Source of the DNA: an uncultured Candidatus Saccharibacteria bacterium
GTDB lineage: Bacteria; Patescibacteriota; Minisyncoccia; Phycocordibacterales; GWA1-40-21
NCBI GenBank assembly: GCA_964562105.1
Contig: CAZLRP010000002.1
Location: forward strand, 19,222-83,221
Direction of reading: 5' to 3'
Length of the DNA: 64,000 nucleotides
Part shown: piece by piece, positions 1-64,000 of the stretch
Position numbering within the stretch: position 1 is the first letter of the stretch
Layout of the letters: each line of letters begins with the position of its first letter
Notes under the pieces: model-generated
The model's database searches: none
What the model saw: only the letters and a program-made list of their open reading frames with translations
What the model was told of the DNA's origin: nothing
Translations under genes and position numbers: made by a program

Positions 1-1853
1 TCACTCGCAAAATCCCAAATTGATAATCCGTTTTCAACTTCCTTTTTCGCCTGTTCTTCCGTAAGCCAAATAGGCTCAATTGTTTTTTCGGAAACTATTA
101 CATTAATTTCATTTTTAGAAGCTAAGCATTTTTGCGCTATCAAAACAGCTTCGTTTGCATCTGCCGGAAAATATACATTTATAAAATCGTGGTGTTTTTG
201 CAAGACGCTATCTATAAAACCCGGGTTTTGGTGTGAAAATCCATTATGTTCCTGCCTCCATCCTGTAGAGGTTAAAATATAATTTAAGGAAGGAATATCC
301 CCGCGCCATTCTGTCTGTCGTGCCACTTTCAAGAACTTGCTGTATTGATCTGCCATGCTTCCTACTATAGGGATAAAAGCTTCATAGGAGGCAAAAACAG
401 CGAATCTTCCCGTCAAGATATATCCTTGGGTAAGCCCTTGTAGAGAATTTTCCGAAAGCATTTCTATAACCCTGCCATCACGTGACATATCCCTATCCCA
501 TGATTCTATCTTTCCTACGAAAGCTCTTGTGGTCTGAGTAAACATATCCTGCAATCTGTTTGAGTAAGTTTCATCGGGAGAAAACAATCTGAAATTTCTT
601 TTTTCTTTATTTAACCTTACAACTTCGGCAAAATATTCACCGATTTTTTTCATCGCGCCTGCGCAGACTTTTCCCGGACCTTCTATTTTTGTTTCAAATT
701 GATTTACCTCCGGCAAAATCAGATCGCGTGAATGATCCCCTTTTTTAATGCCAAAAGCTATCTGGTTGTCACCCATCCTTAAGCCTTCCCTTGGAACATT
801 TTCCAAAATATCTTGAGAAAAACCTCTTTGAGAGTCAAAAAGTTTTTCAAACTTGTATGACTTAAACCATTTTTCAACAGCTTTTAATTGGCTTTTATCC
901 GTTTTTACTTCTTTTCCAACGACTTGATGAGAGAGACAATTCCCTTCTATTTTTTCTCCCTTTCCTTCTATTTTGAAACCTTTTAAATATTTTATACCCG
1001 TCCAACCTTTTGGAGTTTTCAAAATAATCATCGGAAATCTTAAATAGTCTTCAAGTTTTCTGTTTGGATTTTCTCTGGCTTCTTTTTGGATAGCTGTTAT
1101 AGAAGCATACGCAACATCTAAAGCTTTTACCATTTTTTCATACACCTTATCGTTATGCCCTTCAACAATAATCGGCTCGTAGCCATAACCTTTGAATAAA
1201 GATTTTAGATCTGAATTTTTCATTCTTCCAAAAATGGTGGGGCCGGAAATTTTGTATCCGTTCAAATGGAATATCGGCAAAACTGCTCCGTTTTTTGCAG
1301 GATCAATAAATTTATTTAGATGCCATGCAGTCGCCGATGAAGCCGTTTCATTTTCTCCATCTCCGACAAGACAAGCAACAATAAGGTCTGGATTATCTAA
1401 AACTGCTCCGTATGATGTAGAAAGTGAATATCCAAGCTCCCCGCCTTCAAGAATAACACCTGGAGTTGCGGGACTTGCATGACTTGGAAAACCGTAGGGC
1501 CAGCTGAAATTTTTTGTGACATAAGCTATGCCTGCCTCATCTCTTTGTGCTTCTTTGTAATATTTAGCCAAAGTTCCCTCCAAAAATAAATTGGATTGAA
1601 TTGCAGGAAAACCGTGCCCAGGACCCAATACGAACATCATGTTTGCATTCGTCTTTTTAATTAAATTGTTCAGGCAAGCGTATGTAAAATTTATGCCCGG
1701 GCATGTTCCCCAATGACCCAAAAGCCTTGTCTTTATATCATCAAAGATTAATTTATCTTTTAATAAAAAATTACTCTGTAAATATATTTGGCCTGCGGAT
1801 AGATAATTTGTCGCACGAACATACTTTTTGATATTTTCAATTTCTTGTGACAT
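1..1853 (-). CDS. xfp: Phosphoketolase (xylulose-5-P/fructose-6-P phosphoketolase), N-terminal ~617 aa; C-terminus lies beyond window start
   Basis: Reverse translation from ATG (cat at 1851-1853) gives MSQEIENIKKYVRATNYLSAGQIYLQSNFLL...TRLLGHWGTCPGINF...VLGPGHG...LVGDGENETASSATAWH. These are the typical phosphoketolase N-terminal TPP-enzyme motifs. The ORF is open to the window edge, so it is absent from the ORF track. Confidence 0.85.
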   Translation of the reverse strand, partial: MSQEIENIKKYVRATNYLSAGQIYLQSNFLLKDKLIFDDIKTRLLGHWGTCPGINFTYACLNNLIKKTNANMMFVLGPGHGFPAIQSNLFLEGTLAKYYKEAQRDEAGIAYVTKNFSWPYGFPSHASPATPGVILEGGELGYSLSTSYGAVLDNPDLIVACLVGDGENETASSATAWHLNKFIDPAKNGAVLPIFHLNGYKISGPTIFGRMKNSDLKSLFKGYGYEPIIVEGHNDKVYEKMVKALDVAYASITAIQKEARENPNRKLEDYLRFPMIILKTPKGWTGIKYLKGFKIEGKGEKIEGNCLSHQVVGKEVKTDKSQLKAVEKWFKSYKFEKLFDSQRGFSQDILENVPREGLRMGDNQIAFGIKKGDHSRDLILPEVNQFETKIEGPGKVCAGAMKKIGEYFAEVVRLNKEKRNFRLFSPDETYSNRLQDMFTQTTRAFVGKIESWDRDMSRDGRVIEMLSENSLQGLTQGYILTGRFAVFASYEAFIPIVGSMADQYSKFLKVARQTEWRGDIPSLNYILTSTGWRQEHNGFSHQNPGFIDSVLQKHHDFINVYFPADANEAVLIAQKCLASKNEINVIVSEKTIEPIWLTEEQAKKEVENGLSIWDFAS

Positions 1854-1968
1854 ATTCAATATTATAACAAATAATTAATAAAATTTATTTAAAACTAGTA
1901 TTGATATAATATCATATATTATTGAATATTTCTTCCAATAAAAAGTCTGGTGATGCCAGTTTATAAAT

Positions 1969-2274
1969 ATGATACAATACAAGCGTGCAAACAAAAGGTC
2001 TCAATATATTAGTCAAAAAAACAATTTTATAAAAATGAAAGAAAATAGAAAAGATGATGATGTAGTAGATAATGCTATATCTGAGGCTGTAAAAAGTTTT
2101 TCTTCGCTGAAAGAAAAAAGTAAGAAGATTATGGACAAAGTTAAAAAAGAATGGGAAGAAAGCGAACCTGACAGAAAAATGATGAAAGAAGATATTAAGA
2201 AAGGAAGTAAAATACTACTTGATAAATCAATCAAACTCAAAAAAGATATTGAAAAGAAATTGGACTCAATTTAA
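1969..2274 (+). CDS. Small Lys/Glu-rich hypothetical protein (101 aa; true start may be internal Met)
   Basis: ORF followed by a perfect 16-bp-stem hairpin. No recognisable domain. Confidence 0.3.
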   Translation: MIQYKRANKRSQYISQKNNFIKMKENRKDDDVVDNAISEAVKSFSSLKEKSKKIMDKVKKEWEESEPDRKMMKEDIKKGSKILLDKSIKLKKDIEKKLDSI

Positions 2275-2325
2275 ATAAACATAAAAAAATACTATACTTT
2301 CTGCTTTTATTTATTATTTTAAAAA

Positions 2326-2361
2326 CAACCCTCATTCGCAACTAATTGCGAATGAGGGTTG
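2326..2361. terminator. Bidirectional intrinsic terminator hairpin (caaccctcattcgcaa-ctaa-ttgcgaatgagggttg)
   Basis: Perfect 16-bp inverted repeat between convergent ORFs 1969..2274(+) and 2370..2966(-), with A/T flanks. Confidence 0.55.
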
Positions 2362-2369
2362 AGATTTAT

Positions 2370-2966
2370 TTAACAAAATATTTCAGCAAAATGATAAGGT
2401 ACTACTTCACGAACACCTGCGTTTTTATTGCAATAGTCGCCGTCCTTTAAAACTATTACGACTTTGCCTTCATGAAATCCAACGACAGGAACTCGTCCGT
2501 CAGATGCGCAATATGTTCCAGAACATATTGTCTGAGTTTTGATATCAAGATGTTCGCCACCAGTTTCTAGAAAATATTCAAGCTCTTGGACCATTCTCCC
2601 AATAAGACTGATTCCGCGAACTCCTTCTTCTCCAAGCATTCTGGCGGATTTGCCTCTGTGAATTTTATCAACTTCTTTTGTTTTACGGATCCATTTGGCA
2701 TAAGTGCCGTAATCTGGATTTCTGTAACTTATCAACCTACACGGACTAATCATATTGAGACACGGAAAATGATTACTACAGATTTCCAAAATATTAGCAT
2801 AAGTCAGACCACCATAAGTAAATAACAGTTTATCAAAATCCTCCTGCCCTGGTTTTTTGGTGGGAAGTACTATTTTTTCTATAGAACTATCAGAACTTCT
2901 CGGATACCATACTGGCCTAATTACTGGTTGCAGAACACCTAGCGAGCTACTTACATTATTTAACAT
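2370..2966 (-). CDS. Hypothetical protein, 198 aa, several Cys (CSGTYCASDG...DGDYC); no family recognised
   Basis: Long ORF in a coding-dense region. No motif I can assign. Confidence 0.45.
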   Translation of the reverse strand: MLNNVSSSLGVLQPVIRPVWYPRSSDSSIEKIVLPTKKPGQEDFDKLLFTYGGLTYANILEICSNHFPCLNMISPCRLISYRNPDYGTYAKWIRKTKEVDKIHRGKSARMLGEEGVRGISLIGRMVQELEYFLETGGEHLDIKTQTICSGTYCASDGRVPVVGFHEGKVVIVLKDGDYCNKNAGVREVVPYHFAEIFC

Positions 2967-3148
2967 AATGACTCCTTTTTTAGTTTACCCTCATGGACGG
3001 CAAACCGATTTAGTTCAAAAAACTTCTGCTGGCGATTGTATAACTAATAGTGCATAAAAGTCAACAGTAAAAATGAGGGTTTGGCTTCTATTTTTAACTA
3101 AAATTCTTTTAAGAATTGCATTCTTTAAGCTTTACCTGAAGAATTGAA

Positions 3149-4819
3149 TTACAGATTTCTCTTCACAAAAAGCCTTACAATTCTTAATTCTTCGTAAGTA
3201 TAAGCGAGCCCCAGTTTATTTTTTATCGGTGAAAGCAAAAAATCGCGATTTTCTCCATAAAGTTCACGAAAAGCCATCCAGATTTTTTTGTACTTCCCTG
3301 TTGGGACTTCTTTTTTTAAATGATTTATATCAAAGGTCGGATCTTCTGTAATAATTTTTTCTATATGGTCTAAAATCGTTCCTATTTTTACTCCTTTGAT
3401 TTCTAAAATTTCTTTGAGTCCCATTCCTTGTATAAGCATATTTTTTGTTTCTTGCATCGGTGAGATTCTGTTCTTTTTCTTCTTATCAATCTTAGTTCCT
3501 TCTGGTGGAGCTACTTTTTTCAAAAATTCTTCCTGTTTTTGTTTTACTTCCTTATCTGATAGTAAATAAAACCACTGCTTATCAGAATCAGACATTTCCT
3601 TCAAATCTTCATCAAAAATCATTATATCTTCCCTCACCTGTAGTGCATTTTTATTTATTCCAAGGAGACGAAGGCCTTCAAGCGTGCGAACACGAGAAAG
3701 CGCAACATATCCCATTCCTTTTTCAAAAGATTTTGAAAGGTCCACTTCAACAGCATCCAAGCTCATACCTTGGCTTTTGTGCACTGTGATAGCCCAAGCT
3801 AGACGGAGAGGATATTGTGTAATCGTCGCTTTAATTTTTCCTTCTTCTTCAATAACCCAATTTACTTTTTCCGGAGTGATTATCTTCCCTGAAGTAAGCA
3901 TAATTTTCGGTCCATAATTTGAACATTCAATCACTTTTCCGAGAGTTCCATTTGCATATCCTTCTTCAAAATTATTTTTTACAAACATCACTCTGGCACC
4001 TTTTTTTAGGCGCAAAATTTCCGGTGCAAGACAACTTTTCTTCAACGCTTCCACGAGAGCCTTTCTTCCTTTATCTTCCATCTGATATGTAAAAATCTGG
4101 CCAAAAAGTTTATTAAGCTCACTGTCATTTATAGTATCCACATTTATATTATGGGTGTGGAGCTTCGTTGGTTCAATTCCCTCTTTTAAACAAGCGTTGT
4201 TTCTTGAATTTAAACAAAACAAAGATTCTTCAGAAAGATTATTTCCGCGAATTCCATTCAAAATTTTTATAAACTTATCTTCTTTGTGTCTATATTGCTC
4301 TTCCAAATAGCATATTTTTAAATCTAGTTTTTTCCAAGTTTCTGATTTATAGGAAAAATGAGATTCTTTTTCGCCCATTCTTGAAACTGGCGGAAGCTGA
4401 AAAAAATCTCCACAAAGTATCACCTGCATTCCACCGAATGGAAGCTGATTTCTTTTTAAATGTCTTGCAATTCTTTCTATCAAATCTAGCCGAAAATGAT
4501 GTAGCATTGAAACCTCATCAATAATCAAAACATCAGTATTTGCAAATCTGTCATGTAAATATTTTTTGCTTTCTAAATCCTCAAGATCGTATTCTGAAAG
4601 CTCATCGCGAATTCCAAGTCCGCTCCAAGAATGAATTGTCGTTCCACCCATATGTGTTGCGGCAATCCCGGTGCTAGCCGTAATACCAACTTCAACTCCT
4701 TTATTTTTAAGAAATTTTATATATTCGTTTAGAAGATGTGTTTTTCCGCTTCCCGCCGCTCCGGTAATGTAGCAGTTGTATCCCATCTTCAATATGTCCA
4801 GCGCATCCTTTTGGGTCAT
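3149..4819 (-). CDS. PIF1/RecD-like ATP-dependent DNA helicase with C-terminal HTH-like extension
   Basis: Walker A (ITGAAGSGKTHLL), Walker B (VLIIDEVSM), QLPPV motif and a C-terminal UvrD_C_2-like segment (LRLAWAITVHKSQGMSLD). Confidence 0.8.
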   Translation of the reverse strand: MTQKDALDILKMGYNCYITGAAGSGKTHLLNEYIKFLKNKGVEVGITASTGIAATHMGGTTIHSWSGLGIRDELSEYDLEDLESKKYLHDRFANTDVLIIDEVSMLHHFRLDLIERIARHLKRNQLPFGGMQVILCGDFFQLPPVSRMGEKESHFSYKSETWKKLDLKICYLEEQYRHKEDKFIKILNGIRGNNLSEESLFCLNSRNNACLKEGIEPTKLHTHNINVDTINDSELNKLFGQIFTYQMEDKGRKALVEALKKSCLAPEILRLKKGARVMFVKNNFEEGYANGTLGKVIECSNYGPKIMLTSGKIITPEKVNWVIEEEGKIKATITQYPLRLAWAITVHKSQGMSLDAVEVDLSKSFEKGMGYVALSRVRTLEGLRLLGINKNALQVREDIMIFDEDLKEMSDSDKQWFYLLSDKEVKQKQEEFLKKVAPPEGTKIDKKKKNRISPMQETKNMLIQGMGLKEILEIKGVKIGTILDHIEKIITEDPTFDINHLKKEVPTGKYKKIWMAFRELYGENRDFLLSPIKNKLGLAYTYEELRIVRLFVKRNL

Positions 4820-4842
4820 AGTGAAAATGATTATATCATTTT

Positions 4843-5529
4843 CTACTTACTTTTTCTCCACTCATCAATCAATTTATGATTTCCTGACAACAGAACTTTT
4901 GGAACACGATATTTTTTACCTTTATATTCCAAAACTTCAGGTCTTGTATAAATCTCACCGCTTGAAATTCTTCCTTCTTCAAGCGAAGCTTTGTTCCCAA
5001 GCACACCATCTATCTGTCTTGAAACACAATCCATGATAATCATTGCTGGAAGTTCGCCACCTGTGAGGACAAAATTTCCTACGGAAATTTTGTCCGTTTT
5101 GAATATTTTATTCACTCTTTCATCAATTCCTTCATATCTTCCGGAAATAATTATAATATCGGAATACTTTTTTGCAGATTCTTTTGCATAAGTGGTATCA
5201 AATTGTTTTCCTCTTGGACTTAAAAATATAATTTTGTATTTTGACTTTCCACTTTTAACTTTCAACTTTATAACTCTTAAGGCTTTTTCCAAAGCTTTAA
5301 GCACCGGTTCTGCTTGCATTACCATTCCTGGACCTCCACCATAAGGAATATCATCTACTCTTTTGTATGGCTTGTCTTTTTCTTTTTGCACTTTTGTAAC
5401 TTTTGCAAAATCACGTGGATTATAAAAAACTACCTTGATTTTCTTTTCTTTTATCGCGCGTGCCAAAATAGACTCATTTAAATATGAGCTGAAAGCCTCC
5501 GGAAATAATGTGATTATGTGAAATGTCAT
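4843..5529 (-). CDS. trmD: tRNA (guanine37-N1)-methyltransferase TrmD
   Basis: MTFHIITLFPEAF...DIPYGGGPGMVM...IISGRYEGIDERV. Start taken at the MTFHII Met; the ORF track extends to 5550. Confidence 0.9.
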   Translation of the reverse strand: MTFHIITLFPEAFSSYLNESILARAIKEKKIKVVFYNPRDFAKVTKVQKEKDKPYKRVDDIPYGGGPGMVMQAEPVLKALEKALRVIKLKVKSGKSKYKIIFLSPRGKQFDTTYAKESAKKYSDIIIISGRYEGIDERVNKIFKTDKISVGNFVLTGGELPAMIIMDCVSRQIDGVLGNKASLEEGRISSGEIYTRPEVLEYKGKKYRVPKVLLSGNHKLIDEWRKSK

Positions 5530-5578
5530 CGCCACAATAAAATACAACATAATTGATAAAATTACAAATCACAAACCT

Positions 5579-5693
5579 CAATTCAGCGATAGCGTAATTA
5601 CACACTCCAATCTTTACCGTTTGTACTTTTTTGTCAAAAAGGTCTTAGTGTCCTAATGCACCCACTACCCCAATTACGCTATCGCTGAATTGG
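5579..5693. repeat. Perfect 21-bp inverted repeat (CAATTCAGCGATAGCGTAATT / AATTACGCTATCGCTGAATTG) separated by 73 bp
   Basis: Arms at 5579-5599 and 5673-5693 are exact reverse complements. They lie between the trmD start and ORF 5698. Confidence 0.7.
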
Positions 5694-5697
5694 TTTA

Positions 5698-6102
5698 TTG
5701 TGTATACTATATGAAATGAAAAAGATGAGAGATATAAAATACAAAGGTATTAGTGTTGGCGCTTTTGGTTTACCTAGACTAAACTCATTTTCAAAGCCTC
5801 CTGTACAAAAACCAACAAAAAGAATCTTTCATGCCACCTTTCTGTCAATTTTCGAAAAAGATGCAACGAAGAATTTGATAGTTATTTATGATATTCCGGA
5901 AGAAAAGAAAAAAGAAAGAGACTGGTTTCGTCGCCATTTAAAAAAATTTAATTATGTCATGATTCAAAGAAGTGTTTGGGTTGGTCCTTCTCCCCTACCA
6001 AAAGATTTTCTTAATTATGTAAAATCAATCGGCTTAAAAGATAAACTAAAAACTTTTAAATTAGCAAAACCTTATTCAGAAAATAGTAACAATATAGATT
6101 AA
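5698..6102 (+). CDS. Small Cas2/VapD-like protein, hypothetical (134 aa as ORF). The Cas2-like beta1-alpha1 segment starts about residue 55; an alternative TTG start would give ~80 aa.
   Basis: Segment LIVIYDIPEEKKKERDWFRRHLKKFNYVMIQRSVWVG matches the Cas2/VapD N-terminal pattern: hydrophobic strand, YD(V/I)-P, R..L...G...Q.SV(F/W). No CRISPR array nearby. Confidence 0.4.
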   Translation: MCILYEMKKMRDIKYKGISVGAFGLPRLNSFSKPPVQKPTKRIFHATFLSIFEKDATKNLIVIYDIPEEKKKERDWFRRHLKKFNYVMIQRSVWVGPSPLPKDFLNYVKSIGLKDKLKTFKLAKPYSENSNNID

Positions 6103-6106
6103 ATTT

Positions 6107-6126
6107 TATTTACGCTATAGCGTAAA
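6107..6126. promoter_or_regulatory. Perfect 20-bp palindrome ATTTACGCTATAGCGTAAAT sharing the TTACGCTAT core with the upstream IR arms
   Basis: Located 5 bp after the stop of ORF 5698..6102. A zero-spacer palindrome suggests a dimeric protein-binding site rather than a terminator. Confidence 0.45.
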
Positions 6127-6229
6127 TGAAACGATTATCTCACCAAATTTTCTTCTAGGTTTACATTAATAAAAGTTATGCTAATCTAATAAACGGAAGA
6201 TTTAACAAATCGATTTAAGGGGGTGTATT

Positions 6230-6511
6230 ATGGAAGAGAAAATGGAGAAAAAAGACGTAGACGCTCTTGCTATTCTTTTGGAAAAAGTGGGATATGATAA
6301 TCCTGAAAAACTCATAGAAAAAGAGCTTATTCCGCTCGCAATCAAAGAAAGCTGGTCTTTACGCAAAGCCCTGAACAAATATGCAGATGCATATTTAGGC
6401 GAAAAGACAAATTGGCACCAGCTTCGTATAGCCCTGAATCACATCAGTTCTGCAGACTTAAACGTATTGGCTATCAATGAAGTCGTTATTAAAAAACCAC
6501 CCTGGTTATAA
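6230..6511 (+). CDS. Hypothetical protein, 93 aa
   Basis: Strong SD (AAGGGGGTG) 7 nt upstream of the ATG, followed by two terminator hairpins. Confidence 0.5.
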   Translation: MEEKMEKKDVDALAILLEKVGYDNPEKLIEKELIPLAIKESWSLRKALNKYADAYLGEKTNWHQLRIALNHISSADLNVLAINEVVIKKPPWL

Positions 6512-6526
6512 GGGTGGTTTTTTTAA
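6491..6526 (+). terminator. Intrinsic terminator (ccaccctggttataagggtgg + T-run)
   Basis: Hairpin overlapping the stop of ORF 6230..6511, followed by TTTTTTT. Confidence 0.6.
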
Positions 6527-6537
6527 TTATTAAATAC

Positions 6538-6575
6538 AAAAGGCGCGACCTTCGGTCGCGCCTTTTGATTTTTTA
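6538..6575. terminator. Bidirectional intrinsic terminator (ggcgcgacc-ttcg-ggtcgcgcc flanked by A- and T-runs)
   Basis: GC-rich 9-bp stem with A-run on the left and T-run on the right. It sits between convergent genes. Confidence 0.7.
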
Positions 6576-6577
6576 TT

Positions 6578-6904
6578 TTATAACTTCAAATCTGCCATCG
6601 CCTCATCTACAGTTTTTGTAGAAGGCTCTTTTGAAAGAGTCGTCATTCTTGGCGCGCTTCCTTCAGGCTCTTCAATTTTCAAGTTTACTCTTGAATTGTT
6701 TTTCATTCCTACAACTCTTAATAGAGTTCTTATTGCTTTTGCTGTGTTGCCCGATCTCCCTATAACTTTGCCCATATCGGCATTATCCACAACAAGGGTC
6801 ATCAATACGCCCATTTCATCCACTGTTCTGGTAATTTTTACTTTTTCTGGAACATCAACTAAAGCCTTAACAACGAGTTCAAGAAATTTTGTATCGTTCT
6901 CCAT
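6578..6904 (-). CDS. KH-domain RNA-binding protein (YlqC/UPF0109 family)
   Basis: VDEMGVLMTLVVDNADMGKVIGRSGNTAKAIRTLL, a KH GxxG motif. Classic position downstream of rpsP. Start taken at the MENDTKF Met. Confidence 0.75.
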   Translation of the reverse strand: MENDTKFLELVVKALVDVPEKVKITRTVDEMGVLMTLVVDNADMGKVIGRSGNTAKAIRTLLRVVGMKNNSRVNLKIEEPEGSAPRMTTLSKEPSTKTVDEAMADLKL

Positions 6905-7017
6905 TGTGTTTAATTTCTGATTCTGATATTTACAGCAGTTCGACCGGTAATTTATAAAATACTGCCTGCACATATATTATCACAAGTAAAAAACTCTGCA
7001 ATTATTTTAACAACAAA

Positions 7018-7047
7018 AATCTGCCTGTTTTCACAGGCAGATTTTAG
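7018..7047 (-). terminator. Hairpin (aaatctgcctg-ttttca-caggcagattt) just downstream of rpsP
   Basis: Perfect 11-bp stem with A/T flanks. Possible attenuator between rpsP and the KH gene. Confidence 0.5.
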
Positions 7048-7054
7048 AAGATCT

Positions 7055-7486
7055 TTATATTTCAGCTTTTATTTCTTCTTTTGGCAATTCCGTTGGAACA
7101 GGTTCCGAAGCTATTACTGGAGTTTCTGTTGGAGTTGGCTCCGCCTTCGAAGCTTTTGCAGTGGCTTCAGTTTTCACCGCATCTTCTTTTGCTTTTTTTG
7201 CGTTTATAATTTTATTTTTGGGAAGTACATTTATTTTCTTTCCGGTGACAATTTTTTGGTCAACAAGAAAATTGTGAACTGTATCTGAAACTTGAGCACC
7301 TTTTGAAATCCAGTATTTTACTTTTTCTGCATCTACATGATTATTGCCTTTTCCTTTCCTTGCATCATAAGAACCCAAAACTTCAACGGCTTTCCCGCTT
7401 TTTGGTCCGAACTTCGAGTCTGTAAGCACGATACGAAAAGTTGGTTCATGAACTCTTCCTACCCTTTGTAATCTAATTATTAACAT
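7055..7486 (-). CDS. rpsP: 30S ribosomal protein S16 with Lys/Ala/Glu-rich C-terminal tail
   Basis: MLIIRLQRVGRVHEPTFRIVLTD...YWISKGAQVSDTV matches bS16. Confidence 0.9.
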   Translation of the reverse strand: MLIIRLQRVGRVHEPTFRIVLTDSKFGPKSGKAVEVLGSYDARKGKGNNHVDAEKVKYWISKGAQVSDTVHNFLVDQKIVTGKKINVLPKNKIINAKKAKEDAVKTEATAKASKAEPTPTETPVIASEPVPTELPKEEIKAEI

Positions 7487-7531
7487 AGACGCCATAGTAA
7501 CAAAATATTTCAAAAAAGCAAGGCTTATGCT

Positions 7532-9604
7532 ATGCTTATTTCACAAATGAAAAAGAATAACAAATTCTGGAAAGAGAGAAGAAAAGACAACCGAAAGACT
7601 GAACACTCTGGCAAATTAAGGATTCTAAGTGGTAAAATCAAAGCCATCCGAGGACATACAGCCTATTTTATATCTGATATAAATAATATTTCAGTCGAAA
7701 TTTCTACAAGACAGATAAATACTGCAATGGCTGGAGATAAGGTTGAAATTAAGTTATTTAAAAAAAATAAAGCTGGGGTCCACGAAGGTGAAGTGGTAAA
7801 AATTCTAAGTCGCGCAAAAAATTATTTTGTCGGAACTATTGAATTGTCTGCCAAAGGTGTACTTGTGATTCCAGATGATAGAAGAATTAAAATTTCAGTA
7901 AAAATTACCCCGGAAAAAGCCATCGATTTAAAAAACAAGGATAAGGTTAGGGTAAAAATAATAAAATGGGTAGAAGCCCCTGCGTTTTCCGAAGGAGAGA
8001 TTGTAACTGTTTTAGGCAAAAAAGGAGATAATTCCACCGAGATGAATTCTATTGCGATAGATAAAGGTTTTGATATAGATTTTCCCGCGCAGGTTTTACA
8101 GGAATCCAAAAATATTTTCAATCAAAGCGCAAAAATTTCTTCCGAAGAAATCGCAAAGAGAAAAGATTTGAGAAATACGCTTACCTTTACGATTGACCCA
8201 AAAACTGCAAAAGATTTTGACGATGCAATTTCCTTTAAAAAACTCTCGAATGGAAATTTTGAAATTGGGGTTCATATCGCCGATGTATCTCACTACGTCA
8301 CAGAAAAAAGCGAGCTAGACAAAGAAGCTTATAAGCGAGGATGTTCCGTGTATCTTCCCGATAGAACGATCCCTATGCTTCCCTTTGAGCTTTCTGATAA
8401 CCTCTGCAGTTTGAGCGAAGGAGATGAAAAACTCGCCTTTTCAGCTATTTTTGAAATTAATCCTCATGCAAAAGTACTTTCAAAATGGTTTGAAAAATCT
8501 GTCATAAAATCTGCAAAAAGATTCACTTATGAAAGTGCCCAAGAAATTTTGAATGCAAAAACAGGTCAGCACTTTGAAGAGCTTAATACATTAAATAAAA
8601 TTGCAAAACTTTTGAGACGTGAAAAATTCCAAAAAGGCGCGATAGATTTTGAACAGGAAGAAATAGCTTTTGAACTAGACGAGGCTGGAAAACCTATAAA
8701 AATTTACAAAAAACAAAGACTTGATACTCACAAACTAGTTGAAGAATACATGCTTCTTGCAAACAAAGAAGTTGCTGAATATGTCTATAAATTTGAGAAA
8801 AAGTCCGGTAAACTGTTCCCTCTTCCGTATCGTATTCACGATTTTCCAGACAAAGATAGAATTTCCGAGCTCGCAGTTTTTGTAAAAGCTTTGGGACATG
8901 AGCTTATTATCGGAAAAACAGGAAGCATTACAGGAAAAGATATGCAGGCACTTTTTGCTCAAGTAGAAGGAAAAGCTGAAGAATCACTTGTAAAAACTGC
9001 TGCGATTCGCTCAATGTCAAAAGCAATCTACTCAACAAAAAATATCGGACATTTCGGACTGGCCTTTGAATATTACGCACACTTCACCTCGCCTATCAGA
9101 AGATATCCTGATCTTTTGGTTCACAGGATTTTGCAAAAAATACTTAGCAAAGACCGCAGTCAAATAAAAAGCCAATTTGACGGGGCAAGAAATATCGCCC
9201 ACGAAAAGTCTGCTGACCTCGTGGCAAGAGAAATAAATCTGGTATTTTACGAGAAAGCTTGTTCACACAGTACAGATCAAGAAATAAAAGCTTCCGAAGC
9301 AGAACGTGACGGAAGAAAATACAAACAAATAGAATATATGCAAGATAAAGTTGGAAAAACTTTTGACGGTATTATTACCGGCGTCACTGAATGGGGTATT
9401 TATGCGGAAGATTCGCAAACTAGAGCGGAGGGTATGATAAAGCTTTCTTCACTCGGAGATGACTTCTATAAACTTGATGCAAAAACTTATTCTGTAATCG
9501 GAGAAAAAACAAAACAAGTTTATTCGCTTGGACAAAAAGTAAAAATTAAACTAGTTTCTGCAGATTTAGACAAAAAGCAGATGGATTATGAAATAATTAG
9601 CTAA
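7532..9604 (+). CDS. rnr: Ribonuclease R (RNB-family 3'-5' exoribonuclease with C-terminal S1 domain)
   Basis: Cold-shock/OB N-terminus, RNB motifs (HFGLAFEYYAHFTSPIRRYPDLLVHR) and a C-terminal S1-like domain. Confidence 0.9.
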   Translation: MLISQMKKNNKFWKERRKDNRKTEHSGKLRILSGKIKAIRGHTAYFISDINNISVEISTRQINTAMAGDKVEIKLFKKNKAGVHEGEVVKILSRAKNYFVGTIELSAKGVLVIPDDRRIKISVKITPEKAIDLKNKDKVRVKIIKWVEAPAFSEGEIVTVLGKKGDNSTEMNSIAIDKGFDIDFPAQVLQESKNIFNQSAKISSEEIAKRKDLRNTLTFTIDPKTAKDFDDAISFKKLSNGNFEIGVHIADVSHYVTEKSELDKEAYKRGCSVYLPDRTIPMLPFELSDNLCSLSEGDEKLAFSAIFEINPHAKVLSKWFEKSVIKSAKRFTYESAQEILNAKTGQHFEELNTLNKIAKLLRREKFQKGAIDFEQEEIAFELDEAGKPIKIYKKQRLDTHKLVEEYMLLANKEVAEYVYKFEKKSGKLFPLPYRIHDFPDKDRISELAVFVKALGHELIIGKTGSITGKDMQALFAQVEGKAEESLVKTAAIRSMSKAIYSTKNIGHFGLAFEYYAHFTSPIRRYPDLLVHRILQKILSKDRSQIKSQFDGARNIAHEKSADLVAREINLVFYEKACSHSTDQEIKASEAERDGRKYKQIEYMQDKVGKTFDGIITGVTEWGIYAEDSQTRAEGMIKLSSLGDDFYKLDAKTYSVIGEKTKQVYSLGQKVKIKLVSADLDKKQMDYEIIS

Positions 9605-10093
9605 TTATTTCTCAAATTCTTGTAATAATTTAATATATTCTTGTTGTCTTTCTTTTATAACCCAATTCTCTCCTAGTAGATTAATTTTATTTTCATTTAT
9701 AATCCATTTACACATACCACAAAAAAATCCTTTTGGAGTTGCAATAAAAAGCCAGGGACAATTCCATCTATCTAAAAGTTTCTGCGCATGCGCTTTGATA
9801 TCATCCATATCTAGTAACTGTCGATATTTTACTTCCACGAGATAAAGTTCAGGTTTATTTTTTGATTTTAAATCTTCAGAGATTAAAACAAAATCTGGTG
9901 CTTCTGAAATGTTTTCAATAATATGTTTAATTTCCGTAAAATGATGTTGATATTGAGCAAGCATTGGCATTGTATATTCGTAGCCAAATGGAATAACTGT
10001 ATATCGTTTTTCATCTCGAATCATCTGTTCAAAAATAACTTCTGCTATTTTCCCTTTTATTAATTCTTTTGAAAATTTGATTTCTTTTTCCAT
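9605..10093 (-). CDS. Hypothetical PD-(D/E)xK nuclease-fold-like protein (about 163 aa from Met at 10093)
   Basis: PDFVLISED ... ELYLVEVKYRQ resembles the D...(D/E)xK restriction-endonuclease-like motif. The gene overlaps the 3' end of smc on the same strand. Confidence 0.45.
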   Translation of the reverse strand: MEKEIKFSKELIKGKIAEVIFEQMIRDEKRYTVIPFGYEYTMPMLAQYQHHFTEIKHIIENISEAPDFVLISEDLKSKNKPELYLVEVKYRQLLDMDDIKAHAQKLLDRWNCPWLFIATPKGFFCGMCKWIINENKINLLGENWVIKERQQEYIKLLQEFEK

Positions 10094-10103
10094 GTTATTT
10101 AAT

Positions 10104-12392
10104 TTATTTCGCCACCTCGACCGCCTCCTCAAACTGAATAGAAAGTAATCTTGAAACTCCATCTGAACCCATTGTCACTCCATAAATTACACCCGCACGA
10201 GACATTGTTTCTCTATTATGAGTAATAAGAATAAGCTGAGAGTATTTTGAAAGTTCGGTTATCATATCTCCATATTTTTTAGAATTGGCTTCATCAAGAG
10301 CCGCATCCGTCTCATCAAGAATAATAAATGGTGGCGGATTGACCTGAGAAATTGCAAAAAGAAGCGCGATGGATGTAAGAGCTCTTTCTCCACCAGAGAG
10401 CATCATCAAGCCCTTTATTTTTTTCTTCGGCAGATTTACTTCAATTTCCAAACCCTCTTCGGTTTCTTCCTCTTCTTCTTCGACTAATTCTTCACCGTCG
10501 GATTCTACAGGTAAATCCGTATCAAGTTTTTTTCTCTTCTTTTCTTTAACAACCGAAAGTGTGGCTGAACCTCCTCCAAACATTGCAGTAAAAAATTGCT
10601 GGAATTGAGTATTTATTTTAGCAACTCCAGTTTTAAATTCTGTTGTAAGCTTTTCTTCCAATTCTTTGATTAAATTCTTCAAAGATTCTGATGAATTGAT
10701 AAGGTCTACAAGTTCTTTTTCAAGGAAAGTGTCTCTTTCGGTAGTTTCTTTGTATTCTTTTACAACATCATCTCCACCAGAAACTCCGGCATCTTCTAGA
10801 CGAATTTTTATCTTTTCCATTGCGCGCTTTTTATCTTCCTGTACTTGTCTTCCTTCTTTGACAATCTGTTCCAAAGAAAGCGCTGAGCCGTCTGCATTTG
10901 TAGGCCAAAAATCTTTGTATCTAAGCGCGGAAATTCCTACTAAAATAGAAGCCTCTTGAAGTTCCCTGTTAAGCTCATCTTCGTCATGTTTCAATCTTGA
11001 TTCCCTATTTTCAAGTCCGTTTAACTTACCTCTTATTTCATTTTGTTCAGCAACAATTCTAAACAAAGATTTTTCGGCATCTCTGTTTGAATCCTTTTCT
11101 TTTTCAATATCGTTCTTCAAGAAGGAATATTGCTCAGAGAGTTCTGTTTCAATATTATTTGCTTCTTTTAATTTTTCTTCATGGCCCTTTTTCTCTGATT
11201 CAAGTTTTTTAATTTCTTCTTCCAAATCTGTGATAGCTTGTTTATCTTCATTTTCTTTGTTTCTTTCAATAAAATCACGAAGAATTTTTTTAATTGAAGA
11301 AAAAATTTCTTTTATTTTTGAAAAATCATGGCTTTCATTTACTCCATCAATTTCCAAATCTATTTGTTTAGAGATATTTTCAACAGCCGATAAATCCACT
11401 GTTTTTAAAGACTTTGCGGAATTTGCTTCGTGCTGTTTTTTAATCATCCTTTCTAGGGATGAAATCTCTCCTTCAATACGCCCAATACTCCTCATCAGAT
11501 TATCTTTTTGATTACGAGTTTCTTTGAGTTTTCCTTCTACTTTGATAACTTCCTCGCTTCTTGAGTCTTTAGAAGATGATTTCTCTAAAACTTGTTTTGC
11601 CTCGGCAAGTTCCCTTTCTAATTTGTGTGACATTTCAAGCAAAGGCTTTTTTTCGCTAGAAATGCTTTGTTTTTCATATTTAATATATTCTTCCTCACGC
11701 CTGAAATAATCGTGATACATTTTTGTAAGATCCTCCTTCATCTCAAACATCTTTTCTATCTTTTCCACTTGTTTTTTCAAAAACTTGATATGAGGAGCAA
11801 TCTCTCTTCTCAGGGATTCTACTTGCTTTATATTTTCTTCTGTCTTTTCAAGTTTGCGAACACTTTCATCTTTTTTGTTTTGATAAATCTTCAAACCTAA
11901 AGCATCTTCAATCATTTCTCTTCTCTCGCGAATGTTTGAATTTAAAACTTTATCGGCTTCTCCTTGAGAAATGATTTGATGGCCAGAAGCGCCGATATGC
12001 GCAGAAGAGAGCAGTTCAACAATATCTTTCAAACGAACAACGCTTCCATTTATAGAATATTCGCTTGAAGAGTCTCTATTCACGACACGTTCAATAGCAA
12101 CTTCGTCAAAGTCTATATTTAAAATCCTTTGGATATTATTGAAAACTAATTTAACAGAAGCACGATTTGAACGCGACGCATCTTTTCCTCCGTTAAAAAT
12201 AAGGTCTTCGGCTCTTTTACCTCTCAAAGATTTGATGGATTGCTCTCCCAAGACAAAGCTGAATGCTTCTGCAACATTTGATTTTCCTGAGCCGTTTGGC
12301 CCTACAATAGCAGAAATAGGAACATTAAAATCCAATACGGACTTTTTCCCGAATGATTTGAATCCCGATATTTCTATTGATTTTAGATACAT
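10104..12392 (-). CDS. smc: Chromosome segregation protein SMC, unusually short (762 aa), no recognisable hinge; acidic insert before the signature motif
   Basis: N-terminus MYLKSIEISGFKSFGKK...IVGPNGSGKSNVAEAFSFVLGEQS. C-terminus LSGGERALTSIALLFAIS...FIILDETDAALDEAN...ILITHNRETM. Conserved rnc-smc neighbourhood. Confidence 0.8.
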   Translation of the reverse strand: MYLKSIEISGFKSFGKKSVLDFNVPISAIVGPNGSGKSNVAEAFSFVLGEQSIKSLRGKRAEDLIFNGGKDASRSNRASVKLVFNNIQRILNIDFDEVAIERVVNRDSSSEYSINGSVVRLKDIVELLSSAHIGASGHQIISQGEADKVLNSNIRERREMIEDALGLKIYQNKKDESVRKLEKTEENIKQVESLRREIAPHIKFLKKQVEKIEKMFEMKEDLTKMYHDYFRREEEYIKYEKQSISSEKKPLLEMSHKLERELAEAKQVLEKSSSKDSRSEEVIKVEGKLKETRNQKDNLMRSIGRIEGEISSLERMIKKQHEANSAKSLKTVDLSAVENISKQIDLEIDGVNESHDFSKIKEIFSSIKKILRDFIERNKENEDKQAITDLEEEIKKLESEKKGHEEKLKEANNIETELSEQYSFLKNDIEKEKDSNRDAEKSLFRIVAEQNEIRGKLNGLENRESRLKHDEDELNRELQEASILVGISALRYKDFWPTNADGSALSLEQIVKEGRQVQEDKKRAMEKIKIRLEDAGVSGGDDVVKEYKETTERDTFLEKELVDLINSSESLKNLIKELEEKLTTEFKTGVAKINTQFQQFFTAMFGGGSATLSVVKEKKRKKLDTDLPVESDGEELVEEEEEETEEGLEIEVNLPKKKIKGLMMLSGGERALTSIALLFAISQVNPPPFIILDETDAALDEANSKKYGDMITELSKYSQLILITHNRETMSRAGVIYGVTMGSDGVSRLLSIQFEEAVEVAK

Positions 12393-12459
12393 TGAACCTA
12401 TATTATCAGATTATTTGATAAAAAAAAGACCGGCAAAAATAGCTTTATTTTTGAGAAAG

Positions 12460-12789
12460 CTATTTTTGTTCCTGTAAAGATTTGAGATTCCTTATGAATG
12501 ATTCTATTTCTCCATCTTCGGTATCAAAATATTTATAGTTTGACAGATCAAAAGTATCTTCAGAAGAAAGTAAAACCCCTCCTAAAAAATAATCTTTTAA
12601 TTTCAGACCGGCATTTTCAAATTCTTTTTTGAAATCATTTATTGAGGTTGCAACTTCATAAGCATCATTTGAATCAACAAAAAATTTGGGCAGAGATGAC
12701 ATAATATCCAAAAGTTCGGCAAATTTTTGTTGTCGTTCATTTTGTTCTTGCTGTTCTGCCGATGAAAAATCTTCTTTAAATTCTTCCAT
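12460..12789 (-). CDS. Acidic hypothetical protein, 109 aa
   Basis: ORF between rnc and smc on the same strand. An A/T-rich hairpin lies at 12421-12453, downstream. Confidence 0.45.
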   Translation of the reverse strand: MEEFKEDFSSAEQQEQNERQQKFAELLDIMSSLPKFFVDSNDAYEVATSINDFKKEFENAGLKLKDYFLGGVLLSSEDTFDLSNYKYFDTEDGEIESFIRNLKSLQEQK

Positions 12790-12795
12790 AAAAAA

Positions 12796-13497
12796 TTAAT
12801 TTGCTGACCAATCTTTGGCAGAAAGTGCGTTGTTTGCGGCAACTTGTTCTGCTTCTTGTTTTGATTTACCTTCACCTTCCGCAACTTTAGTTTTATCCAG
12901 ATATACGCCTACTGTAAACTTTTTATCGTGATCCGGGCCTTCTTCTTTTAATGTTTTATAAAGCGGCGTTATACCTTCATAATCCTGCGCCTGTTCTTGA
13001 AATTTGCTTTTTGCATCAAGCCATGTTTTTTCTTCAATTATTTTTTCTATCAGATTAAAGATGTTGTTTGAGATAAAATATTTTGCTACATCATATCCCT
13101 GATCCAAAAAAATCGCTCCGATCAAAGCCTCTATCGCATTTGCTAAAATAATCTGCCTTGCCCGTCCAACATCTTTAGCTTCGCCTTTTGAAAGCAATAA
13201 AAAATCATTCATATTTATTTTCCCCGCAGCATCCGAAAGAGTGTTCGCGTTGACAAGCGCAGATCTATAGGCAGTAAGCTCGCCTTCATTGCTGTCGGGA
13301 TATTTTACATAAAGATACTCGGTAACGATAAGTTCAAGCACGGCATCTCCTAAAAATTCCAATCTTTCGTTGTGAACCAACTCTGAATCTTTGTGTTCAT
13401 TCAAATAAGACCTGTGCGTAAAGGCTTGTTTTAATATATTTTTATCTTTAAAGATAATTCCTATTTTTTTTTCGAAGTTTGAAAAATCGGGTTTCAT
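12796..13497 (-). CDS. rnc: Ribonuclease III
   Basis: HRSY...NERLEFLGDAVLELIVTEYLY signature plus a C-terminal dsRBD (KSKFQEQAQ...GEGKSKQEAEQVAANNAL). Confidence 0.9.
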   Translation of the reverse strand: MKPDFSNFEKKIGIIFKDKNILKQAFTHRSYLNEHKDSELVHNERLEFLGDAVLELIVTEYLYVKYPDSNEGELTAYRSALVNANTLSDAAGKINMNDFLLLSKGEAKDVGRARQIILANAIEALIGAIFLDQGYDVAKYFISNNIFNLIEKIIEEKTWLDAKSKFQEQAQDYEGITPLYKTLKEEGPDHDKKFTVGVYLDKTKVAEGEGKSKQEAEQVAANNALSAKDWSAN

Positions 13498-13518
13498 AAA
13501 TTATGATTTATTATTTTT

Positions 13519-13655
13519 ATCCGCACACTAATTCTATCATCGTTGCATCGTGTTCTTAATATCAGTAAATATTATGTTGTTTATTAAGTAAGTTTAATTT
13601 TATATAACTAATCTCTCTGCGCAACAAAAACACAATGATAGAGTTAGTGTGCGGA
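13519..13655. repeat. Family-A palindromic element copy 1 (about 137 bp; termini CCGCACAC...GTGTGCGG with 35-nt arm complementarity)
   Basis: Left arm tccgcacactaattctatcatcgttgcatcgtgtt and right arm gcaacaaaaacacaatgatagagttagtgtgcgga. The right 35 nt are identical to the copy at 52862-53000. The element overlaps the last 4 codons and stop of the nusB-Nudix gene and ends 22 nt before the rnc start codon. Confidence 0.7.
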
Positions 13656-14543
13656 CTTGCTACTTATTATTGTTATAGCTTTTGTGATGATCGGCAATAT
13701 ATCATTATAAAAATTAAGGTTTTGAATTTCTTGAAGCTTGAACCATTTGGCATCATCAAGGCCTCCGCTGTCTCCGCGTTTTAATTCTGTTCTCTCGGCT
13801 TTTGCAAGAAAATATATCACCTGTTTTCTTATTTTTCCTTCTTCGGGATGATTTGCCACATATTCATTTTTTAAAAGTTCATCTTCAATCGTGATATCAA
13901 TACCCATTTCTTCTTTTATTTCCCTCACCGCTCCTATTTTTGGATCTTCGCCTGCATCTATCTTTCCTTTTGAAAGAGTCCACTTCCCAAAAACATCGTG
14001 AACGAGAGCAAAATAAATATTTCCGTCTTCAACACTATAGACCACAGCTCCCGCGAGTTGTTTTATCGGCATTTGCTCAAACGGAACATCTTTATGTTTT
14101 TTAGAAACTTCGTCTTTGCCTGGCTCTCCAAGCTCTTTGTATATAGTGCCCAAAACTCCATTTATAAAGCCTCCGCTCTTTTCTCCGCTGTAAGTTTTTG
14201 CAAGCTCAATAGCTTCGTTAATTGCAACTTTTGCCGGAACTTCTTTTCTATCAGAGAACAACAGCTCATAAAGCCCCAGACGCAAAATATTTCTGTCGGC
14301 GATAGAAATTTTTTCTATCGGCCAGTCAGGCGCAGCTTTTACAATAATACTGTCCAAATCCGTTTTTTTATCAATTATTCCTTTCAAAAGATTTTCGGAA
14401 AAATTTTTTTCTGCATTTCCCTCTCCAAATTCTTTATTATTTCTTTCTAGAGATAATAAAGCTTCTTCTCTTGAAGAATTTCTAAAATCCCACTCAAAAG
14501 CGGATTGAAATACTATTGATCTTGCAAGGTGCCTGCTAAACAT
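13644..14543 (-). CDS. nusB: NusB (antitermination factor)-Nudix hydrolase fusion protein
   Basis: N-terminal half is NusB-like (ARSIVFQSAFEWDF...VAINEAIELAKTYSGEKSGGFINGVLG). C-terminal half has a Nudix box (GKWTLSKGKIDAGEDPKIGAVREIKEEMG). Confidence 0.75.
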   Translation of the reverse strand: MFSRHLARSIVFQSAFEWDFRNSSREEALLSLERNNKEFGEGNAEKNFSENLLKGIIDKKTDLDSIIVKAAPDWPIEKISIADRNILRLGLYELLFSDRKEVPAKVAINEAIELAKTYSGEKSGGFINGVLGTIYKELGEPGKDEVSKKHKDVPFEQMPIKQLAGAVVYSVEDGNIYFALVHDVFGKWTLSKGKIDAGEDPKIGAVREIKEEMGIDITIEDELLKNEYVANHPEEGKIRKQVIYFLAKAERTELKRGDSGGLDDAKWFKLQEIQNLNFYNDILPIITKAITIISSKSAH

Positions 14544-14744
14544 ATGATTTCTTTGAACTTTTTAATCCGTCTCAGACGGATATGGCTTATTTATCACTGC
14601 ACGTATTCTATCTCAAAGCTAAAAAAAAGAAAAGGCTTCGCAGTAAAAAATATTATTGCAAAAACTTTTTTAATAAAACAAAGAAGTTTCCGTTGATTTA
14701 AAATATTTCTCAAGATATTATTATCCCCATTTCAGCAATAAAAT

Positions 14745-14775
14745 AAAAAATACCCTTTTGGGTATTTTTTTATTG
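14745..14775 (-). terminator. Intrinsic terminator downstream of rpmF (aaaaaataccc-tttt-gggtattttttt)
   Basis: Hairpin plus T-run just 3' of the rpmF stop. Confidence 0.55.
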
Positions 14776-14776
14776 C

Positions 14777-14986
14777 CTATGCTTTTTTCTCAGATTTTTT
14801 AGAGGTTTTTGATTTTTTTGTCTTTTTTTCAAGGTTTATCACAACTCTCCCTCTGTATTTTCCGCAATTTGAACATGCCTGATGCCTCATCACAGGATTA
14901 TTGCAATCTGGGCACTTTGTAAGTGCAATCCCCTTCAAAGCATGATGTGATCTCGTGCTTCCTCTCTGGGATCTATTATGTCTCAT
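14777..14986 (-). CDS. rpmF: 50S ribosomal protein L32
   Basis: MRHNRSQRGSTRSHHAL...CPDCNNPVMRHQACSNCGKYRGRVVI, a bL32 zinc-ribbon pattern. Start taken at the internal Met of the 73-aa ORF. Confidence 0.8.
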   Translation of the reverse strand: MRHNRSQRGSTRSHHALKGIALTKCPDCNNPVMRHQACSNCGKYRGRVVINLEKKTKKSKTSKKSEKKA

Positions 14987-15039
14987 TCTATTTACCATAG
15001 TGAAAAAGAGTATAGCTTATTTTCTTAAAAAAGAAAAGC

Positions 15040-15078
15040 CCGTGAGATTTTTTTCGTAAAATCTCACGGGCCTTAAAA
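15040..15078 (-). terminator. Terminator hairpin (gcccgtgagatttt...aaaatctcacgggc)
   Basis: 14-bp stem followed by a T-run on the minus strand, 3' of gene 15082..15516. Confidence 0.55.
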
Positions 15079-15081
15079 AAT

Positions 15082-15516
15082 TTAGATTCTGAATGTTTTA
15101 TCAACCCGTGACATATCGTCAACAGCTTTGATAAATGCTTTCTGGTAGTTCATAAAGAGTTTTGCTAAAAATTCTTTAGGAGCCCATAAACAGATTTTCA
15201 ACGTTTCTTCGTTTGTTCTTTTTACAATTATTTCTTCACCGGGGACTATTTTTCCGGAGATTTCAGTAACCAAAAAAAATACTTTATTATTCTCTCCGTC
15301 TTCCCGATAAACTTCTCGAAATTTTATAGGGGTTAATTTTTTGTTTGTATTTCCCAAAAATTCTCGTACAAGTGTTTGATCAAACCTTTCTGGATATTTT
15401 CCATATCCTCCCAAAGGCTTCACCTTATCGGGGTCTCTAATATCAGTAGCTCCCAGTATATACCATGCGCCTCCTATCCTAATGATACAAAATGCCACAC
15501 AATACCAACTTTTCAT
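15082..15516 (-). CDS. Nudix-fold paralog with a degenerate Nudix box (likely catalytically inactive)
   Basis: WYILGATDIRDPDKVKPLGGYGKY...VREFLGNTN aligns with the neighbour's WKVLGATDSRFPNDAKIPGGTNKD...KREFYEETG, but the REx2EE glutamates are lost. Confidence 0.5.
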   Translation of the reverse strand: MKSWYCVAFCIIRIGGAWYILGATDIRDPDKVKPLGGYGKYPERFDQTLVREFLGNTNKKLTPIKFREVYREDGENNKVFFLVTEISGKIVPGEEIIVKRTNEETLKICLWAPKEFLAKLFMNYQKAFIKAVDDMSRVDKTFRI

Positions 15517-15657
15517 TTTGTCCTCCAGTCATTGATGTTTTACTTCTATTTGTAGTTTTATCATATTGATACAATACGTCAAGCAATTTAAATAATAAGA
15601 AAACCCTAAAAACTCCACTCGCGTAAAATTTTTAGGGTTTTAAAAATAGCTTAAAAA

Positions 15658-16182
15658 CTAGAACTTCATCACGGAAAATCTATCATACATCTCTAGATTA
15701 TCTTGACGAAACTTTTCATCGGAGTTCGCCATCGCAAGAAAAGCTTTAACAAAACCATTTCTGTGATTGATAAGAAGTGCTTTCTCAAAATCCTGAAGAG
15801 TCCACCAACGAACTTTTATCTTGTCTTTATCGTCGGTAAATTCCCTGATGAAATCAAACGGAAAATTTCCTGTAGCATTTTTCACCAAATAAAAATACCT
15901 GGTGTGTATGGTTCCTTTGACTCTACCAGGAATCTTTACGAAATGGGCTTGAAGACATTCACCGTTTGTCCTAAACCCAGTTTCCTCATAAAACTCGCGT
16001 TTTAAGGTATCGCCCGGTGTTTCTTCAATCAATTCCTTCGTCTCATCATCTTTATTCGTACCCCCTGGAATTTTAGCATCGTTTGGGAAACGAGAATCCG
16101 TGGCACCGAGAACTTTCCACCGGTTATCTTTCGTATCAAAACTGAAATAAACTCCTGCCGAAAAATGATCGCTGGTATTCAC
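15658..16182 (-). CDS. Nudix hydrolase
   Basis: Nudix box IPGGTNKDDETKELIEETPGDTLKREFYEETGF. Confidence 0.75.
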   Translation of the reverse strand: MNTSDHFSAGVYFSFDTKDNRWKVLGATDSRFPNDAKIPGGTNKDDETKELIEETPGDTLKREFYEETGFRTNGECLQAHFVKIPGRVKGTIHTRYFYLVKNATGNFPFDFIREFTDDKDKIKVRWWTLQDFEKALLINHRNGFVKAFLAMANSDEKFRQDNLEMYDRFSVMKF

Positions 16183-16371
16183 TTTTCCCTCCTAGGGAAA
16201 CAAAATTTAAAAAAGACCTTAATTAATTGGTCTACCGCTAATAGTACACTTTTATTTCAATTTGTCAAGTTTAATGACTATTCGTTTTAACGGCTAAAAA
16301 TGAAATTTGTAAAAAGAGAATCCGCGCAAGCTTTATATTAGCCTGCGCGGATTTATAACTCGTACTCTAAA

Positions 16372-16737
16372 TCAATAAGGACTATTACCACTCCATTTAT
16401 ACACATGAATAAACCCGTCGGGATCTTTCCATACCATATTCAATATTGATTTAGCTTTAATGGTAATAGAATATCTTGTCGCCAAACATGTCTCCATACC
16501 GTATTTCGGATCATCCACCGACATTTCTCTTTCACCAAGAGATTCTAAATGTAAATCTTTAGTATTACTAATGAGAAATCTTTCTTTCATCAACTTGGTA
16601 ATATAGCGATCCAGGTTTTTTTCTTTAGGAAAATTTACTATGGGAGGAACTTTTAATCCGGTCATTTTCTTTTCTTCCATCAAAAAACCATAGGAAGCAA
16701 CGTCGCTTGTAATGTACAGTACGATTTTTTTCTTCAT
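16372..16737 (-). CDS. Hypothetical protein (about 122 aa from the MKKKIVLY Met)
   Basis: ORF with a downstream 10-bp-stem hairpin (aatccgcgca...tgcgcggatt) at 16330-16365. Confidence 0.4.
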   Translation of the reverse strand: MKKKIVLYITSDVASYGFLMEEKKMTGLKVPPIVNFPKEKNLDRYITKLMKERFLISNTKDLHLESLGEREMSVDDPKYGMETCLATRYSITIKAKSILNMVWKDPDGFIHVYKWSGNSPY

Positions 16738-16808
16738 ATTAATCCCCTTTTTGCTCAATTTAATGAGTGTTTTTTGATTCAAATTACTATCTCTCTACAT
16801 TATAGCAC

Positions 16809-17468
16809 TTATAAAATATTTGTCAATAGATTTTTACAAAAATATTTCCTATGTTCAAAACAAAGACCATGTTTTTTTATGGAGTCACAATGTCTTTTCG
16901 TACCATACCCCTTGTGTATTTCAAAAGAATATTTTGGATATTTTTTCGCAAGTCTGCACATCAGAGCGTCTCTTGAAACTTTTGCAATAATTGAAGCAAA
17001 AGCTATCGCTCTTTCTTTTTCATCGCCTTTTATGATAGTTTTTTGGTTTTTGTATTTTTCCGGAGCTTTTAGTCCCCCGTCAAGTAATACCAGGCATTCT
17101 TTCGGTTTTAGTTTGAGTTTTTCTAAAGATTTTTTTAAGCAATTTTTAATCGCTTTGCTTATTCCAAATTTATCAATTTTTTGAGCGCTTTCATAACTTA
17201 CACAATAATCGATAGTTTTTTCTTTCTTAATCATTCTTAATTTTTCAAAAATTTCTTCTCTTTTTTCTGGAGTCAATTTTTTTGAATCTTTTATCCTGCC
17301 AAAGTTTTTTGTATTAAAATTCAATGGCATTTTGAAAGCACAAACTGCCACCGGGCCTGCAAGAGGCCCTCTACCCACTTCATCTATTCCCACAACAAAT
17401 TTTATTTTGGAAGCCACCCCATAAGGATTTTTTACATATATTTTTTTACTTTTCAAATTTGATTTCAT
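16809..17468 (-). CDS. rnhB: Ribonuclease HII
   Basis: FVVGIDEVGRGPLAGPVAVCAF, the RNase HII catalytic motif. Confidence 0.85.
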   Translation of the reverse strand: MKSNLKSKKIYVKNPYGVASKIKFVVGIDEVGRGPLAGPVAVCAFKMPLNFNTKNFGRIKDSKKLTPEKREEIFEKLRMIKKEKTIDYCVSYESAQKIDKFGISKAIKNCLKKSLEKLKLKPKECLVLLDGGLKAPEKYKNQKTIIKGDEKERAIAFASIIAKVSRDALMCRLAKKYPKYSFEIHKGYGTKRHCDSIKKHGLCFEHRKYFCKNLLTNIL

Positions 17469-17570
17469 ATAAATTTTAATTCGCGCATTATGTATTATTT
17501 TCCATTGAAAATCCTAACGGGGCAAGACTTTTTATTTTTCATAAACTAAAGTATTATTAATAGTAACATT

Positions 17571-20500
17571 ATGCCTAAATTTATTCATTTACATACGCAC
17601 AGTCACTACAGTTTGCTTAACGCCCTGCCTAAATTAAAAGAGCTTATTCATACAGCAAAAGATTTAGATATGCCGGCTCTTGCTTTGACAGACGCAGGAA
17701 ATATGTACGGAGCAATTGAATTTTATCAGAATTGCAAAAAGAACGGGATTAAACCGATTATCGGAGTAGATTTTTATGTCGCTGCAAGAACTCGCACTGA
17801 CAAACAAGGAGGCGTAGATAATCGCCGAACTCGCCTAGTTCTTTTAGCAAAAAATGAAATCGGCTACAAAAATCTTATAAAACTTGTCACTGATTCTTAT
17901 TTTGAAGGATTTTATTATAAGCCAAGAATAGATCGCGAGCTCATAGAAAAATATTCTGATGATTTGGTCTGCATTATGCCACATTTTTCTGGAGAAACTT
18001 CCCACGCCTTAAAAAATGGAGACATTGAAAAAGCTGAAAATATTATAAATTGGTATAAAAAAGTTTATGGGAAAGAAAATTTTTTCTTGGAAGTAACACA
18101 TCATCCTGAAATAGAAGGACAGATTGAACTCAAAGAAAAAATTATAAAATTAGCAAAAGAAACGAACACTCAGATTGTAGCAGGACACGATGTTTATTAT
18201 CTTAAACCAGAAGATAAAATGGCCCGAGATACACTTGTCCAAGTAAATTCGCATTCGGACTTTTCAGACCGAGAGCAAAAAGAAAGCGCTGATGATTTTT
18301 CTTTTATCTCATCTGAAAAAGCAGAAGAATATTTTAAAGATATTCCGAAAGCTTTGGAAAACACGCTTAAGATTGCGGATATGTGTAATATTGAAATAAA
18401 GCTTGGTAAAGAAGCGTGGGTATTTCCAGACTTTGTAGTAGAAAGTGGCCTTACACACGATGAAGAATTAAAAAGGCTCACATATCTTGGCATAGATAAA
18501 AGAAATCTTTCGCATTCAAAAGAAGTTATAGATAGAGTTGAATACGAACTTAAAATCATCAAAGATAAGGGTTATTCAAAATATTTTCTTGTGGTATCCG
18601 ACTTGTTACGTTTTTCTGCAGAAAATGGAATCTATACGAACATCAGAGGTTCGGTCGCAGGATCAATCGTCACATATCTCACCGGCATTACAAAAGTAAA
18701 TCCGCTTGAATACAAACTTCCCTTCGAAAGATTCCTTAATCCTGAAAGACCTTCGGCACCCGATATTGATATGGACTTCGCCGACAACAGACGAGACGAC
18801 GTCATAAATTATACAAGACAAAAATATGGAAAAGATAATGTCGCACAAATTGGAACTTTCGGTACGATGATGGCTCGAGGTGCCGTCCGAGATGTTGCAA
18901 GAGCAATGGGCTTTCCGCTTCCCCTTGCCGATAAAATTGCCAAACTTGTGCCTTTGGGCGCGCAAGGTTTTCCGATGACCCTCAAAAAAGCACTTAGAGA
19001 TGTTCCGGAACTTAAAGAAATGTATGATAACAATAAAGATACAAAAACTATCATAGATATGGCAGAAAAAATTGAGGGATGTGCACGACATATTTCTGTT
19101 CACGCAGCCGGAGTTGTAATAGCACCAACAGCACTTACAAAGTATGTTCCGCTTCAATATGATCCTAAAGGCGAAGGGAAAATTATCACTCAATATGACA
19201 TGCACACCGTCGGTGAAGACGGCGTTGGACTTTTGAAATTTGATTTTCTTGGAATAAAAAATCTTTCAATACTTGCTGATGCCGTAGACAGAGTTAAAAA
19301 AATTGAAAATATAGATTTGGATATTGAAGCTATCCCACTTGATGATAAATTGACTTTTGAAATGCTTGCCCGTGGAGAAACCACCGGTCTTTTTCAGCTT
19401 AACGGCTCTGGAATGACAAAATATCTGAAAGATTTGAAACCAACAACTATCCATGATATCAACGCTATGGTTGCTCTTTATCGCCCAGGACCTATTGAAA
19501 TGATCCCCGAATATATAGACAGAAAACATCATCCTGAAAAAATAAAATATCTTGATCCGCGACTTAAAGAAATTCTTGATCAATCTTACGGGGTTATTAC
19601 ATATCAGGACGACGTCATGCTTACTGCTATAAAACTCGCGGGATATTCTTGGCTTGAAGCAGACAAACTTAGAAAAGCTATGGGTAAAAAAATCCCCGCA
19701 GAAATGCAAGCTCAGAAAGAAAAACTCTTAAAAGGTTTTGTTGAACACGGACTCACTGAGAAAAAAGCAGACACTCTTTGGAAACTCATTGAACCTTTTG
19801 CCGCTTACGGATTCAACAAAGCTCACGCTGCAAGTTATGGAAGAGTTTCTTATCAAACCGCTTATATGAAAGCAAACTTCCCCGCAATTTACATGTCTTC
19901 CGTGCTTACAGCAGATTCAGGGGATGTAGAAAAAATCGGCGAATTTATAACAGACTGCAAAAAAATGGGGATTCCAGTATTACCTCCATCCGTCAATGAA
20001 AGCTTCAGCGATTTCACTGTTGTAAAAACTCCTAGTGTAAGTCCACACGGAACTGGGCCAGATAGAGATAAAATTCGTTTTGGTCTTACAACAATTAAAA
20101 ATTTCGGTGAAGGAATTTCAAAAACCATTATTCACGAAAGAAAAGCAAAAGGTAAATTTAAATCTCTTTCAGATTTTCTTGAAAGAATTCAGACTAAAGA
20201 TATGAATAAGAGATCTCTTGAAGCTCTTATAAAAACCGGTGCACTTGATGACCTGCCTGCGCAGTCAGGATTTGCAGATAGAGGTGTCATGCTCGCAAAT
20301 ATGGAAAATCTTTTGAGATACAATAAAGAAGTAAGTAAACGAGACCAAAATCAGGATTCCCTTTTTGGAATTTTTGATGGTAATAACACACCAGATGACA
20401 CAAAAAAATATGAGGCCTTTACTCTTGAATCCGCAGAAAAAGCTACAATGAAAGACAAGCTCGCTTGGGAAAAAGACTTGCTCGGACTTTATATTTCTGG

Positions 20501-20843
20501 TCATCCTCTTGATAAATACAGAGCCACTTTGGAAAAACAGCCGATAAACATAAAAAGAATTATAGAAGAAACAGAAACTGTCAAAAAAGAAATTGATGGT
20601 GGCAAACCAATCGGTGGAATCATAGAAGAGGTTCGAGAAATTATGACAAAAAATAATGAGCCCATGGCTTTCATCAAAATTGCTGATTTCACCGGTTCAA
20701 TTGACGCTGTGGTCTTCCCAAGAACTTATTCACAATTTAAATCCGCCATCGCTCCCGATAAATGTATCGCAGCAATATGCAAAGTTTCAGAAAGAAATGG
20801 AGAAATAAGTTTGATTATTGAGAGGTTAAAGGTTTTGGAATAG
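17571..20843 (+). CDS. dnaE: DNA polymerase III alpha subunit
   Basis: PHP domain FIHLHTHSHYSLLNALPK, polymerase core, OB-fold C-terminus. 1090 aa. Confidence 0.9.
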   Translation: MPKFIHLHTHSHYSLLNALPKLKELIHTAKDLDMPALALTDAGNMYGAIEFYQNCKKNGIKPIIGVDFYVAARTRTDKQGGVDNRRTRLVLLAKNEIGYKNLIKLVTDSYFEGFYYKPRIDRELIEKYSDDLVCIMPHFSGETSHALKNGDIEKAENIINWYKKVYGKENFFLEVTHHPEIEGQIELKEKIIKLAKETNTQIVAGHDVYYLKPEDKMARDTLVQVNSHSDFSDREQKESADDFSFISSEKAEEYFKDIPKALENTLKIADMCNIEIKLGKEAWVFPDFVVESGLTHDEELKRLTYLGIDKRNLSHSKEVIDRVEYELKIIKDKGYSKYFLVVSDLLRFSAENGIYTNIRGSVAGSIVTYLTGITKVNPLEYKLPFERFLNPERPSAPDIDMDFADNRRDDVINYTRQKYGKDNVAQIGTFGTMMARGAVRDVARAMGFPLPLADKIAKLVPLGAQGFPMTLKKALRDVPELKEMYDNNKDTKTIIDMAEKIEGCARHISVHAAGVVIAPTALTKYVPLQYDPKGEGKIITQYDMHTVGEDGVGLLKFDFLGIKNLSILADAVDRVKKIENIDLDIEAIPLDDKLTFEMLARGETTGLFQLNGSGMTKYLKDLKPTTIHDINAMVALYRPGPIEMIPEYIDRKHHPEKIKYLDPRLKEILDQSYGVITYQDDVMLTAIKLAGYSWLEADKLRKAMGKKIPAEMQAQKEKLLKGFVEHGLTEKKADTLWKLIEPFAAYGFNKAHAASYGRVSYQTAYMKANFPAIYMSSVLTADSGDVEKIGEFITDCKKMGIPVLPPSVNESFSDFTVVKTPSVSPHGTGPDRDKIRFGLTTIKNFGEGISKTIIHERKAKGKFKSLSDFLERIQTKDMNKRSLEALIKTGALDDLPAQSGFADRGVMLANMENLLRYNKEVSKRDQNQDSLFGIFDGNNTPDDTKKYEAFTLESAEKATMKDKLAWEKDLLGLYISGHPLDKYRATLEKQPINIKRIIEETETVKKEIDGGKPIGGIIEEVREIMTKNNEPMAFIKIADFTGSIDAVVFPRTYSQFKSAIAPDKCIAAICKVSERNGEISLIIERLKVLE

Positions 20844-20846
20844 TAT

Positions 20847-20875
20847 TTGACTTATAAAACTCAATTGACTATCAT
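20847..20875 (+). promoter_or_regulatory. Sigma70-like promoter TTGACT-17-TATCAT for the thrS leader
   Basis: TTGACT at 20847-20852 and TATCAT at 20870-20875, 17-bp spacer. Confidence 0.5.
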
Positions 20876-20881
20876 AGACAC

Positions 20882-21042
20882 ATAGAAATTGGTGGCTACC
20901 AACCACAATTATGACGATTTCTATATTAAAAGAGAACTCTGCTTCGCATGAAGCTACGCAGGGCAAGAAATCGGGTGGAACCGCGAGTAGAATCGCCCCG
21001 ACAAAAAACGATAACTCGTTTTTTGTCGGGGCTGTTTTATTT
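20882..21042 (+). ncRNA. T-box riboswitch leader (tRNA-Thr-responsive by context) with terminator/antiterminator
   Basis: Conserved T-box sequence AAATCGGGTGGAACCGCGAG at 20968-20987. Immediately followed by a terminator (ccccgacaaaaaacga...tcgttttttgtcgggg + T-run, 20996-21042). Stem-I-like helix ATAGAAAT/ATTTCTAT (20882-20924) with ACC-A and ACG-A candidate specifiers. Upstream of thrS. Confidence 0.7.
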
Positions 21043-21079
21043 AAACATACGAATATACAAATATTACTAATGGTACAAA

Positions 21080-21158
21080 TGGCTACAAATAATTAATTCG
21101 TTTCGAATTTATTCGTAGCCATTCGTATCATTCGCATAATTCGTTAATTCGTAATAAC
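21080..21158 (+). promoter_or_regulatory. ATTCGTA heptamer direct-repeat array (motif copy A) in the thrS 5' region
   Basis: attcgtt..attcgtagcc attcgtatc attcgcata attcgtta attcgtaa with about 9-10 bp spacing, plus a flanking near-IR ATGGCTACAAATAA / TTATTCGTAGCCAT. Homologous to 29404-29449 and 36193-36250. Confidence 0.55.
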
Positions 21159-21169
21159 ATCATAAAAAT

Positions 21170-22960
21170 ATGGAAAACGAAAAATTACACAGAATGAGAC
21201 ACTCGCTCGCCCACATACTTGGCGCAGCTGTTATCGAATTGTATCCTGATGTAAAAATAGCAACAGGTCCAGCAATTGAAAACGGTTTTTATTATGATTT
21301 TGATTTTTCCGCACCGATTACAGACAAAGACCTTGGAAAAATTGAGCAAAAAATACGTGAACTTTCAAAAAAAATAAAATCTTTTGATAAAGCAGAAATT
21401 TCGGAGAATGATGCAAAGAAACTTTTCGCAGACAATCCATATAAACTTGAGCTTATAGATGAATATGCAAAAGACGGAAAAACTCTTACTGCTTATACTT
21501 CGGGAGATTTTACAGACCTTTGCGCAGGCCCTCACGTAGAAAGTATGGATGAAATTAAAAATAGCGCTTGGAAACTTGAAAGGCTTGCCGGAGCATATTG
21601 GAAAGGAGATGAAAACAATAAAATGCTTACAAGAATTTACGGCTTAGCATTTCCAACAAAAGAAGAACTTGATGCATACGAAAAACAACAAGAAGAAGCT
21701 AAGAAAAGAGATCATAGAAAGCTTGGAAAAGATTTAGATCTTTTTCACATGGATGAAAAAGTTGGGCTCGGTCTCCCTTTATGGCATCCAAAAGGAGCTA
21801 TGCTATGGAGAATCATTGAAGATTTTTGGTATCAGGAGCATCTCAAAAATGACTACGATTTAGTAAGAAGCCCGCATATAGGTAAAAAAGAATTATGGGA
21901 AACATCAGGTCATTGGGGTTTTTATAATTCAAGCATGTATCCTCCGCTTGAAGCAGGACAAACATTGAAAGAAAAACAGGAAGGTAAAAAAATTGAACAT
22001 TCTGAGGAATACTTACTTAAACCAATGAATTGTCCTTTTCATGTTCAGATATATAAAAACAGTCCAAAATCCTACAGAGAATTCCCTTTCAGATGGGCAG
22101 AATGTGGAACGGTTTACAGATTTGAGAAAAAAGGTGAACTTTCCGGACTAACTAGAGTAAGAGGATTCACACAAGACGACGCACACATACTTTGTAGAAA
22201 AGATCAGGTTGAAGATGAATTAAAAAGAGTCATTGATTTTATTTTATTTATTTATAAATCTTTTGGTTTTGATATTAGTTCAGTAAAGGTATTTCTTTCT
22301 TTGAGAGATCCAAATAATAAAGAAAAATATGCCGGTAATGATGAAGGTTGGGATTTTACTGAAGAAGTTTTAAGAAAAGTTGCCATAGAGAAAAAACTTG
22401 ATTTTGCAGAAGAAAAAGGAGAAGCGGCATTTTATGGACCAAAACTTGATTTTAAAGTCAAAGATGCTCTAGGAAGATTGTGGCAATGTTCCACACTACA
22501 ATTTGATTTTAATTTGCCTGAAAGATTTGATCTAACATTCATGAATTCAAAAAGCGAACAAGAAAGACCATACATGCTTCATAGAGCTCTCTTTGGAAGC
22601 TTTGAAAGATTTATAGGACTACTCATTGAACATTATTCTGGTGCATTCCCTCTCTGGCTCGCACCCGTGCAAATAAAAATAGTTCCGATAAGAGAAAATC
22701 ATAACGAGCATGCAGAAAAAATTTCTAAGGAACTAAAAGATGCTGGGTTCAGAGTAGATTGCGATACAAAAGAAGGAAATATGGGAGGAAAAGTTCGCGA
22801 TGCAAAAAATAATAAAATTCCTTATACGATAATCATCGGAGACAAAGATATTGAAGCTAAAAAAATATCAGTGGAATCAAGAGATAAAGGACAGCTCGGT
22901 CAGATGGATTTGAAAGATTTTATTGAAAAGATTGAAAAAGAAAAGGAAAACAGAGAGTAA
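21170..22960 (+). CDS. thrS: Threonyl-tRNA synthetase (lacks N-terminal TGS domain)
   Basis: HSLAHILGAAV editing-domain start, class-II core (FRWAECGTVYRFE, GFTQDDAHI), C-terminal anticodon-binding domain. Confidence 0.9.
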   Translation: MENEKLHRMRHSLAHILGAAVIELYPDVKIATGPAIENGFYYDFDFSAPITDKDLGKIEQKIRELSKKIKSFDKAEISENDAKKLFADNPYKLELIDEYAKDGKTLTAYTSGDFTDLCAGPHVESMDEIKNSAWKLERLAGAYWKGDENNKMLTRIYGLAFPTKEELDAYEKQQEEAKKRDHRKLGKDLDLFHMDEKVGLGLPLWHPKGAMLWRIIEDFWYQEHLKNDYDLVRSPHIGKKELWETSGHWGFYNSSMYPPLEAGQTLKEKQEGKKIEHSEEYLLKPMNCPFHVQIYKNSPKSYREFPFRWAECGTVYRFEKKGELSGLTRVRGFTQDDAHILCRKDQVEDELKRVIDFILFIYKSFGFDISSVKVFLSLRDPNNKEKYAGNDEGWDFTEEVLRKVAIEKKLDFAEEKGEAAFYGPKLDFKVKDALGRLWQCSTLQFDFNLPERFDLTFMNSKSEQERPYMLHRALFGSFERFIGLLIEHYSGAFPLWLAPVQIKIVPIRENHNEHAEKISKELKDAGFRVDCDTKEGNMGGKVRDAKNNKIPYTIIIGDKDIEAKKISVESRDKGQLGQMDLKDFIEKIEKEKENRE

Positions 22961-23008
22961 AAAAGGCGGTTCTGCGCAGCTTTATGCGAAGCAGAACCGC
23001 CTTTTTTA
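22961..23008. terminator. Intrinsic terminator ggcggttctgcgcagctttatgcgaagcagaaccgcc (near-identical copy at 24858-24894)
   Basis: 11-bp GC-rich stem flanked by A-run and T-run, after the thrS stop. Confidence 0.7.
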
Positions 23009-23016
23009 TTACTTTT

Positions 23017-23664
23017 TTAATTGTTAGTCAAACTTTTTTTAGCTACAAATTCAGACTTCACAACATATCTGTCGGTGTTATCGGATTTCGTACTAAAATT
23101 ATTACATGTAGAGATGGTCAGTATCTTACTTTTAGTATTGAACTCAACCATTGCTTTATCAGCGCTTTCCACTGATACAGACAAAACTTTATATACATAT
23201 TCATACTTATCCGAAAAAACATGGACTAAATCTCCTTGTTTCAAATTCTGCAATCCATTAAATGTTTTATATGCTTGATTATTAACAAGCTTGATTCCCG
23301 TGCTATGACCAAAAAGAAAAATATTTCCGCTCCCTCCTAAAAGTCCGGAGCCTGGATATCTTACTGCGCCTTTCAAAAGATAATCATTGAGTACTTCTAT
23401 ACTTGTAGTAGCGGGATTATAGATTTGAGAATCTACACCAATAGCGGGAATTTTTATATTAAGAGGCAATTCTCCAATTTGATTGCCTTTAAAATCTTGT
23501 CCTGGCTCTCTACCAAAAATTGATTTTAGTTGTTCTGGCACTAAATTAAAAAAATATAACGTGGAAAAAGTAAGAATTAATATAATAAAAAGATTAACAA
23601 AAAAATAGCCTTTGTTTTTTGAGATTAACTCTATAATTCCCTGCTTTTGCTGTTTATTGTCCAT
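23017..23664 (-). CDS. Sortase family transpeptidase
   Basis: N-terminal signal-anchor, LFGHS (His), LTISTC (Cys), conserved Arg region. Confidence 0.7.
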   Translation of the reverse strand: MDNKQQKQGIIELISKNKGYFFVNLFIILILTFSTLYFFNLVPEQLKSIFGREPGQDFKGNQIGELPLNIKIPAIGVDSQIYNPATTSIEVLNDYLLKGAVRYPGSGLLGGSGNIFLFGHSTGIKLVNNQAYKTFNGLQNLKQGDLVHVFSDKYEYVYKVLSVSVESADKAMVEFNTKSKILTISTCNNFSTKSDNTDRYVVKSEFVAKKSLTNN

Positions 23665-23772
23665 TAATGTTAAATTAAACTTCTATTGTTAGGATTATGT
23701 TAGCATCTTGACACTGAAAGTCAAGTGGTGTACAGTAGTAGCGAACTAATTTAGCGAATTAATAATAAAACT

Positions 23773-24813
23773 ATGAATAATAAAGAAACAGAAAACAGAA
23801 AAACATTATACGAAAAAGCCGAAGAAGCATTCGGTACTGCTCTGATGTCAGCGGGAATCGTTCTTGTTGTATTATTTTTGCTTTGGATTCCTCTTAAGCT
23901 TATTCCGGCTATATATAGCCGTGGTACAAACTACGTGTCCACTTCCCTATCATCTTTATTTATTTCTGGAGATGCAACTTCAACTCAGCAAAATATAACA
24001 AATACAAATACGCCTGTAAAAACAAACAGCAATCCAACTGTAAATACAAGCGTAACATCAAATACAAAAACGACTTATTCTAATATTCAAGTACAAAAAA
24101 CTTACTATGGCAAACCAGATCTGCAAATTACTCTCATAGGTACAGGTATTATAGATCCAGCATCTGGACAATTTACTTTGACAAATTATGCAGGATTTAA
24201 CGATGAAATCGCCATAAGATTTGAAGTAAAAAATATAGGAACAAATATTTCTGGTCCATGGAAACTTAGAATTAATACCCCTTCAAGAACAACTCCTTAT
24301 TATGATTCTGCCTATCAAACTTCTATAAAACCAGGAGACAGAATTATTTTTACAACAAGTTTCAATAGCCCTACAGCTACAGGCATTAATACAGCTTATA
24401 TTACAGCCGACCCATTAAATGTGGTTAATGAAATTTCTGAAAGCAATAATCAGATCACAGTTCCCATCAAAATTGAAGGTACTTCATATAGTTACAACAA
24501 TAATTACAACTACGGAAGCTATGTTGCAACACCAAATCTTCCTTACGGTACTTTATTTACATGGACAAATATAAATGCAAATTGTTATGCCAATCCTCAA
24601 ACATCATATCCGGGTAGTCCAATAACATGGTACGCCACGGCTTCGGGAGGAAACGGATATTTCACATACTCTTGGAGCGGGTCAGATTCATTGAACGGAA
24701 ATCAAAGCGCTGTTTCAAAAATATATTATTATTCAGGGACAAGAACAGCGAGAGTTACAGTAACTTCAAATGGCCAATCGGTAACGACACAATGCAGTGC
24801 GTACATTTACTAA
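23773..24813 (+). CDS. Secreted/membrane-anchored Thr/Asn-rich protein with CARDB-like segment
   Basis: N-terminal TM, low-complexity T/N/S region, ADPLNVVNEISESNNQ. No LPXTG seen. Confidence 0.55.
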   Translation: MNNKETENRKTLYEKAEEAFGTALMSAGIVLVVLFLLWIPLKLIPAIYSRGTNYVSTSLSSLFISGDATSTQQNITNTNTPVKTNSNPTVNTSVTSNTKTTYSNIQVQKTYYGKPDLQITLIGTGIIDPASGQFTLTNYAGFNDEIAIRFEVKNIGTNISGPWKLRINTPSRTTPYYDSAYQTSIKPGDRIIFTTSFNSPTATGINTAYITADPLNVVNEISESNNQITVPIKIEGTSYSYNNNYNYGSYVATPNLPYGTLFTWTNINANCYANPQTSYPGSPITWYATASGGNGYFTYSWSGSDSLNGNQSAVSKIYYYSGTRTARVTVTSNGQSVTTQCSAYIY

Positions 24814-24852
24814 AAATAGAAGGTAGAATATAGGATATAGAAAATATAAATA

Positions 24853-24900
24853 CAAAAGGCGGTTCTGCGTAGCTTTATGCGAAGCAGAACCGCCTTTTGT
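24853..24900. terminator. Intrinsic terminator ggcggttctgcgtagctttatgcgaagcagaaccgcc (1-nt variant of the 22965-23001 hairpin)
   Basis: Between convergent genes 23773..24813(+) and gyrB(-). Confidence 0.7.
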
Positions 24901-24942
24901 ATTTTGCATTGAATTTCCTATCTTCTACCTTTTACATTCTGT

Positions 24943-27024
24943 TTATATGTCTATATTCGCCAATTTTGCATTTGACTGTATAAAAGCTTTTCTTGATGGG
25001 ACATCTGTTCCCATAAGCATATCAAAAATTTTATCTGCTTCTTGTGCATCATCAATGGTAACTCTCTTCATCATCCTCCTTGCAGGGTCCATCGTTGTTT
25101 CCCAAAGTTCATCTGCATTCATTTCTCCCAAACCTTTATACCTTTGAACTGAAACTTTTGGACCTCTTTTATTTTCAACCTCCGTATTTTCAGCAACTTC
25201 CTCTTCTACAGATTCAACTTCAGCTACCTCAGTATCAGAAATTTTTGACTTTTTAAAAAATGTTTCTTTTTCTTCCTCTGTATAAAAATAATGAACTTCT
25301 TTTCCTACCTTAACTTTGTAAAGTGGTGGCTGAGCAATACAAATATGTCCGCCGTCAATCAACGGTTTAAAATATCTATAGAACAAAGTCAGAAGAAGAG
25401 TCGTGATGTGCGCTCCATCAACATCTGCATCAGTTGCAATAATTATTTTATGATATCTTAATTTTTCAATATCAAATGTATCACCTATCGCAGCACCAAG
25501 TGCAACAACAAGATTTTTAATTTGTTCGGAATCAAGCATTTTATCAAGTCTTGCTCTTTCAACATTCAAAATTTTTCCTCTGAGCGGAAGAATAGCTTGT
25601 ATTTTTCTATCACGTCCCATTTTTGCCGTACCGCCTGCAGAATCTCCCTCCACAATAATCAACTCTGATTCCGAAGCGTCCTTACTCTGACAATCCGCGA
25701 GCTTTCCTGGAAGTGTCATTCCTTCAAGTGCTCCTTTCCTAAGAATAGAATCCTTTGCAGCCTTAGCTGCTTTTCTGGCCTTAAGAGCCAAAATTACCTT
25801 AGAAATTATCGCTCTGGCATCATCTGGGTTTTCCTCAAGAAACATACCAAAAGCCTCTCCAAAGACCTCTTCTACAGCACCGCGGGCCTCTACAGAACCG
25901 AGTTTTGCTTTAGTTTGTCCTTCAAATTGTATTTCGCGAATTTTTACAGAAATAACAGCAGTCAAACCTTCAAGCACATCATCTCCGGTAAAATTATCCT
26001 CGCTTTCTTTTGTGAGATTATTCTTTCTAGCATAATTATTTAATGATCTCGTGAGAGAGGTTTTGAAACCTGTGATATGTGTTCCTCCTTCCGGAGTTTC
26101 AATATCATTGGCGAATGCCATAATTCTAGAAGAAATATCATCTACATATTGCAAAGAAATTTCCACCGACTCAACTCCTGTTGCTTTTTTCTCAATATAA
26201 AAAACATTTTTGTGTATTGGCTTTTGAAATTGATTGTAAAACTTAACAAGAGATAAAAGACCTCCCTCAAAACAAAACGATTGAGATGGGGCTTCTATTC
26301 CATATTCTGAAAAATAAAATATTTCCTTATCACCAAATTTTTCCGTAACTTCTCTTGCATCAATAGCGGTAATTTTTAAACTTTTTACAAGATATGCTTG
26401 TTGTCTCATATGAGAAACAACTCTATTAAAATCAAAAACTATTCCTTCTTTAAAAATTTCTGGATCCGGTTCAAAATTTACCACAGTCCCGTGATTGCTT
26501 GTTTTTCCAATTTTCTTAACAGAAGACTTTACTTTTCCTCTAGCATATTCTTGCATGTATGCAGTACCTTCTTTATGCACAATTACTTTCATATAAGTAG
26601 AAAGTGCATTCACAACTGAAGCTCCCACTCCGTGAAGTCCTCCGGAAACTTTGTATCCGGTGCCTTCTCCTCCAAACTTTCCTCCTGCATGAAGTACGGT
26701 CATAATCGTTTCAAGCGCAGAAACTTTTGTTTGTTTGTGAATATCAATAGGAATGCCTCTTCCGTTATCCGTAACTCTTACTCTGTTTCCTGGCAACAAA
26801 ACTACTTCAATACGGTCAGCAAAACCGCCCATAGCTTCATCGCGGGCATTATCAAAAATTTCAGTAATAAGATGCTGTAATCCATCGGGCCCCGTTGTCC
26901 CAATATACATCCCAGGACGCCTTCTAACCGGCTCTAAACCCTCAAGGACTTGAATGGAACTGGCATCATATTTAGCCTCTTTTTTGCTGTTTTTTACCTC
27001 TTTTTCGTCTTTATTTTTTGCCAT
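24943..27024 (-). CDS. gyrB: DNA gyrase subunit B
   Basis: GHKL ATPase N-terminus (LEGLEPVRRRPGMYIGTTG...ITEIFDNARDE), Toprim (EGDSAGG). Confidence 0.9.
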   Translation of the reverse strand: MAKNKDEKEVKNSKKEAKYDASSIQVLEGLEPVRRRPGMYIGTTGPDGLQHLITEIFDNARDEAMGGFADRIEVVLLPGNRVRVTDNGRGIPIDIHKQTKVSALETIMTVLHAGGKFGGEGTGYKVSGGLHGVGASVVNALSTYMKVIVHKEGTAYMQEYARGKVKSSVKKIGKTSNHGTVVNFEPDPEIFKEGIVFDFNRVVSHMRQQAYLVKSLKITAIDAREVTEKFGDKEIFYFSEYGIEAPSQSFCFEGGLLSLVKFYNQFQKPIHKNVFYIEKKATGVESVEISLQYVDDISSRIMAFANDIETPEGGTHITGFKTSLTRSLNNYARKNNLTKESEDNFTGDDVLEGLTAVISVKIREIQFEGQTKAKLGSVEARGAVEEVFGEAFGMFLEENPDDARAIISKVILALKARKAAKAAKDSILRKGALEGMTLPGKLADCQSKDASESELIIVEGDSAGGTAKMGRDRKIQAILPLRGKILNVERARLDKMLDSEQIKNLVVALGAAIGDTFDIEKLRYHKIIIATDADVDGAHITTLLLTLFYRYFKPLIDGGHICIAQPPLYKVKVGKEVHYFYTEEEKETFFKKSKISDTEVAEVESVEEEVAENTEVENKRGPKVSVQRYKGLGEMNADELWETTMDPARRMMKRVTIDDAQEADKIFDMLMGTDVPSRKAFIQSNAKLANIDI

Positions 27025-27184
27025 AAATTAAAAATAGCTGTTAGCTTTTTATACCTAAATTATAGCAAATTTTCATGATAAAAGGAAGCCAAAAATGAGC
27101 ATTTTATCCTCTTGTATATTTGGTTATTTGTGTTATTCTAGCTATCGGATTAGTACAAAAAAAACTTTTGAGGGAGGTGGAAAT

Positions 27185-27361
27185 ATGACAAAATCAGAGG
27201 AACTTTCCAAAATTCTTGATGAGATTGTCACAAAAGCAAAAAAACAAGGAGTGGAGAGAGACGATATCGCGCAAGAAACAATCGAACTGATTGCCAAAGG
27301 ATGTCAGATTCCTGTGGAAGAAGTTCATACGCACCTCGATCAAAAGTGGAATTTAAAATAA
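27185..27361 (+). CDS. Small hypothetical protein (58 aa)
   Basis: SD GGAGGTG 6 nt upstream of the ATG at 27185. Downstream hairpin with T-run at 27366-27400. Confidence 0.4.
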   Translation: MTKSEELSKILDEIVTKAKKQGVERDDIAQETIELIAKGCQIPVEEVHTHLDQKWNLK

Positions 27362-27410
27362 TGATAAAAAAGCACCAATTTTTATTCTTGGTGCTTTTTA
27401 TTTTTATTTA

Positions 27411-29378
27411 CTACCTGACCTGCCAACCATCATTCGCATTCATTTTTTCAGTGATTTTTGCCATAATAACATTTACTTCGTCATCAGTAAGAGTTCTATC
27501 ATAAGATTGAAAAACAATTCTGTATGCATACGACGTCTTTTTTGTTCCGTCTTCAAAAGTTTTGGTAAATACGTCAAACAATCTGTTCTTTATCATAAGT
27601 TCGCCAGCTTCCTTGTTTATTATTTCCAAAACATTTTCCGCTTTTGTCTCTTCTGGAGTAAATACAGCAATATCGCGTATCATAAATGGAAACTGGGAAA
27701 TTTTCTTATATTTTTTATTTTTATCGCCGATTTCTGAAAAATCGTATTCTGTCATGTCGGGGAACTTTTCAAGCATTTTCTCAAAATTAAATTCGGCGAT
27801 ATTCTCTTCTTGATTTATCTTTATTAATTTTGTATTTAATTTCTTTTCAATTACAACAATTACATCATTTATAACATCCTGCTCCTTTGGTTTTTTTAAA
27901 CCTATCGGATTTTTGACACCAATTACAAAATTACTTTCTTCCCCACTATTTTTAAATACGTGTCCGAATTCAAAAATTTTTATCTGTGGCATATCCACAA
28001 GCTCAGAATATCTTGAATTAAAATCTAAACTTTCTTTTAAACCGTCTGTGAGATTTGTCCTTAAAAACTTTTTTTCCGGAGACATTGGATTAGAAAGCTC
28101 AATCTCGCCTTTTTCCACAAAAGTGTAATTTATCACCTCCGAAAAACCCTCTTCATAAAGAATTCTTCTGATTTTTTCTTTATATGTAAAACCTTTGTCT
28201 ATTTTTACTTTCTCTGTATTTTTAGGAACAGGGATATCTTTTATTTTTTCGTAGCCATAAACTCTACCAATTTCCTCGGCCAAATCTTCTTTGATTCTCA
28301 AATCCAATCTTTCATCCGGAACTACAATTACAAACTCGTCACCTTCTTTTTTCCACTCAAATCCAAATCTGTTAAATATGTCTTCTATATCAGAATCTTT
28401 TATTAGAACACCTATTATTAAACTAGCTTCTTCCGCTCTAATTCCGAGTTTGATCTTTTCTGCCTTAGTTGGATAATTATCTACAACTTCTCCAACTTTT
28501 GTATCTTTTGTGCCAGCAATCTCTACAATAAGTTTTGTAAGAATATCCATTGCTTCACCACAAAGTTCTTGAGTCAGGTCGTTTTCATATCTCTTTGAAG
28601 CATCTGTCTGAATCTTTATTTTTTGCGCAGTTTTTCTTATTAAAACTGGATTAAAACTCGCTGATTCAAGAATTATATTTTTTGTATTTGTTTCAAGCTC
28701 GGCATAATTTCCTCCTTTTATTCCAGCAATAGCCAAAGGATTTTCTCCATCGGTAATAAGCAAAACACTTTCATCCAGATCTACTTCTTTTTTATCAAGC
28801 GTCGTAATTTTTTCTCCGTTCTTAGCATTTTTAACTACAATCTGTATTAATCCGCGTTCATCTGCGTTTTTGTTATCCGCATTCATCTGCGTTAATTTGT
28901 CCACGTCAAAGGCATGCATCGGCTGACCGATTTCCAACATCACAAAATTTGTCGCATCAACAATATTATTTATTGACCTTTGTCCTAACGTTTCGAGTTT
29001 TTCCTTAAGCCATGCTGGAGATGGGCCAACTTTTATATTTTCAACAACTCTTCCGATATATCTTCTGCATAAATTCGCATTTTCAATTATAACTCTCAAA
29101 TCTTTTGAGGTTTTTGAGACTGAAAAATCTTTAAAAACTTTTGAGCATAAATTCGGTTTGATTCCGGTCAGAACTCCGATTTCACGAGCAATTCCTCGAT
29201 GACAAAGACAACTGTGATTATTATTTGGAAGAGTTTTTGCATCAATCACAGTGTCATCGCCAATTTTTTCCAAGCTTTCAATCTCCATAGTGTGCATGGT
29301 CAAAATCTCCTCTATTTTTTGTGGAGCCGGTGCTTTGCCGTCAAAATATTCATTTAGCCATTTGTATGAAACTTTCAT
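27411..29378 (-). CDS. pheT: Phenylalanyl-tRNA synthetase beta subunit
   Basis: MKVSYKWLNEYF N-terminus, B3/4 and B5 regions. 655 aa. Confidence 0.85.
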   Translation of the reverse strand: MKVSYKWLNEYFDGKAPAPQKIEEILTMHTMEIESLEKIGDDTVIDAKTLPNNNHSCLCHRGIAREIGVLTGIKPNLCSKVFKDFSVSKTSKDLRVIIENANLCRRYIGRVVENIKVGPSPAWLKEKLETLGQRSINNIVDATNFVMLEIGQPMHAFDVDKLTQMNADNKNADERGLIQIVVKNAKNGEKITTLDKKEVDLDESVLLITDGENPLAIAGIKGGNYAELETNTKNIILESASFNPVLIRKTAQKIKIQTDASKRYENDLTQELCGEAMDILTKLIVEIAGTKDTKVGEVVDNYPTKAEKIKLGIRAEEASLIIGVLIKDSDIEDIFNRFGFEWKKEGDEFVIVVPDERLDLRIKEDLAEEIGRVYGYEKIKDIPVPKNTEKVKIDKGFTYKEKIRRILYEEGFSEVINYTFVEKGEIELSNPMSPEKKFLRTNLTDGLKESLDFNSRYSELVDMPQIKIFEFGHVFKNSGEESNFVIGVKNPIGLKKPKEQDVINDVIVVIEKKLNTKLIKINQEENIAEFNFEKMLEKFPDMTEYDFSEIGDKNKKYKKISQFPFMIRDIAVFTPEETKAENVLEIINKEAGELMIKNRLFDVFTKTFEDGTKKTSYAYRIVFQSYDRTLTDDEVNVIMAKITEKMNANDGWQVR

Positions 29379-29403
29379 GATTGATCTGGTATTTAAATTT
29401 AAT

Positions 29404-29449
29404 TATTTGTAGCCATTTGTATCATTCGAATAATTTGTATATTCGTATG
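29404..29449 (+). promoter_or_regulatory. ATTCGTA/ATTTGTA heptamer array (motif copy B) between pheS and pheT
   Basis: ttatttgtagccatttgtatcattcgaataatttgtatattcgtatg. Same order and orientation on the + strand as copy A. Confidence 0.5.
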
Positions 29450-29456
29450 TTCATCT

Positions 29457-30221
29457 TCAAAATTGATTTACCAACCTCAAATCCCCTGAGTAAAACAGTC
29501 TGATATCATCTATCCCGTATTTCATCATTGCCAATCGTTCCACAGAACCACCGAAGGCAAAACCTGTCCATTCATCCGGATTTATTCCAACATTTTTCAA
29601 AACTTTCGGATGCACAATTCCCGCTCCCATTACTTCCACCCAGCCGGTTCCTTTGCATACTGGGCAACCAGCCTCTCCCCCGTTGCATTTAAAACAAGAA
29701 ATATCTATTTCCGCCCCAGGCTCAACAAACGGAAAATAACTTGGCCTGAATCTGACATTAATATCTTTTTCAAAAAATTTATCAAAAAAAACGTTTACGA
29801 CAGACTTAAGGTTTGCCAAAGAAACATTTTTATCTACATACAAACCTTCAAATTGTTGGAACTGCATTTCATGCGTAGCATCAGTCGCTTCTTTTCTATA
29901 AACTTTACCTGGACAAATTATTCTAAAAGGAAGTTTTTTATTTTCTTCCATAAAATGAACTTGCATCGGGCTTGTGTGCGTTCGCAATAATTTATTTTCC
30001 ACACCAGGCGAATTTTTATTCGGTTTGACCCAAAAAGTATCCTGCATATCTCTTGCTGGGTGATCCTTAGGAACATTTAGAGCATCGAAGTTGTAATATT
30101 CCGTTTCCAATTCTGGTCCATCAGTAAGAGTGAATCCCATTTCAAAAAAAATCTTATTGATGTCGTTTATCACTCGGGTAATCGGATGAACATGTACGGT
30201 TTTTTTGTCCAAATTTTGCAT
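29457..30221 (-). CDS. pheS: Phenylalanyl-tRNA synthetase alpha subunit
   Basis: Class-II motifs ...FRPSYFPFVEPGAE...GFAFGGSVERLAMMKYGIDDIRLF. Confidence 0.9.
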   Translation of the reverse strand: MQNLDKKTVHVHPITRVINDINKIFFEMGFTLTDGPELETEYYNFDALNVPKDHPARDMQDTFWVKPNKNSPGVENKLLRTHTSPMQVHFMEENKKLPFRIICPGKVYRKEATDATHEMQFQQFEGLYVDKNVSLANLKSVVNVFFDKFFEKDINVRFRPSYFPFVEPGAEIDISCFKCNGGEAGCPVCKGTGWVEVMGAGIVHPKVLKNVGINPDEWTGFAFGGSVERLAMMKYGIDDIRLFYSGDLRLVNQF

Positions 30222-30268
30222 AACCCCAATTATACAGAATTTTTACCTTTTTGCATCATATATGTTGT

Positions 30269-30339
30269 GCCATTCCCGTGAAAACGGAAATCTAGATTGA
30301 ATTAAATTAATTTTGGATTCCCGTTTTCACGGGAATGGC
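30269..30339. repeat. Family-B REP-like palindromic element copy 1 (GCCATTCCCG...CGGGAATGGC)
   Basis: Outer IR plus two internal ATTCCCG-loop-CGGGAAT hairpins and the shared core AATCTAGATTGAATTAAATTAATTTTGGATTCCC. Confidence 0.7.
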
Positions 30340-30345
30340 AGATGT

Positions 30346-30375
30346 GAAGAGCGGCGCCGAAGGCGCCGCTCTTTT
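30346..30375. terminator. GC-rich hairpin agagcggcgcc-gaa-ggcgccgctct + T-run
   Basis: 11-bp stem. Intergenic between pheS and the GT2 gene. Confidence 0.5.
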
Positions 30376-30472
30376 AAATTCTTAAATTAACTATTTTTAT
30401 ACCACATTTTCACTTTTTTCTTCGTACAAAATCCATATTTAAAGCTTTTTTTATATAATAAAAAGTGCTATA

Positions 30473-31711
30473 TTGATGTTTATGATTTCGAATTATATCG
30501 TATATATAGCTTTATTCTTTTCCCTGTATTTCGAGGTTTTTGTGATGATAACCTATATTGAAAAAAGGAAAATCATAAAAACCGAATATCAAAAAATAAA
30601 TCCAAAAAAATGGCTCTCCGTCAATATTATCGTGCCTTGCTTTAATGAAAGCACCACAGTAATTGCAACCATAAATTCTCTGCTAAGTCTGGATTATCCT
30701 AAAGATAAATTAAAAATAATAGCCGTAGATGACGGAAGCACGGACAATACTTTTGAAGTATTACAAATTTTTAAAGACAATCCTCAAGTGCAAATTCATC
30801 ACAAAGAAAACGGCGGGAAATACACGGCATTGAATTTTGGCATTGAAAATAGCAAGTCCGATCTTTTGGGTTGTCTTGACGCCGATTCGTTCGTAGACAA
30901 AGATGCTTTGAAAAATATGCTTCCATATTTTGAAAATGAAAGAATAATGGCTGTCGTTCCGTCCATAAAAACATTTGAGTCGAAAAATCTCGTGCAAAAG
31001 ATGCAAATTACCGAATATGGTTGGGGTATTTTTATTAGAAAAATATTCTCATATTTAAATGCGCTTCATGTTACCCCAGGACCTTTCACTATTTTTCGCA
31101 GAAAAGTCTTCAAAAATATAGGAAAATATAGACATGCTCATCACACCGAAGATCTAGAAATGGCACTCCGAATGCAAAAAAACAATTATAAGATAGTAAA
31201 TAGCCACAGATCTATTGTTTATACCGTAACTCCGAATACCATTAAAACTTTATATAAACAAAGGCGCAGATGGACATATGGCTTTTTGAAAAACGTTATA
31301 GACTACAAAACTATGTTTTTTAAAAAAGAATATGGAAATCTTGGGTTCTTCGTTTTACCTCTCTCGGTAATATCCGTTTTCACTAGCATTTATTTAGCTA
31401 CAAATTTTGTAATAGCAAATGCAAATAAACTTTTTGAACAAATAACAAAAATTAAGATGGTGGGCATCACTTTTACCAAGTTTAATTTTGATTGGTTTTA
31501 CTTTAATACAAGCTTGTCGTCTATAATAGCCATAATTATCGTACTGACAAGCATTGCCATAATTTTAATATCAATAAAGTTATCAGAGGGAAAAATAAAA
31601 ATAAAATCCGGGTTCTTTTATTTTATATTCTTATATCCATTTATTGCTCCGCTATGGCTCGCAAGTGCAGTATTTAATACTCTTTTTTCAAAAACAATAA
31701 CATGGAGATAA
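30473..31711 (+). CDS. Family-2 glycosyltransferase (membrane, cellulose/chitin-synthase-like)
   Basis: IIVPCFNESTTV...IIAVDDGSTDNT, DAD-like (DADS), QRRRW-like motif (QRRRWTYG), flanking TM helices. Confidence 0.8.
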   Translation: MMFMISNYIVYIALFFSLYFEVFVMITYIEKRKIIKTEYQKINPKKWLSVNIIVPCFNESTTVIATINSLLSLDYPKDKLKIIAVDDGSTDNTFEVLQIFKDNPQVQIHHKENGGKYTALNFGIENSKSDLLGCLDADSFVDKDALKNMLPYFENERIMAVVPSIKTFESKNLVQKMQITEYGWGIFIRKIFSYLNALHVTPGPFTIFRRKVFKNIGKYRHAHHTEDLEMALRMQKNNYKIVNSHRSIVYTVTPNTIKTLYKQRRRWTYGFLKNVIDYKTMFFKKEYGNLGFFVLPLSVISVFTSIYLATNFVIANANKLFEQITKIKMVGITFTKFNFDWFYFNTSLSSIIAIIIVLTSIAIILISIKLSEGKIKIKSGFFYFIFLYPFIAPLWLASAVFNTLFSKTITWR

Positions 31712-32415
31712 AAAACGACAGGGAAAAAACGGACTGGCTTAAATATTTTTATACTTTTGTTATTACCGCTTTGATTTTTGTTACGGCAATATACATAAGC
31801 AACTACTTCAGCAATAAAAAATTGGGTCAACTAAAAACAATGGAAGATAAGATATCTCTGGATATACTTTCTTCGGAAATACAGTTCTCCCTGCTATCCG
31901 AATCATCGTGCCAAGATATTGATGACAATACTCTTTCTAGGGAAGTCAGCCAACTTGGAGATAAGCTTTCTTATACCGAGGGAAAAATCGGTTCAGATAA
32001 TCCAGATTTCATAAATTTAAAAACGTATTATTCTTTGCTTGAAATAAAAGATTATCTTTTAATGAAAAAAATTAGCGATAAATGCAAAGATAAGCCGGTT
32101 TTTATACTCTACTTTTACTCAAATGATAAGAATTCTTGTCCAGATTGTCAAAAAGAAGGGTATGTGCTGACAAAACTGCACGAAATGTATCCATTAATCA
32201 GAATATATTCATTTGATTATGATTTTAATATATCAACGATAGAAACTTTAAAATCAATATATAAGATAGAGAATAGGCTTCCTGCAATGTATATAAATGG
32301 AAAAATTCAATACGGATTAAAAAACATTGATGAAATAAAAAAGATTATACCTGAGACAAAGGTTTGGGATAAAGAAGCTGCGGCAAGCAGTACGTCAAAT
32401 GGACCAGGAAATTAA
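31702..32415 (+). CDS. Membrane-anchored hypothetical protein (overlaps the GT2 gene by 10 nt; probable operon partner)
   Basis: N-terminal TM. No recognised catalytic motif. Confidence 0.5.
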   Translation: MEIKNDREKTDWLKYFYTFVITALIFVTAIYISNYFSNKKLGQLKTMEDKISLDILSSEIQFSLLSESSCQDIDDNTLSREVSQLGDKLSYTEGKIGSDNPDFINLKTYYSLLEIKDYLLMKKISDKCKDKPVFILYFYSNDKNSCPDCQKEGYVLTKLHEMYPLIRIYSFDYDFNISTIETLKSIYKIENRLPAMYINGKIQYGLKNIDEIKKIIPETKVWDKEAAASSTSNGPGN

Positions 32416-32514
32416 ATTTTTTAAAAAACAGATAGATTTTTCTAAAAAATACTGGTTTTTTCTGTAATAATGTGTATAATATCCGCTAGTTGAGTATAAA
32501 CACCCTTTAATTAC

Positions 32515-32587
32515 GCCACCTTAGCTCAGTTGGTAGAGCAACGCTTTTGTAAAGCGAAGGTCCCCAGTTCAAGTCTGGGAGGTGGCT
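32515..32587 (+). tRNA. tRNA-Thr (anticodon TGT)
   Basis: Cloverleaf: acceptor GCCACCT/AGGTGGC, D-arm GCTC-AGTTGGTA-GAGC, anticodon loop TTTGTAA, T-arm CCCAG-TTCAAGT-CTGGG. No encoded CCA. Confidence 0.85.
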
Positions 32588-32736
32588 CAATAAAAAAAAT
32601 CCCTTATCAGGTTTTTTATTGAGTTACCTCAGAAAGCAAACTGCTTTGCTTTCGTCCAGACTTGAAAGACTTTTCCGTATCGAATGAAATGAAAATGGAA
32701 AAGTACCTGGCTACGTGGTAGCCAAGTCTGGGAGGT

Positions 32737-32755
32737 GGCTCCAAAAACAAAAACC
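32737..32755 (+). repeat. 19-bp direct repeat of the tRNA-Thr 3' end (CAAGTCTGGGAGGTGGCTC)
   Basis: Identical to 32570-32588. Lies about 150 bp downstream of the tRNA. An inverted partial copy (tccagacttgaaag) also occurs between. Confidence 0.7.
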
Positions 32756-32777
32756 ACTTATTTTTAAGTGGTTTTAA

Positions 32778-33158
32778 TTATGATAAATTCTTTTTTCTTA
32801 AAGAATTTTTGTAGTCTGTAACATTTTTAAGAAAAAAAGATACTGAATTTTTATTCATCTGGTTAGGTTTTTGCGGACTTAAAAAAAATGTGGGCTGTTT
32901 GCTATCAAACCTTCTTTTTAAATAAATTACTTCTTTTTTTATAAAGTTGACAATAGCTACCGTTAACCTGTGAAAATTTTTAAATTTTATCTTGGAAAAG
33001 ATATTTCTGCTTTTGCTGACTATTTTATGGCAATGTTCATCATTTTTACAAACTATATTTGAGATAACTTCATGGTGTTCAAAAGATATGCCAAAATACT
33101 TCATCGTAAACATTAGAATCAGAAAAAGTAATGATGTATAAAATAAAGTTATAGACAT
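32778..33158 (-). CDS. Hypothetical protein (126 aa); weak
   Basis: ORF only. Hydrophobic N-terminus. Confidence 0.25.
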   Translation of the reverse strand: MSITLFYTSLLFLILMFTMKYFGISFEHHEVISNIVCKNDEHCHKIVSKSRNIFSKIKFKNFHRLTVAIVNFIKKEVIYLKRRFDSKQPTFFLSPQKPNQMNKNSVSFFLKNVTDYKNSLRKKNLS

Positions 33159-33255
33159 AATTTAAAAAGTTGTAGCTTATTAGCCTTTTAGCTTATACTG
33201 AGACACACATGTAATTATATTCCCCAAGAAGATAAAAAGCTACAAGCCAATTCTC

Positions 33256-33843
33256 CTACTTAGTTGTACTGAAACGAACAAATCTGGCTATTTCTATCTT
33301 TTCGCCAAACTTTTGTATGGCATTCTGAATAAGCGTATTTATAGTGATGCTTGGATCTTTTATAAAATCCTGTTCTATCAATATTCTTTCTTTGAAAAAT
33401 GCATCGAGTTTGCCATTTAATATTTTTTCCCTCATAGCCTCTGGTTTATCTTTAACTTCATCAAGAAAAGCATTCGAGACTTTTGTTTTTTCAGCTTCAG
33501 ATACGTCTTCTTTTTTGATATAAGCAGGATCAGTAGCCGCTATCTGCATGGCAATATCATATGCCAGCTTTTGAAAATCTTCGTGTTTAGACACAAAATC
33601 TGATTCGGAACAAAGCTCTACCAAAACCCCAACTGAGCCTATTCCGTGAACATAAGACACTATTCTGCTTGATTTTAAAACTCTATCTGCTTTTTTGGCG
33701 GCTGTTTCTGCTCCTTTTTTTTGAAGATACACCATAGCCTTGCTCATATCACCGCTAGCATCTTCAAGAGCTTTCTTGCACTGCATTATTGATATTCCAG
33801 TTTTCTCGCGAAGTTCTTTTACTAATTCCATTGATATATCCAT
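33256..33843 (-). CDS. tsf: Elongation factor Ts (short form)
   Basis: ELVKELREKTGISIMQCKKAL, a UBA-like N-terminus; the start may be the MELVK Met. Adjacent to rpsB. Confidence 0.9.
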   Translation of the reverse strand: MDISMELVKELREKTGISIMQCKKALEDASGDMSKAMVYLQKKGAETAAKKADRVLKSSRIVSYVHGIGSVGVLVELCSESDFVSKHEDFQKLAYDIAMQIAATDPAYIKKEDVSEAEKTKVSNAFLDEVKDKPEAMREKILNGKLDAFFKERILIEQDFIKDPSITINTLIQNAIQKFGEKIEIARFVRFSTTK

Positions 33844-33920
33844 AAATAATAAGTTTAAAAGTTGAAAGTTATAAAGTTAACACAAAAAAATAAAATCAAA
33901 CAAATACGGGAGCAATTATA

Positions 33921-34679
33921 CTACACTTTTTCTGACTTTCCAGCTTTGTATGATTTTACTATTTCTGACACGAAAAATGCGACACTTGAAATAGATGCGT
34001 CATTAGCAACTATCGGGAAATCAATAATTTTAATATTGCAATCTGTATTGGCAAGCGCAATTACTGGAATTCCAGCTTTTTTAGCTTCAGCTACCGCAAT
34101 AAATTCTTTTTTGGGATCAATTACAAATAAAGCCTTTGGAGCGTCTTTCATTATTACTATGCCTGAAAACATTTCTTCTAGATTAGCTATTTCTCTATCA
34201 ATAAGTAGTCGTTCCTTTTTTGTATATTTTGATAACTCCCCTTTTTCTTTTTGTTTTTGCAAATCTTCAAATTTAGCAATCCTTTTTTTAATTTCTGCAA
34301 AGTTTGTAATAGCGCCTCCTATCCATCTTCCATCTACATATGGCATATTAATAGATTCTGCGCCAATTTTTAAGGCGGTTCTTGCTTCGTTTTTTCCTCC
34401 AACAAAAAGTATTTGTTTTCCCGATTTGGCAAGATCCGAGACAAATTTTTTGGCTTTCTCAAGCTGTTCATTTGTCTTTTCCAGATCTATTATCTCCACT
34501 TTGTTTTTTGTTCCAAAAATAAAAGGCGATGTTGAGGCGTCTCTTCTAGATTTTTGATAACCAAAATGAGCGCCTGCTTTGAACATAGCGTCAATCGTAT
34601 CGTTGTTTTTTGGTTGCACTAAAGCTGTTGAATGTGCCGAAGTCTGACTTGTTAAATGTGTTTTTTTTTCTTCTACCAT
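33921..34679 (-). CDS. rpsB: 30S ribosomal protein S2
   Basis: AGAHFGYQKSRRDASTSPFIFG...ILFVGGKNEA. Confidence 0.9.
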   Translation of the reverse strand: MVEEKKTHLTSQTSAHSTALVQPKNNDTIDAMFKAGAHFGYQKSRRDASTSPFIFGTKNKVEIIDLEKTNEQLEKAKKFVSDLAKSGKQILFVGGKNEARTALKIGAESINMPYVDGRWIGGAITNFAEIKKRIAKFEDLQKQKEKGELSKYTKKERLLIDREIANLEEMFSGIVIMKDAPKALFVIDPKKEFIAVAEAKKAGIPVIALANTDCNIKIIDFPIVANDASISSVAFFVSEIVKSYKAGKSEKV

Positions 34680-34869
34680 AGTTTTCCGAGTATATCAGAA
34701 TATAAAAAAATATCAAGATAGTTTGATATTGTAGTTGCTATGGTTTTTAAAAAACGGTTGAATTTTCGCTCTGCGAAAATTCAACCGTTTTTGTATTAAG
34801 TAATCTATAATATTACAACAACTAAAACATCACTATGGATATCCCTTCGTATCATTGTTAATTTCTGCG

Positions 34870-35880
34870 TCAGTCTGCGTCTTGTCCGCTATTGTCTGCA
34901 TCAGCATCTTGAGGCTTGCAGTTATTTTTTACTATGTAATCCACGATATCAACCATTCCATCTCCCGCGAATATATTTTCTATATTATACCAGGAATGTT
35001 TTACTCTATGATCTGTGACTCTATCCTGTAAAATATTGTAGGTTCTAATTTTTTCTGATCTATCAGCAGTTCCTATTTGATCCTTTCTTTCTCCGGCAAA
35101 TTTCTTGGCATCTTCTTCTTCTTTTTTCAATTCAATTTTTGCAATAAGAATAGACATGGCTTTATCTTTATTTTTTGCCTGACTTCTTTCCGCAGTTGAA
35201 CGAACATCAATCCCCGTCGGAATGTGAACTATCCTTACGGCAGTTTCAACTTTATTTACATTCTGACCCCCAGCTCCACCGGATCTAGAAAATTCCACAA
35301 GCAAATCTGATGGTTTTATTTCTATTTTCGATTTTTTTCTTATAGGCAAAACTGCCACTGTAGCGGTAGAGGTATGAACCCTTCCGGATTTTTCAGTTTC
35401 TGGAACTCTTTGGACTCTATGTACGCCTGTCTCAAACCTTAATTCCTTATAAACTTCTTTCCCTTTAATTTCAATTGATACTTCTTTATAACCCCCCAAA
35501 GATGATCTTGACTCATTTACAAAAGAGAAAGACCATCCTTTAAGTTCAGAAAATCTTTTATATATTTTTGCCAAATCTTCCGCAAAAATCGCCGCTTCCT
35601 CACCTCCCACTCCTGCTCGGATTTCCATAACTGCTTCATTTGGAAATTCATCCGCCTTTTCATCAACGGCGGTAATATTTTTCATTTGCTCCAAGAGATT
35701 TTCTTTTTGAGAAGCTATGCTTTTCATCTCTTCATCTGCCAAAGAAAACATGGCGGGATCTTTTTCAGCCATTTTTTTTATGGATTCTTCTTCATTTTCC
35801 AAACGAATATACTCTTCGGCTAAAAAAGTCGTTTTTTTATTTTTTCTAAATTCTTCTATTAATTCTTGATTTGGATTCAT
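34870..35880 (-). CDS. prfA: Peptide chain release factor 1
   Basis: GGQ motif (SGGAGGQNVNKVETAVRIVHIPTG) and RF1-type tripeptide region (RVQRVPETE). Start taken at the MNPNQ Met. Confidence 0.85.
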   Translation of the reverse strand: MNPNQELIEEFRKNKKTTFLAEEYIRLENEEESIKKMAEKDPAMFSLADEEMKSIASQKENLLEQMKNITAVDEKADEFPNEAVMEIRAGVGGEEAAIFAEDLAKIYKRFSELKGWSFSFVNESRSSLGGYKEVSIEIKGKEVYKELRFETGVHRVQRVPETEKSGRVHTSTATVAVLPIRKKSKIEIKPSDLLVEFSRSGGAGGQNVNKVETAVRIVHIPTGIDVRSTAERSQAKNKDKAMSILIAKIELKKEEEDAKKFAGERKDQIGTADRSEKIRTYNILQDRVTDHRVKHSWYNIENIFAGDGMVDIVDYIVKNNCKPQDADADNSGQDAD

Positions 35881-35951
35881 AATATAATGATAATATTTTA
35901 ACACACAATAATAAAACCGCACTTTAAAGCACGGCTTCATTATAAAAACAA

Positions 35952-36191
35952 CTATTTACCCGTTTTATTTTTTTTAATTTTTTTAACAGACGCTTTTGTT
36001 GCTCTGGCCTTGAATTTTTCCACTCTGCCTGCTGTATCTAAAACTTTTTCATTTCCGGTATAAAATGGGTGACAATTGCCACAAATTTCCACACTAATAG
36101 TCTCTTTGGTTGAACCAAAGTCATACGTCGCTCCGCAAGCGCAAACTGTTTTCGCTTTATTAAAATATTTTGGGTGTATATCTTTTTTCAT
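35952..36191 (-). CDS. rpmE: 50S ribosomal protein L31
   Basis: MKKDIHPKY...CACG...[10 protein letters not shown]. Confidence 0.9.
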
Positions 36192-36192
36192 G

Positions 36193-36250
36193 TTACGAAT
36201 TATTATACTAATATACGAATTTATGCGAATGATACGAATGGCTACAAATA
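36193..36250 (-). promoter_or_regulatory. ATTCGTA heptamer array (motif copy C) abutting the rpmE start codon
   Basis: Reverse complement reads tttgtagccattcgtatcattcgcataaattcgtatattagtataataattcgtaac-ATG, nearly identical to copy A upstream of thrS. Confidence 0.55.
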
Positions 36251-36371
36251 TACACCATACGAACTATTCAGATGCAAGAATAGTACATTATTTTATAAAA
36301 AATACAAGAGCGGTTTTGGCTTCGCCAAAACCGCTCTTGTATTTTTTATTTTTCCTAAAAACTAGGACCTA

Positions 36372-37742
36372 CTATAGACTTAGAGTCTCAATATCCTTCT
36401 CAAACTGCAAGGCCCTTGTTAAAACCGATGCTCCGTAACCATAACGCATAGAATTTGAAAGTTTCGTGCCCTTTAAACTTAAGCCCCCATAATATTTTGC
36501 TGCAGAACACGACCAAAGATCATTTCTTTTTGTAAAGGCGGTTTTGCATCGATCCTGATTATCTTTGAGTAAAACTGCGGAAGCGGTAAAAGCAGCCAAA
36601 TTATTAAAAGGCGAAGGGTATGATACGCCTATAATATTGGAAACTCTAGTTGATATACTATCCCATGTAAGTGGCATAAATTGAGCGGGACCCATGGCAC
36701 CGCCGTAATTTCCGTCCCTACATATCGGGCAAGATATAGGAGTGGTATTAGCGTTCAAACCAAGATTATTCATTATTTCCAAGAAATATGGCTTTTGAGT
36801 TTCGGACATAACTGTTTTACCAGTTAAACACAGTGACGCCTGATTATATGTGCATTTGCCGATATTTTTTCCGATAGTATTATCTACGGCAGATTCCTGA
36901 AAAAGTACTGCAAGAATTAAAGCGGAATTTACGCCTATCGTGCTTTCATAAGGTTGAATAATTTTAAGCGCATTACCAAAAGATATTTCCTCACCGCTTG
37001 CGGTTTTGTACAGTCTATTTCTTATTTGATTTTTTAATTTTTCTTTCTCAGCAATAAGTTTCTGGTATTCCGTTTCCTTATTTTTTGTTATTGATAAAAG
37101 AGTTTGTTGTTCTGTCTTATAACTTTCGGTTGTTTTTTTCGCTTGCTCTTGTTCGTATTTCAATTTTGATTCTTGTGTTTGTTTCGTCTCCAAATCTTTT
37201 TTTTCTGTTTCGGACGTCTTTTTTATACCGGTAAGCTCTTGTATGAGCTCCTGAAGTTTTTCGTTTATAGTGGCATAATTATCCGTGTCTATAAAAAAAT
37301 TGGACAAATCTTTGCTGGACAAGAGCACATCAACAATCGATGTATCGTCCATAGCATAACTTTCCCTTATCATCTTTCCGATAGATTTTTTTATATCCTC
37401 CATTCTATCTGATAATTGACCTATGTATTTGGTTTTTGTAACGATATTATCACCTAATTGCTTAATTTTTGCGTTTTTTGCCTTTATTTCCAATTGTATT
37501 TTTGTTATTTTATAGTTTAAATCAGCTATACCCTGTTGTAATTGTGAAGAATACTGTTTTGTACTATTGAATTTATTATTTAAATCAGCAAGGTCGGCAT
37601 CACATTGAGCCGAAATAGCCTGTAATTCCTGGTCAGTCTTGCCATCTAAATTTGAATCACAAGCAACAGCCCAAGCTATTGCGGGAGATAAAAATAATAC
37701 AAAAGAAATAAATGCCAAAATTTTGTTTTTGTAATAACTCAC
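36372..37742 (-). CDS. Secreted coiled-coil protein with C-terminal lytic transglycosylase (SLT)-like domain
   Basis: Signal peptide, long coiled coil, ILAVLFQESAVD (SLT catalytic Glu context). Confidence 0.55.
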   Translation of the reverse strand: MSYYKNKILAFISFVLFLSPAIAWAVACDSNLDGKTDQELQAISAQCDADLADLNNKFNSTKQYSSQLQQGIADLNYKITKIQLEIKAKNAKIKQLGDNIVTKTKYIGQLSDRMEDIKKSIGKMIRESYAMDDTSIVDVLLSSKDLSNFFIDTDNYATINEKLQELIQELTGIKKTSETEKKDLETKQTQESKLKYEQEQAKKTTESYKTEQQTLLSITKNKETEYQKLIAEKEKLKNQIRNRLYKTASGEEISFGNALKIIQPYESTIGVNSALILAVLFQESAVDNTIGKNIGKCTYNQASLCLTGKTVMSETQKPYFLEIMNNLGLNANTTPISCPICRDGNYGGAMGPAQFMPLTWDSISTRVSNIIGVSYPSPFNNLAAFTASAVLLKDNQDRCKTAFTKRNDLWSCSAAKYYGGLSLKGTKLSNSMRYGYGASVLTRALQFEKDIETLSL

Positions 37743-37785
37743 AGTTATATTTTACTACATTTTATGGAGAAAAAACAGACATAAA

Positions 37786-37832
37786 TAATACAAACTAAAA
37801 AGGATTTTGCTTCGCGAAATCCTTTTTAGTTT
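37786..37832. other. Perfect 18-bp-stem hairpin (acaaactaaaaaggattt-tgcttcgcg-aaatcctttttagtttgt)
   Basis: Intergenic between gene 36372..37742 and rplY. Flanked further out by the imperfect IR cccccacaccattt / aaatggtgaggggg. Confidence 0.5.
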
Positions 37833-37970
37833 GTATTATTTCTTTTCTTCCCCCACACCATTTTCAAAGAATAAATATTATTATTTAATATTAAGATTTA
37901 TATGAAAAATATATTTTTGTCTTTATTATTCACATGTAAAAATGGTGAGGGGGCTGCGACAAAAAATTAA

Positions 37971-37994
37971 AAAATGCCCGAAAGGGCATTTTTT
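37971..37994 (-). terminator. Terminator aaaatgccc-gaaa-gggcatttt overlapping the rplY stop
   Basis: 9-bp stem with T-runs on both sides. Confidence 0.6.
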
Positions 37995-38682
37995 AATTTT
38001 TTGTCTCCGCTTTCTTTGGGGTTGCTTCTGGAGTTGCGGCTGCACCTTCTTCTCCCACTTCGCCTTCTTTAGCTTCCTTACCTTTCTTTTCTACTTCAAT
38101 TGCAGAAAGATCTACTGGAGCCACTTCTACAACTTCTTCTTTTGGTTCATATACTGAAGCAACTACATCTTCCGGCTTAACTTTTAACAAAACTCCTTCA
38201 GGAAGTTTTATTTTATCAGCTGTAATAACACTATCAAATGTTGCTAAGCTTGAAATATCTACTTCCAGCTTGTGAGGCAAATCTTTTGGCAAAGCTTCAA
38301 TTTCAACTTCGTGCATAACTTTTACGAGAATTCCTCCAAGATCTTTTACAGCCGGAGCAACTCCGATAAATTCAAGTGGAATTTTTATTTCAAGTTTCTT
38401 TCCTTTTTCAATAGCATAAAAATCAGCATGTCTTGGTTTGTCTGTAACAGGATCCAAATCCACATCTTTTATCAAAACATCAACATCAATGTCTTTCCCA
38501 TCAAGGTGTAATATTGTTGATTCTCCGGCTTCTTTTAGTGTTTTTTCAAAAATTGCATAAGGAAGCTGAATTGGAGTTGAAACTTCTTTTTTCCCATAAA
38601 AAACAGCCGGCATTTTTCCCGCTTTTCTGATTTCTGATAAGCTTTCTTTTAGACTTCTTTTTTCTACAGCTAATGTAATCAT
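37993..38682 (-). CDS. rplY: 50S ribosomal protein L25 / general stress protein Ctc, with acidic C-terminal extension
   Basis: ITLAVEKR...GKMPAVFYGK...ILHLDGKDIDVDVLIKDV. Confidence 0.8.
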   Translation of the reverse strand: MITLAVEKRSLKESLSEIRKAGKMPAVFYGKKEVSTPIQLPYAIFEKTLKEAGESTILHLDGKDIDVDVLIKDVDLDPVTDKPRHADFYAIEKGKKLEIKIPLEFIGVAPAVKDLGGILVKVMHEVEIEALPKDLPHKLEVDISSLATFDSVITADKIKLPEGVLLKVKPEDVVASVYEPKEEVVEVAPVDLSAIEVEKKGKEAKEGEVGEEGAAATPEATPKKAETKN

Positions 38683-38736
38683 AGAAACAACATTATACAT
38701 AAAATAAGCTTGTTAGCAAGCCAAATACATACTATT

Positions 38737-39324
38737 TCAGAAATGAATTATTGACTTTTTATATTTTGTCCAGAGATAAAACAAAATTAACAATTGAATT
38801 CCTGCCATCAAAAACATTGGCAAAGCGATTGTTTGTGGAAAAATTGCTGAATCAACAAAGCCAGATTGAAGATAAATAATAGATCCAAAAGGAAATATAG
38901 AAACTATTAAAGGGAGGAGGATCAATGGTATTGCAAAAAATAGCCAAACAGCATCAGGCAAAGATAAAGATTGAAAAAAATGTGGCGTGGATAAGTAAGC
39001 AAATATAGATAAAGCACATAAAATTACGAGTAATGTCCAAATTGCAAATACATAAAGATCTGACCTGCTTATTTTCTTTAATTTTGAAAAATTAATTAGA
39101 ATTTTCGCTATTACTACATATATTCCTACTTTAACAGAAAAGGGTAATATTTTGTCAACCAGAGAATAGCCAATGGGATCTCGGTTACAATACAGATGAA
39201 TTACTAAAAAAATATCAAAAATACTTGCGAGAAAGAAAATCCATATAAAAATAGTAAGAAACTTGGGTGATTTTACTTCATTTATTGTTGTTTGAATATT
39301 ATCACTGTTTAAGTTTTGATCCAT
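38737..39324 (-). CDS. Integral membrane hypothetical protein (about 6 TM)
   Basis: Hydrophobic helices throughout. Confidence 0.5.
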   Translation of the reverse strand: MDQNLNSDNIQTTINEVKSPKFLTIFIWIFFLASIFDIFLVIHLYCNRDPIGYSLVDKILPFSVKVGIYVVIAKILINFSKLKKISRSDLYVFAIWTLLVILCALSIFAYLSTPHFFQSLSLPDAVWLFFAIPLILLPLIVSIFPFGSIIYLQSGFVDSAIFPQTIALPMFLMAGIQLLILFYLWTKYKKSIIHF

Positions 39325-39447
39325 ATATGTTTATCTTTTATTAACTTATAAAATTAAAAATTCTCAGTTTTTCTTCTATCACTTTTTCCGACAAATCAAT
39401 TGCTGTAACATTTATGCCTTTTTCGGCAATCTATTTTATTTAACAGT

Positions 39448-40443
39448 TTAATATTTACCAATACGTGCCAAACTGTTTGACTTTGCAGCAGATAGAAGTA
39501 ATTCTTGTGCAGTTGTAATATCAGATGAATTTTTTGCCCAACTCATAAGGGCTTTGTTTTGTATTGCTCTTCCGTAAGAAAATGTAAGTGGCCATGGCAG
39601 TGGTGCATATTTATACATGGCATTTAAATTGAGAGACGCTTGTTCATCATCTTGTCCCCCTGACAGAAAAACGATACCACCAATCTCTTTTGGTACGTGT
39701 TCAATAAGACATTTTATTGTCATACCTGCAACATCTTGAGCTAGTGATTGAACAGTCGAATCCTTTCCAGAAATAACCATACTTGTTTTTAAAATCATAC
39801 CAGGGATAAAAATATTTTTTTCTTTAAGAGTTTTAAATATAATATCAAGATTTCGCGCAGTAACCTCAAGACATTTATTTATTGTATGATCACCATCCAT
39901 CAATATTTCTGGCTCAACAATAGGCACAATTCCTACACTCTGACAAAAATGTGCGTACTCGGCAAAAATGCGAGCATTTTCTTGCATGCATTCTTCACTA
40001 GGTGTTTCTGTACTTATATTATATATTGCACGCCACTTAGCGAATGTAGCACCCATCTTCTTATATTCATCTAAACGATCGGGAAGACCAATGAGTCCTT
40101 CAGTAATTTTATCTCCATCATGAGGTGGAAAATCTTTTGTACCCATATCTACTTTTATACCTATATCTATACCCTTTTCTTGTAAGACTGATGTAAAATT
40201 TTTTCCATCAATAGTTTTTTGACGTATTGTTTCGTCAAAAAAAATATAACCGGAAATATAATTTTCAATATCTGGTGCAGTTACAAGTAATTCGCGATAT
40301 TTCCTACGATTTTCCTCTGAGGGAATAATGCCAAGTTTTAGAAAACGTTTATTACATGTCGGTATACTTTCATCTATAGCAAGAATACCTTTAGGTGAAA
40401 GCATTAGGCGTGATATTGTTTCCGTTAAGTTTTTTGTATCCAT
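39448..40443 (-). CDS. fba: Class I fructose-bisphosphate aldolase
   Basis: KGILAIDES...; class-I FBA Schiff-base family architecture. Confidence 0.75.
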   Translation of the reverse strand: MDTKNLTETISRLMLSPKGILAIDESIPTCNKRFLKLGIIPSEENRRKYRELLVTAPDIENYISGYIFFDETIRQKTIDGKNFTSVLQEKGIDIGIKVDMGTKDFPPHDGDKITEGLIGLPDRLDEYKKMGATFAKWRAIYNISTETPSEECMQENARIFAEYAHFCQSVGIVPIVEPEILMDGDHTINKCLEVTARNLDIIFKTLKEKNIFIPGMILKTSMVISGKDSTVQSLAQDVAGMTIKCLIEHVPKEIGGIVFLSGGQDDEQASLNLNAMYKYAPLPWPLTFSYGRAIQNKALMSWAKNSSDITTAQELLLSAAKSNSLARIGKY

Positions 40444-40445
40444 AT

Positions 40446-40591
40446 TATTTACCCGAGAAAATTTTTGCCAATAAAAATTGTTTGTTTGACTTAATAACTT
40501 ACATCTATTATATCACATGACATAACAAAATTTGTACGTAGTAGAAACAACTAATTTTTAACAAACATTGGCAAAAACTTTAACGGGTGAA
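40446..40591 (-). repeat. Family-C TIR cassette copy (reverse orientation) abutting the fba start codon
   Basis: Ends atttacccgagaaaatttttgccaa (40446-) and ttggcaaaaactttaacgggtgaac (-40591). In gene sense the proximal end reads ...gcaaaaattttctcgggtaaataat-ATG. Confidence 0.65.
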
Positions 40592-40609
40592 CAAGTTTTA
40601 GAAATTTAA

Positions 40610-40642
40610 AAAAGCGGGTTTTGGGCAAAGCCCAAAACCCGC
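40610..40642 (-). terminator. Terminator agcgggttttgggc-aaa-gcccaaaacccgct
   Basis: 14-bp stem 3' of the DUF1653 gene. Confidence 0.55.
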
Positions 40643-40648
40643 TCCAAT

Positions 40649-40873
40649 TCATTTTTCTACAAATTCAAACCTTGCTTTTTTTGTTCCATCTGGAGCTATC
40701 ACTTCCCCAGTAAACATTTTCAGAGGCCTTGCCCAAAGTTTAGAAGTTTTATTATCATACATGGCTTCATAAAAAACCAAATCCTCCGGAGTTTCAGAAT
40801 GTTTTCCCTCACCGATTACTTTATAAAGATTTCCTGTTTTGTAATGTTTATAAATTCCCTGTTTTAATTTCAC
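40649..40873 (-). CDS. DUF1653-family small protein
   Basis: GIYKHYKTGNLYKVIG...EDLVFYEAMYDN. Confidence 0.55.
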   Translation of the reverse strand: MKLKQGIYKHYKTGNLYKVIGEGKHSETPEDLVFYEAMYDNKTSKLWARPLKMFTGEVIAPDGTKKARFEFVEK

Positions 40874-40885
40874 AATAAAGATAAA

Positions 40886-41293
40886 TTAATTTTTATAATA
40901 ATCTTCCTTGACTTCCTCTGGTTCTTGAAGAGAATTGTAGTCAATTAATATTTCTTCCCCTTCTTTTATATCCCGCGAGGCATAATAATCATAATCTTTG
41001 TTAAGAGCATTCGGAGTTTTAGAATGATTAAGATACCACCCGATTGGCATTCTCCCAAAATCTGCAGGACACATTAGTTTCTTCCCGAAATTAACACAAT
41101 AAGATTGAAATGGTTCGGGAATATCTTTAATATCAAAAAAACGCTCATTACTTCCTGTTTCTACTCCGGTTTTTTCATCTCCAAACAACCGCAAATATGT
41201 ATCTTTTGCGATATTATGTGTAGCAAAAACGCCAACGCCAAATTTTGAAGGTTTTAAAATAAAAGAAAATTCGTTTGTTGTGTTTTTATTCAT
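40886..41293 (-). CDS. SET-domain protein (putative protein-lysine methyltransferase), 135 aa
   Basis: GVGVFATHNIAKDTYL ... GWYLNHSKTPNA (NHSxxPN) ... GEEILIDY (ELxxDY-like). Confidence 0.6.
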   Translation of the reverse strand: MNKNTTNEFSFILKPSKFGVGVFATHNIAKDTYLRLFGDEKTGVETGSNERFFDIKDIPEPFQSYCVNFGKKLMCPADFGRMPIGWYLNHSKTPNALNKDYDYYASRDIKEGEEILIDYNSLQEPEEVKEDYYKN

Positions 41294-41305
41294 AATTTTT
41301 TAATT

Positions 41306-41376
41306 GTCATTCCCGTGCAGACGGGAATCCAGAATTAGTTTAATACAACCTAGATTCCCGCATCCGCGGGAATGAC
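41306..41376. repeat. Family-B REP-like element copy 2 (inverted core orientation), 12 bp upstream of the SET-gene start
   Basis: gtcattcccgtgcagacgggaatccagaattagtttaatacaacctagattcccgcatccgcgggaatgac. Confidence 0.7.
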
Positions 41377-41381
41377 ACACA

Positions 41382-42101
41382 CTAAATTCCTGACATTTCT
41401 TCCACCGCTTCTTTTATATTTTCGCTTTCATAAATCGCCGAGCCGGAGATAAGTTTGTTGGCTCCAGCTTCCACTAAATATTTGTAATTATCAAAACTGA
41501 CTCCCCCGTCTACGCTAATTGTGATATTCGGATATTTTTTTCTTAAATCGGAAATTTTTTCATATACTTCTTCATCAAACTCCTGACCTTGATATCCTAT
41601 TTTTTTAATTCCCATAAACTGGACAAAATCCGCAAGTGTTTTATCTTGCGCATTTGGTTCTAAAAATTCATTCAAAACTTCATTTGAAGTATCTATATTC
41701 AAAGCGATTCCTATTTCAACATTTATAAGAGAGTCTCCGGAATATCCATAAGTTTTTCTCAAATCTTTTACCAATTCCAAAATTTTTGGTGACGATTCAA
41801 TATGCAACACAAGTGCTTTTGCCCCAGCTTTTATCCATTTTTCTGCAGACTCTTCAGGATTTTTAATCATCAAATCTGCTTCAAAATCCATGTTCTGCCA
41901 AAATGGAAATCCTTCATCCTCTTCTGTAATTTTTTCAAAATGGTTTTCATAATCCCCTACATACGGCCAACTTTTTGAAGGAACAAATTTTCCATCACAA
42001 ATATCCACTTGCACCAATTTTACAACGCCTTTCACGGCAGACATCTTGCAATTAAGATCTTCGTATGATTCCGGTATTATTGCTGGAAGCACTTCTGTCA
42101 T
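41382..42101 (-). CDS. rpe: Ribulose-phosphate 3-epimerase family protein (with insertion)
   Basis: VQVDICDGKFVP and ISVDGGVS, the RPE signatures. Confidence 0.65.
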   Translation of the reverse strand: MTEVLPAIIPESYEDLNCKMSAVKGVVKLVQVDICDGKFVPSKSWPYVGDYENHFEKITEEDEGFPFWQNMDFEADLMIKNPEESAEKWIKAGAKALVLHIESSPKILELVKDLRKTYGYSGDSLINVEIGIALNIDTSNEVLNEFLEPNAQDKTLADFVQFMGIKKIGYQGQEFDEEVYEKISDLRKKYPNITISVDGGVSFDNYKYLVEAGANKLISGSAIYESENIKEAVEEMSGI

Positions 42102-42152
42102 AATTAATTTTAGAAAACTATTAGCGCTTAATTTTTTATTAAATTATTAAAA

Positions 42153-42854
42153 TTAGCGGGCACAATGAACATTACTACCCGGGTAACTTTTTCCACCATC
42201 GCCTACACTGCCACTCGTCATATAAACAAAGTAAGCAACATCACTATAAGTTTCCGCTGGATAAGTAGTTCCCGACCAATAGTAATCACCCAGAAAATTG
42301 GAATGGTCTTGACTATATTTAGCTACCAATTCATCCTTTGATGGGAGTCTCCAAGGTGCTCCATCCTTTGTCCCTCCGACAGATGAAAGACCGGCACAAG
42401 TTGTGCCTGCAGTGTACCAATCTGTATCATCGCCTGGCGTGTCAGTTGCATACCACTCCGTTGCTTGAGCCCCCACAAGAGTTCCAACAGAACTTGTTCC
42501 GTAAGAAGTGCCTGTAGCTACATTGCCTGGAATAAGGTTTGATGTGTTATAAGCTCCAGCTATTCCCATGATAGTAGTACCTGTTGTAATAGTACCAGAT
42601 GATAACGTTGGTATGGCGTTGTATATGTCAGACAGAGTATACATTGATGCTACAGGAGCTGATGTGGTGGATATGGAGTGAGTGGAAGTAGAGTATGTAT
42701 TCAGTATGATTTTGTTGTATATATCAGATAAAGTTACAAAGTTTGCTGTATCTGTGCTTACTGAAGGAGTAAGTGTACCGGCAAAGACTACTCCCCCAAT
42801 TACGAGAGTGGCTCCGAGGATATAGGAGAGAATGTGTTTGAGTTTAGGTTGCAT
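42153..42854 (-). CDS. Secreted Gly/Thr-rich protein with C-terminal DUF1566 (Lcl-like) domain
   Basis: Signal anchor. GAPWRLPSKDELVAKY...YYWSGTTY. Confidence 0.55.
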   Translation of the reverse strand: MQPKLKHILSYILGATLVIGGVVFAGTLTPSVSTDTANFVTLSDIYNKIILNTYSTSTHSISTTSAPVASMYTLSDIYNAIPTLSSGTITTGTTIMGIAGAYNTSNLIPGNVATGTSYGTSSVGTLVGAQATEWYATDTPGDDTDWYTAGTTCAGLSSVGGTKDGAPWRLPSKDELVAKYSQDHSNFLGDYYWSGTTYPAETYSDVAYFVYMTSGSVGDGGKSYPGSNVHCAR

Positions 42855-42967
42855 AATTAAAATAAAATTATTAATTTATACAGTTAATTATATCTTTTCT
42901 ATTTATGTATGGCAATGTTTTACAAGACAGAGTAAAAATTCACACGGAACAGGTATTCTGCTATACT

Positions 42968-43107
42968 TGACCCGTTAAAGTTTTTGCTGATGTGTTGAAA
43001 ATGAGAAGAAAAATAATTATCTTTTTTAAAGATAGTTTCTAGTAAAAATTTTATTTAATCGTTTAACATCAACACATTTTTGTCAGCAAAAATTTTCTCG
43101 GGTAAAT
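42968..43107 (+). repeat. Family-C TIR cassette copy abutting the asnB start codon
   Basis: Left end tgacccgttaaagtttttgctga and right end tcagcaaaaattttctcgggtaaat are mutual inverted repeats. Contains an internal palindrome atcttttttaaagat and a TTGTCA-17-TAAATT promoter-like pair at the proximal end. Confidence 0.65.
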
Positions 43108-43110
43108 TTT

Positions 43111-44970
43111 ATGTGTGGAATTGCCGGGACTGTGAGTCCCGAAATAAAAGAAAAAGATAGTGTTATACGAGAAATGATTTCTCGCATTTTTCATCGTGGA
43201 CCAGATGATGACGGTTTTTTTGTGGACGAGAATATTGCTTTGGGTATGCGCAGATTGTCTATAATAGATATTTCTACCGGTAAACAACCTATATGGTCGC
43301 AAGATAAAAAGAAAGTTATATTTTTTAATGGTGAAATTTATAATTATCTCGAACTCCGTAAAGAATTGATTTCAAAAGGCCATATTTTTGATACACATGG
43401 CGACACAGAAGTTATCTTGCACATGTATGAAGAATATGGAGAAAAAATGCTTACCCAGCTACGAGGTATGTTTGCATTTTGCATATATGACAAAGAAAGC
43501 AAAGCTGTTTTTCTGGCACGAGATTTTTTCGGAATAAAACCGCTTTATTATCTTAAAGATGCCGAAAAAATAGTTGCGTTCTCGTCTGAAATAAAAAGTT
43601 TTTTGTCTTACCCAGGATTCAAAACCGTGGTCAATGATTCAGCTGTCTACAATTATTTATCATTCCAATACAATCCACTTCCCGAAACTTTTTTCAAATC
43701 CGTTTATAAGCTTCCTCCTGCCCACTGCATGAAAATTGACTTAAAAAATGGAAGCGTGGAAATTAAAAAATATTGGTCATACGAAATTAAGCCAGATGAA
43801 AATTTGGAAGAGATTGAGACCACAAAAAAAATCCACGAAACTATACGAGATTCAGTAGAACATCACATGATTGCAGATGTTCCCGTCGGCTCTTTTCTTT
43901 CTGGCGGAATTGACAGTAGTATTATTGCCACGATGATGCAGGAAATCCGTGGAGGCAACCCCAGTCAAATAAAAAGCCAATTTGACGGGGCAAGAAAAAT
44001 TAAAACTTTTACAGTTGGTTTTGATACACTAACAGAAGGCGTAGAATCAAAAGAAACATCAGATTTTCTTGGCACAGATCATACAGAAATAAAAATCGGG
44101 CCTGAAGAATATTTTAATATTCTTCCAAAAGCCGTATATCACTTTGATGAGCCCGTCGCCGATCCTTCCGCTATTGGGCTTTATTTTGTAGCCCGTGAAG
44201 CAAAAAAACATGTCAAAGTTGTACTTTCTGGTGAGGGGGCTGATGAACTTTTCGGCGGATATAATATATATCTTGCACCTTTTGCTTACAAAAAAATATC
44301 TTGGATTCCTAAAAGCTTTTTGAAAATAATTTTAAAAATACCATTTGAATTTTTTGGAAAAAACTATATTCGCCGCGCGAGCGACTTGCTTTCAAACTGG
44401 TATGTAGGCAACGCTTCAATATTTAAAGATTTTGAGCGAGATTTGTTGTGGAAAAAACAAGTTGAACAAAAATATTCCCTTTCGCCATTTTATGAACATG
44501 TAAAAAATTTGAGTGATTCTACGCAAATGCAATATATTGATGTTTCTACTTGGCTCATTGGAGACATCCTGGCAAAAGCTGATAAAATGACAATGGCAAA
44601 TTCATTGGAGCTTCGCGTGCCTTTTTTGGATAAGAAAGTTTCAGATTTGGCCTCCACTTTGCCAGATAAATTTAAATGGCGTAAAGGCGTGACTAAATAC
44701 CTTTTGCGAGAGGCATTTAAGAATGTAATCCCCGAGAGCACCCGCAATAGAAAAAAGCTTGGTTTTCCAACACCAATTCGCGATTGGTTCACCGAAGACA
44801 GACAAGATTTATACCAGAAAATATACGACTGTAAATACATAAGAGAGCATATGAATGTTGAATATATTAAAAAAATTGTGGAAGATCATATAAATAAAAA
44901 AATCGATAACTCCAGAAAAATATATTTACTTTTAATGCTCGCTTTGTGGTTTGAGGTATTTGTTAAATAA
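43111..44970 (+). CDS. asnB: Asparagine synthase (glutamine-hydrolysing)
   Basis: MCGIAG N-terminal nucleophile, SGGIDSS PP-loop. Confidence 0.9.
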   Translation: MCGIAGTVSPEIKEKDSVIREMISRIFHRGPDDDGFFVDENIALGMRRLSIIDISTGKQPIWSQDKKKVIFFNGEIYNYLELRKELISKGHIFDTHGDTEVILHMYEEYGEKMLTQLRGMFAFCIYDKESKAVFLARDFFGIKPLYYLKDAEKIVAFSSEIKSFLSYPGFKTVVNDSAVYNYLSFQYNPLPETFFKSVYKLPPAHCMKIDLKNGSVEIKKYWSYEIKPDENLEEIETTKKIHETIRDSVEHHMIADVPVGSFLSGGIDSSIIATMMQEIRGGNPSQIKSQFDGARKIKTFTVGFDTLTEGVESKETSDFLGTDHTEIKIGPEEYFNILPKAVYHFDEPVADPSAIGLYFVAREAKKHVKVVLSGEGADELFGGYNIYLAPFAYKKISWIPKSFLKIILKIPFEFFGKNYIRRASDLLSNWYVGNASIFKDFERDLLWKKQVEQKYSLSPFYEHVKNLSDSTQMQYIDVSTWLIGDILAKADKMTMANSLELRVPFLDKKVSDLASTLPDKFKWRKGVTKYLLREAFKNVIPESTRNRKKLGFPTPIRDWFTEDRQDLYQKIYDCKYIREHMNVEYIKKIVEDHINKKIDNSRKIYLLLMLALWFEVFVK

Positions 44971-45610
44971 AATGGGAAATCAAAAAGCTTTAAAAAGAGA
45001 GGATGTTAAAAAAGTAAAAATTCTAGAAAACAACGAACCTTTGGTTGAAATTTTTGAAACTGAAAAAATTTCACTTTTATCCGAACACAAATTTTTATAT
45101 CCTTTTTTGAGAAAAACTACTTTGGAAAAATTAATAGAAGCGAGCCGAAATCTGCCAGATCAATATAAATTACTGGTAGTTACAGCGTACAGATCATTTG
45201 AAATGCAAAAAGAACTTCACCGTCAAAGATCTTGGCAGATGGCGAAAAAATATCCTTTTTTGATGATTTTTTGGTATAAAAAATGGCAAAGTTTTGTAAT
45301 GAAATATACAGCTCCTCCTGGCGGTTCCCCACATCAAAGTGGCGGAGCTGTTGATGTTACTTTGATAGATAAAAATGGAAATAGATTAGATATGGGAACA
45401 AGTTTAACTGATTTTGGAGAAAAAGTTCATACAAATTCAAATTTAATTACAAGCGAGCAAAAAACAAATAGAAAAATCCTATGTGAAGCTATGACTAAGG
45501 CAGATTTTACAAACTATCCGTTGGAATGGTGGCATTTCGATTATGGCGACAATATGTGGGCTGCTTATTCAGGCTTAGATAATTGTATGTACGGACCTTT
45601 AAATAAATGA
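44951..45610 (+). CDS. VanX/DdpX-family D-Ala-D-Ala dipeptidase (M15 peptidase)
   Basis: SPHQSGGAVDVTL and EWWHFDY motifs. Confidence 0.7.
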   Translation: MRYLLNKMGNQKALKREDVKKVKILENNEPLVEIFETEKISLLSEHKFLYPFLRKTTLEKLIEASRNLPDQYKLLVVTAYRSFEMQKELHRQRSWQMAKKYPFLMIFWYKKWQSFVMKYTAPPGGSPHQSGGAVDVTLIDKNGNRLDMGTSLTDFGEKVHTNSNLITSEQKTNRKILCEAMTKADFTNYPLEWWHFDYGDNMWAAYSGLDNCMYGPLNK

Positions 45611-45617
45611 TGGTATG

Positions 45618-45849
45618 TTTACCCGTTAAAGTTTTTACTAACGCATTTTTGTCTTTACAAATAAAGTTAAGTAGACTAGATTAAATAAAACATAATTATC
45701 TGAATAGTCTTGCTGTGTTTAAAATGACAAAAATGCAAAAAAGTTAGTTTTGAGTTAAGATATTACTTGTAATATAAATGTTTGATAAATTAAGTAAGTT
45801 AGATATAGTCACTACTAACTTTTTTATTAGTAAAAATTTTTTCGGGTAA
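45618..45849 (+). repeat. Family-C TIR cassette copy (about 232 bp) abutting and overlapping the mraY start codon
   Basis: Left end tttacccgttaaagtttttactaa and right end ttagtaaaaattttttcgggtaaat(g)ATG. Confidence 0.65.
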
Positions 45850-46899
45850 ATGATGATCAACGCTTTAAAAGTCGTAATTCCCTCTGTTTTAACATTCTTT
45901 TTGGGTATTTTAATAACGCCTTTTTTCACCAATTTTTTCTACAAATACAAAATGTGGAAGAAATCTTCACGAACAGAAGCCGGCACTACGGAAGAATTTG
46001 CAAAAGTACATAACACAAAAGGTGAGCTTTCCACTCCCCGAGTCGGTGGAGTAATTATATGGGTATCGGTATTGCTTACAATCGGCATAATATATCTGCT
46101 TTCAATTCTTTTTCCGACAGATCTGACTGAAAAATTAAATTTCCTCAGTCGCAACCAAACACTTGTGCCTCTTGTCGCATTTATATTTGCATCTTTAATT
46201 GGACTCGCAGATGACATGTTGCAAATAATGGGAAAAGGCAGTTATGCAAAAGACAGTTTAATCTACAGAAAAATAAAAATAATCGTTGTAACGCTTATCG
46301 GCTTGATTATCGGTTTTTGGTTTTATAATAAACTTGAAGTAAGTTCTATTTATATGCCTTTTCTTGGAGATATAAATCTTGGCTTGTGGTTTATTCCATT
46401 TTTCATTACAGTTATGTTAGCCACATTTTCAACTAGCGTTATTGATGGAATTGACGGACTTTCAGGAGGGGTGCTAACAAGCGCTTTTACCGCATATGCA
46501 ATTATAGCTTTTGCAAACAATCAGATAGATATAGCTGCTTTTTGTGCCGTCATTGCAGGTGGAACATTAGCCTTCCTTTGGTTTAATATTCCTCCGGCTA
46601 GATTTTATATGGGAGAAACGGGAATACTTGGTCTTACCATTGTACTTTCTGTAATTGCTTTTATGACTGATGCAGTCGTAGTTCTTCCTATCATCGCTTT
46701 ACCTTTGGTTTTGACATCCGCTTCGGTCATTATACAAATGATTTCTTATAAATATTATAAGCGCAGAGTTTTTCGCGTAGCTCCACTGCATCATCACCTT
46801 GAAGCAATCGGCTGGTCAAAAGAAAAAGTTGTGATGCGTTATTGGATAGTCAGTGCTGTTTTTGCAATAATCGGAGTGATTGTAGCTCTCGTAAGCTAA
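45850..46899 (+). CDS. mraY: Phospho-N-acetylmuramoyl-pentapeptide transferase
   Basis: 10-TM protein with LADDMLQ and VAPLHHHLE motifs. Confidence 0.85.
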   Translation: MMINALKVVIPSVLTFFLGILITPFFTNFFYKYKMWKKSSRTEAGTTEEFAKVHNTKGELSTPRVGGVIIWVSVLLTIGIIYLLSILFPTDLTEKLNFLSRNQTLVPLVAFIFASLIGLADDMLQIMGKGSYAKDSLIYRKIKIIVVTLIGLIIGFWFYNKLEVSSIYMPFLGDINLGLWFIPFFITVMLATFSTSVIDGIDGLSGGVLTSAFTAYAIIAFANNQIDIAAFCAVIAGGTLAFLWFNIPPARFYMGETGILGLTIVLSVIAFMTDAVVVLPIIALPLVLTSASVIIQMISYKYYKRRVFRVAPLHHHLEAIGWSKEKVVMRYWIVSAVFAIIGVIVALVS

Positions 46900-46902
46900 T
46901 AA

Positions 46903-47020
46903 TTTAGCTTGTAGCTTTTTAGAACAGTAGCTTCTTAGGAAATTCAAAGAGAGACGCGCTTTGTGCGTCACTTATTGAATTTTCCTAAAAAGCTAAGAAG
47001 CTACGGCCTACAAGCTAGTT
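46903..47020. other. Long imperfect palindrome / compound hairpin between mraY and rpiB
   Basis: Arms of about 50 bp with centre gacgc-gctttgt-gcgtc. Confidence 0.4.
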
Positions 47021-47021
47021 T

Positions 47022-47546
47022 CTACTTAAAATCAAAATTATTTTTAATTTCTCTTGAAATTTTTTCTATTTTCTTGATTCTACGAATATGTCTTTGTCCG
47101 TTTGAAAAATCGGTTTCAAGCCATATTTTAATCGCTTTTTTGGCTTGTCTTAGTTTTAAAAATCTAGCACCCAAAGAAAGAACATTTGAATCGTTATGAA
47201 GTCTCCCCAATTTTATTATTTTCCATTTAGAAAAAAAATGCGGATTCCCATAAAAAACTATTGCGCGAACATGGGGGAATCTATTCGCCACCATTGCCTC
47301 CCCTTGCCCTGAACCTCCAAGAATAATTCCAAGATTATGTTCTGGATTCAAAGCAACTGCTTTTGCAACAATTGAAATATGATCGGGATAATCGTCTCCT
47401 TCTTCATATCTGTAAGCTCCACAATCAATAATTTTATATCCCAGTTTCTCAATAAAAGGAATGAGTTTTTGTTTCAAAGAAAAACCAGCATGATCTGTGC
47501 CTATATATATTTTTGGCTTGTGACTTTTGTAACCAAGATTTTTCAT
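47022..47546 (-). CDS. rpiB: Ribose-5-phosphate isomerase B (RpiB/LacAB family) with C-terminal extension
   Basis: KIYIGTDHAGF...IIDCG. Confidence 0.8.
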   Translation of the reverse strand: MKNLGYKSHKPKIYIGTDHAGFSLKQKLIPFIEKLGYKIIDCGAYRYEEGDDYPDHISIVAKAVALNPEHNLGIILGGSGQGEAMVANRFPHVRAIVFYGNPHFFSKWKIIKLGRLHNDSNVLSLGARFLKLRQAKKAIKIWLETDFSNGQRHIRRIKKIEKISREIKNNFDFK

Positions 47547-47570
47547 AGAAACATTATAACATTATATTAC

Positions 47571-47652
47571 GTCATTGCGAGTGTAACGAAGCAATCCAGG
47601 TTTAATTTAAATTAATTCTGGATTGCCACGTCGCTTCGCTCCTCACAAAGAC
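47571..47652. repeat. Family-B REP-like element copy 3 (divergent ends, conserved core AATCCAGGTTTAATTTAAATTAATTCTGGATTGCC)
   Basis: 25 bp upstream of the rpiB start. Confidence 0.55.
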
Positions 47653-47664
47653 ATACGTATTGAT

Positions 47665-49083
47665 CTATTTCGTTGACAATATTTCCACTAAAACTTTTTT
47701 AATTACTTGGGGATTTGCAGAACCTTTCGTTTCTTTCATTATTTGTCCGACAAAAAACATCAGCGCCGCTTCTTTTCCTGCCTTATAATCAGCCACAACT
47801 TTCGGATTTTCTTTTATCAATTTTTCTGCAATTTCTTTTATTGCGCCTTCATCAGATTTTTGTATCAATCCTTCTTTATTGGCTATTTCTTCTGGATCAC
47901 CTCCCTTTTCATACATAATTTTTAAAATATCTTTTGCACCACGAGAAGATAAAACATTCTTTGCAATCATGCTAATAAGCGTTGAGAAATTACTTGGAGT
48001 TAGTTTACCAAATGTAAATTCGCTTCCAGAGGCTTTTGAAAGTCCTACCAAATCAGACGTAATATAATTTGATACAGTTTTTGCACCCAACGATCCAAAA
48101 TTTTTAATTACTGATTCAAAAAATTCAGATACTTTTATATTATTCGCGTAAAATTCAATGTCTGCATTTGAAAGTCCGAAGTCTTTTTCATACCTTGTTC
48201 TTTTATCCCAAGGCAATTCCGGAAGTTCTTCCTTAAGCTTTTTCAAGTCAAAAACTTCGGAAATCATCATTTTTGGCAAATCCGGGTCTGGAAAATATCT
48301 ATAATCGTGAGAATCTTCTTTTATTCTTTGCGAATATGTTTTTTGTTTGCTTTCGTCCCAACCACGAGTTTCCTGAACAACTTTTTCTCCTTTTTCCAAG
48401 GCATCAATCTGCCTTTGAATTTCATAAGCCAATGCCCTTTCCAGAGTTCTAAAAGAATTCAAATTTTTAATCTCAACTTTTGTTCCAAGCTTGTCGGTAT
48501 CGGAAACGGAAATGTTCGCCTCAACCCTCATTTCCCCTTTTTCCATATTTGCATCTCCTGCTCCCAAGTATTGCAAAAGTAACTGGAGTTCTTTTGCAAA
48601 ATCAGCGGCTTGTTTGCCAGAATGAATTACAGGTTCCGTAACAAGTTCCATAAGCGGAACTCCCGAACGGTTAAAATCTACAAGCGAAAAATCTCCTGCG
48701 TCGTGAGTGGATGAACCTGTATCCTCTTCAAGATGAATTCTTGTTAGCTTTACTCCATTTATGGAACCGCCTAAAACTAAAGGATATTTGTATTGAGAAA
48801 TTTGATAACCTTTTGGAATATCGGGATAAAAATAATTTTTTCTGTCCCATTCCGTAAAATCTGCAATTTTTGAGCCACAAGCCAAACCAACTTTCAAAAC
48901 ATGCTTGATGGCTTCTTTATTTAAAACGGGCAAAGTTCCCGGCTGTGCAGTACAAATGGAACAAATATTTGAATTCGGTTTTTCTTCATCTGGATCATTC
49001 TTGCAAGAACAAAACATCTTTGTTTTTGTTTTGAGTTCCGCGTGGATTTCAAGTCCGATTGTAGCCTTATATTTTTCGTTCAT
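47665..49083 (-). CDS. gatB: Asp-tRNA(Asn)/Glu-tRNA(Gln) amidotransferase subunit B
   Basis: ATIGLEIHAEL...FCSC. Confidence 0.9.
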   Translation of the reverse strand: MNEKYKATIGLEIHAELKTKTKMFCSCKNDPDEEKPNSNICSICTAQPGTLPVLNKEAIKHVLKVGLACGSKIADFTEWDRKNYFYPDIPKGYQISQYKYPLVLGGSINGVKLTRIHLEEDTGSSTHDAGDFSLVDFNRSGVPLMELVTEPVIHSGKQAADFAKELQLLLQYLGAGDANMEKGEMRVEANISVSDTDKLGTKVEIKNLNSFRTLERALAYEIQRQIDALEKGEKVVQETRGWDESKQKTYSQRIKEDSHDYRYFPDPDLPKMMISEVFDLKKLKEELPELPWDKRTRYEKDFGLSNADIEFYANNIKVSEFFESVIKNFGSLGAKTVSNYITSDLVGLSKASGSEFTFGKLTPSNFSTLISMIAKNVLSSRGAKDILKIMYEKGGDPEEIANKEGLIQKSDEGAIKEIAEKLIKENPKVVADYKAGKEAALMFFVGQIMKETKGSANPQVIKKVLVEILSTK

Positions 49084-49094
49084 ATTTGTTTTGT

Positions 49095-49162
49095 GTCATT
49101 CCCGTGTAAACGGGAATCTAGGTTGAATTTTAATAATGGATTCCCGCATTCGCGGGAATGAC
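49095..49162. repeat. Family-B REP-like element copy 4, 11 bp upstream of the gatB start codon
   Basis: gtcattcccgtgtaaacgggaatctaggttgaattttaataatggattcccgcattcgcgggaatgac. Confidence 0.7.
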
Positions 49163-49290
49163 AATACAAAAATACAAATAAATAATAGCATAAAAATTAT
49201 AAAATGAGCTTCATTTTTATCCTTGACAAAAGATTTATAATGAGGTACAATTCACAAGTAGCTAAATTTGTTCTTCAAAAGGAGAAAAAC

Positions 49291-49470
49291 ATGACAGATC
49301 AAATTTTTATAGCAATTTTTGTTCTTGTGAGTGCTTTTTCAGCTGGCAAATTTGTAGAAACACATTCGTCCTTTTGGCTTAGTGTATCAGTGGCTTGGGG
49401 ACTTTGGGTAATTTGTAACAGTATTTTAATAACAGGAAAAAACATTATCAAAGAAATTAAAGAAAAATAA
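49291..49470 (+). CDS. Small two-TM membrane peptide (59 aa)
   Basis: SD AAGGAG 8 nt upstream. Sequence MTDQIFIAIFVLVSAFSAGKF...WLSVSVAWGLWVICNSILITG. Followed by a terminator identical to the one after the next ORF. The ORF track gives a longer 88-aa form. Confidence 0.5.
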   Translation: MTDQIFIAIFVLVSAFSAGKFVETHSSFWLSVSVAWGLWVICNSILITGKNIIKEIKEK

Positions 49471-49488
49471 GTGAAAGAGGATGTAACG

Positions 49489-49522
49489 AGCGGTATCTTT
49501 TATGAGGAGATGCCGCTTTTTT
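49489..49522 (+). terminator. Intrinsic terminator agcggtatc-ttttatgaggag-atgccgct + T6 (identical copy at 50011-50046)
   Basis: 9-bp stem including one G-T pair, followed by a T-run. Confidence 0.65.
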
Positions 49523-49616
49523 AATTACATTTTTATCCATTTTTACAACTTGATAATACAATTATAATAATGTAGAGTTTTGCTAGATAGTTATATTTTA
49601 ACAAAGGAGGTATTTT

Positions 49617-49994
49617 ATGCCTATGATGTATTGTCCAATTTGTGGATATTTTTCATTTAATCCCAAGAAACAGAATCATCCCTTGCTAGGTGAACAACCT
49701 AACGACTGTCATGATCCTTGGAACCATTACACAGAAGAGCAAAGAAAAGAAATTAAAATGTTACCCGTAACTACAGAAAATTTATTTTGTGGTAAGTGCG
49801 ACAAGATATTTTCTGTCGGTTATGTGGAAAAGGTATTTTGTTCATCCGTCGCAGGAATTAAAGAGATAACTTGTCCACATTGTTTCGGGTATCCGCTTGC
49901 GCCAATAACAGAGTCTCATCTAAAAGCTGGTGAAAATGGTGGAGTAGTATTTCTTTCCGGCCTCGCACAAGAAACATTTGGAATTTCTCATTAA
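49617..49994 (+). CDS. Cys-rich zinc-ribbon protein (125 aa)
   Basis: SD AAGGAGG 6 nt upstream. CPICG...CGKCD...CPHC. Confidence 0.5.
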   Translation: MPMMYCPICGYFSFNPKKQNHPLLGEQPNDCHDPWNHYTEEQRKEIKMLPVTTENLFCGKCDKIFSVGYVEKVFCSSVAGIKEITCPHCFGYPLAPITESHLKAGENGGVVFLSGLAQETFGISH

Positions 49995-50010
49995 AAAGCA
50001 CGGGGAGATA

Positions 50011-50046
50011 AGCGGTATCTTTTATGAGGAGATGCCGCTTTTTTTA
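50011..50046 (+). terminator. Intrinsic terminator, exact duplicate of 49489-49522
   Basis: aagcggtatcttttatgaggagatgccgctttttttatt. Confidence 0.65.
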
Positions 50047-50055
50047 TTGTACACT

Positions 50056-50126
50056 GTCATTCCCGCGGAGGCGGGAATCTAGGTTGAATTAAATTAATTC
50101 TGGATTCCCGCCTGCACGGGAATGAC
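50056..50126. repeat. Family-B REP-like element copy 5 (most complete)
   Basis: gtcattcccgcggaggcgggaatctaggttgaattaaattaattctggattcccgcctgcacgggaatgac. Just 3' of the obg stop. Confidence 0.7.
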
Positions 50127-50133
50127 ACACGAT

Positions 50134-51147
50134 TTATTTTATAGCTCTTAGTATTTTAATCAGATTATCTTTCAGCCCTTTTATAGATTGGTCATCCAAA
50201 ACCGTCACAGTCAAAATGTTAGGATTTAACTTTGACATTTTTTTTATCGCTTGAGCTATTTTCTTATCTGCGTAAAGTCCGCGTGAAGTCCGCGTTTTTT
50301 CCGCGTCTTCCAGCAAATCTTTCTTTGTAAGGATTAGAACTTCTTTTTTTTCTGCGAGTTCTTCGCTGTAAACTTTGAGCTCATTTCTGATGACTTTGTA
50401 ATCTTTTACCAAATCTTCGCTATCAAGAGAAAGACAATGAAGCAAAGTTTTTGTCCTTTTTATATGTCTCAGAAATTTATGTCCAAGTCCCTTTCCTTCT
50501 GAAGCGCCTTCTATGAGTCCAGGAATGTCAGCCAAAATATAGCCATGCATATCTCCAAGCGAAGGTTCAAGCGTTGTAAATTGGTAAGCTCCGATTTTTG
50601 ATTTTGAATTGGTAAGGACATTTATCAAACTGGATTTTCCTGCATTTGGAAGCCCGATAAGCCCCGCATCAGCTACAAGTTCAACTTCAATGGAAAAATC
50701 CGCTTCTTCCGCAGATTTTCCGTCAGTTTGGTTTTCCGGAGATCTATTTACGGCATTTTTAAAATATTCGTTTCCAAGACCTCCCTTTCCGCCATTTAGT
50801 ATTTTTATTTTCTCGTCATCAGTAACCAGATTGAATTTTTCTCTTGTTTCAAGATTGGTAACGACAGAACCGATAGGTACATCTATTATCAAATCCGCGC
50901 CATTTTTTCCATGCATGCTTTTTTTCATTCCGTCTTCTCCTTTTTCTGCAATAAATTCTTTTGTATTTTTATATCTTGCAAGCACAGCAATATCGCGAAT
51001 GGCGCGTAAATATACATCGCCACCTTTTCCTCCATTTCCACCTGCAGGACCTGCTCTATCAATTCCCTTCTCGTGCCTCCAACGCACAACTCCGTTTCCT
51101 CCGTACCCGGCAGATATATGTATTTTTAATTCATCTATAAAAGCCAT
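50134..51147 (-). CDS. obg: GTPase Obg
   Basis: Obg fold FIDELKIHISAGYGGNG..., G-domain GLPNAGKSSL. Confidence 0.9.
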   Translation of the reverse strand: MAFIDELKIHISAGYGGNGVVRWRHEKGIDRAGPAGGNGGKGGDVYLRAIRDIAVLARYKNTKEFIAEKGEDGMKKSMHGKNGADLIIDVPIGSVVTNLETREKFNLVTDDEKIKILNGGKGGLGNEYFKNAVNRSPENQTDGKSAEEADFSIEVELVADAGLIGLPNAGKSSLINVLTNSKSKIGAYQFTTLEPSLGDMHGYILADIPGLIEGASEGKGLGHKFLRHIKRTKTLLHCLSLDSEDLVKDYKVIRNELKVYSEELAEKKEVLILTKKDLLEDAEKTRTSRGLYADKKIAQAIKKMSKLNPNILTVTVLDDQSIKGLKDNLIKILRAIK

Positions 51148-51176
51148 AATTAGTTATAAAGTTAAAAGTTATAATG

Positions 51177-51521
51177 TTATAAAGTTTTAATAAAACCAGA
51201 TAATAATCTTGAGATATCCAAGGATAGATCGTTCAATCCTGTATATTCTTTATTATCTATATATTTCAAATCTTTAGCTAATGAAAGCATGGATCTTACT
51301 TCCGCACAAGAACCTTTCGCTATATAAAAAAACTGAATAATTTCTTTATTACTTTTTCTCTCAAATCCTTCGGCGATATTATTCATAATTGAAACCCCAG
51401 CTCTTTGTATTTGATCTTTAAATGAGTAATCTTTAGAAAACTTAAAAATACAATGGACTTGCAAAGTCAAAACTTTCGCTTTTTGCCAAGCTATAATATC
51501 TTCAAATTTCTCTATCTTCAT
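51177..51521 (-). CDS. Four-helix-bundle protein (23S rRNA IVS-protein family)
   Basis: FEDIIAWQKA...QIQRAGVSIMNNIAEGFERKSNKE...IAKGSCAEV. Confidence 0.65.
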   Translation of the reverse strand: MKIEKFEDIIAWQKAKVLTLQVHCIFKFSKDYSFKDQIQRAGVSIMNNIAEGFERKSNKEIIQFFYIAKGSCAEVRSMLSLAKDLKYIDNKEYTGLNDLSLDISRLLSGFIKTL

Positions 51522-51543
51522 TTGTATTTAAACTTTATAACTT

Positions 51544-52455
51544 TCAACTTTGTACTTTATAACTTGCAAGCGCGAGCTTCGCGAGCGCGATTGCTCCCTC
51601 TTTTGACTTTGCCACGGCGACGAATCTGTCATTATGACAAAAAATTGCGCCTGAAACTCCTGTTATTTTTTCCAAATCTCCGTCTCTTTTTCCAGACCAA
51701 CTTTCTGGAAAATATATTCTTCTTTCAAATTTTGCATCAATTTTTACAACAGCTTCAACGCTCCAAGTCTTATTTGGTTTTGGAGATATTACAAAAAGCG
51801 GCTCAGAATAACTAACAACAGTTTTTTTCCATGAATAATTGTCATCTAAAATAATAATTCGCTTATCTTCAGTTTTTTTATATATGTCCCGAACAATTTC
51901 AATAGCAATATAATTATCTTTTGCACGTTTTATTTCTCTTAAAAGCATTTTTTTAACTTCTTTCACAGCAAATAAGAATGATTTTAAATGATCTCCCTTT
52001 TCTCTCCATGTAGGGTTAAGTGCATGCACATAATCAAAAAAAGAATATGGCGATATTTTTTCGAAAATATTTTTATATATTTCTACACCACTATCTTCAG
52101 CATCTACTGGTTGAATTATTTTTTCATCAATTTTATCTGCTATTTCTTGAGAGTCAGCTATTTTTTCTCCATACTCTTTCCATACTAGACCGCTAGTGGC
52201 ATAAGGAATGCCATTTCCCCTTTTTTTATTCCAACCTTCCTCATGATGATCAAACTTATTTGTTTTTGGATTATATTCTCCTCCGACATCCAGAACGAAA
52301 TCCATATCTGATAAAATTTTCTTATTTCTTGTCCTAAAAATTTTTAATGGTTTTTTTAAATATAAAGATAAAATCGCTACAGAAAATACATCGTCCGGGT
52401 GAAACCTTCCGTCATGAACCGCGACTTTTATTTTTTTACTTTTTCGTAATGTCAT
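51544..52455 (-). CDS. MYG1/UPF0160-family metal-dependent hydrolase
   Basis: VAVHDGRFHPDDVFSVAIL resembles the MYG1 GTHxGxFHxDE motif. Confidence 0.6.
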   Translation of the reverse strand: MTLRKSKKIKVAVHDGRFHPDDVFSVAILSLYLKKPLKIFRTRNKKILSDMDFVLDVGGEYNPKTNKFDHHEEGWNKKRGNGIPYATSGLVWKEYGEKIADSQEIADKIDEKIIQPVDAEDSGVEIYKNIFEKISPYSFFDYVHALNPTWREKGDHLKSFLFAVKEVKKMLLREIKRAKDNYIAIEIVRDIYKKTEDKRIIILDDNYSWKKTVVSYSEPLFVISPKPNKTWSVEAVVKIDAKFERRIYFPESWSGKRDGDLEKITGVSGAIFCHNDRFVAVAKSKEGAIALAKLALASYKVQS

Positions 52456-52852
52456 CTCTGATTTCTTCTATATCCTTTGAAATATGATCTATCTTAACCC
52501 TGACATTTGTGATTTCTTCTTCCTCTTTAGCTACCTCGGCTTCAGTTTTATCTGTTACTTTTTTTTCTTTTTTAATTCCAGAAATAATAACTCTTTCTCC
52601 AATAAGGTTTGATACAAAAAGACCTGTCATAAGTAAGATGAGCGAAGACCAAATTACTGTAACCGGTTCATAAAAAAACCAACCCAAAAAACCACCCCTT
52701 GCCATTAAAATATCGGCTGTATGCCATATTCCTCTCCATAAAAGAATAGTCCCCATCCCACCGACAAATGCGTATATTATTGATCTGTGGCTCAACCTTA
52801 TTCTTACTCTATCTTCAAGCTTGTCAAAATAACTTACTATCGATTTAAACAT
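52436..52852 (-). CDS. Small membrane protein with C-terminal coiled coil
   Basis: Two TM helices followed by a KE-rich helix. Confidence 0.4.
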   Translation of the reverse strand: MFKSIVSYFDKLEDRVRIRLSHRSIIYAFVGGMGTILLWRGIWHTADILMARGGFLGWFFYEPVTVIWSSLILLMTGLFVSNLIGERVIISGIKKEKKVTDKTEAEVAKEEEEITNVRVKIDHISKDIEEIRDDITKK

Positions 52853-52861
52853 ATGAATCTT

Positions 52862-53000
52862 GTCCGCACACCAACTCTATCATCGTTACATTGTGTTTAC
52901 AGTATCATTAAACGTCAACTTTTATTTACTAAGAAAATTTGCTTTTATTTTACAAATCTCCTTTAGCAACAAAAACACAATGATAGAGTTAGTGTGCGGA
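52862..53000. repeat. Family-A palindromic element copy 2 (about 139 bp)
   Basis: Left arm tccgcacaccaactctatcatcgttacattgtgtt; right 35 nt identical to copy 1. Ends about 10 nt before the start codon of gene 52436..52852. Confidence 0.7.
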
Positions 53001-53137
53001 TTAATTAAATTTAATAATGTAAGCATTATACACTAAAAACAATTAAAAAAAATGAGCTGTTTGTGAGTACACAACAGCCCAATGCAAAAGTATCAAAAGA
53101 TAGAAATATCGTTAAAAATCAACAGTTTTTATGATTC

Positions 53138-53431
53138 TTATAAGATAATTTTCTTTTTAAACGCTCTCCGTAATTTTATCTTTTTGTTTTTTATAGATTC
53201 AAGTTTTTTCTTATTAAATTTTTTATATTTGCAAACAGCATTAAGAACTTCTTCAATATCAGCAATTTCATCAATAGTTTCGTTATCTAAAAATTCTTTT
53301 ACTTCTTCAGTCAACTTATTTTTAAGTTTTTGCCAATATTCTTCATCACCAGCAATATGAAAACTGACTTTTTCACCTTTGCTTTTTATATATTCAGGAA
53401 TTTTGTCTCTTACTAATTTATTATATTTCAT
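53138..53431 (-). CDS. MazG-like nucleotide pyrophosphohydrolase (small, all-alpha)
   Basis: MKYNKLVRDKIPEYI ... EEVKEFLDNE...EIADIEEVLNAV. Confidence 0.55.
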   Translation of the reverse strand: MKYNKLVRDKIPEYIKSKGEKVSFHIAGDEEYWQKLKNKLTEEVKEFLDNETIDEIADIEEVLNAVCKYKKFNKKKLESIKNKKIKLRRAFKKKIIL

Positions 53432-53436
53432 AGATT

Positions 53437-53865
53437 TTATGCATCAAAATAAATTTTTTCCGTTTTATAACTCTCTACAGCAAATGCACAAGCTTCAAAT
53501 ATCGGCTCGGGTAATTTTTCTATATCATACCACTTCCACGGTTCCGATTTGTCAGGTTCTAACGTCTTTGGTTCCCCGCTTTCCCAATCGGCAATAAGTC
53601 CTATATGCACATAATGTTTGGGCGCATATTTTTTGAGATTCAATAAAAACTGAAAACGTATATTTTTAATATTAACCCCGCATTCTTCAGCAATTTCTCG
53701 CTTGGCACAATTTTCAAACGATTCCATATATTCAAGATGACCGCCAGGAGAAGCATATTCCCCTTCACCGTGCGACCCTTTTCTTTTTCCAAGCAAAACT
53801 TTTCCATTCTTAACAATCATTATGCCTATGCCAACTTTTGGTCTTTGCTCTTTATTATTTTCCAT
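53437..53865 (-). CDS. Nudix hydrolase
   Basis: GKRKGSHGEGEYASPGGHLEYMESFENCAKREIAEECGV, a Nudix box. Confidence 0.75.
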   Translation of the reverse strand: MENNKEQRPKVGIGIMIVKNGKVLLGKRKGSHGEGEYASPGGHLEYMESFENCAKREIAEECGVNIKNIRFQFLLNLKKYAPKHYVHIGLIADWESGEPKTLEPDKSEPWKWYDIEKLPEPIFEACAFAVESYKTEKIYFDA

Positions 53866-54379
53866 GACATTCTTTAAATCTTTTAGCACTACCACACGGA
53901 CACAAAGCATTATATATTTCAGTAAATTCTTTTATTAGCCATGAGCTAGATTGAACTTTCCCCCCTTTTCCAACACCAAAAACCATTCTGCACCCGATTT
54001 CTTCGCATACGGCAACCTCAGGAATATTACTTTTTACTCTATCTCCTCCATTTGCAAAAACATCCGGTTTAATTTTTCTAAGCTCCGTGCATATGCTCCT
54101 GTCGGCAGAATTTTTAGGGTGAGAGGTTACTACTACATCATCTACTCCTTTTATCGCCTTTATTATTTCTTTTCTCTCATGCTCCGACATAAATACATAT
54201 CCTTTCTTTTTTCTTAGCCAATTGTCATTATTCAAAATAACTATGAGTTTATCACCAAGTTTTTTTGCTTTTTGAATCATCCTTACATGTCCAATATGGA
54301 CAGGATCAAATCCCCCACTTACTGCAACAACTATTGATTTTTTCTTTCGTGTGTTTAAATTTTTAGATTTATTTGTCAT
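53855..54379 (-). CDS. Cytidylyl/adenylyltransferase-like protein (RfaE-II/HldE-like HxGH fold) with C-terminal SEC-C zinc motif
   Basis: VAVSGGFDPVHIGHVRMIQKAKKLGDKLIVILNND and a C-terminal CPCGSAKRFKECHGK. Confidence 0.65.
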   Translation of the reverse strand: MTNKSKNLNTRKKKSIVVAVSGGFDPVHIGHVRMIQKAKKLGDKLIVILNNDNWLRKKKGYVFMSEHERKEIIKAIKGVDDVVVTSHPKNSADRSICTELRKIKPDVFANGGDRVKSNIPEVAVCEEIGCRMVFGVGKGGKVQSSSWLIKEFTEIYNALCPCGSAKRFKECHGK

Positions 54380-54441
54380 GACAATATTTCAGTATCATTT
54401 TTGATTAAGAAATAATTATAAAAATAATTTCATATAATATT

Positions 54442-55062
54442 TCATATTTTTCTAACATCGTCTTTTATCATTTTGATAATTTCTGGAAATTTAGGCACAT
54501 CAAAATGTCCATTTTTACTTTTGTAGACAATAATATTAGCATTTTTTAACTTTTTTCTGTATTTATCGGCGTGAGAAACTGGAACAACATCATCATCTTT
54601 GGAGAACATCATGTATAAATTTTTACAATTCTTTTCGATTAAAGTTAAATCGCTCTTGAGCTTAAACCCTCCGACTAAATCTTCTGCACTCGAAGAGTTA
54701 TCAAAGGGGGCACAGATCAAATAAGTTGATAATGCTTTTTTGGATAATTTATTTTCAGACAAATATTTAGCTAGGAAAATTCCACCTAATGAACATCCAA
54801 TTAAAATGTCATTATTCTTAAGAAAAGGGATGTATTTTTCAAAATATATCTCCCACTCATCATACTTTGCATCTTCAGACAATGGCATTCTTGGCCTAAT
54901 AATTTTAAAGTTTTTACCCAATTCTTTCTCAAAATAATCAGCAGCCCAATTTACTCTCTTATCAACCGAAACTTTTTTGTTTTTTAAGTATTTTAAATAA
55001 TCCTTTTTGTTTTTAAAAGTCATTCCGCCGTGAACTATTAATATTTGTGTTTTCTTTTTCAT
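54442..55062 (-). CDS. Alpha/beta-hydrolase-fold serine esterase
   Basis: ILIVHGG ... GCSLGG nucleophile elbow ... C-terminal His region. Confidence 0.55.
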   Translation of the reverse strand: MKKKTQILIVHGGMTFKNKKDYLKYLKNKKVSVDKRVNWAADYFEKELGKNFKIIRPRMPLSEDAKYDEWEIYFEKYIPFLKNNDILIGCSLGGIFLAKYLSENKLSKKALSTYLICAPFDNSSSAEDLVGGFKLKSDLTLIEKNCKNLYMMFSKDDDVVPVSHADKYRKKLKNANIIVYKSKNGHFDVPKFPEIIKMIKDDVRKI

Positions 55063-55097
55063 ACTATTTTTACAAAATTTACAATTTTTCACTTCTA

Positions 55098-57611
55098 TTA
55101 CTCCTTGTGATGTGAAGCGTTTATCATTCCACATTGCTTATATTTGTAAATGTTACCAGTATTCGGATTTATCGCCCCGCAAGGACAAGGATCATTTCTT
55201 CCAACTTCATTTTTATTTTTTACTGAAGCCACTGCAGAATTATCGGATTTCCCTTCTCCTCCAGCCATTTTCATACCTTTTTGGGTTTCTTTAAGTTTTT
55301 CTTCTTCGGCTTGAAATGCTCCTGCGCCAATATGTGGTAATAGACTTATTACTTGAGCATTTATAGCTACCTGCATTTCTTTAAACAAACTTAAGCCCTC
55401 TCTTTTATATTCCACGAGAGGATCTCTTTGCCCATAGCCTCGGAGATTTACTGAACCGCGAAGATAATCCATCATTTCAAGATGATCCACCCAAAACATA
55501 TCTATCGCTTGAAGCATTATTATTCTCGCAATTCTATAAAATTCCTCTTCTCCCAAAACAGAAATTTTTTCCGCGATTATTTTTCTAGAATTTTCGTCTT
55601 CTGCAATTTCCGCCAATTTTTCTTTAACTGCTTCCATTCCGCCGTTTAAAATCTTTCTTCTTCGCTCATATACAGTGATTCTTTGGAAATTTAGGACGTC
55701 ATCATATTCCAAAACATGTTTTCTGGCGTCAAAATTAAAACCTTCTATTTTAGTCTGCGCGCTTTCAAGAGATCTCGTAACAAGAGAATTTTCTATTGGT
55801 TGGTCTTCAGGAATGCCAAATCTATTCATCATTCTTTTGACGCTATCATTTGCAAAAATTCTCATCAAAGAATCTTCGAGAGAAACAAAAAAACGAGTTT
55901 CTCCGGGATCACCTTGTCTTCCGGATCTTCCGCGAAGCTGATTGTCTATTCTTCTTGCGTCATGCCTTTCTGTTCCAAAAACCGCCAACCCTCCGAGAGA
56001 TTTTACTTTTTCATATTCTTCTTTATTAAATTGCGCCCCTCCAAGCTTGATGTCTACTCCTCTTCCGGCCATATTTGTAGCTACGGTAACAGTTCCAAAT
56101 TTTCCCGCTTCTGCAACAATTTCTCCTTCCTTCTCGTGATTTTTAGCATTCAAAACATTATGAGGAACTCCTTCTCTTTTTAAAAATTCAGAGAGCACTT
56201 CGTTTTTTTCAATTGAAACAGTACCAATAAGCACCGGTTGTCCAGCCTTATTTTTTTCTTTTACCATTTTAGCCAGTGCTTTAAATTTTCCTTGTTCCGT
56301 TTGAAAAATTAAATCGTTAAGATCTTTTCTTTTGCTTGGCACATTTGTAGGAACAGGAATAGTGTCCATGTGATATACTTTAAAAAATTCTTCTGATGAG
56401 GTAAGAGCGGTTCCCGTCATACCAGAAAGTTTTTTATACATCCTGAAATAATTTTGGTATGTGATGGAAGCATAAGTTCTGGATTCCTTTTGAATTTTTA
56501 CTCCTTCTTTTGATTCAATGGCCTGATGAAGACCTTCGGACCATCTTCTTCCGGGCTGAAGTCTTCCTGTGAATTCATCCACTATGATTATTTCCCCTTC
56601 TTTTACGACATAATCTTTATTTATTTCATAAAGGGCTTTTGCTCGAGTGGCAGTTTCCAAATGATGGACATATCTGATTCCTCCCTCTGTATAAATATTT
56701 TCTACATCGAGAGATTTTTCGGCTTTATTTATTCCAGCATCTGTAAGCTGTATCGCTTTATGTTTTTCATCAACTGTATAATCAACATCCTTCACAAATT
56801 CTCTGACAATTTTTGTAAAAACATCATAAAGACTTCCGGAATCTGCTGATGGGGCTGAAATGATAAGCGGGGTTCTGGCTTCATCTATAAGTATGGAGTC
56901 AACTTCATCAACAATCGCAAAATTGTATCCTCTCTGCCTGAGATCATCAACATTGTATTCAATGTTGTCTCTCAAATAATCAAAACCGAATTCGCTATTT
57001 GTTCCATAAGTAATATCAGCCTTATATGCCTCTCTTCTTGAACATGGTTTTAAAAATTCGTGAATAACTTTAAAAGAACCCAGTTCATCTCTCTCTTCGT
57101 CTTTTTCAACATGTGTTGGATCATATAAAAATGAAGCTTCGTGATTTAAAATTCCAACAGATAAACCTAGTGCATTATAAATCTGGCCCATCCATGTAGC
57201 ATCTCTTCTTGAAAGATAATCATTTACCGTAACGATATGAACGCCATCTCCGCTTATGGCATTCAGATAAGCAGGCAAAGTAGCGACAAGAGTTTTTCCC
57301 TCCCCCGTCTTCATTTCTGAAATATTTCCTCTATGTAAAATAATTCCGCCTACAAGCTGAACATCAAAATGCCTTTGACCGAGAGTTCTTTTTGAAGCCT
57401 CACGAACAACGGCAAAGGCTTCCGGCAAAATTGAATCCGTGCTTTCTCCTTTCTCTAATCTGGCTTTAAATTCTAATGTTTTATTTTTAAGTTGCTCATT
57501 GGTAAGCACCTTCAAACTAGCCTCAATAGAGCCAATATTCTTGACAATTGGTTCTAAAATCTTTATAAATTTGGAGTGTCTATTTCCAAAAATTTTGCTT
57601 AAAAATGACAT
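55098..57611 (-). CDS. secA: Preprotein translocase ATPase SecA
   Basis: DEAD motor, PPXD, C-terminal zinc-finger-like CPCG...C..H. Start taken at MSFLSKIFG. Confidence 0.9.
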   Translation of the reverse strand: MSFLSKIFGNRHSKFIKILEPIVKNIGSIEASLKVLTNEQLKNKTLEFKARLEKGESTDSILPEAFAVVREASKRTLGQRHFDVQLVGGIILHRGNISEMKTGEGKTLVATLPAYLNAISGDGVHIVTVNDYLSRRDATWMGQIYNALGLSVGILNHEASFLYDPTHVEKDEERDELGSFKVIHEFLKPCSRREAYKADITYGTNSEFGFDYLRDNIEYNVDDLRQRGYNFAIVDEVDSILIDEARTPLIISAPSADSGSLYDVFTKIVREFVKDVDYTVDEKHKAIQLTDAGINKAEKSLDVENIYTEGGIRYVHHLETATRAKALYEINKDYVVKEGEIIIVDEFTGRLQPGRRWSEGLHQAIESKEGVKIQKESRTYASITYQNYFRMYKKLSGMTGTALTSSEEFFKVYHMDTIPVPTNVPSKRKDLNDLIFQTEQGKFKALAKMVKEKNKAGQPVLIGTVSIEKNEVLSEFLKREGVPHNVLNAKNHEKEGEIVAEAGKFGTVTVATNMAGRGVDIKLGGAQFNKEEYEKVKSLGGLAVFGTERHDARRIDNQLRGRSGRQGDPGETRFFVSLEDSLMRIFANDSVKRMMNRFGIPEDQPIENSLVTRSLESAQTKIEGFNFDARKHVLEYDDVLNFQRITVYERRRKILNGGMEAVKEKLAEIAEDENSRKIIAEKISVLGEEEFYRIARIIMLQAIDMFWVDHLEMMDYLRGSVNLRGYGQRDPLVEYKREGLSLFKEMQVAINAQVISLLPHIGAGAFQAEEEKLKETQKGMKMAGGEGKSDNSAVASVKNKNEVGRNDPCPCGAINPNTGNIYKYKQCGMINASHHKE

Positions 57612-57769
57612 CCCGTACGAAATAGGACGCGGACAAAGATATCTCTCTGCCAACCTTCTACTTCAAAATTAACTAATAAAATTAACTCTTTTTACCCGGT
57701 TCCGAATTTCGCGTCCGCGATTTCGTACGGGACAATAAAATACATAATAGCATAAATTAAATAATATAA

Positions 57770-57800
57770 AACGGCGCGTCCAAAGGACGCGCCGTTTCAA
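57770..57800. terminator. Perfect 13-bp-stem hairpin aaacggcgcgtcc-aaa-ggacgcgccgttt
   Basis: GC-rich stem with A/T flanks in the long secA upstream intergenic region. Confidence 0.45.
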
Positions 57801-57958
57801 GAAAGTTAACGGAGATTGGTCTTCAAAGCTGTAACCTGCCTGCGCAAGCAGGTCAGCTAAGAAAAGCAAGTTGTGTTTAGTATTTGTGGTGACAAATTCA
57901 TATACCGTAAAGAAAATCTGACATTTTAAAACCGCCCTAAAGCGGTTTTAAAATTTTC

Positions 57959-58015
57959 TTATCTTCGCTTCTTTGATTTCTTTGCTTTCTTCTTTGCTTT
58001 CTTTTTCTTTGCCAT
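57959..58015 (-). CDS. Candidate micro-ORF encoding the poly-Lys peptide MAKKKKAKKKAKKSKKRR (18 aa); speculative
   Basis: ATG...TGA on the minus strand immediately followed by the hairpin aaaaccgctttagggcggtttt (57931-57952). No clear SD. Confidence 0.2.
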   Translation of the reverse strand: MAKKKKAKKKAKKSKKRR

Positions 58016-58313
58016 TTTTTTGTGTTCCGGATCAAGGAGACTCGTACAATGTAATCCGGAAAAATTATTTTGTTTCTAAATAGTAGTTTATCGACAAAAG
58101 TTTTAAAAAACTTTAAACCTACTGCTACCTATAATTTTACAACTAATTAAAATTAATACAATAGTTTTTGAGCTGTTGATAACTTTTTTTAAAAATATTT
58201 TTCTAAATATTTTTTACCTCGGCACTATTTTTAAAAATAATTTCAAATTTATAAGTCCATTCTTATTATTTACCTCACAAAAAGCATTTTATTCATTAAA
58301 TTACACGAAACAA

Positions 58314-58345
58314 AAAACGATTTCGCTTTGCGAAATCGTTTTTTG
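58314..58345. terminator. Hairpin aaaacgatttcgc-tttgcgaaatcgtttt
   Basis: Perfect stem with A/T flanks, 3' of gene 58408..60516. Confidence 0.5.
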
Positions 58346-58407
58346 TATTTTTATTTACCTGAAAACCTTGTAAAGAATTTTGACTTAAAAAAATAATACT
58401 TTTTATT

Positions 58408-60516
58408 TTAATCTCCATTCAAGATATTTTTTATAATCGTTTCTCCCTGCGTTTTAAAACTTGGATTTATATTTATTGCTTTTTGCACTTCAGCTATAGC
58501 AGAACCTTTGTCTCCTTTTTGCACAAAAATCTGCGCATTTATAAGATAAGCTCTAACAATGTTTTGGTCCGTGGTCGTAGCGCTTCCTATAAGCTGTAAT
58601 GCTTTAGATTCTTGATTATTTACGATAAGCGCAGCGGCGTAACTCATTCTTCCGTCAACATACTCCGGAACTAAATCATACGCGGTTTTAGCCATTTGAA
58701 GAGCTTCTGTTTTTTGTCCTAAGTAAGCATAACATCTCGCGAGTTCAAACATCATGGTTAATTTATTGGGAGAAAGTTCTACTGCTTTTTGAAGATAAGG
58801 CAAAGCTGTCTCATATTGACCCATATTTTCCAAAAAGATTCCCATAAAAAATTGATATCGCGCATCATTAGGAGTTTGTTTTAGTTGTTCCTGCATTTCT
58901 GCATAAGCAAGATCTGCAAATTCTTGCCTGATTTTTATATCTATACTGGTAGCAGACACGATAGACGGAACAACATTGATTAATTGTTCCCTTGCTTCCG
59001 AACTCCCGAAAGTATTTGCAGAAAAAACTTTCTTATAATAAGTTAAGGATGTTTCTGGGGACTGATTAAGAGATCCCAGAGCTTTTATAAGATTTTTATT
59101 CGCATTTATCGGCTTAATATTGCAATACCAAAGCATCGCTCCCAAGACTATAACAGCAATTGGGATAACGACATAGTTTGCAATATCGTCTGTTATTATT
59201 CTCTTATCGGTAGAGTCTTCTTTCGTATCTCTCGAATAAAGATATGCAAGAACCACATAAAAAAATATGTAGCTTATCAAATTATCAAACACAAAAAGGC
59301 TCTGTGCAAAATATGCCGCAAGCAATCCTACAATTAAACCAACTTCAGTAACTCCAAAACCATTTTTCTTTCTTTTAACAACAAATAAAGAAGAAATAAA
59401 AATTGAAAGATATGTTATAAGTCCAAGAGCTCCTCCTGCAACAAGCACATCTAAAGGAGTACTGTGTGCTCTGTCAAACCATTGTTCTTGATTATACATT
59501 CTATAATCATAATATTTATTAAACACATTATTGAATCCTTCGTTTCCCCAACCCAATATTGGTCTTTCTTGAAAACCTTTCAAAGCCATTGGCCATACAT
59601 ATTGTCTAGCCTGACCTTGTCCGTTGACGTCCTTCCATGAAATTGCCGCTAACCTGCTTAAAGTAACATTGTTTTTTACAAACTGAGTATTTTTTACCGC
59701 AAAGAATCCTCCTATAAGCAAAGCGATAACAACAAGTGTACCTATGGAGCATTTTTTTATTAATTTGTTTTTATTTTCAAATATAGCGATTATTGTTGCC
59801 GTTACTATCAAACCTCCAAGCAAGCCTAGTATTACCCCTCTAGTAGATGTTCTCCATATACCAAAAAAATAAATAAAAGTAGCTACAGAATATGCATAAG
59901 TAAGCCAATTACTAAAAATAGTTTCTACTGGTTTTGCCTCATTTTCACTTTTTGCTATGACATCTTTATATAGAAGAATTAAAGCAAAGAAAAAATTAAA
60001 CATAAAAAACACAGCGACATAAATGGGATTGCCAAGAGTCACTGAAACTCTGGATGTTCCCGTTTTATTCCATTCCTGTATAACAGGTATTATCATAATA
60101 ATACTTGTAATAACTGATGATCTGAAAAACCAAAGCCAGATTTTTTCTGTTTTCATTACAGAACCAAATACAAGCAAATACATAATTAAATGCAGGAGAG
60201 TAATAAAACCATCCATTCTTTCAAAATTGCTCCAAATCGCTTTTGCTGGATTTACGGCAAAAATATCGGCTATAGCCATGATTAGAACAAATGCTCCTAC
60301 AGAAACCGCTACCCAAGAAAACTTCGGCCTATATTTCGCATCTACAAAAGCCAAATAAACCCAAAGCGCAAAAATAATTTCTATTATTATTCTAAATACA
60401 AAATTTTTCCCTGTAATATACGGAAAGAACATACTTTGCGCCACAAAGAAAGGAATGAGAAGAATTGCCCAAAGACCCGTCATTATTGTCCATTTTAATA
60501 TACTATTTTTGTTCAT
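58408..60516 (-). CDS. O-antigen-ligase-like polytopic membrane protein with C-terminal TPR repeats
   Basis: About 12 TM helices in the N-terminal 450 aa. C-terminal TPR-like repeats (AYLGQKTEALQMAKTAYDLVPEY...). Confidence 0.65.
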   Translation of the reverse strand: MNKNSILKWTIMTGLWAILLIPFFVAQSMFFPYITGKNFVFRIIIEIIFALWVYLAFVDAKYRPKFSWVAVSVGAFVLIMAIADIFAVNPAKAIWSNFERMDGFITLLHLIMYLLVFGSVMKTEKIWLWFFRSSVITSIIMIIPVIQEWNKTGTSRVSVTLGNPIYVAVFFMFNFFFALILLYKDVIAKSENEAKPVETIFSNWLTYAYSVATFIYFFGIWRTSTRGVILGLLGGLIVTATIIAIFENKNKLIKKCSIGTLVVIALLIGGFFAVKNTQFVKNNVTLSRLAAISWKDVNGQGQARQYVWPMALKGFQERPILGWGNEGFNNVFNKYYDYRMYNQEQWFDRAHSTPLDVLVAGGALGLITYLSIFISSLFVVKRKKNGFGVTEVGLIVGLLAAYFAQSLFVFDNLISYIFFYVVLAYLYSRDTKEDSTDKRIITDDIANYVVIPIAVIVLGAMLWYCNIKPINANKNLIKALGSLNQSPETSLTYYKKVFSANTFGSSEAREQLINVVPSIVSATSIDIKIRQEFADLAYAEMQEQLKQTPNDARYQFFMGIFLENMGQYETALPYLQKAVELSPNKLTMMFELARCYAYLGQKTEALQMAKTAYDLVPEYVDGRMSYAAALIVNNQESKALQLIGSATTTDQNIVRAYLINAQIFVQKGDKGSAIAEVQKAININPSFKTQGETIIKNILNGD

Positions 60517-60625
60517 TGATTGATTTATATTAATTTTTAATACCTGCGATTATAGCATAAAAGACGATAAGTAACTATTTAATCGGCAGGTTTTATTTTT
60601 CATTTAAAAATGCTAGTATGAGGGA

Positions 60626-61666
60626 ATGAAAAAAATAAAAAAGGCCCTTATAACAGGAATTACAGGCCAAGATGGCTCTTATTTAGCTGAACTCTTACTA
60701 GAAAAAGGATACGATGTGCATGGAATAATCAGAAGAAGTTCATCTTTTAATACATCAAGAATAGACCATATCTACAAAGATCTTCATATTAAAGGAAATA
60801 AACTATTTTTACATTTTGGAGATCTTTCCGATTCAAGTAATATATCCAGGCTTATAGAAAAAATTAAACCGGACGAAATATATAACCTCGGCGCTCAAAG
60901 CCACGTAAGAGTAAGTTTTGATATACCGGAATATACGGCAGATGTTGTTGGACTTGGCGCTCTTAGAATCCTAGACGCCATAAAAGACACCAGGATAAAA
61001 ACAAAATTCTATCAAGCTTCTTCTTCCGAAATGTTTGGTGAAGTTGAAGAAATTCCACAAAAAGAAACTACCCCATTCCACCCCCGTTCGCCTTATGGCT
61101 GTGCGAAAGTTTTTGCTTATTGGATAACAAGAAATTACAGAGAAAGCTACGGAATATTTGCTTGCAATGGAATTCTTTTCAACCATGAGGGTCCGAGAAG
61201 AGGTTCAACTTTTGTAACCAAAAAAATTACCGAGGGTCTAGTTAAAATAAAACTAGGAAAACAGGACAGACTTTACCTTGGAAATCTTGAAGCAAAAAGA
61301 GATTGGGGTCATGCCAAAGATTATGTGGAAGGAATGTGGCTTATGATGCAAGCGAAAAAACCTGGAGATTATATTTTGGCAACAAATGAAACGCATAGTG
61401 TAAGAGAATTTATTGAAGAATCAGCCAAAGTGCTTGGTATGGATATAAAATGGACAGGTTCCGGAGTAAACGAAAAAGGAATTGATAAAAAAACCGGAAA
61501 AACAATCATAGAAATAGACCCTAAATATTTCAGGCCTGCGGAAGTAGATTTACTTCTCGGAGATAATTCCAAAGCCAAAAAAGAGCTTGGCTGGAAACCA
61601 AAAACGTCTTTTAAAGAATTGGTCAAATCGATGGTTGAATCGGACTTAAAAAAAGAAAGAAAGTAA
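60626..61666 (+). CDS. gmd: GDP-mannose 4,6-dehydratase
   Basis: [23 protein letters not shown]; SDR with catalytic Y..K. Confidence 0.9.
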
Positions 61667-61669
61667 ATT

Positions 61670-62152
61670 ATGAAAACCGAAAAAGATTTGGCTCCTAGAA
61701 AAATATACAAAATATTGATGAAAAATGGTCCAATTAGTTGTGTAGATGTGGTTTTTTTAAACAAGAAAAAAGATAAGATTCTTCTTTTTAAAAGGAATAA
61801 CGATCCGGTAAAAGGAATATATTATACGACAGGCGGACGTTTACTTAAGGAGGAGACACTCCTTGAATGCGCTGTGAGACAAGCAAAGCGTGAGGCTGGT
61901 CTTATTATTAATCCCAAAAAAGTTACTTTCGCAGGAATTATACAAGAGAATAATGAAAGTTCAATTTTTAAAGGAATATCATACCATGGCGTTGTTATTT
62001 TTTATGGTTACATTTTGAAAAATAAAAATGTAAAAATAAAACTGGATGAACAGCACAGTGATTGCAAATGGTTTAGCATCAAAGATAAAAGTATACATCC
62101 AAAAGTCAGGGAAAGAATAAAACAGGTATTATTAGCTTTTAATAAAAAATGA
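61670..62152 (+). CDS. gmm: GDP-mannose mannosyl hydrolase-like Nudix protein
   Basis: Nudix box [24 protein letters not shown]. Located between gmd and fcl. Confidence 0.7.
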
Positions 62153-62153
62153 T

Positions 62154-63101
62154 ATGCCCAAAAAAACGGATTTAAAAAATAAGAAAATATTGGTCACAGG
62201 GGGAGCCGGATTCCTCGGTTCGTTTGTTGTGGAAAAACTTTTGGCAGAAGGAATACCAGCAAAAAATATTTTTGTGCCAAGGTCATGTGACTATGATTTG
62301 AAGAAACTGGAACATGCCCAAAAGGTTTTGGAAGATATGCATGTTGTTATACATCTTGCAGCCAAAGTCGGCGGGATCGGCTTCAATCGAGAGCATCCGG
62401 GACAACTTTATTATGACAATTTAATCATGGGCGCCCAACTTATGGAAGAAGCCAGAAAACAAAAAATAGAAAAATTTGTTGCCATTGGTACAATATGTGC
62501 TTATCCAAAATTCACCCCTACTCCATTCAAAGAAGAAGATTTGTGGATTGGATATCCTGAAGAAACAAATGCTCCGTATGGCCTTGCTAAAAAAATGATG
62601 CTTGTGCAGTCTCAAGCGTATAGGAATGAGTATGGTTTTAATTCAATATACTTATTGCCGGTAAACCTATACGGGCCAAGAGATAATTTTAATCCGAACT
62701 CAAGCCATGTAATCCCCGCTCTTATTAAAAAAGTCATAGAAGCAAAAGAAAAAAATGCTCCATATGTAGAAGTTTGGGGCACAGGAAAAGCAACAAGAGA
62801 ATTTTTATACGTGGAAGACGCGGCAGAAGCGATTGTATTGGCTACAAAAAAATATGATGGGCATGAACCAGTTAATATTGGTTCTGGAATGGAAATTTCC
62901 ATAAAAAATCTAATCAAAATAATCTGCGAAATAGTCGGTTATAAAGGGAAAATAAAATGGGATATAACCAAGCCAGACGGTCAGCCAAAACGAAAACTAC
63001 ATGTGGGACGAGCAAAAAAAGAATTCGGCTTCAAAGCAAAAACAAATTTTAAAAAAGGCTTGAAAAAAACTATTGAGTGGTATCTGGCAAATAGAAAATA
63101 A
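62154..63101 (+). CDS. fcl: GDP-L-fucose synthase (GDP-4-keto-6-deoxymannose 3,5-epimerase/4-reductase)
   Basis: [12 protein letters not shown]; SDR. Confidence 0.9.
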
Positions 63102-63123
63102 AAATTCCGTTTATTTCATTTCA

Positions 63124-63780
63124 TTAGGTTTGACCTGAGGTTCCATTTAATAATGCTGTTAATTGTTTAATATTGTTCAGATAAGGTATTTGTCCTCTTC
63201 TTGCGGCTTCCCCATCTTTGTCATCCCTATCGCCTATCACTAAACATTCTTCAGGTAATAACTCCATTTTTTCACAAGCTAAAATTAAACCCTTAGGATT
63301 TGGTTTGAAAGCATTTACTTCTGGATCTGTAGAACAAATTTTTACATCGGCGGTCAAACCCAAAGCAACAAGTTTTTGATCTATCGGATAATCTGAAACA
63401 ACAGCAATTTTTAAATTAATTTTTCTTAATAACTTAAATATATTTAATACATTGGAATACCTGCATATTTTCATATAACGTATGGGTCTATTTAAAATCC
63501 ACTTTTCAATGATAGAGCGAACTTCTTCTGTAGGAAGGTTTAAATAATCAGCAGTTATTTGATACTGTGTTTTCTCCAATTCAAGAGAACTGTCTGCTTC
63601 ATACCTTTTTTTACGAAAATAATAAATGATTCTCAAATCATTTATTCTAAGCGGATGAATCAAATAATACGTGAAGATATCAAAAAACATGCAAATATGC
63701 ATCTTCAATTGACTGTAAAGAGTTCCATCAAGATCAAAGATTATTCCTTTTATATCTTTTACATTTATTTGATGGTTCAT
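63124..63780 (-). CDS. HAD-superfamily hydrolase
   Basis: IIFDLDGTLY (DxDxT) and a C-terminal GDRDDKDGEAARRG motif IV. Confidence 0.7.
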   Translation of the reverse strand: MNHQINVKDIKGIIFDLDGTLYSQLKMHICMFFDIFTYYLIHPLRINDLRIIYYFRKKRYEADSSLELEKTQYQITADYLNLPTEEVRSIIEKWILNRPIRYMKICRYSNVLNIFKLLRKINLKIAVVSDYPIDQKLVALGLTADVKICSTDPEVNAFKPNPKGLILACEKMELLPEECLVIGDRDDKDGEAARRGQIPYLNNIKQLTALLNGTSGQT

Positions 63781-63785
63781 AAAAA

Positions 63786-64000
63786 TTAATTTAAAAACCA
63801 GTGGAAAATTGGAAAATCAACCAATAACAAAAAAATGACAACACAGATAACAAAAGTAAGATAAAACATAAAATTTTTCTCCTTGAATAACTCCTCTGGT
63901 CTTTGTGCAACAGAATTTTCATTCATTCCGATTTTTAAATACCATGTAAAAAGAAGCGCAAAAAGCGGAAAACTGACCACAAAACCAATTCTATGCTTGA
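63786..64000 (-). CDS. 3' end of a membrane-protein gene continuing beyond the window end
   Basis: Hydrophobic ORF running to the window edge. Confidence 0.3.
   Translation of the reverse strand, partial: KHRIGFVVSFPLFALLFTWYLKIGMNENSVAQRPEELFKEKNFMFYLTFVICVVIFLLLVDFPIFHWFLN

Follow-up and report, generated by a model that had tools for sequence, protein, structure and literature searches.

C proteins of restriction-modification systems (C.PvuII, C.AhdI) are small dimeric autoregulators with palindromic boxes at a fixed upstream position. They are helix-turn-helix proteins that regulate a neighbouring endonuclease gene, are often made from leaderless transcripts, and occur in many orthogonal specificities. 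In REP/RAYT units and at the ends of IS200/IS605 elements, a gene is bracketed by palindromes capable of forming hairpins. The Cas2 proteins of CRISPR systems have a ferredoxin-like fold with a 'YD(I)' motif and a conserved Asp in beta1, and their dimers contact double-stranded DNA in Cas1-Cas2 complexes; VapD of the VapXD system has a Cas2-like fold. PaaX, a repressor that responds to phenylacetyl-CoA, likewise contains a central Cas2-like domain (PDB 8A39, 3L09). It is dimeric and autoregulated, competes with RNA polymerase at its own promoter, and has the site TGATTC-N27-GAATCA. The central domain has been described as a dimerisation motif, and at its own Px promoter PaaX acts as a repressor that sterically hinders RNA polymerase (PMC9493321). 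Here we compare with these systems a locus in a 64-kb window, the whole stretch of DNA that was analysed, from an uncultured Candidatus Saccharibacteria bacterium.

The genes rpsP, a KhpA-type KH gene and trmD all lie on the minus strand of the window, as the first-pass annotation had it, and each matches its Pfam family. The ~1.03 kb that separate trmD from the KH gene hold the two small plus-strand ORFs (5698/5716..6102 and 6230..6511) and the terminators that had been noted there:

4843..5529, minus strand: trmD, tRNA m1G37 methyltransferase (PF01746, 1.6e-35), flanking the insert
5580..5599: distal copy of the X-type site, AATTCAGCGATAGCGTAATT; imperfectly palindromic, and identical to the proximal site when reverse-complemented
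5600..5671: spacer of 72 nt between the two upstream sites, not conserved in the homologous loci L001 or L006
5672..5691: promoter-proximal putative operator AATTACGCTATCGCTGAATT; the dyad falls between 5681 and 5682, ~34 nt upstream of the ATG
5703..5708, plus strand: -10 box TATACT, starting 21 nt past the dyad and ending 7 nt before ATG 5716
5716..6102, plus strand: X (ORF1), 128 aa, PaaX_M/Cas2-fold protein, true start ATG 5716
6108..6127: downstream site ATTTACGCTATAGCGTAAAT, a perfect 20-bp palindrome 5 nt past the X stop codon
6230..6511, plus strand: ORF2, 93 aa, no Pfam family, with a promoter-like site (6202-6231) and its own terminator
6491-6523 (plus strand) and 6537-6567 (bidirectional, common to the KH gene): intrinsic-terminator-like hairpins
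6578..6907, minus strand: KhpA-type KH-domain gene (PF13083, 1.1e-18), flanking the insert
7055..7492, minus strand: rpsP, ribosomal protein S16 (PF00886, 6.3e-15)

Comparison of its N-terminus (MTFHIITLF...) with homologues places the trmD start most likely at the ATG at 5529, with an upstream ATG option that would extend the gene to 5550; the distal site lies 50-70 nt upstream of trmD. A minus-strand TTGACA (5637..5632) within the upstream spacer is a possible trmD promoter element. An Rfam scan of 4500-7800 gave only sub-threshold chance matches on the terminators, and a tRNA scan found none at the X locus. In close relatives, whose TrmD is 75-84% identical, the KH-trmD gap is empty (84-94 bp) or occupied by other genes, in some cases by ORF2 alone. 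The earlier suggestion of an insert in a conserved rpsP-KH-trmD operon is therefore upheld, and because the gap in these relatives lacks X, the X cassette is, as judged by this comparison, an accessory, lineage-variable occupant of it.

The X protein best matches the PaaX_M family (PF20803, E = 1.3e-14, 54.5 bits against a cut-off of 24). It also passes the cut-offs of CRISPR_Cas2 (PF09827, 2.4e-7, 31.3 bits, cut-off 23.8) and of NCBIfam cas2 (TIGR01573, 30.4 bits, cut-off 24.5), and falls far below that of the full-length PaaX equivalog (TIGR02277, 15 bits, cut-off 264.55). The N-terminal beta-hairpin of the protein bears a YKG..FG.P motif and leads through a basic linker (residues ~20-50) into a Cas2/PaaX_M ferredoxin-fold domain (residues 53-115); in the structure model only the hairpin and a low-confidence linker precede residue 53. 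Fold matches include the Cas1-Cas2 structures 8PK1 and 5XVN, PaaX (8A39) and VapD (3UI3, 6ZN8). The first-pass description of ORF1 as Cas2/VapD-like thus stands for Cas2, on Pfam, NCBIfam and fold; its VapD-type part does not, VapD appearing only as a lower-ranked fold match. Y58-D59 is invariant, with D59 present in 25/25 sequences. This Asp is the Cas2 metal-binding residue, and it has no explanation if X merely binds DNA.

Unlike PaaX, X has neither a winged-helix recognition helix and wing nor the C-terminal ligand domain (PaaX_C); the protein stops at residue 128 and has no Pfam match to a helix-turn-helix family. Relatives of ~160 aa connect X to the winged-helix form, having a PaaX-like helix-wing segment inserted after the same YKG..FG.P motif and the same order of site, -10 box, ORF and site as X. 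Unlike CRISPR Cas2, X aligns only to the first half of the Cas2 profile and carries an extra N-terminal arm of 50 aa. Homologues are numerous (1923 matches in a first search, 2271 cluster representatives in a representative search) and are named 'Cas2' in GenBank; we found no literature on the family.

Three palindromic sites accompany X in the window. The two upstream ones form an inverted repeat that is perfect over 21 bp (5579-5599 and 5672-5692, 72 nt apart). The first-pass annotation had reported this repeat as perfect and had its first arm right, but had placed the second arm, and sized the spacer, one base off. The stem gains 5 further pairs beyond a 2-nt bulge, and folding as DNA gives z = -8.8 against shuffles. 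The perfect palindrome reported past the ORF1 stop codon was found as described. The core TTACGCTAT, said to be common to all three sites, occurs 4 times in 64 kb, always within them, where 0.40 occurrences are expected; this count was matched in 0/100 shuffles. A 16-mer search with up to 3 mismatches likewise returned the three sites alone. The window contains no further X-type site, and 342 kb of trmD-anchored relatives contained none except beside X. The second upstream site is also present in L001 and L006. An invertible promoter segment between the upstream arms was considered and rejected, as the spacers found in the window, in L001 and in L006 are unrelated whichever way round they are compared; besides, perfect arms would stay unchanged by recombination with each other.

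A survey of ~80-82 homologous loci, 76 with an upstream and 74 with a downstream site, revealed a near-invariant layout of palindrome, -10 box, ATG and, where the ORF stops, another palindrome. The sites take the form of a contiguous 20-22-bp palindrome, A..T..GC-YATR-GC..A..T, which differs from the widely split site of PaaX, as does the bracketing of the gene by sites. The dyad lies 22-23 nt from the -10 box in 69/76 loci and 33-37 nt from the ATG in 72/76, and the ATG follows 6-9 nt past the -10 box across the family. The -10 box is exactly TATAAT in 56/76 loci and is preceded within 3 nt by TG in 36/76, in 16 as canonical TGn. In the window only 7 nt separate the end of the box from ATG 5716, so that the mRNA is predicted to be leaderless. 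In 76 loci the upstream palindrome occupies the -35 position of the gene's own promoter; a -35 hexamer cannot be recognised. In two loci (L039, site 3487; L052, site 3260), neighbouring genes are preceded by extra sites that keep this dyad-to--10 spacing.

Upstream and downstream dyads lie 406-478 bp apart without a 10-11-bp periodicity (p ~0.15), which led us to reject DNA looping with helical phasing, and no -10 box at the fixed spacing is found on either strand, so that the downstream site is not the next gene's operator. Sites also follow 'passenger' genes in L070, L026 and L048. A plain operator model predicts neither these nor the site after the stop codon. The symmetry of the palindromes, with arms of up to 22-23 bp, often extends well past any plausible footprint.

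The protein and its sites covary. Residue 62 tracks the central base of the promoter site in 76/76 loci: the centre is TATA, GATA or TATC in all 32 loci where this residue is E or D, and CATG, CTAG or TATG in all 44 where it is non-acidic. At least six separate switches have occurred, as both states are present within six groups of loci that each have a common outer half-site. E62 and R85 of X itself fit a TATA-type centre. Positions 2 and 3 of the outer half-site correlate with linker residues 33, 36, 38 and 39, and paralogues within one genome have differing half-sites. Together with the position of the sites, the covariation of residue 62 with the site centre argues that X reads these palindromes.

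We therefore regard X as probably a miniature relative of the PaaX family, a small sequence-specific DNA-binding protein that regulates its own gene and is likely a repressor. The idea that the palindromes are operators of an autoregulated module, one of two offered in the first-pass annotation, is supported by the site at the -35 position, the fixed geometry and the covariation. X is probably dimeric. We propose that the Cas2/PaaX_M ferredoxin-fold domain forms the two-fold axis of the dimer, each subunit contributing an N-terminal arm of beta-hairpin and basic linker. Within the Cas2-like domain, residue 62, next to the invariant Asp59, and residue 85 would read the centre of the site; the arms would read the outer half-sites. 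This recognition mode would be new, since X lacks the winged helix with which PaaX reads DNA, and it would give the Cas2-like domain a role beyond the dimerisation ascribed to it in PaaX. Bound at 5672-5691, X most likely silences its own gene by keeping RNA polymerase off the promoter, like PaaX at Px. The distal copy (5580-5599) sits at the trmD end of the divergent region and may tie the expression of trmD to X. For the downstream site (6108-6127) we favour two options, an auxiliary operator that would raise local occupancy and a protein roadblock that would insulate the cassette. Compared with the C proteins, X has a Cas2 fold and no conserved partner gene to control. An autoregulator with almost no targets besides itself has no obvious use to the cell.

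X could instead be a positive autoregulator that replaces the absent -35 element and recruits RNA polymerase, like the pho-box protein PhoB or the activating mode of C proteins. We consider this unlikely, while noting that the absence of a -35 hexamer favours it and that a dyad-to--10 spacing fixed within 1 bp in 69/76 loci is expected of a stereospecific protein-polymerase contact; such rigid spacing is more typical of polymerase-contacting activators than of simple occluding repressors. Promoters with an exact TATAAT or an upstream TG, at the frequencies given above, usually need neither a -35 element nor an activator, however, and PaaX is a repressor at its own promoter.

The other idea in the first-pass annotation was that the palindromes mark the ends of a small inserted element. 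In its fuller form, this idea would make the palindromes the termini of a minimal mobile or selfish cassette, or its points of recombination or cleavage, and X a Cas2-fold nuclease or recombination factor cutting at the dyad. We find this quite unlikely, although several features point that way: the site at both ends of the gene; arrays of the type site-gene-site-X-site, in which a 207-aa gene (c19) appears in permuted order; empty KH-trmD gaps that lack the whole unit, sites included; the proximity of invariant Asp59 to the base-reading residue 62; restriction-site-like centres (CCATGG, CTATAG, CCTAGG, CGATCG); and symmetry extending past the conserved core. Genomes also hold 2-3 copies of X in varied intergenic contexts, often within conserved operons. 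These copies are 58-76% identical, however, and hence are old paralogues. In the one recent pair (L042 and L059, 93% nucleotide identity; the only pair at 95% among the paralogues compared) only the ORF and the downstream site are shared; the homology breaks off at the start codon, a pattern that suggests gene conversion rather than two-ended transposition. One protein (P0074), present on more than 90 contigs, keeps its context on 24 contigs that come from different samples, and no homologues were found in IMG/VR, GenBank phages (INPHARED) or PLSDB plasmids. A test of asymmetric site pairs for target-duplication versus terminal-repeat orientation gave no consistent answer (13 direct, 9 inverted, 49 undecidable), and empty KH-trmD gaps retain no solo sites. 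Unlike REP/RAYT units and IS200/IS605, X has palindromes that are not dispersed through the genome and is associated with no HUH transposase; the near-identical two-ended copies that are hallmarks of insertion sequences, MITEs and REP-RAYT units were not found, and the window holds no other copy of X. With the expected signs of recent mobility absent, an inserted element is a minority possibility. A more specific proposal makes X a site-specific enzyme of Cas2 fold, independent of Cas1, whose nicking or cutting at the dyad would delimit, shuffle or move site-gene-site cassettes; it appears improbable to us. If X did cut at the dyad, it would be the smallest self-contained cassette system known (~0.45 kb) and a living example of Cas2 before its recruitment to CRISPR adaptation.

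The first-pass annotation also offered a toxin-antitoxin pair, with X as a VapD/Cas2-type toxin, ORF2 as its antitoxin and the palindromes as the operator. The Cas2/VapD fold, the adjoining small genes and the palindrome at the promoter would suit such a module, but it fails because ORF2 is not a conserved partner, and we hold it to be very improbable. L001, L004 and the majority of loci carry X but no ORF2, and L087, L091 and L098 carry ORF2 homologues but no X. The gene downstream of X is heterogeneous over 85 loci (gatC, greA-like, membrane proteins, or nothing), the small ORFs found there form no family, and X has no conserved partner on either side. ORF2 has a promoter-like site and a terminator to itself; it shares the KH-trmD gap with the X module and lies outside that module. 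PADLOC gives Cas2 models only, and X has no VapD sequence-family match, no VapX-like partner and no conserved two-gene unit.

We likewise give very little credence to the palindromes being RNA hairpins (terminators, stabilisers or processing sites) rather than protein-binding DNA. The sequences are long and self-complementary and the downstream one is transcribed, but a T-rich tail follows 0/74 downstream sites, and the mismatches of imperfect sites are A.G, C.T, A.A or T.T, almost never G.T, which led us to reject this reading. In addition, the upstream site precedes the putative transcription start, no Rfam family matches, and it is the core sequence itself, not pairing alone, that is conserved and covaries with the protein.

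The window has no CRISPR-like repeat array, in agreement with the first-pass annotation; the accompanying statement that cas1 is absent holds for ten ORFs of 315-472 aa screened against Pfam, a set that excludes the other ORFs of at least 300 aa (e.g. 51544..52455, 303 aa) and all shorter ones. The least probable reading, that X is an orphan Cas2 serving a CRISPR adaptation module elsewhere in the genome, draws on the Cas2 cut-offs passed and the GenBank names and is countered by the lack of an array in the window and of Cas1 among those ten ORFs, by the absence of cas genes from the annotated neighbourhoods L001-L005, by the stronger match to PaaX_M and by the several paralogues per genome, each with private palindromes for which it would be sequence-specific.

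Thousands of Parcubacteria/Paceibacterota genes are named 'CRISPR-associated endonuclease Cas2' without CRISPR context. They are probably DNA-binding regulators, so that tallies of CRISPR components for CPR bacteria come out too high. If our reading is true, X would be the first case of the Cas2/PaaX_M fold itself reading DNA sequence, with an apparent code in which an acidic residue 62 corresponds to a TATA-type centre and His, Ser or another residue to a CATG-type centre. The family would tie Cas2 evolutionarily to autoregulated DNA-binding modules. In nature it already provides a library of protein/operator pairs that are compact (~125 aa), mutually orthogonal and built on one fixed promoter design, and that could serve synthetic circuits. 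CPR bacteria have very few recognisable transcription factors, and this multi-copy family, situated in translation-related operons (S7|EF-G, KH|trmD, upstream of gatCA), may be one of their main regulatory layers.

The housekeeping genes rpsP, the KH gene and trmD all lie on the minus strand, as the first-pass annotation described, and the ∼1.03 kb gap between trmD and the KH gene contains two plus-strand ORFs, encoding X (128 residues) and ORF2 (93 residues), and two terminator-like hairpins. The features of the locus are:

4843..5529 (or 5550 using an upstream ATG), minus strand, trmD
5681/5682, dyad (symmetry centre) of the X upstream site
5703-5708, −10 box of X, TATACT
5716, ATG start codon of X
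6108-6127, downstream 20-bp palindrome ATTTACGCTATAGCGTAAAT, 5 nt past the X stop codon
6491-6523, terminator-like hairpin
6537-6567, terminator-like hairpin, bidirectional
6578..6907, minus strand, KhpA-type KH gene
7055..7492, minus strand, rpsP

The 21-bp inverted repeat reported 5′ of X is present and perfect, with its position corrected by one base (arms 5579-5599 and 5672-5692, 72 nt apart), and as folded DNA it has a z of −8.8 versus shuffles. The shared sequence TTACGCTAT was confirmed in both repeat arms and the downstream palindrome and is absent from the rest of the 64 kb (4 hits versus 0.4 expected, matched in 0 of 100 shuffles). The window, like loci L001 and L006, has an additional upstream site, and in the window this gives rise to the long inverted repeat. 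A separate 27–29-nt long-range inverted repeat lies just 5′ of trmD in two relatives without X (L087:1368-1515 and L095:1871-2020; 83–85% complementary, arms 90–96 nt apart, proximal arm overlapping the trmD start codon); it shows no sequence relationship to the X sites and is a possible leader structure for trmD. Directly downstream of trmD is a Pif1-type helicase with a C-terminal HTH_40 domain (3149-4819, minus strand), a pairing kept in close relatives.

X matches the Pfam family PaaX_M (PF20803, 1.3e-14) better than Cas2 (PF09827, 2.4e-7). It also scores above the cut-off of the NCBI cas2 model, which is why its homologues carry the GenBank name ‘CRISPR-associated endonuclease Cas2’. An AlphaFold2 model (mean pLDDT 74.7) divides into three parts, including an N-terminal β-hairpin (residues 7–14) and a low-confidence basic linker. 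In a Foldseek search nearly all matches were to Cas2, followed by VapD and PaaX, with weak E-values (∼1e-2) and probabilities near 1. A first search gave 1923 homologues, all of ∼120–135 residues, 55–75% identical and from Paceibacterota/Parcubacteria, and an exhaustive search gave 2271 cluster representatives at E < 1e-3. Many of the latter are ∼160-residue relatives that keep the N-terminal YKG..FG.P motif followed by an inserted PaaX-like helix-wing segment; X thus belongs to a PaaX-like superfamily and is the shortest protein in it. Two loci encoding such relatives (L166:1-600 and L168:240-850) have a site, −10 box, leaderless ORF and second site laid out identically to X, and their sites share the core GC-YATR-GC.

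Comparison of 85 loci with X homologues revealed a four-part layout common to almost all of them, namely a site, a −10 box, a leaderless ATG and a second site. The upstream palindrome (consensus A..T..GC-YATR-GC..A..T) has its dyad 33–37 nt 5′ of the ATG in 72 of 76 loci, and the −10 box begins 22–23 nt past the dyad in 69 of 76, with exact TATAAT in 56. The site thus takes the −35 position in a promoter whose −10 box is of consensus type, and TG falls within 3 nt before that box in 36 of 76 loci, 16 of them at the canonical TGn position. The ATG follows 6–9 nt past the −10 box with no Shine-Dalgarno sequence, a geometry from which we infer that the X mRNA is leaderless. Since the window matches this layout, the true start of X is ATG 5716 rather than TTG 5698. 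The second site, of the same type, lies −20 to +50 nt from the stop codon and in some loci spans it. Symmetry continues far outside the conserved core, in arms of up to 22–23 bp, and sites are also found 3′ of passenger genes (L070, L026 and L048). Within the X coding region of the AAGTTCGC clade there is a third perfect site, ∼90 nt past the ATG (L022:4074-4093, L033:4083-4102). An unannotated 207-residue gene with no Pfam family is also bracketed by X-type sites, 5′ of X in L052 (3260-4380) and L038 and 3′ of X in L070 (94-1210).

Protein and site are linked at residue 62, three positions past the invariant Asp59. Upstream sites with CATG, CTAG or TATG at the centre (the middle four bases) accompany a non-acidic residue 62 in 44 of 44 cases, and those with TATA, GATA or TATC accompany Glu or Asp in 32 of 32; residue 85 (Lys or Arg) splits the same way. 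Both centre states occur within six protein groups of identical outer half-site and are interleaved on the protein tree, so the association arose repeatedly and is not one inherited accident. A second correlation, more confounded by phylogeny than that of residue 62, ties outer half-site positions to residues 33, 36, 38 and 39 in the basic linker. Half-sites differ between paralogues of one genome. The covariation is evidence, at the level of sequence, that X reads these palindromic sites. In Cas2 dimers the β1 Asp residues sit at the dimer interface, and a palindrome centred on the Cas2-dimer axis, with the N-terminal arms reaching outward, would fit the pattern. In L015, L052 and L079 the downstream centre type (CATG versus TATA) is opposite to that of the upstream site of the same gene, with which residue 62 agrees; these mixed types suggest possible cross-talk between X paralogues.

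At its own Px promoter PaaX acts as a repressor that hinders RNA polymerase, and the dimerisation motif of the protein is its central domain (PMC9493321). We favour negative autoregulation by X, which would bind at the −35 position of its own promoter, because of this precedent, the site position, the consensus −10 box and the TG motifs. The rival is that X activates its promoter, for which the very rigid spacing from dyad to −10 box speaks. X could control adjacent genes, as suggested by extra sites that precede neighbouring genes at the same dyad-to-−10 spacing in L039 and L052. The distal site of the window lies between any trmD promoter and trmD, and may thereby couple trmD to X.

In the loci compared, downstream sites have neither promoter geometry nor terminator features and show no helical phasing with upstream sites. 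Our working reading is that they would act as an auxiliary operator or roadblock; under a minority reading they would delimit a cassette, with X serving as a nuclease or in recombination. Their near-universality, together with the sites after passenger genes and the extended symmetry, is the main unexplained feature. RNA hairpins or terminators are rejected, as T-tracts follow 0 of 74 downstream sites, imperfect sites carry A.G, C.T, A.A or T.T mismatches and hardly ever G.T, and the upstream site precedes the inferred transcription start. Nor are the sites a dispersed repeat: the search for further copies that had been proposed found none beyond these three in the 64 kb, and across the 342 kb of relatives anchored on trmD, the only true sites adjoin X genes.

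The view of X as an insert in the rpsP–KH–trmD operon holds. Of the 57 trmD loci with the KH gene or X also in view, 54 lack X, and in relatives with trmD 72–84% identical the KH–trmD gap is empty (84–94 bp; L088 and L094), holds only an ORF2-like gene, holds other genes (L092 and L099) or holds X (L086, L089 and L093). The gap is thus variable in content, with X as an accessory occupant. Across the loci X genes are found as S7|X|EF-G (13 times), upstream of gatC-gatA (∼8 times), as trmD|X|KH (5 times) and after SMC, with many further contexts each seen once. The proposal of a small mobile element fared less well, there being little sign of recent mobility. Genomes carry 2–3 or more copies that are 58–76% identical and appear to be old paralogues, P0074 (one X-family protein) keeps one position across 24 contigs that come from different samples, and no copies were found on phage or plasmid records. 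The single 95% pair (L042:3976-4419 and L059:3979-4422, one genome, MFWB01) is 93% identical in nucleotide sequence, but only over the ORF and downstream site. Homology does not extend 5′ of the start codon, a pattern suggestive of gene conversion among old paralogues, and the two copies differ in their upstream site, direct in one and inverted in its partner. The record titles of several assemblies bearing Paceibacterota-type X read ‘uncultured Candidatus Saccharibacteria’, and that of one reads ‘Gammaproteobacteria’ (L070); these look like mislabelled bins.

The suggested toxin-antitoxin pairing of ORF1 with ORF2 is not upheld. In L001 and L004 the trmD|X|KH arrangement lacks ORF2, ORF2 homologues occur in that gap without X (L087, L091 and L098, L087 being the closest relative, with S16 97% and KH 93% identical), the position 3′ of X is filled differently across the full set of loci (by gatC, a greA-like gene or membrane proteins, or by nothing), and ORF2 has a promoter-like site and terminator of its own. 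X is likewise rejected as a VapD toxin-antitoxin member, having no partner gene. No family match was found for ORF2 (6230-6511); its relatives are fast-evolving helical proteins of ∼90 residues (L087, L091, L098 and L011) that recur in the KH–trmD gap with X present or not.

X is not a functional CRISPR Cas2: the window has no CRISPR-like array, as originally noted, no Cas1 was found among ten tested window ORFs of 315–472 residues, and the annotated neighbourhoods of X contain no cas genes. Nor is it PaaX proper, since it has no winged-helix reading head and no PaaX_C effector domain. A literature search found nothing on the family. Most plausibly X is an autoregulator that acts in the manner of PaaX or C proteins but has a Cas2 fold as its scaffold, and it seems that this fold itself reads DNA. 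The interest of the family lies in a protein–DNA code, in sites that bracket the gene, and in thousands of CPR ‘Cas2’ genes that are misannotated.

Follow-up and report, generated by a model that had tools for sequence, protein, structure and literature searches.

The 64-kb stretch of DNA analysed here (the window) carries, both on the plus strand, rnr (7532-9604), encoding RNase R with Pfam RNB, CSD2 and S1 domains and aligned to the Bacillus subtilis enzyme (8cdu), and asnB (43111-44970), encoding a glutamine-hydrolysing asparagine synthetase with Pfam Asn_synthase and GATase_7 domains and aligned to 1ct9. The initial annotation had drawn attention to an identical 36-nt segment shared by these genes, and the match proved exact: the window contains two copies of the 36-mer (9157-9192 and 43962-43997), each on the plus strand and in the same frame of a long ORF, where it encodes SQIKSQFDGAR. 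No further match was found in the window at up to three mismatches, the chance expectation being 0.

Comparison of filled with empty sites placed the inserted unit itself 3 nt upstream of the shared 36-mer. In rnr the unit spans 9154-9189 (plus strand), begins CCGC and ends GGGGCAAG, with a core at 9154-9185 (CCGCAGTCAAAT-AAAAAGCCA-ATTTGACGGGG) followed by a CAAG tail at 9186-9189; in asnB it spans 43959-43994 (plus strand), begins CCCC and ends GGGGCAAG, with the core at 43959-43990 and the CAAG tail at 43991-43994. Of the resemblance previously noted in the flanking 4-5 nt, the 5' part is the first 3 nt of the element and the 3' part the A-rich target. The units translate as (D)RSQIKSQFDGA(R) in rnr and (G)NPSQIKSQFDGA(R) in asnB, and the peptide predicted across the insert includes KDRSQIKSQFDGARNIAHEK. 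The internal palindrome GTCAAAT...ATTTGAC, also pointed out earlier, is present and extends further than described, forming an 11-bp stem with one bulged A. The element, termed family A, is a 32-nt bulged hairpin (CCCC-A-GTCAAAT, a variable 9-nt loop, ATTTGAC-GGGG) plus a 4-nt tail with the consensus CRRG, usually CAAG; folded as DNA, the hairpin has a free energy of -9.1 kcal/mol (z = -5.6). Over the full unit the two window copies differ by 1 nt and both belong to the commonest loop subfamily, suggesting that they are separate insertions of one element rather than the product of an exchange between rnr and asnB.

Both positions within the encoded proteins agree with those first proposed. The AsnB insert lies in the loop following the SGGxDSS helix, between the PP-loop helix (residues 267-279) and the next strand (298-304), in a part of the AlphaFold model of low confidence; residues 284-293, with pLDDT below 50, form its only long low-confidence stretch, and the insert is accordingly predicted to be a disordered loop. 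In RNase R the insert occupies the linker after the RNB domain, as judged from Pfam and the 8cdu alignment. At the protein level, the same AsnB loop holds other inserts in some orthologues (NPSSRAKLTTEQG and NPSTDSGL).

The 12-aa segment was absent from 118 of 120 close orthologues of AsnB and, likewise, from 118 of 120 of RNase R; each insert was found in just one other orthologue (P0004 for AsnB and P0136 for RNase R). The carriers, P0001/P0004 and P0121/P0136, belong to different clades and their nearest neighbours are empty, supporting from sequence comparison the suggestion that the segment is a lineage-specific indel in both proteins. In rnr the empty site of locus L093 reads AGCAAAGA^AAATATT and the window reads AGCAAAGA[36 nt]AAATATC; in asnB the empty site of L092 reads GGAGACAA^AAAAATTAAA and the window GGAGGCAA[36 nt]AAAAATTAAA. 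Filled and empty sites therefore differ by exactly 36 nt, cleanly inserted after the second position of a codon and directly 5' of an A-rich stretch. The exact comparison ruled out a 4-nt target-site duplication (AAGA or GCAA) that had been considered, and no target-site duplication was found at either family A site of the window or at the family B site described below.

Conservation of the insert was examined at the level of codons. The asnB insert is identical at 35 of 36 positions between genes that share 73% nucleotide identity. Among identical residues, identical codons were used for 12 of 13 within the family A insert against 50% outside it (p = 0.002), and for 10 of 10 within the family B insert against 61% outside (p = 0.007). 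The inserts are thus conserved at the DNA level beyond the protein level, with synonymous sites matching inside them and not in the flanks.

The same rnr linker contains a second, unrelated unit, which follows the family A copy after a gap of 9 nt. This family B element (9199-9228, plus strand) consists of a 26-nt sequence that folds as a hairpin (CCACGAAAAGTCTGCTGACCTCGTGG) and a CAAG tail, 30 nt in total, and translates as (A)HEKSADLVA(R). At the corresponding empty site of L093 the sequence is ATTGC^AGAAAAAAAT; both the window and L091, the rnr gene of P0148, carry the 30 nt. An exact copy of the 26 nt with its CAAG tail also lies inside an unrelated 603-aa ORF in L009. Families A and B are adjacent at two unrelated loci, some family A copies abut hairpins of a family C, and in L084 other hairpins are nested within the loop of one family A copy; such nesting and clustering of A, B and C hairpins is typical of REP-like repeats. 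A broader superfamily of GC-clamped hairpins followed by CAAG was considered and is unsupported, as CAAG followed only 6 of 433 such hairpins. To the account first given of this locus, the analysis adds this second mini-element in the rnr linker, the lack of a target-site duplication, and the existence of antisense and non-ORF copies.

The search for additional copies bore out the expectation that the pair would not stand alone: about 95 more were found across genes and genomes, in the same frame when in sense. Family A was found at 7 loci in species-representative genomes and at 82 metagenome loci, for a total of 97 copies at about 67 non-redundant sites, in Paceibacteria-like genomes and in records labelled Saccharibacteria. 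In long ORFs approximately 27 copies are in sense, in a single frame, and 6 are antisense; about half of all copies fall outside long ORFs, a ratio that is biased, as is stem perfection, because the collection scans demanded exact stems. Intragenic copies are nearly all in one orientation and phase, the sole stop-free frame of that strand, and every sense copy with a 9-nt loop is read in the common frame xPSQIKxQFDGAR. The loop measures 9 nt in 53 of 65 copies and this length is also dominant outside long ORFs, indicating that a length of 36 nt is a property of the element itself. An A occupies position -1 in 56 of 65 copies, and the 3' side is A/T-rich (AAAWAT).

The sense hosts comprise a GatA-type amidase, RecJ, a release factor, RNase HI (two sites), ComEC, LigA, ArgS, NAD kinase, TatD, TopA, a second RNase R site, GrpE, ComM, TsaE, SecA, a Mur ligase and UvrB; antisense copies lie in PolA, RNase HII, SpoU and a VirD4-like protein. 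In ArgS, RNase HI, LigA and asnB the same site is filled in diverged species, a coincidence that inheritance may explain. At these filled orthologous sites the stems are identical at 23 of 23 positions, compared with 4-7 of 9 in the loops and 61-87% in the coding flanks, although the requirement for exact matches in the scans accounts for part of the stem perfection. The three filled ArgS sites share an unusual tail, CGAGTA, which suggests inheritance, with the stems kept while loops and flanks diverged. Such stem retention favours selection acting on the hairpin, or copies homogenising one another, over purely selfish decay. At the protein level, a search of a 5.8-billion-protein collection with a concatenated 52-aa query returned P0241 as the sole match, and a profile of five peptide contexts run against 1.84 billion cluster representatives again returned P0241 alone, probably because clusters at 50% identity are represented by insert-free orthologues. 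No copy of family A was present in the viral contigs scanned, and Rfam reported no family at the site, its one hit elsewhere in the window being a tRNA.

The likeness to Rickettsia palindromic elements (RPEs) drawn in the initial annotation is apt. RPEs (Ogata et al. 2000) are described in PMC10969869 as elements of approximately 100-150 bp that encode tens of residues and belong to Rickettsia-specific sequence families. Like them, family A is palindromic, inserts in frame into unrelated conserved genes to give an extra peptide, occurs also outside genes and is patchy among orthologues; unlike them, it measures 36 nt (12 aa), consists of one hairpin and a 4-nt tail, resides in another phylum and shows no sequence relationship. 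It thus shares in-frame insertion with RPEs, and neither their length nor their sequence families. REP/REPIN repeats tagged GTAG or CGTC have a stem of 8-9 bp beginning AT and a loop of 4-5 nt (Di Nocera et al. 2013, PMC3733652), and the CGTC type is without a dedicated transposase (PMC3733652). The resemblance here is that of a repeated, imperfect 20-40-nt palindrome (32-nt hairpin, 97 copies) with a short conserved unpaired end, constant stems and variable loops, sometimes intragenic, notably in replication and repair genes, and with no target duplication. In contrast to REPs, family A ends in CAAG (CTTG on the other strand), has a 9-nt loop and a bulged A, carries CGTC only on the bottom strand and inside the stem, and occurs as singletons rather than dimers, with about half of the detected sites in long ORFs. 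An association with a RAYT (Y1 transposase) gene flanked by the repeats was looked for in ~630 kb with an IS200 TnpA query, which gave no significant match.

IS200/IS605 elements move by 'peel-and-paste', in which two different hairpin ends are processed by TnpA and insertion occurs 3' of a strict tetra- or pentanucleotide, with no duplication. Family A shares with them a hairpin end, a conserved terminal tetranucleotide within the element, the lack of duplication and the possibility of seamless excision. It differs in having one hairpin, no TnpA found in the ~630 kb searched and a weakly conserved 5' flank (A at -1), so that it falls outside these single-strand transposons and the resemblance is mechanistic. 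In filamentous cyanobacteria, Elhai and co-workers reportedly described in 2008 dispersed repeats of a few tens of nucleotides that nest in one another and are sometimes intragenic; these are alike in looking mobile and in nesting, and as their sequences and phylum differ, the comparison serves as a lead only. Several other classes were rejected: a MITE (no target duplication at the window sites or the family B site, and no parent IS seen), a CRISPR repeat (no arrays, never more than 3 copies at a locus, with irregular spacings of 186 bp to ~5 kb, often in opposite orientation or intragenic), a DNA uptake sequence (density far too low) and an attC-like site (no cassette or core site evident).

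Several explanations other than a mobile repeat were weighed against these data. That the hairpin is a functional DNA or RNA cis-element under selection (bound or processed at that site, or acting as a structure that influences mRNA stability or replication), spread through benefit to the host, is in our judgement unlikely. In its favour, the stems outlast loops and flanks at orthologous filled sites, the derived tail common to the ArgS trio suggests one old insertion with a preserved stem, and synonymous sites are conserved within the insert; the excess of sense copies is also marked, given that stop-free frames alone predict a sense to antisense ratio of 1:2. However, copies occur in both orientations, in and out of long ORFs and in unrelated genes without a common function, and most orthologues manage without the insert. 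The density is low, with only 2 copies in the 64-kb window, there is no Rfam match, the scans themselves favoured perfect stems, and the sense bias is explicable by the hydrophobic peptides of the reverse frames (CPVKLAFYLTGV, PRQIGFLFDWG). A function-selected SQIKSQFDGAR protein module, with DNA identity secondary, is very improbable: the same peptide does appear in one frame of many proteins, but synonymous positions are conserved, copies lie outside long ORFs, antisense copies encode wholly different peptides, the residues encoded by the loop are free to vary and the model of AsnB predicts disorder for the insert.

It is also improbable, though less so, that a larger cassette, such as a small GIY-YIG endonuclease gene between inverted hairpins, has excised and left the 36-nt units behind as footprints or solo ends. 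In L064 a 100-aa GIY-YIG gene (Pfam E = 8e-17) does sit between two inverted family A copies, 4 loci have a GIY-YIG ORF no more than 1.5 kb from the element, and the RNase R orthologue P0172 contains an in-frame GIY-YIG domain. Yet the bracketed arrangement is present at only 1 of about 67 sites, 4 in 82 loci does not clearly exceed the background occurrence of GIY-YIG genes, the P0172 insertion site is distinct from the A and B sites, and the units are whole hairpins, each having its defined tail and clean junctions, and not partial scars. The idea of a chimeric assembly, or of a single gene-conversion event in this genome involving rnr and asnB, could appeal to the window having two copies only and these being nearly identical; it is already refuted and retains practically no probability. 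The same insert occurs at the same positions in the independent assemblies of P0004 (JGI) and P0136 (ENA), and its presence in NCBI, JGI and ENA assemblies excludes chimeric assembly; in addition, reading frames are intact and the further copies lie in other genes and contigs.

Taken together, we consider it probable that the segment is a copy of a miniature, non-autonomous and mobile family of REP/RPE-like palindromic repeats dispersed in Patescibacteria, and the earlier suggestion of a tiny mobile or recombinogenic module that tolerates translation is supported. By analogy with what has been proposed for REP/RAYT elements and demonstrated for IS200/IS605, such a repeat would insert via a folded single strand, and a putative hairpin-recognising enzyme would cut beside the conserved tail. 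Intragenic copies may persist because they have fallen into the stop-free phase and into linkers or loops at the protein surface. Judging from the open frame, the insert would most likely be translated, and is more likely tolerated than functional; the product of in-gene copies would be a hydrophilic 12-aa loop, predicted to lie at the surface and to be harmless. Inspection of the window by eye found housekeeping genes only and no mobilising enzyme, and a tblastn search of ~630 kb of local DNA with an IS200 TnpA query produced no significant match. When ORFs near copies were clustered, small GIY-YIG genes alone recurred; their 4 loci are too few to claim an association with the element.

A bolder proposal, to which we give only tentative credence, is that 30-36-nt single-hairpin 'nano-transposons', in at least two CAAG-ended families, are the smallest active site-selective mobile elements so far seen in bacteria. 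These would time and again insert at, or excise precisely from, one and the same codon of given housekeeping genes in different lineages of Patescibacteria, by means of a putative hairpin-specific enzyme, and the hairpin would be actively maintained after insertion. We found no description of such an element for Patescibacteria in the literature.

In the small, gene-dense genomes of Patescibacteria, hairpin families of this kind would lengthen essential proteins by 10-12 residues, giving rise to lineage-specific indels that are open to misreading as adaptive insertions in the protein or as assembly errors. The element could serve as a strain-level marker and is a warning to annotators and phylogeneticists about masking, and its insertion sites amount to a natural inventory of the loops that tolerate insertions in conserved enzymes. 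Clean junctions, a CAAG end common to two unrelated hairpins and recurrent identical sites make a compact test case for how REP-like elements, classical REPs among them, may move. Genuine CGTC-1/dRS3-type units (TGTC-ATTCCCGC-N4-GCGGGAAT) are also carried by the window, where they form intergenic head-to-head dimers.

An identical 36-nt sequence (CAGTCAAATAAAAAGCCAATTTGACGGGGCAAGAAA) occurs twice on the + strand of the window, at 9157-9192 and 43962-43997, and a search of the window (34% G+C) allowing up to three mismatches found no further match, with none expected by chance. Both copies lie in frame, one in rnr, encoding RNase R (7532-9604, + strand; Pfam RNB, CSD2 and S1), the other in asnB (43111-44970, + strand; Pfam glutamine-hydrolysing asparagine synthetase), confirming the identity and common frame described by the initial annotation. 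Both proteins have their closest homologues in Patescibacteria/Paceibacterota metagenome bins.

Orthologue alignments revealed that the 12-residue segment is a patchy indel in both proteins. The AsnB consensus around the site is MQEIRGDKKIKTF, in place of which the window protein (P0001) has MQEIRG-GNPSQIKSQFDGAR-KIKTF; among the 120 best homologues the segment was found in one other protein only (P0004), and the closest orthologues, P0002 and P0003 (82% identical), do not contain it. The RNase R consensus is ILSKE-NIA-EKNLAFYEKAC, and the window protein is longer by two segments, RSQIKSQFDGAR and, nine bases further on, HEKSADLVAR; the first is found alone in P0136, the second alone in P0148, and all other orthologues aligned contain neither. 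In neighbour-joining trees computed from columns outside the inserts, P0001 groups with the empty P0002 and P0003, P0004 groups in another clade with the empty P0008, and the RNase R carriers are likewise apart. Thus the insert either entered the same codon independently or was precisely lost several times. Exactly the same AsnB loop holds different short inserts in P0026, P0088, P0041, P0056, P0032 and others (e.g. ENPSSRAKLTTEQG, also 12 residues longer, KNPSTDSGL and RPNADVASALRMSDAEIAAT). Judged from these sequences the loop is an insertion hotspot, and the inserts of other sequence may belong to other element families.

Unit boundaries were set by codon-level comparison with close empty alleles. 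In asnB, the empty allele (locus L092) reads GGAGACAA followed directly by AAAAATTAAA, and the window reads GGAGGCAA, the insert CCCCAGTCAAATAAAAAGCCAATTTGACGGGGCAAG, then AAAAATTAAA. In rnr, the empty allele (L093) reads AGCAAAGA followed by AAATATT, and the window reads AGCAAAGA, an insert running from CCGCAGTC to GGGGCAAG, then AAATATC. The comparison gives a unit of 36 nt, family A; the identity first reported therefore stands, but its edges do not, the true units being 9154-9189 (rnr) and 43959-43994 (asnB), both on the + strand. Each comprises a 32-nt hairpin core (11-bp stem with one bulged A, 9-nt loop) and the tail CAAG, placed between the second and third positions of a codon immediately 5′ of an A-rich run, and as single-stranded DNA folds with -9.1 kcal/mol (z = -5.6). 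The second rnr segment is a 30-nt family B unit (9199-9228, + strand; 26-nt hairpin plus CAAG), starting 9 nt downstream of the family A copy; here L093 reads ATTGC followed by AGAAAAAAAT, and the window GC, the insert CCACGAAAAGTCTGCTGACCTCGTGG-CAAG, then AGAAA. No target-site duplication was found at the window insertion sites when filled and empty alleles were compared. The two stems are unrelated, but the CAAG end, codon phase and kind of target are common to both families. Exact family B copies were found in the window, in L091 (the rnr of P0148) and in L009, there within an unrelated ORF and 7 nt from an antisense family A copy.

Family A proved to be dispersed. Species-representative genomes, scanned using a pattern with free loop length, yielded 7 loci (in Paceibacterota bins, in unclassified bins and in two records with a Saccharibacteria label), metagenomes, scanned with a pattern lacking the tail, yielded 82 loci, and the viral contigs scanned yielded none. 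Including the window there are 97 copies at ~67 non-redundant sites, which, with the rarity of the segment among the 120 AsnB homologues, supports the in-frame insertion originally proposed. Long ORFs contain 29 sites in sense, 27 of them in one common frame giving xPSQ(I/M)xxxFDG(A/V), and 6 in antisense (xPVKLxxxLTG or PRQIxFLFDWG); 32 sites lie in no long ORF and often adjoin a third hairpin family (family C). Sense hosts, confirmed with Pfam, are a GatA-type amidase, RecJ, a release factor, LigA, ArgS, NAD kinase, TatD, TopA, GrpE, ComM, TsaE, SecA, a Mur ligase, UvrB, a Wzy/TPR membrane protein, ComEC (two copies), RNase HI (two distinct sites; L039 has both filled) and RNase R at a second site; antisense hosts are PolA, RNase HII, a SpoU methylase, an NYN protein and VirD4-like proteins. 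The window itself provides the empty allele at three sites (SecA, the membrane protein and RNase HII). The 65 non-redundant copies compared have A at position -1 in 56 cases and C/T-A-A/G-G as the tetranucleotide 3′ of the stem (CAAG 24, CAGG 10, TAAA 8, CGAG 4); their loop, variable in sequence, is 9 nt long in 53, and in sense copies within long ORFs the six bases beyond the tetranucleotide are ~85% A/T. Because the 9-nt loop also predominates outside long ORFs, the 36-nt length is a property of the element and not just of a reading-frame filter. One copy (L084, ~4150-4215) has a 38-nt loop within which lie two more small hairpins, an arrangement resembling nested insertion, and in a variant at L065 (~6544) the stem is perfect and lacks the bulge (CCCAGTCAAAT...ATTTGACTGGG).

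How are such units tolerated within genes? In an AlphaFold model of AsnB from the window (mean pLDDT 87.5), the insert is flanked by helix 267-279 and strand 298-304, and the sole long low-confidence stretch, residues 284-293, falls within it; both RNase R inserts lie in the variable linker that follows the RNB domain. The linker positions initially assigned in the two proteins were thus borne out. The top strand of the element has a single stop-free frame, encoding a hydrophilic peptide, and the reverse strand has two, both giving hydrophobic peptides. Sense copies outnumber antisense copies in genes by ~27:6, versus 1:2 expected from open frames alone; the predicted hydrophobicity of the reverse-frame peptides can explain this excess, a mechanistic orientation bias being a possible alternative.

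Conservation appears to act on the DNA. Between the window and L001 (encoding P0004), asnB is 73% identical in nucleotides, the inserts match at 35/36, and the codons directly adjoining the insert differ at synonymous sites. At identical residues, the identical codon is used in 12/13 cases inside the insert versus 50% outside (p = 0.002), and for family B, window versus L091, in 10/10 versus 61% (p = 0.007), which places the constraint, or recency, in the nucleotide sequence rather than in the peptide. Orthologous occupied sites have flanks 61-87% identical and loops matching at 4-9/9. The ArgS copies in three species have the unusual tail CGAGTA in common, suggesting a single old insertion, and all retain perfect stems. 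Perfect stems at diverged occupied sites do not fit simple selfish decay and leave room for selection on the hairpin, homogenisation between copies or repeated re-insertion, although exact-match scans bias the picture of stem perfection.

The 30-36-nt hairpin elements constitute at least two previously undescribed families that, across Patescibacteria, enter housekeeping genes in frame; full-text searches pairing Patescibacteria, Parcubacteria or the Candidate Phyla Radiation with terms for palindromic repeats turned up no account of them. Family A represents the same kind of phenomenon as the Rickettsia palindromic elements (RPEs) to which the initial annotation likened it, differing in length and family, and as REPs within genes, whose frequent hosts according to Di Nocera et al. 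2013 (PMC3733652) are likewise genes for replication and repair. Membership of the GTAG and CGTC REP superfamilies was ruled out by tag, stem and loop, a MITE by the lack of target duplication, and a CRISPR repeat by array structure. We consider it likely that the hairpin units are mobile elements of REP/RPE type. Their observed traits are clean junctions by A-rich DNA, both orientations, nesting and clustering, patchiness among orthologues and occupation of identical sites in diverged lineages. Insertion would proceed via a folded single strand, with a hairpin-recognising enzyme cutting at the conserved tetranucleotide. Such a model has been proposed for REP/RAYT elements and is established for IS200/IS605, which likewise insert without duplication and can excise seamlessly. 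By tblastn with an approximate IS200 TnpA query, nothing significant was found in ~630 kb of DNA, and the window, judged by eye, contains housekeeping genes only. In L064 (5566-5923) a 100-aa GIY-YIG gene lies between two inverted family A hairpins and could be part of a cassette; GIY-YIG ORFs occur near the element in just 4/82 loci, so this link remains a lead. The RNase R orthologue P0172 (755 aa) has a GIY-YIG nuclease domain in frame between ...FKRLPN and GNFEIGVH, with Pro/Gly/Arg-rich junction peptides, at a site different from those of families A and B. On the P0136 contig, a reverse transcriptase (RVT_1) and bAvd-like gene adjoining the insert-bearing rnr look like a diversity-generating retroelement.

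The window contains other repeats. Four intergenic head-to-head dimers (30268-30340, 41305-41377, 49094-49163 and 50055-50127), TGTC-ATTCCCGC-N4-GCGGGAAT, match the CGTC-1/dRS3-type REP (Di Nocera et al. 2013, PMC3733652); in related loci this hairpin often adjoins family A copies and appears in frame as IPAQAGI (L029) or LPAQAG (P0136). In dnaE (20238-20297), ...DDLPAQSGFADRG..., coded by CCTGCCTGCGCAGTCAGG, could represent an in-frame family C hairpin that has decayed. An intergenic pair of ~150 nt (13509-13667 and 52852-53000; 79-84% identical), with terminal inverted repeats TCCGCACACTAAYTCTATCATYGT, looks like MITEs, and palindromes of 53-61 nt flanking a gene (22958-23018 and 24841-24903; 94% identical, 1.9 kb apart; AAAAGGCGGTTCTGCG...CGAAGCAGAACCGCCTTTT) look like terminators. 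An AT-rich motif of ~45-53 nt (…ATTCGTATCATTCGAATGGCTACAAAT…), intergenic and in both orientations (21044-21139, 29399-29451, 36218-36266 and 15475-15512), may be a shared promoter/operator or another repeat family. Finally, a 33-nt sequence starting in the 3′ end of tRNA-Thr (32515-32588), at 32570-32602, recurs 153 nt downstream (32723-32755; 88% identical) and could be a remnant of integration at the tRNA.

Follow-up and report, generated by a model that had tools for sequence, protein, structure and literature searches.

A probable MITE family of Paceibacteria with hairpin-forming copies beside the RNase III gene

Background

In the stretch of DNA analyzed here (64,000 nt, below called the window), the RNase III gene rnc is separated from the preceding nusB-Nudix fusion gene by a long palindromic sequence, and a second copy of this sequence stands upstream of a membrane protein gene. 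A stem in front of the RNase III gene raises the question of whether it is a regulatory RNA structure of rnc or a mobile element. The original prediction allowed for both, as it suggested an RNase III processing or autoregulatory site or, alternatively, a co-opted MITE-like element. The rnc gene of E. coli is under feedback control via a structure residing in its 5' UTR (PMC5371410).

Structure of the element

The existence of a palindromic element in two copies is confirmed, with refined limits (Table 1) and a chance expectation of 0. Both window copies, here assigned to family A, have the termini TCCGCACAC...GTGTGCGGA on the sense (minus) strand. The general outline of the family on this strand is 5' TCCGCACACTAACTCTATCATTGTGTTTTTGTTGC … AT-rich interior … AACAC(G/A)ATG(C/T)AACGATGATAGA(A/G)TT(A/G)GTGTGCGGA 3'. 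The arm 21-mer, searched for with at most one mismatch, has four matches in the 64-kb window, and these are the four arms; with up to three mismatches a 21-nt arm probe still retrieves exactly the same four, the expectation from shuffled sequences being 0 in both searches. The elements are 132-139 nt long and have no coding capacity, as they contain only spurious ORFs running out of an arm.

The arms at 13621-13655 and 52966-53000 are identical (35/35), and the other pair of arms matches at 31 of 35 positions, exactly as in the original prediction. The minus strand of copy 1 folds with -43.1 kcal/mol (z -7.8) and that of copy 2 with -56.4 kcal/mol (z -8.9), and in neither case was any of 200 shuffles as good; thus both copies form the long hairpins that had been anticipated. 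The arms do pair in inverted orientation, but the proposed clean stem of about 35 bp is not observed: the continuous stem comprises 22 bp, in which position 13 is usually mismatched, and is extended by 5-6 pairs beyond an 8-nt bulge. In other words, the terminal inverted repeats of about 22 bp are perfect or nearly so, and continue imperfectly to about 35 nt. In the alignment of all seven copies described below, 96% of cells of the 22-bp stem are paired, and 16 pairs are invariant. The arms themselves are not self-complementary.

No U-tract follows the stem on its 3' side, where UAAAAAU or CAAGAU is found instead, and no intrinsic terminator was called by the scan. Consensus scans for promoters and terminators at both window loci yielded no more sites than in shuffles, and an outward promoter within family A is not supported. 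Family A has no match in Rfam at the gathering score, the sole match in the window being tRNA-Thr. A permissive Rfam search gives for family A only plant miRNA precursor hairpins with 23-24 bits against cut-offs of 85-100, and Rfam found nothing in L002 and L010, two loci considered below. The blastn matches to plasmids and phages were confined to the AT-rich interior and were due to chance.

Table 1. Features of the two family A loci in the window and of the family A ends
Feature	Position	Strand	Comment
rnc (RNase III, 233 aa; catalytic domain and dsRBD)	12796..13497	minus	flanking gene, outside the element
TAAA directly 3' of copy 1 (sense)	13516..13519	minus	intact half of the target-site duplication
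Family A copy 1	13520-13655 (136 nt)	minus	140.9 bits with covariance model R1; collinear with L012 (filled) and L004 (empty)
Copy 1, sense 3' terminal inverted repeat	13520..13554	minus	…AACACGATGCAACGATGATAGAATTAGTGTGCGGA
Copy 1, sense 5' terminal inverted repeat	13621..13655	minus	TCCGCACACTAACTCTATCATTGTGTTTTTGTTGC; first 12 nt encode S-A-H-stop of nusB-Nudix
nusB-Nudix fusion (299 aa)	13644..14543	minus	native last codons replaced by element sequence
Membrane protein gene (138 aa, no Pfam family)	52436..52852	minus	downstream of copy 2
Family A copy 2	52863-53000 (138 nt)	minus	137.8 bits with the covariance model; leader of the 138-aa membrane protein gene
Extended -10 promoter-like box TGTATAAT	53025..53032	minus	24 nt upstream of copy 2; conserved in relative L013
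Terminator-like hairpin with U8 tail ending the 97-aa ORF transcript	53044..53081	minus	hairpin 53053-53081, T8 53044-51; -15.3 kcal/mol, z -3.9
Bounding sequence of family A ends			TCCGCACACTAA…

Genomic context of the two copies

Both copies stand close to a start codon, copy 1 at 22 nt from that of rnc and copy 2 at 10 nt from the ATG of the membrane protein gene, and these distances agree with those given originally. Location directly after the preceding cistron was correct for copy 1, which overlaps the end of nusB-Nudix, but not for copy 2, as the 97-aa ORF upstream of it ends 137 nt away. Copy 1 provides the end of the nusB-Nudix reading frame, TCC GCA CAC TAA, that is, three sense codons (S-A-H) and the stop codon, and not four codons and a stop. 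Among the 120 nearest NusB-NUDIX proteins the C-terminal SAH was observed in two, the protein of the window itself and P0203, encoded by locus L010. A screen of the fetched proteins for the N-terminal tag MIELVCG or the C-terminal tags SAH/SEH identified, beyond the window, P0203 only.

The nearest named homologues of the flanking genes come from MAGs of Candidatus Paceibacterota / Patescibacteria. Hundreds of Paceibacteria contigs share a NusB-NUDIX fusion of about 298-305 aa, at >70% identity, with rnc as the gene immediately downstream; the combination of these domains in one protein is unusual. A MYG1-family protein is among the annotated neighbours across both window loci. As copy 1 lies inside the nusB-Nudix-rnc operon, which is tightly packed in relatives, it is probably transcribed, and the likely transcript is that of the operon itself.

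Copy 2 is separated from the 97-aa ORF by the terminator-like hairpin and the TGTATAAT box, and thus it belongs to a 5' leader and is not intercistronic. The consensus promoter scan, which needs a -35 box, missed this candidate promoter, and it was found by sequence comparison. Since the conserved -10 box lies upstream, copy 2 is probably transcribed as leader RNA.

Empty and filled sites

Two closely related loci, L004 and L012, are 96.5% identical in nusB-Nudix and 94.9% identical in rnc on the DNA level, the window being about 83% identical to either. The sole difference between their junctions is a single block, the 135-nt element plus TAAA, present in L012 and missing in L004. The empty junction of L004 reads …AGCAGTAAAAATGATAAGTAAAATATTTTATG. 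In the filled junction of L012, …AGCAGTAAA is followed by the element, TCCGAACAC…GTGTGCGGA, and then by TAAAAATGATAAGTAAAATATTCTATG. One A may be assigned either to the element or to the duplication, and thus the target-site duplication is 3-4 bp long, TAA(A). On the sequence level, the target-site duplication of family A is established by this empty site in a relative. The insertion occurred within the nusB-Nudix reading frame and replaced the native tail by in-frame S-A/E-H-stop: the protein ends with …SSKNDK in the empty allele L004 and with …SSKSEH in the filled allele L012.

The flanks TAAA/TAAA of L012 recur in two further loci, L002 and L015, in which the stop codon of rnc provides the left TAA. 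A copy named L010a is flanked by TTTA/TTTG. The duplications are degenerate at three of six independent flanks, those of copy 1 (CAAG/TAAA), copy 2 (TTAA/CAAG) and L010b (CACA/TAAA), and those of copy 2 and L010b are not recognisable. In copy 1 the 5' half, CAAG at 13656-13659, encodes Ser-Lys and is two synonymous changes away from the duplicate.

One could regard family A as a vertically inherited structured RNA, a regulatory leader of two genes that was duplicated in the genome and is not mobile. The strong fold z-scores and the positions just upstream of start codons are what such a leader would have. However, the orthologous sites in near relatives are empty, and cleanly so, family A also occurs at other, non-homologous sites, its interior is not conserved, and it has no match in Rfam. 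This reading is contradicted by the comparison of empty and filled sites and is extremely unlikely.

Distribution of family A

When 185,579 species genomes were scanned for exact matches to a degenerate 21-mer, one locus was recovered, and the same scan of the JGI metagenomes also yielded one. The genomic match, L001, comes from the same contig as L012 and has family A at the junction occupied by copy 1. In the metagenomic match, L002, family A directly follows the rnc stop codon, and hence the site is other than that of copy 1. The contig containing L001 and L012 (JAGVNG010000018.1) is titled 'Nanoarchaeota archaeon isolate DeMMO3_40'. It encodes bacterial NusB-NUDIX, RNase III, SMC, L32, S16 and TrmD, and its identity with the Paceibacteria-type contig of L004 is 95-96%; the MAG is probably mis-binned or mislabelled.

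The rnc neighbourhoods of close relatives were retrieved via their proteins. Five of the eight fetched rnc loci do not contain family A anywhere, and the nusB-Nudix/rnc junction is free of it in L004, L006, L008, L014, L015 and L002. The spacers at this junction are 8 nt in L004, 16 nt in L015 and 24 nt in L008, with no stem; those of L014, L006 and L002 are 82-110 nt long and unrelated in sequence. In L015 a copy follows rnc and occupies the site known from L002. Two copies, L010a and L010b, are found within 4.9 kb in L010. The site of L010b is the end of nusB-Nudix. The other copy, L010a (L010 3422-3561), has on its upstream side the terminator of a Nudix gene, a strong hairpin (-24.4 kcal/mol, z -7.8), and on its downstream side the rpmF (L32) promoter-like sequence TTGCTT…TGTATACT. 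As it lies in the gap between a terminator and a promoter, it is probably untranscribed. L015 has no insert in the orthologous gap.

Profile and covariance model searches of about 145 kb of the relatives' DNA identified new copies only in L015 and L010, and the covariance model applied to 209 kb recovered exactly the seven known copies. No family A was found in 41 kb of the closest sampled genome (L013 and L014). The copies occupy at least four sites: the 3' end of nusB-Nudix (window, L012, L010b), the 3' end of rnc (L002, L015), the L010a gap and the leader containing copy 2. Two copies are visible in the 64-kb window and one or two in each fetched region. In three Logan contigs, L003, L010 and L011, a contig end falls within family A, as happens when an assembler meets a repeat.

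Identity between the copies is 74-100% in the arms and 40-73% in the interiors. The copies fall into two groups that follow the host lineages: both window copies cluster with L012, and L002, L015, L010a and L010b form the second group. The interiors of copy 1 and L012 are 58% identical, and these copies may derive from one common insertion or from two. The orientation relative to the flanking genes is the same in all seven.

In the 22-bp stem, double changes preserving the pairing occur in one copy each, from A-U to G-C in L015 and from C-G to A-U in L010b, and RNAalifold adds a lineage-level change of G-C to A-U. However, the shuffle control with seven sequences is weak, as the observed value was reached in 31 of 500 shuffles, and the changes are suggestive only. 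Further, the strand asymmetry of the folds (G-U pairs in sense versus antisense), which would be a sign of selection at the RNA level, is inconsistent, the sense strand being better in three copies and not in the other four. Template switching inside quasi-palindromes is a known mutational route to pairing-preserving changes. Thus the compensatory changes in the stem could be caused by selection for the hairpin or by template switching.

The combination of conserved arms and a variable interior had originally been ascribed to selection on the stem. This explanation is not needed, since ends recognised by a transposase produce conserved arms and a free interior.

Copies at rnc

Each element-bearing genome seen has a copy touching rnc, and these copies come from at least three separate insertions. 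The only match of the unbiased metagenome scan, L002, also adjoins rnc, at a site different from that of copy 1. On the other hand, the search that revealed L015, L010a and L010b was directed at the surroundings of rnc, and hence their location is biased. The clustering possibly reflects ascertainment, or local hopping or a preference for TAA(A) targets at gene ends, or selection for RNase III feedback. The latter is an improbable cause.

In the feedback scenario, family A would be a co-opted MITE whose rnc-flanking copies are retained as RNase III substrates and exert negative feedback on the rnc mRNA. The possible routes are cleavage of the leader (window, L012, L010b) and removal of a protective 3' hairpin (L002, L015), and through copy 2 a further gene would come under RNase III control. 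The 22-bp stem with its extension is, by general knowledge, long enough for RNase III, and the host enzyme has both the catalytic and the dsRNA-binding domain. The sense orientation of all copies, two single-copy and one lineage-level compensatory changes in the stem and the repeated insertion next to rnc, including that of L002, also speak for it. There are parallels: Correia elements (CREE/nemis) of Neisseria form hairpins that are bound or cleaved by RNase III, which alters expression of neighbouring genes (PMC2649163; PMC10969869), and E. coli rnc controls its own expression through cleavage of a structure in its 5' UTR (PMC5371410). However, most close relatives have no element at the rnc junction, where they keep spacers of 8-24 nt, and thus rnc in this clade does not need the element. 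Moreover, L010a is probably untranscribed, the sense fold has no consistent advantage over the antisense one (three versus four copies), the covariation control is weak, the location of three copies is biased by the search, and local hopping of a transposon would cluster the copies as well. Retention of family A for feedback on rnc is therefore considered unlikely.

The stronger claim, that the element is a conserved autoregulatory leader of rnc, was rejected. The stem is absent from the junction in six relatives, among them L004, L015 and L008 with their short spacers, and the tag is present in 2 of the 120 homologues and absent in 118. As there is no conserved stem at the homologous loci, and the duplications are of the MITE type, the regulatory reading of the original prediction is not upheld. 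A tempting false lead, a conserved regulatory RNA of rnc, is thus removed.

A more general suggestion is that the rnc flanks are repeatedly colonised by hairpins, and that in very small genomes a MITE has repeatedly been domesticated as an autoregulatory operator. A dsRNA stem on the rnc transcript would then let RNase III control its own level. The suggestion is based on family A, which precedes rnc in three genomes and follows it in two, and on the unrelated moderate hairpins in the long spacers of L014 and L002; it is unlikely.

Two of the three long nusB-Nudix/rnc spacers, unrelated in sequence, fold moderately (L014 10901-10982, z -2.6; L002 899-1007, z -2.3; 3/200 shuffles as good). The spacer of L006 gives no fold signal (z -0.55), and none of these three spacers is repeated in the fetched DNA. 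This is a weak hint at a tendency of the rnc leader to contain stems.

Origin and possible effects of family A

Taken together, these data make it very probable that family A is a MITE, a non-autonomous DNA transposon of about 135 bp. The element is small, lacks an ORF, and has terminal inverted repeats, a target duplication, copies at multiple loci and presence/absence polymorphism. Thus the second suggestion of the original prediction, a MITE-like element, is strongly supported by the filled and empty sites with the duplication, the patchy distribution, the occurrence at several sites and the assembly breaks at the arms. As a MITE family of Paceibacteria, family A had not been described before. 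The presence of other short terminal-inverted-repeat or palindromic families in the window means that the genome is permissive for such elements.

Several observations count against the MITE reading, namely the low visible copy number, the degeneracy of three of six flanks and the failure to find an autonomous partner in the scans. Exact-pattern scans for such a partner gave one match in the genome collection, one in the metagenome collection and none in the viral collection, all of them MITE copies; diverged repeats would escape these scans. Random insertion does not predict the uniform orientation, nor that most of the seven copies lie at most 2.5 kb from rnc. Similarly, transposase recognition alone does not predict the pairing-preserving double changes at three arm positions.

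The mode of mobilisation could in principle be different. Instead of a MITE of the TIR/DDE type, family A could be an element of the REP/REPIN type, mobilised by RAYT (Y1 transposase) acting on single-stranded hairpins. Indeed, it is a small palindromic extragenic repeat, all its copies have one orientation, and a REPIN-like family is present in the same window (30268, 41305, 49094, 50055). However, individual arms of family A are not palindromic, and the target duplication is present, whereas none is expected upon REP/REPIN mobilisation; no RAYT gene came to notice. We consider this origin very unlikely.

The proposed mechanism for the MITE is as follows. A DDE-type transposase, which is postulated and was not found, would act in trans, recognising the repeats and making a staggered cut at TAA(A). 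The insertions themselves, at AT-rich sites at gene ends in a few lineages of one Paceibacteria clade, are established, as is the polymorphism between near-identical genomes. The window copies, which we infer to be co-transcribed with their neighbours, would form a stable hairpin of 22-28 bp located 10-22 nt before the start codon. Such a hairpin may be cut by RNase III or may hinder initiation; by analogy with the Correia elements, RNase III could plausibly act on the 22-bp stem once it is transcribed. Either effect would be a side-effect of the insertion and not the raison d'être of the element.

Comparison with known elements

The closest parallel in structure and possible action is provided by the Correia elements. 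They are also about 100-155 bp long, lack an ORF, and have terminal inverted repeats and a short duplication of the target; they are inserted next to gene ends or into them, and are polymorphic between strains. They are the best model for the possible action of the window copies on the neighbouring genes. However, the Correia target is TA (or CA), and the repeat is 26 bp (PMC2649163), whereas family A has the target TAA(A) and the termini TCCGCACAC…, and no sequence relationship between the two was noticed. Further, Correia elements are present in >100 copies per genome and have an IHF site and outward promoters, compared with one or two family A copies per fetched region. Finally, the hosts are Neisseria, a proteobacterium, in one case and Paceibacteria (CPR) in the other.

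Family A shares all structural hallmarks of other bacterial MITEs such as MITEAba12, RUP, ERIC and Nezha (PMC10969869). It differs in that no parent insertion sequence was found for it, and in that it is absent from Rfam and from the phage and plasmid collections searched.

Rickettsia palindromic elements (RPEs) are inserted in-frame within ORFs, and translation covers their whole length. Family A resembles them as a palindrome within a coding region that adds in-frame residues, in this case S-A/E-H and a stop. The difference is that only three codons of family A are used, because its codon 4 is a stop, and that the other copies are intergenic.

The E. coli rnc leader is similar to copy 1, L012 and L010b in that a stable stem-loop stands directly upstream of rnc in the same transcript. 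In contrast to it, the family A stem is a recent intercistronic insertion that is missing in most relatives and is also found at unrelated genes.

The usual description of the tiny genomes of the Candidate Phyla Radiation is that they contain little mobile DNA. A full-text literature search retrieved no paper on MITEs in these bacteria. Family A documents in them a clean MITE family with both an empty and a filled site. It demonstrates that insertion of a MITE can rewrite the C-terminus of a protein and put a 22-bp dsRNA stem before the RNase III gene, and provides a concrete test case for MITE hairpins as RNase III substrates outside Neisseria.

Other repeats in the window

A REPIN-like element, separate from family A, is present in four copies (30268-30340, 41305-41377, 49094-49163 and 50055-50127) that are 73-95% alike. 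Each copy consists of two inverted, self-palindromic units (TGTCATTCCCGYG-N4-CGGGAATC) about 20 nt apart. A third family, probably another MITE family, has three copies of 150-235 bp within 5.4 kb (40445-40594, 42962-43111 and 45616-45850), with inverted repeats TTTACCCG(A/T)(G/T)AAARTTTTTGC….

A single 104-bp palindrome at 37850-37953, CCCCCACACCATTTT…AAAATGGTGAGGGGG, is located between terminator-like hairpins at 37783-37841 and 37953-38010. It is a weak match to the family A covariance model (32 bits, E about 0.002), and its termini are faintly similar to those of family A (CCNCACAC).

The 53-nt repeats at 21044-21096, 29399-29451 and 36221-36266 (AACATACGAATATACAAATATTACTAATGGTACAAATGGCTACAAATAATTAA) are 85-91% complementary or identical and lie 7-15 kb apart. 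In addition, terminator-like hairpins with GC stems and T tails are duplicated at 22958-23010 and 24851-24903, and at 49489-49526 and 50011-50048; the members of these pairs are 94-97% identical and 0.5-1.9 kb apart.

Follow-up and report, generated by a model that had tools for sequence, protein, structure and literature searches.

A clade-wide fusion of NusB to a Nudix domain with a frequently degenerate catalytic box in Paceibacteria

Results

Architecture of the nusB::nudix gene

The 64-kb window (the whole stretch of DNA that was analysed) contains, at 13644..14543 on the minus strand, a nusB::nudix fusion gene that forms a single uninterrupted ORF of 299 amino acids. Its product consists of an all-helical NusB domain at residues 1–140 (14124..14543, translation checked), a linker at about residues 141–158 (14070..14123), and a Nudix domain of the diadenosine-polyphosphate-hydrolase or aq_158 type at residues 159–299 (13647..14069), all encoded on the minus strand. 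Pfam places NusB at residues 7–136 (E = 8.6e-33) and NUDIX at residues 181–281 (E = 1.9e-14), the latter with a PF00293 score of 54.2 bits against a gathering cutoff of 21.1. The Nudix box GKIDAGEDPKIGAVREIKEEMGI (residues 193–215; 13899..13967, minus strand) is an exact match to GX5EX7REUXEEXGU; it is intact in this protein and degenerate in most orthologues. The original prediction, made from the letters of the window, had described a complete NusB with a C-terminal Nudix domain and an intact box, and Pfam (both domains above cutoff in the search it had proposed as a check), TIGR01951 and the box match all agree with it. The AF2 model of the fusion protein has a pLDDT of 92.5 and a pTM of 0.71, with the pLDDT of the linker falling below 50 at residues 145–150; the length of the linker also differs between orthologues (alignment columns around 160–200). 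A 100% identical protein is present in NCBI (P0001).

The fusion gene lies between two conserved neighbours on the same strand, rpmF (ribosomal protein L32; 14777..14998) upstream and rnc (RNase III; 12796..13497) downstream. A terminator-like hairpin follows rpmF at 14745..14770, and no terminator-like site was found between nusB::nudix and rnc. An RNase R gene is also located near the fusion locus.

The NusB half

By profile and by fold, the N-terminal half is a bona fide NusB. The fusion scores 124.6 bits with TIGR01951, the NCBIfam nusB equivalog (cutoff 88.35), and its NusB half 114 bits with PF01029 (cutoff 23.1). Seven helices span residues 2–138 of the model with pLDDT values above 90, and Foldseek superposes this half onto the NusB of 3r2c, 3r2d and 4eya with a TM-score of 0.89 and r.m.s.d. 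values of 1.7–1.8 (1.8 for Aquifex NusB in the NusB–NusE–boxA complex 3r2c). The complexes 6tqn and 6tqo are also among its matches. NusB proteins described so far are stand-alone and about 130–150 amino acids long. The fusion shares the equivalog score, the helical fold and the rpmF–nusB–rnc position with the stand-alone NusB of sister Patescibacteria, but differs by a C-terminal extension of about 160 residues that comprises the linker and the Nudix domain. No second nusB was found among the genes of the 64-kb window, and no rRNA leader lies within it.

A precedent for such an arrangement is the 16S rRNA methyltransferase RsmB/Sun, in which a NusB-fold RNA-targeting module is likewise N-terminal to a domain that acts on rRNA. 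An identity as RsmB was nevertheless rejected: the RsmB model reaches 56.6 bits on the fusion against a cutoff of 319, such sub-threshold matches come from the NusB half, which is a true equivalog and not an RsmB-type paralogue, and the fusion protein has no methyltransferase domain.

Distribution and origin of the fusion

Both Pfam domains are present in all 120 of the best clusters (72–100% identical to the fusion), one uninterrupted fusion ORF is found at 51 of the 80 best GTDB species loci, and a library clustered at 50% yields about 60 full-length fusion representatives with identities down to 33%. This phyletic distribution, which had been suggested as a check, changes how the fusion is to be regarded: “unusual”, as it was first called, is apt against bacteria in general, but not within a large clade of Paceibacteria, where the fusion is the normal form of nusB. 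The order rpmF–nusB–rnc(–smc) is common to the fusion loci and to about 30 stand-alone-NusB loci, and since the stand-alone relatives keep the same gene order, the fusion represents the housekeeping nusB, extended by an additional domain at the 3' end. The comparison shows that 13644..14543 is the housekeeping nusB of a Paceibacteria (CPR/Patescibacteria) bacterium, and that the Nudix domain was gained C-terminally, by insertion between nusB and rnc, in an ancestor from which a large clade descends. An origin from an adjacent gene pair, of the Rosetta-stone kind, is not supported, as no related Nudix gene lies within 4 kb of nusB in the stand-alone-NusB relatives.

It is extremely improbable that a frameshift, a lost stop or a chimeric assembly merged nusB with a neighbouring Nudix gene: although NusB and Nudix are two gene calls on one short contig (L088, P0269) and the GTDB loci L048 and L051 are in pieces, the sole difference in L088 is an in-frame TAA at the conserved Tyr135 codon with both parts in the same frame, the other “stand-alone” candidate that was looked up (L087, P0199) is cut by the contig start, and the lack of a Nudix gene close to stand-alone nusB argues in the same direction. 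Both candidates were therefore rejected as a genuine two-gene form. Orthologues encoded as two genes, which the original prediction had named as the sign of an artefact, were not found in the 120 clusters and 51 GTDB loci, all of which carry an intact single ORF, and the fusion is genuine.

As far as we found, the fusion is not described in the literature on NusB with Nudix, on fusions or on Parcubacteria, and the 2017 review of the Nudix clan does not mention NusB. The proteins are already public and annotated simply as “NusB”; what is gained here is the recognition of their architecture and odd conservation pattern, not a new fold.

Relatives and specificity residues of the Nudix half

Sequence and model fold assign the C-terminal half to the diadenosine-polyphosphate (ApnA) hydrolase group. 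Its best PDB matches by both measures are 3i7u (aq_158), 9cxx, 1vc8, 4mpo, 1ktg and 3u53/4ijx. The best of these is Aquifex aq_158, an “Omnivore RNA pyrophosphatase” and Ap4A/Ap5A/Ap6A hydrolase (3I7U/3I7V), with a TM-score of 0.87–0.89 and 30% identity to 3i7u. Other ApnA-type matches are Thermus thermophilus Ndx1, Chlamydia CT771, human NUDT2, the Caenorhabditis elegans Ap4A hydrolase and the N-domain of mycobacterial MutT1/Rv2985. These enzymes and the Nudix half have in common the W-T/S-x-P/S-K-G motif, the Nudix box, and a downstream specificity tyrosine and aromatics; the enzymes are stand-alone (MutT1 is fused to a histidine-phosphatase domain), whereas the Nudix half described here is fused to NusB.

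The aq_158 enzyme removes 5'-triphosphates, diphosphates, NAD, FAD, Np4 and m7G caps from RNA, and its E51A mutant is dead (PMC13145063); E51 corresponds to E212 of the fusion protein. The ApnA specificity tyrosine, which contacts adenine in human Ap4A hydrolase (PMC5389931), is kept as Y228 (EYVA versus human NYVA). This residue lies 13 positions past the Nudix box, a spacing as in aq_158, with whose tyrosine it aligns, and it is conserved in 87% of the family. Y228 would be equivalent to human Y87 (1XSC numbering), by a reading of the sequences rather than by superposition.

RppH (E. coli NudH-type) shares with the Nudix half the proposed RNA 5'-end chemistry and the broad ApnA-hydrolase-like Nudix group, but the Nudix half is not a member, as the RppH NCBIfam models (PRK00714) give partial matches of 25.6, 21.4 and 12.4 bits against cutoffs of 118, 116 and 259. 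Membership among the MutT1 8-oxo-(d)GTP phosphatases was rejected because the MutT1/Rv2985 model NF052459 scores 41.8 bits against a cutoff of 475, with the Nudix part alone matching.

Decay of the catalytic box

In genuine families of Nudix enzymes, the REUxEE glutamates show essentially no variation. In the NusB-fused family, 58 of the 120 close homologues have a canonical box, as do 19 of the 51 GTDB loci and 17 of the 91 representatives of 50% clusters. Among 101 family representatives the box is broken in 66 and canonical in 31, with E208 conserved in 37%, and the NJ tree of these representatives places at least 15 independent box changes, a number that is approximate because NJ trees are crude. 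Box glutamates are already lost in proteins 85–90% identical to the fusion (RGVKEK or RKIKEE at about 87–89% identity), and in the close set (72–100% identical) E208, E211 and E212 rank at the 27th–40th percentile of conservation within the domain. W188, K192, Y228, Y244, W267 and Y279 are invariant in that close set, and K192, Y228, Y244 and Y279 remain at about 90–100% conservation. These six non-catalytic residues are still 77–97% conserved (K192, Y244 and Y279 94–97%) in a broken subset of 31 members that have lost at least three of the five catalytic residues.

This pattern indicates that the catalytic residues of the NusB-fused Nudix domain are under relaxed constraint and, judged from the alignments, that the conserved point of the fusion cannot lie in catalysis. 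Because non-catalytic residues persist in the broken-box members, the domain appears to be kept for something besides catalysis, and because relatives have lost the cutting residues time and again, what the domain lastingly does is probably to bind; hydrolysis looks optional, and the binding role conserved. Box variants in which RE is changed to RK, RV or RI might retain some activity, and catalysis may matter in some lineages, the box being perfect here and in about a third of the family.

A tandem Nudix pair in a variable slot

A variable slot, whose far border by gene order is rnhB (RNase HII; 16809..17468), contains two genes for Nudix paralogues, one degenerate and of 144 amino acids (15082..15516) and the other of 174 amino acids (15658..16182); all three genes are on the minus strand. 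The two products share 28% identity (E = 6e-12). The 174-residue protein matches PF00293 with 31.7 bits (cutoff 21.1), and its box (GGTNKDDETKELIEE) has an intact REFYEETGF half but about 12 instead of 5 residues from the Gly to the first Glu, with a 7-residue insertion in the G...E loop. The 144-residue copy keeps the normal Gly–Glu spacing, but has REFLGNTN in place of REUxEExG and has thus lost the glutamates; it has no Pfam match and is without the C-terminal “DNLEMF.RYSAMKF” tail found in relatives. Its model is a confident Nudix fold (pLDDT 95.2, every Foldseek match Nudix), and P0280, 45% identical to it, retains REFKEETDG. Identity, folds and the REFLGNTN motif confirm the tandem pair of active-looking and degenerate paralogues seen in the original prediction, while the “canonical box” that it gave the 174-residue protein holds for the REFYEETGF half and not for the spacing.

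A terminator-like hairpin (15035..15074) lies beside 15082..15516, and 15658..16182 has a promoter-like site at 16241..16268 and a terminator-like hairpin at 15600..15641. A similar active/degenerate pair recurs in relatives, and in some of them the rnhB–rpmF slot is empty or holds a HIT hydrolase and one degenerate copy. The pair is a fast-evolving, lineage-restricted family in this slot and has promoter-like and terminator-like signals of its own. Since the slot content varies and the genes have their own signals, no link to the fusion is evident, and a functional coupling of the two was dropped. A defence-system or phage origin of the small Nudix genes is not supported either: PADLOC returned no match for them and the candidate family PDC-S07 alone for the Nudix half of the fusion, and PHROGs gave a generic Nudix match alone, for the 174-residue protein and the Nudix half. 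Two further genes, at 53437..53910 (NUDIX 1.5e-17) and at 61670..62152 (NUDIX 2.6e-13), the latter gmm-like because it lies between a GDP-mannose 4,6-dehydratase and an epimerase, complete the count of five Nudix-type domains that had been predicted for the window.

Discussion

The explanation that we favour as a whole, although tentatively, is that NusB serves as a tether for a Nudix domain that would be conserved for binding and not for hydrolysis. By family membership, the NusB half would do its ordinary job of engaging boxA RNA and S10 on the transcribing RNA polymerase, mainly at rRNA leaders, and the flexible linker of ~20 residues would hold the Nudix half close to the nascent leader RNA. 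The conservation pattern suggests that the Nudix half more likely binds an adenine-type nucleotide or a transcript 5' end that is phosphorylated or capped, and such binding could keep the 5' end of the leader at the antitermination complex, upstream of its processing by RNase III. Because its metal-binding box is intact in this genome, the domain may still act here on 5'-ppp ends, capped ends or ApnA in the manner of aq_158; across the family, the box losses indicate that hydrolytic activity is dispensable. The conserved aromatics W188, W267, Y244 and Y279 could instead have a purely structural role in the core and not line a ligand pocket.

A dead-box Nudix domain is known as a ligand sensor on a regulator in TRPM2, where it is called NUDT9-H (PMC4974056, PMC6461439). 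TRPM2 NUDT9-H, NrtR and DBC1 likewise place a degenerate-box Nudix fold on a regulator, with the nucleotide bound and not cleaved (PMC4974056, PMC6461439, PMC5389931), and Foldseek also matched the Nudix domain of NrtR (3gz8). However, these domains are of the ADP-ribose type and have other partners, whereas the NusB-fused domain is of the ApnA type with a putative ligand, and its close orthologues carry a mixture of intact and degenerate boxes.

Two other accounts of the fusion have to be weighed. In the first, hydrolysis itself is the reason for the fusion, and NusB delivers an active RppH/aq_158-like 5'-pyrophosphohydrolase, decapping enzyme or ApnA hydrolase co-transcriptionally to boxA-bearing transcripts. 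The perfect box, the ApnA-type tyrosine and PKG-like lysine, the RNA-processing neighbours (rnc downstream, RNase R nearby) and the range of ends (ppp, pp, NAD, FAD, Np4 and m7G caps) that the best homologue takes off RNA are all consistent with such an enzyme. Yet aq_158-type enzymes need their box glutamates, as the dead E51A mutant illustrates, and in the NusB-fused domain these residues are below the domain average in conservation even among orthologues 72–100% identical, and 66 of 101 representatives have lost them, in at least 15 separate events; the best RppH score also stays far under its cutoff (25.6 versus 118 bits). We consider this account rather unlikely. The RppH-like chemistry of the original prediction remains plausible for this particular protein, because aq_158, the best-matching solved member, strips RNA 5' ends, but the frequent loss of the glutamates does not allow catalysis to be the conserved point of the fusion.

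The second account, to which we give similarly little credence, takes the Nudix fold as a pure protein–protein module without a nucleotide or RNA ligand, with RNA polymerase, S10, NusA/NusG or RNase III as possible contacts. SuhB, an enzyme-fold protein with a non-catalytic role in the rRNA antitermination complex of E. coli, provides an analogy. The decay of the catalytic box within a strictly kept fold would fit such a module, the pTM of 0.71 is a hint, in a protein of two domains, that these pack with some preference, and non-enzymatic Nudix proteins in protein interaction are documented (PMC5389931). On the other hand, a new protein interface is not expected to spare Y228 and K192, the ApnA specificity tyrosine and the W-T-x-x-K-G lysine, because these residues face the substrate in homologues.

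Within the favoured explanation of a Nudix domain tethered for binding, a more specific and quite doubtful proposal is that the domain acts as a “reader” of the 5' end (triphosphate or cap) or of an ApnA-type alarmone, with hydrolysis as an optional reset that some lineages, this one among them, would have retained and others lost. If true, the reader would make two processes of CPR bacteria, rRNA antitermination and the processing of leaders by RNase III, responsive to the status of the 5' end or to nucleotide stress, and the domain could replace accessory factors of the rRNA antitermination complex in a lineage-specific manner.

NusB is a universal, minimal antitermination factor, and CPR bacteria have reduced genomes in which many accessory factors are missing. 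The clade-wide fusion points to a physical link of the antitermination complex with the 5' end or nucleotide state of nascent rRNA, a link that to our knowledge has not been described for model bacteria. The intact and dead boxes among close orthologues constitute a natural experiment that separates binding from hydrolysis in a Nudix domain, and the fusion offers a direct way to approach how uncultivated CPR bacteria transcribe and process their rRNA.

Gene organization and domain structure of the fusion

The window has a low GC content (~34%), and its closest protein matches carry the names Candidatus Paceibacterota or Parcubacteria. On the minus strand, rnhB (16809..17468) is followed by a 136-aa orphan, a 174-aa Nudix protein, a 144-aa Nudix-like protein, rpmF (14777..14998), nusB::nudix (13644..14543), rnc (12796..13497), a small hypothetical gene and a short smc. 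The nusB::nudix gene is a single uninterrupted ORF of 299 aa in which Pfam places NusB at residues 7-136 (8.6e-33) and NUDIX at residues 181-281 (1.9e-14). It reaches 124.6 bits with the NCBIfam nusB equivalog model (cutoff 88.35), and its Nudix box (GKIDAGEDPKIGAVREIKEEMGI, residues 193-215) is an exact fit to the consensus. An AlphaFold2 model of the protein, built from 45 family members, is confident (pLDDT 92.5, pTM 0.71) and contains a seven-helix NusB domain and a Nudix alpha/beta domain, with disorder at residues 145-150.

The fusion of NusB to a Nudix domain, as claimed in the original prediction, is confirmed and extends far beyond this genome. When a collection of 5.8 billion proteins was searched and the best 120 clusters were considered, all 120 carried both Pfam domains in a single ORF; these proteins are 72-100% identical, measure ~298-300 aa and come from many independent assemblies. 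An exhaustive search of the 50%-identity representatives returned ~60 further full-length fusions, with identities down to 33%. Of the 80 best-scoring loci among species representatives in GTDB, 51 likewise join NusB and Nudix in a single ORF; titled records among them are from Kaiser-, Zambryski-, Nomura-, Ryan-, Niyogi- and Komeili-bacteria, among others. The arrangement is clade-wide. A stand-alone NusB (~140-150 aa) is encoded in ~30 loci (Yanofsky-, Azam-, Moran-, Wildermuth-, Staskawicz-bacteria and others), none of which has a related Nudix gene within 4 kb. An assembly artefact as the source of the fusion is excluded.

Two apparent ‘split’ nusB/nudix forms were rejected as artefacts, one being a contig-start cut and the other carrying an in-frame TAA at the Tyr135 codon. 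The gene is damaged in three relatives, by the TAA at the conserved Tyr135 codon in locus L088 (542-1462) and by frame breaks in L048 and L051. This damage may stem from errors in sequencing or be genuine pseudogenisation, and in the latter case these relatives would have lost a working housekeeping nusB.

The order rpmF-nusB-rnc(-smc) is common to the fusion loci and the stand-alone-NusB loci, and stand-alone NusB proteins share 50-63% identity with the NusB half of the fusion. By its position, the fusion gene is thus orthologous to the housekeeping nusB. The shared order also indicates that the Nudix domain was added at the 3' end of nusB, ahead of rnc. No second nusB is present in the 64-kb window. 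In a crude NJ tree of NusB domains most fusions fall into one large clade, while a handful lie among stand-alone sequences; this scatter could reflect extra gains or losses, or merely poor resolution of the tree.

No terminator-like hairpin was found between nusB::nudix and rnc, and the gap between the two genes is 5-18 nt in relatives. Downstream of rnc, smc is kept in most loci. Bacterial SMC proteins typically have ~1,150-1,200 aa; the homologue here (10104..12392, minus strand) has only 762 aa, and those in loci L001 and L003 have 758-791 aa, which points to a coiled coil of much reduced length. Between rnc and smc lies an acidic 109-aa ORF (12460..12789, minus strand) without a family match. 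Its position is occupied by weak homologues in L003 and L004 and, in L001 and L002, by unannotated genes of similar size; the ORF may represent a small partner gene that is conserved. Rfam at gathering thresholds returned a tRNA (32515..32587) as the sole match in the window (1..64000), and no rRNA, riboswitch or other RNA family.

The Nudix half resembles diadenosine-polyphosphate hydrolases

The nearest solved proteins to the Nudix half, by sequence and by fold, are all diadenosine-polyphosphate hydrolases. The closest is the ApnA-hydrolase-type enzyme aq_158 from Aquifex aeolicus (PDB code 3i7u; 30% identity, TM 0.87-0.89), and other near relatives are the M. tuberculosis Rv2985/MutT1 N-domain (9cxx), T. 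thermophilus Ndx1, Chlamydia CT771 and the C. elegans and human Ap4A hydrolases. The gene product is thus the housekeeping NusB to which a Nudix domain of the aq_158 type has been appended. The W-T-L-S-K-G motif of the ApnA-hydrolase group is present, and a tyrosine of aq_158 aligns with Y228 of the fusion (EYVA), 13 residues past the box. By our reading of the sequences, Y228 would be the equivalent of the ApnA ‘specificity tyrosine’, which contacts adenine in the human Ap4A hydrolase (PMC5389931). The aq_158 enzyme strips m7G, NAD, FAD, Np4 and sugar caps off RNA and is inactivated by the E51A substitution (PMC13145063); E51 corresponds to E212 in the fusion. Since this nearest relative decaps RNA, the RppH-like chemistry originally proposed is reasonable for the fold, but the domain does not belong to RppH proper, as RppH models score it at 12-26 bits, where their cutoffs are 116-259.

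Lack of conservation in the catalytic box

We tallied seven box positions (G193, E199, R207, E208, E211, E212 and G214). The full canonical set occurs in only 58 of the 120 close homologues, in 19 of the 51 GTDB loci and in 17 of the 91 representatives of 50% clusters. A box reading DKIKEGEELRDGAIRGVKEKMGI or ...RKIKEE... already occurs in proteins that are 87-89% identical overall to the fusion in the window. E208, E211 and E212 are retained by 37%, 69% and 84%, respectively, of 101 non-redundant full-length fusions, and an NJ tree of this set shows at least 15 transitions between intact and broken boxes. That the Nudix half is an obligate tethered enzyme is an unlikely explanation in a set with 31 canonical boxes, 4 with conservative changes only and 66 with non-conservative losses. 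In genuine Nudix enzyme families, to our knowledge, the REUxEE glutamates are essentially invariant. Box substitutions inactivate the NUDT9-H domain of TRPM2 (PMC4974056, PMC6461439).

Other residues of the domain behave differently. When positions of the Nudix domain are ranked by conservation in the close set, E208, E211 and E212 fall at the 27th-40th percentile, whereas W188, K192, Y228, Y244, W267 and Y279 are invariant. Even where three or more of the five catalytic residues are gone (31 members), K192, Y244 and Y279 are kept at 94-97%, W188 and W267 at 87-90% and Y228 at 77%. Overall, the Nudix domain is under purifying selection: the fusion ORFs are intact, domain E-values are mostly 1e-40 to 1e-55, and the mean pairwise identity is 0.36, compared with 0.50 in the NusB half. 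These alignments show relaxed constraint on the catalytic residues, next to strict retention of several others.

Other Nudix genes in the window

The 174-aa (15658..16182, minus strand) and 144-aa (15082..15516, minus strand) proteins are paralogues (E 6e-12). The former passes Pfam NUDIX and keeps REFYEETGF, with a 7-residue insertion in its G...E loop. The latter gives no Pfam match, although its predicted structure has a confident Nudix fold; both glutamates of the EE pair are gone (REFLGN), as is the C-terminal tail of the family, and REFKEETDG is retained in a 45% identical relative. A word-indexed search of the 5.8 billion proteins found only 12 members of this family, and a direct phmmer scan located divergent members in the rnhB-rpmF slot of relatives. 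A pair recurs in L084 (a 174-aa copy plus a degenerate one of 164 aa) and in L004 (2236-3625; a degenerate copy plus one with an intact REYHEETGL), so that describing the pair as enzyme plus pseudo-enzyme is fair. L025 has one intact copy (2963-3463), L001 (3410-4533) and L002 each have one degenerate copy and a HIT-family (DcpS_C-like) hydrolase, and the slot is empty in L003. Every small slot gene has its own terminator-like hairpin behind it, and good sigma-70-like promoters precede two of them. The tandem pair is a fast-evolving, lineage-restricted cassette that shows no evident connection to nusB::nudix.

The slot itself (15000..16800) is a small variable island with a very fast-evolving orphan Nudix family, shared by two different nucleotide-hydrolase folds (Nudix and HIT) for ApnA- or cap-like substrates. 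Its 136-aa ORF (16372..16782, minus strand) lies between a promoter-like site (16826..16799) with a perfect sigma-70 consensus (TTGACA-16-TATAAT, extended TG) and a strong terminator-like hairpin (16353..16319). L086 carries an identical gene. The ORF matched nothing in Pfam, NCBIfam, PHROG or PADLOC, and no homologue turned up in the GTDB loci and relatives' loci that were compared.

Further along the minus strand (53437..54379 region), a canonical Nudix gene (NUDIX 1.5e-17) begins within the 3' end of a cytidylyltransferase-like gene whose product closes with a SEC-C zinc motif, an arrangement that resembles NadM/NMNAT-Nudix (ADP-ribose pyrophosphatase) pairs. With the start of the longest ORF (53910), the overlap with the upstream gene is 56 nt, and the internal Met at 53865, the start in the original prediction, is therefore probably the true one. 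The fifth Nudix gene (61670..62152, plus strand; NUDIX 2.6e-13) lies between a GDP-mannose 4,6-dehydratase (60626..61666) and an NAD-dependent epimerase (62154..63101), a classic setting for gmm (GDP-mannose mannosyl hydrolase), in agreement with the original prediction.

Possible role of the fusion

The NusB half would bind boxA and S10 as usual and would thereby place the Nudix half close to the nascent leader. There, the conserved function of the Nudix half may be binding, either of an adenine-type nucleotide or of a phosphorylated or capped 5' end, with hydrolysis as an optional extra that the genome studied here may retain. We favour this reading tentatively, as one with a little less than an even chance of being correct. 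It is doubtful that the Nudix half is instead a pure protein-protein scaffold, by analogy with SuhB, which has a non-catalytic role in the E. coli rRNA antitermination complex. The conserved aromatics could be structural instead of forming the predicted ligand pocket.

Each of the two domains is familiar, and databases already contain these proteins, annotated as ‘NusB’. We found no paper describing the NusB-Nudix architecture, and a comprehensive review of the Nudix clan does not mention NusB (PMC5389931). The interest of a NusB with a possibly binding-type Nudix half lies mainly in the joining of a universal antitermination factor to a Nudix domain of the RNA-5'-end type, together with the repeated loss of its catalytic residues.
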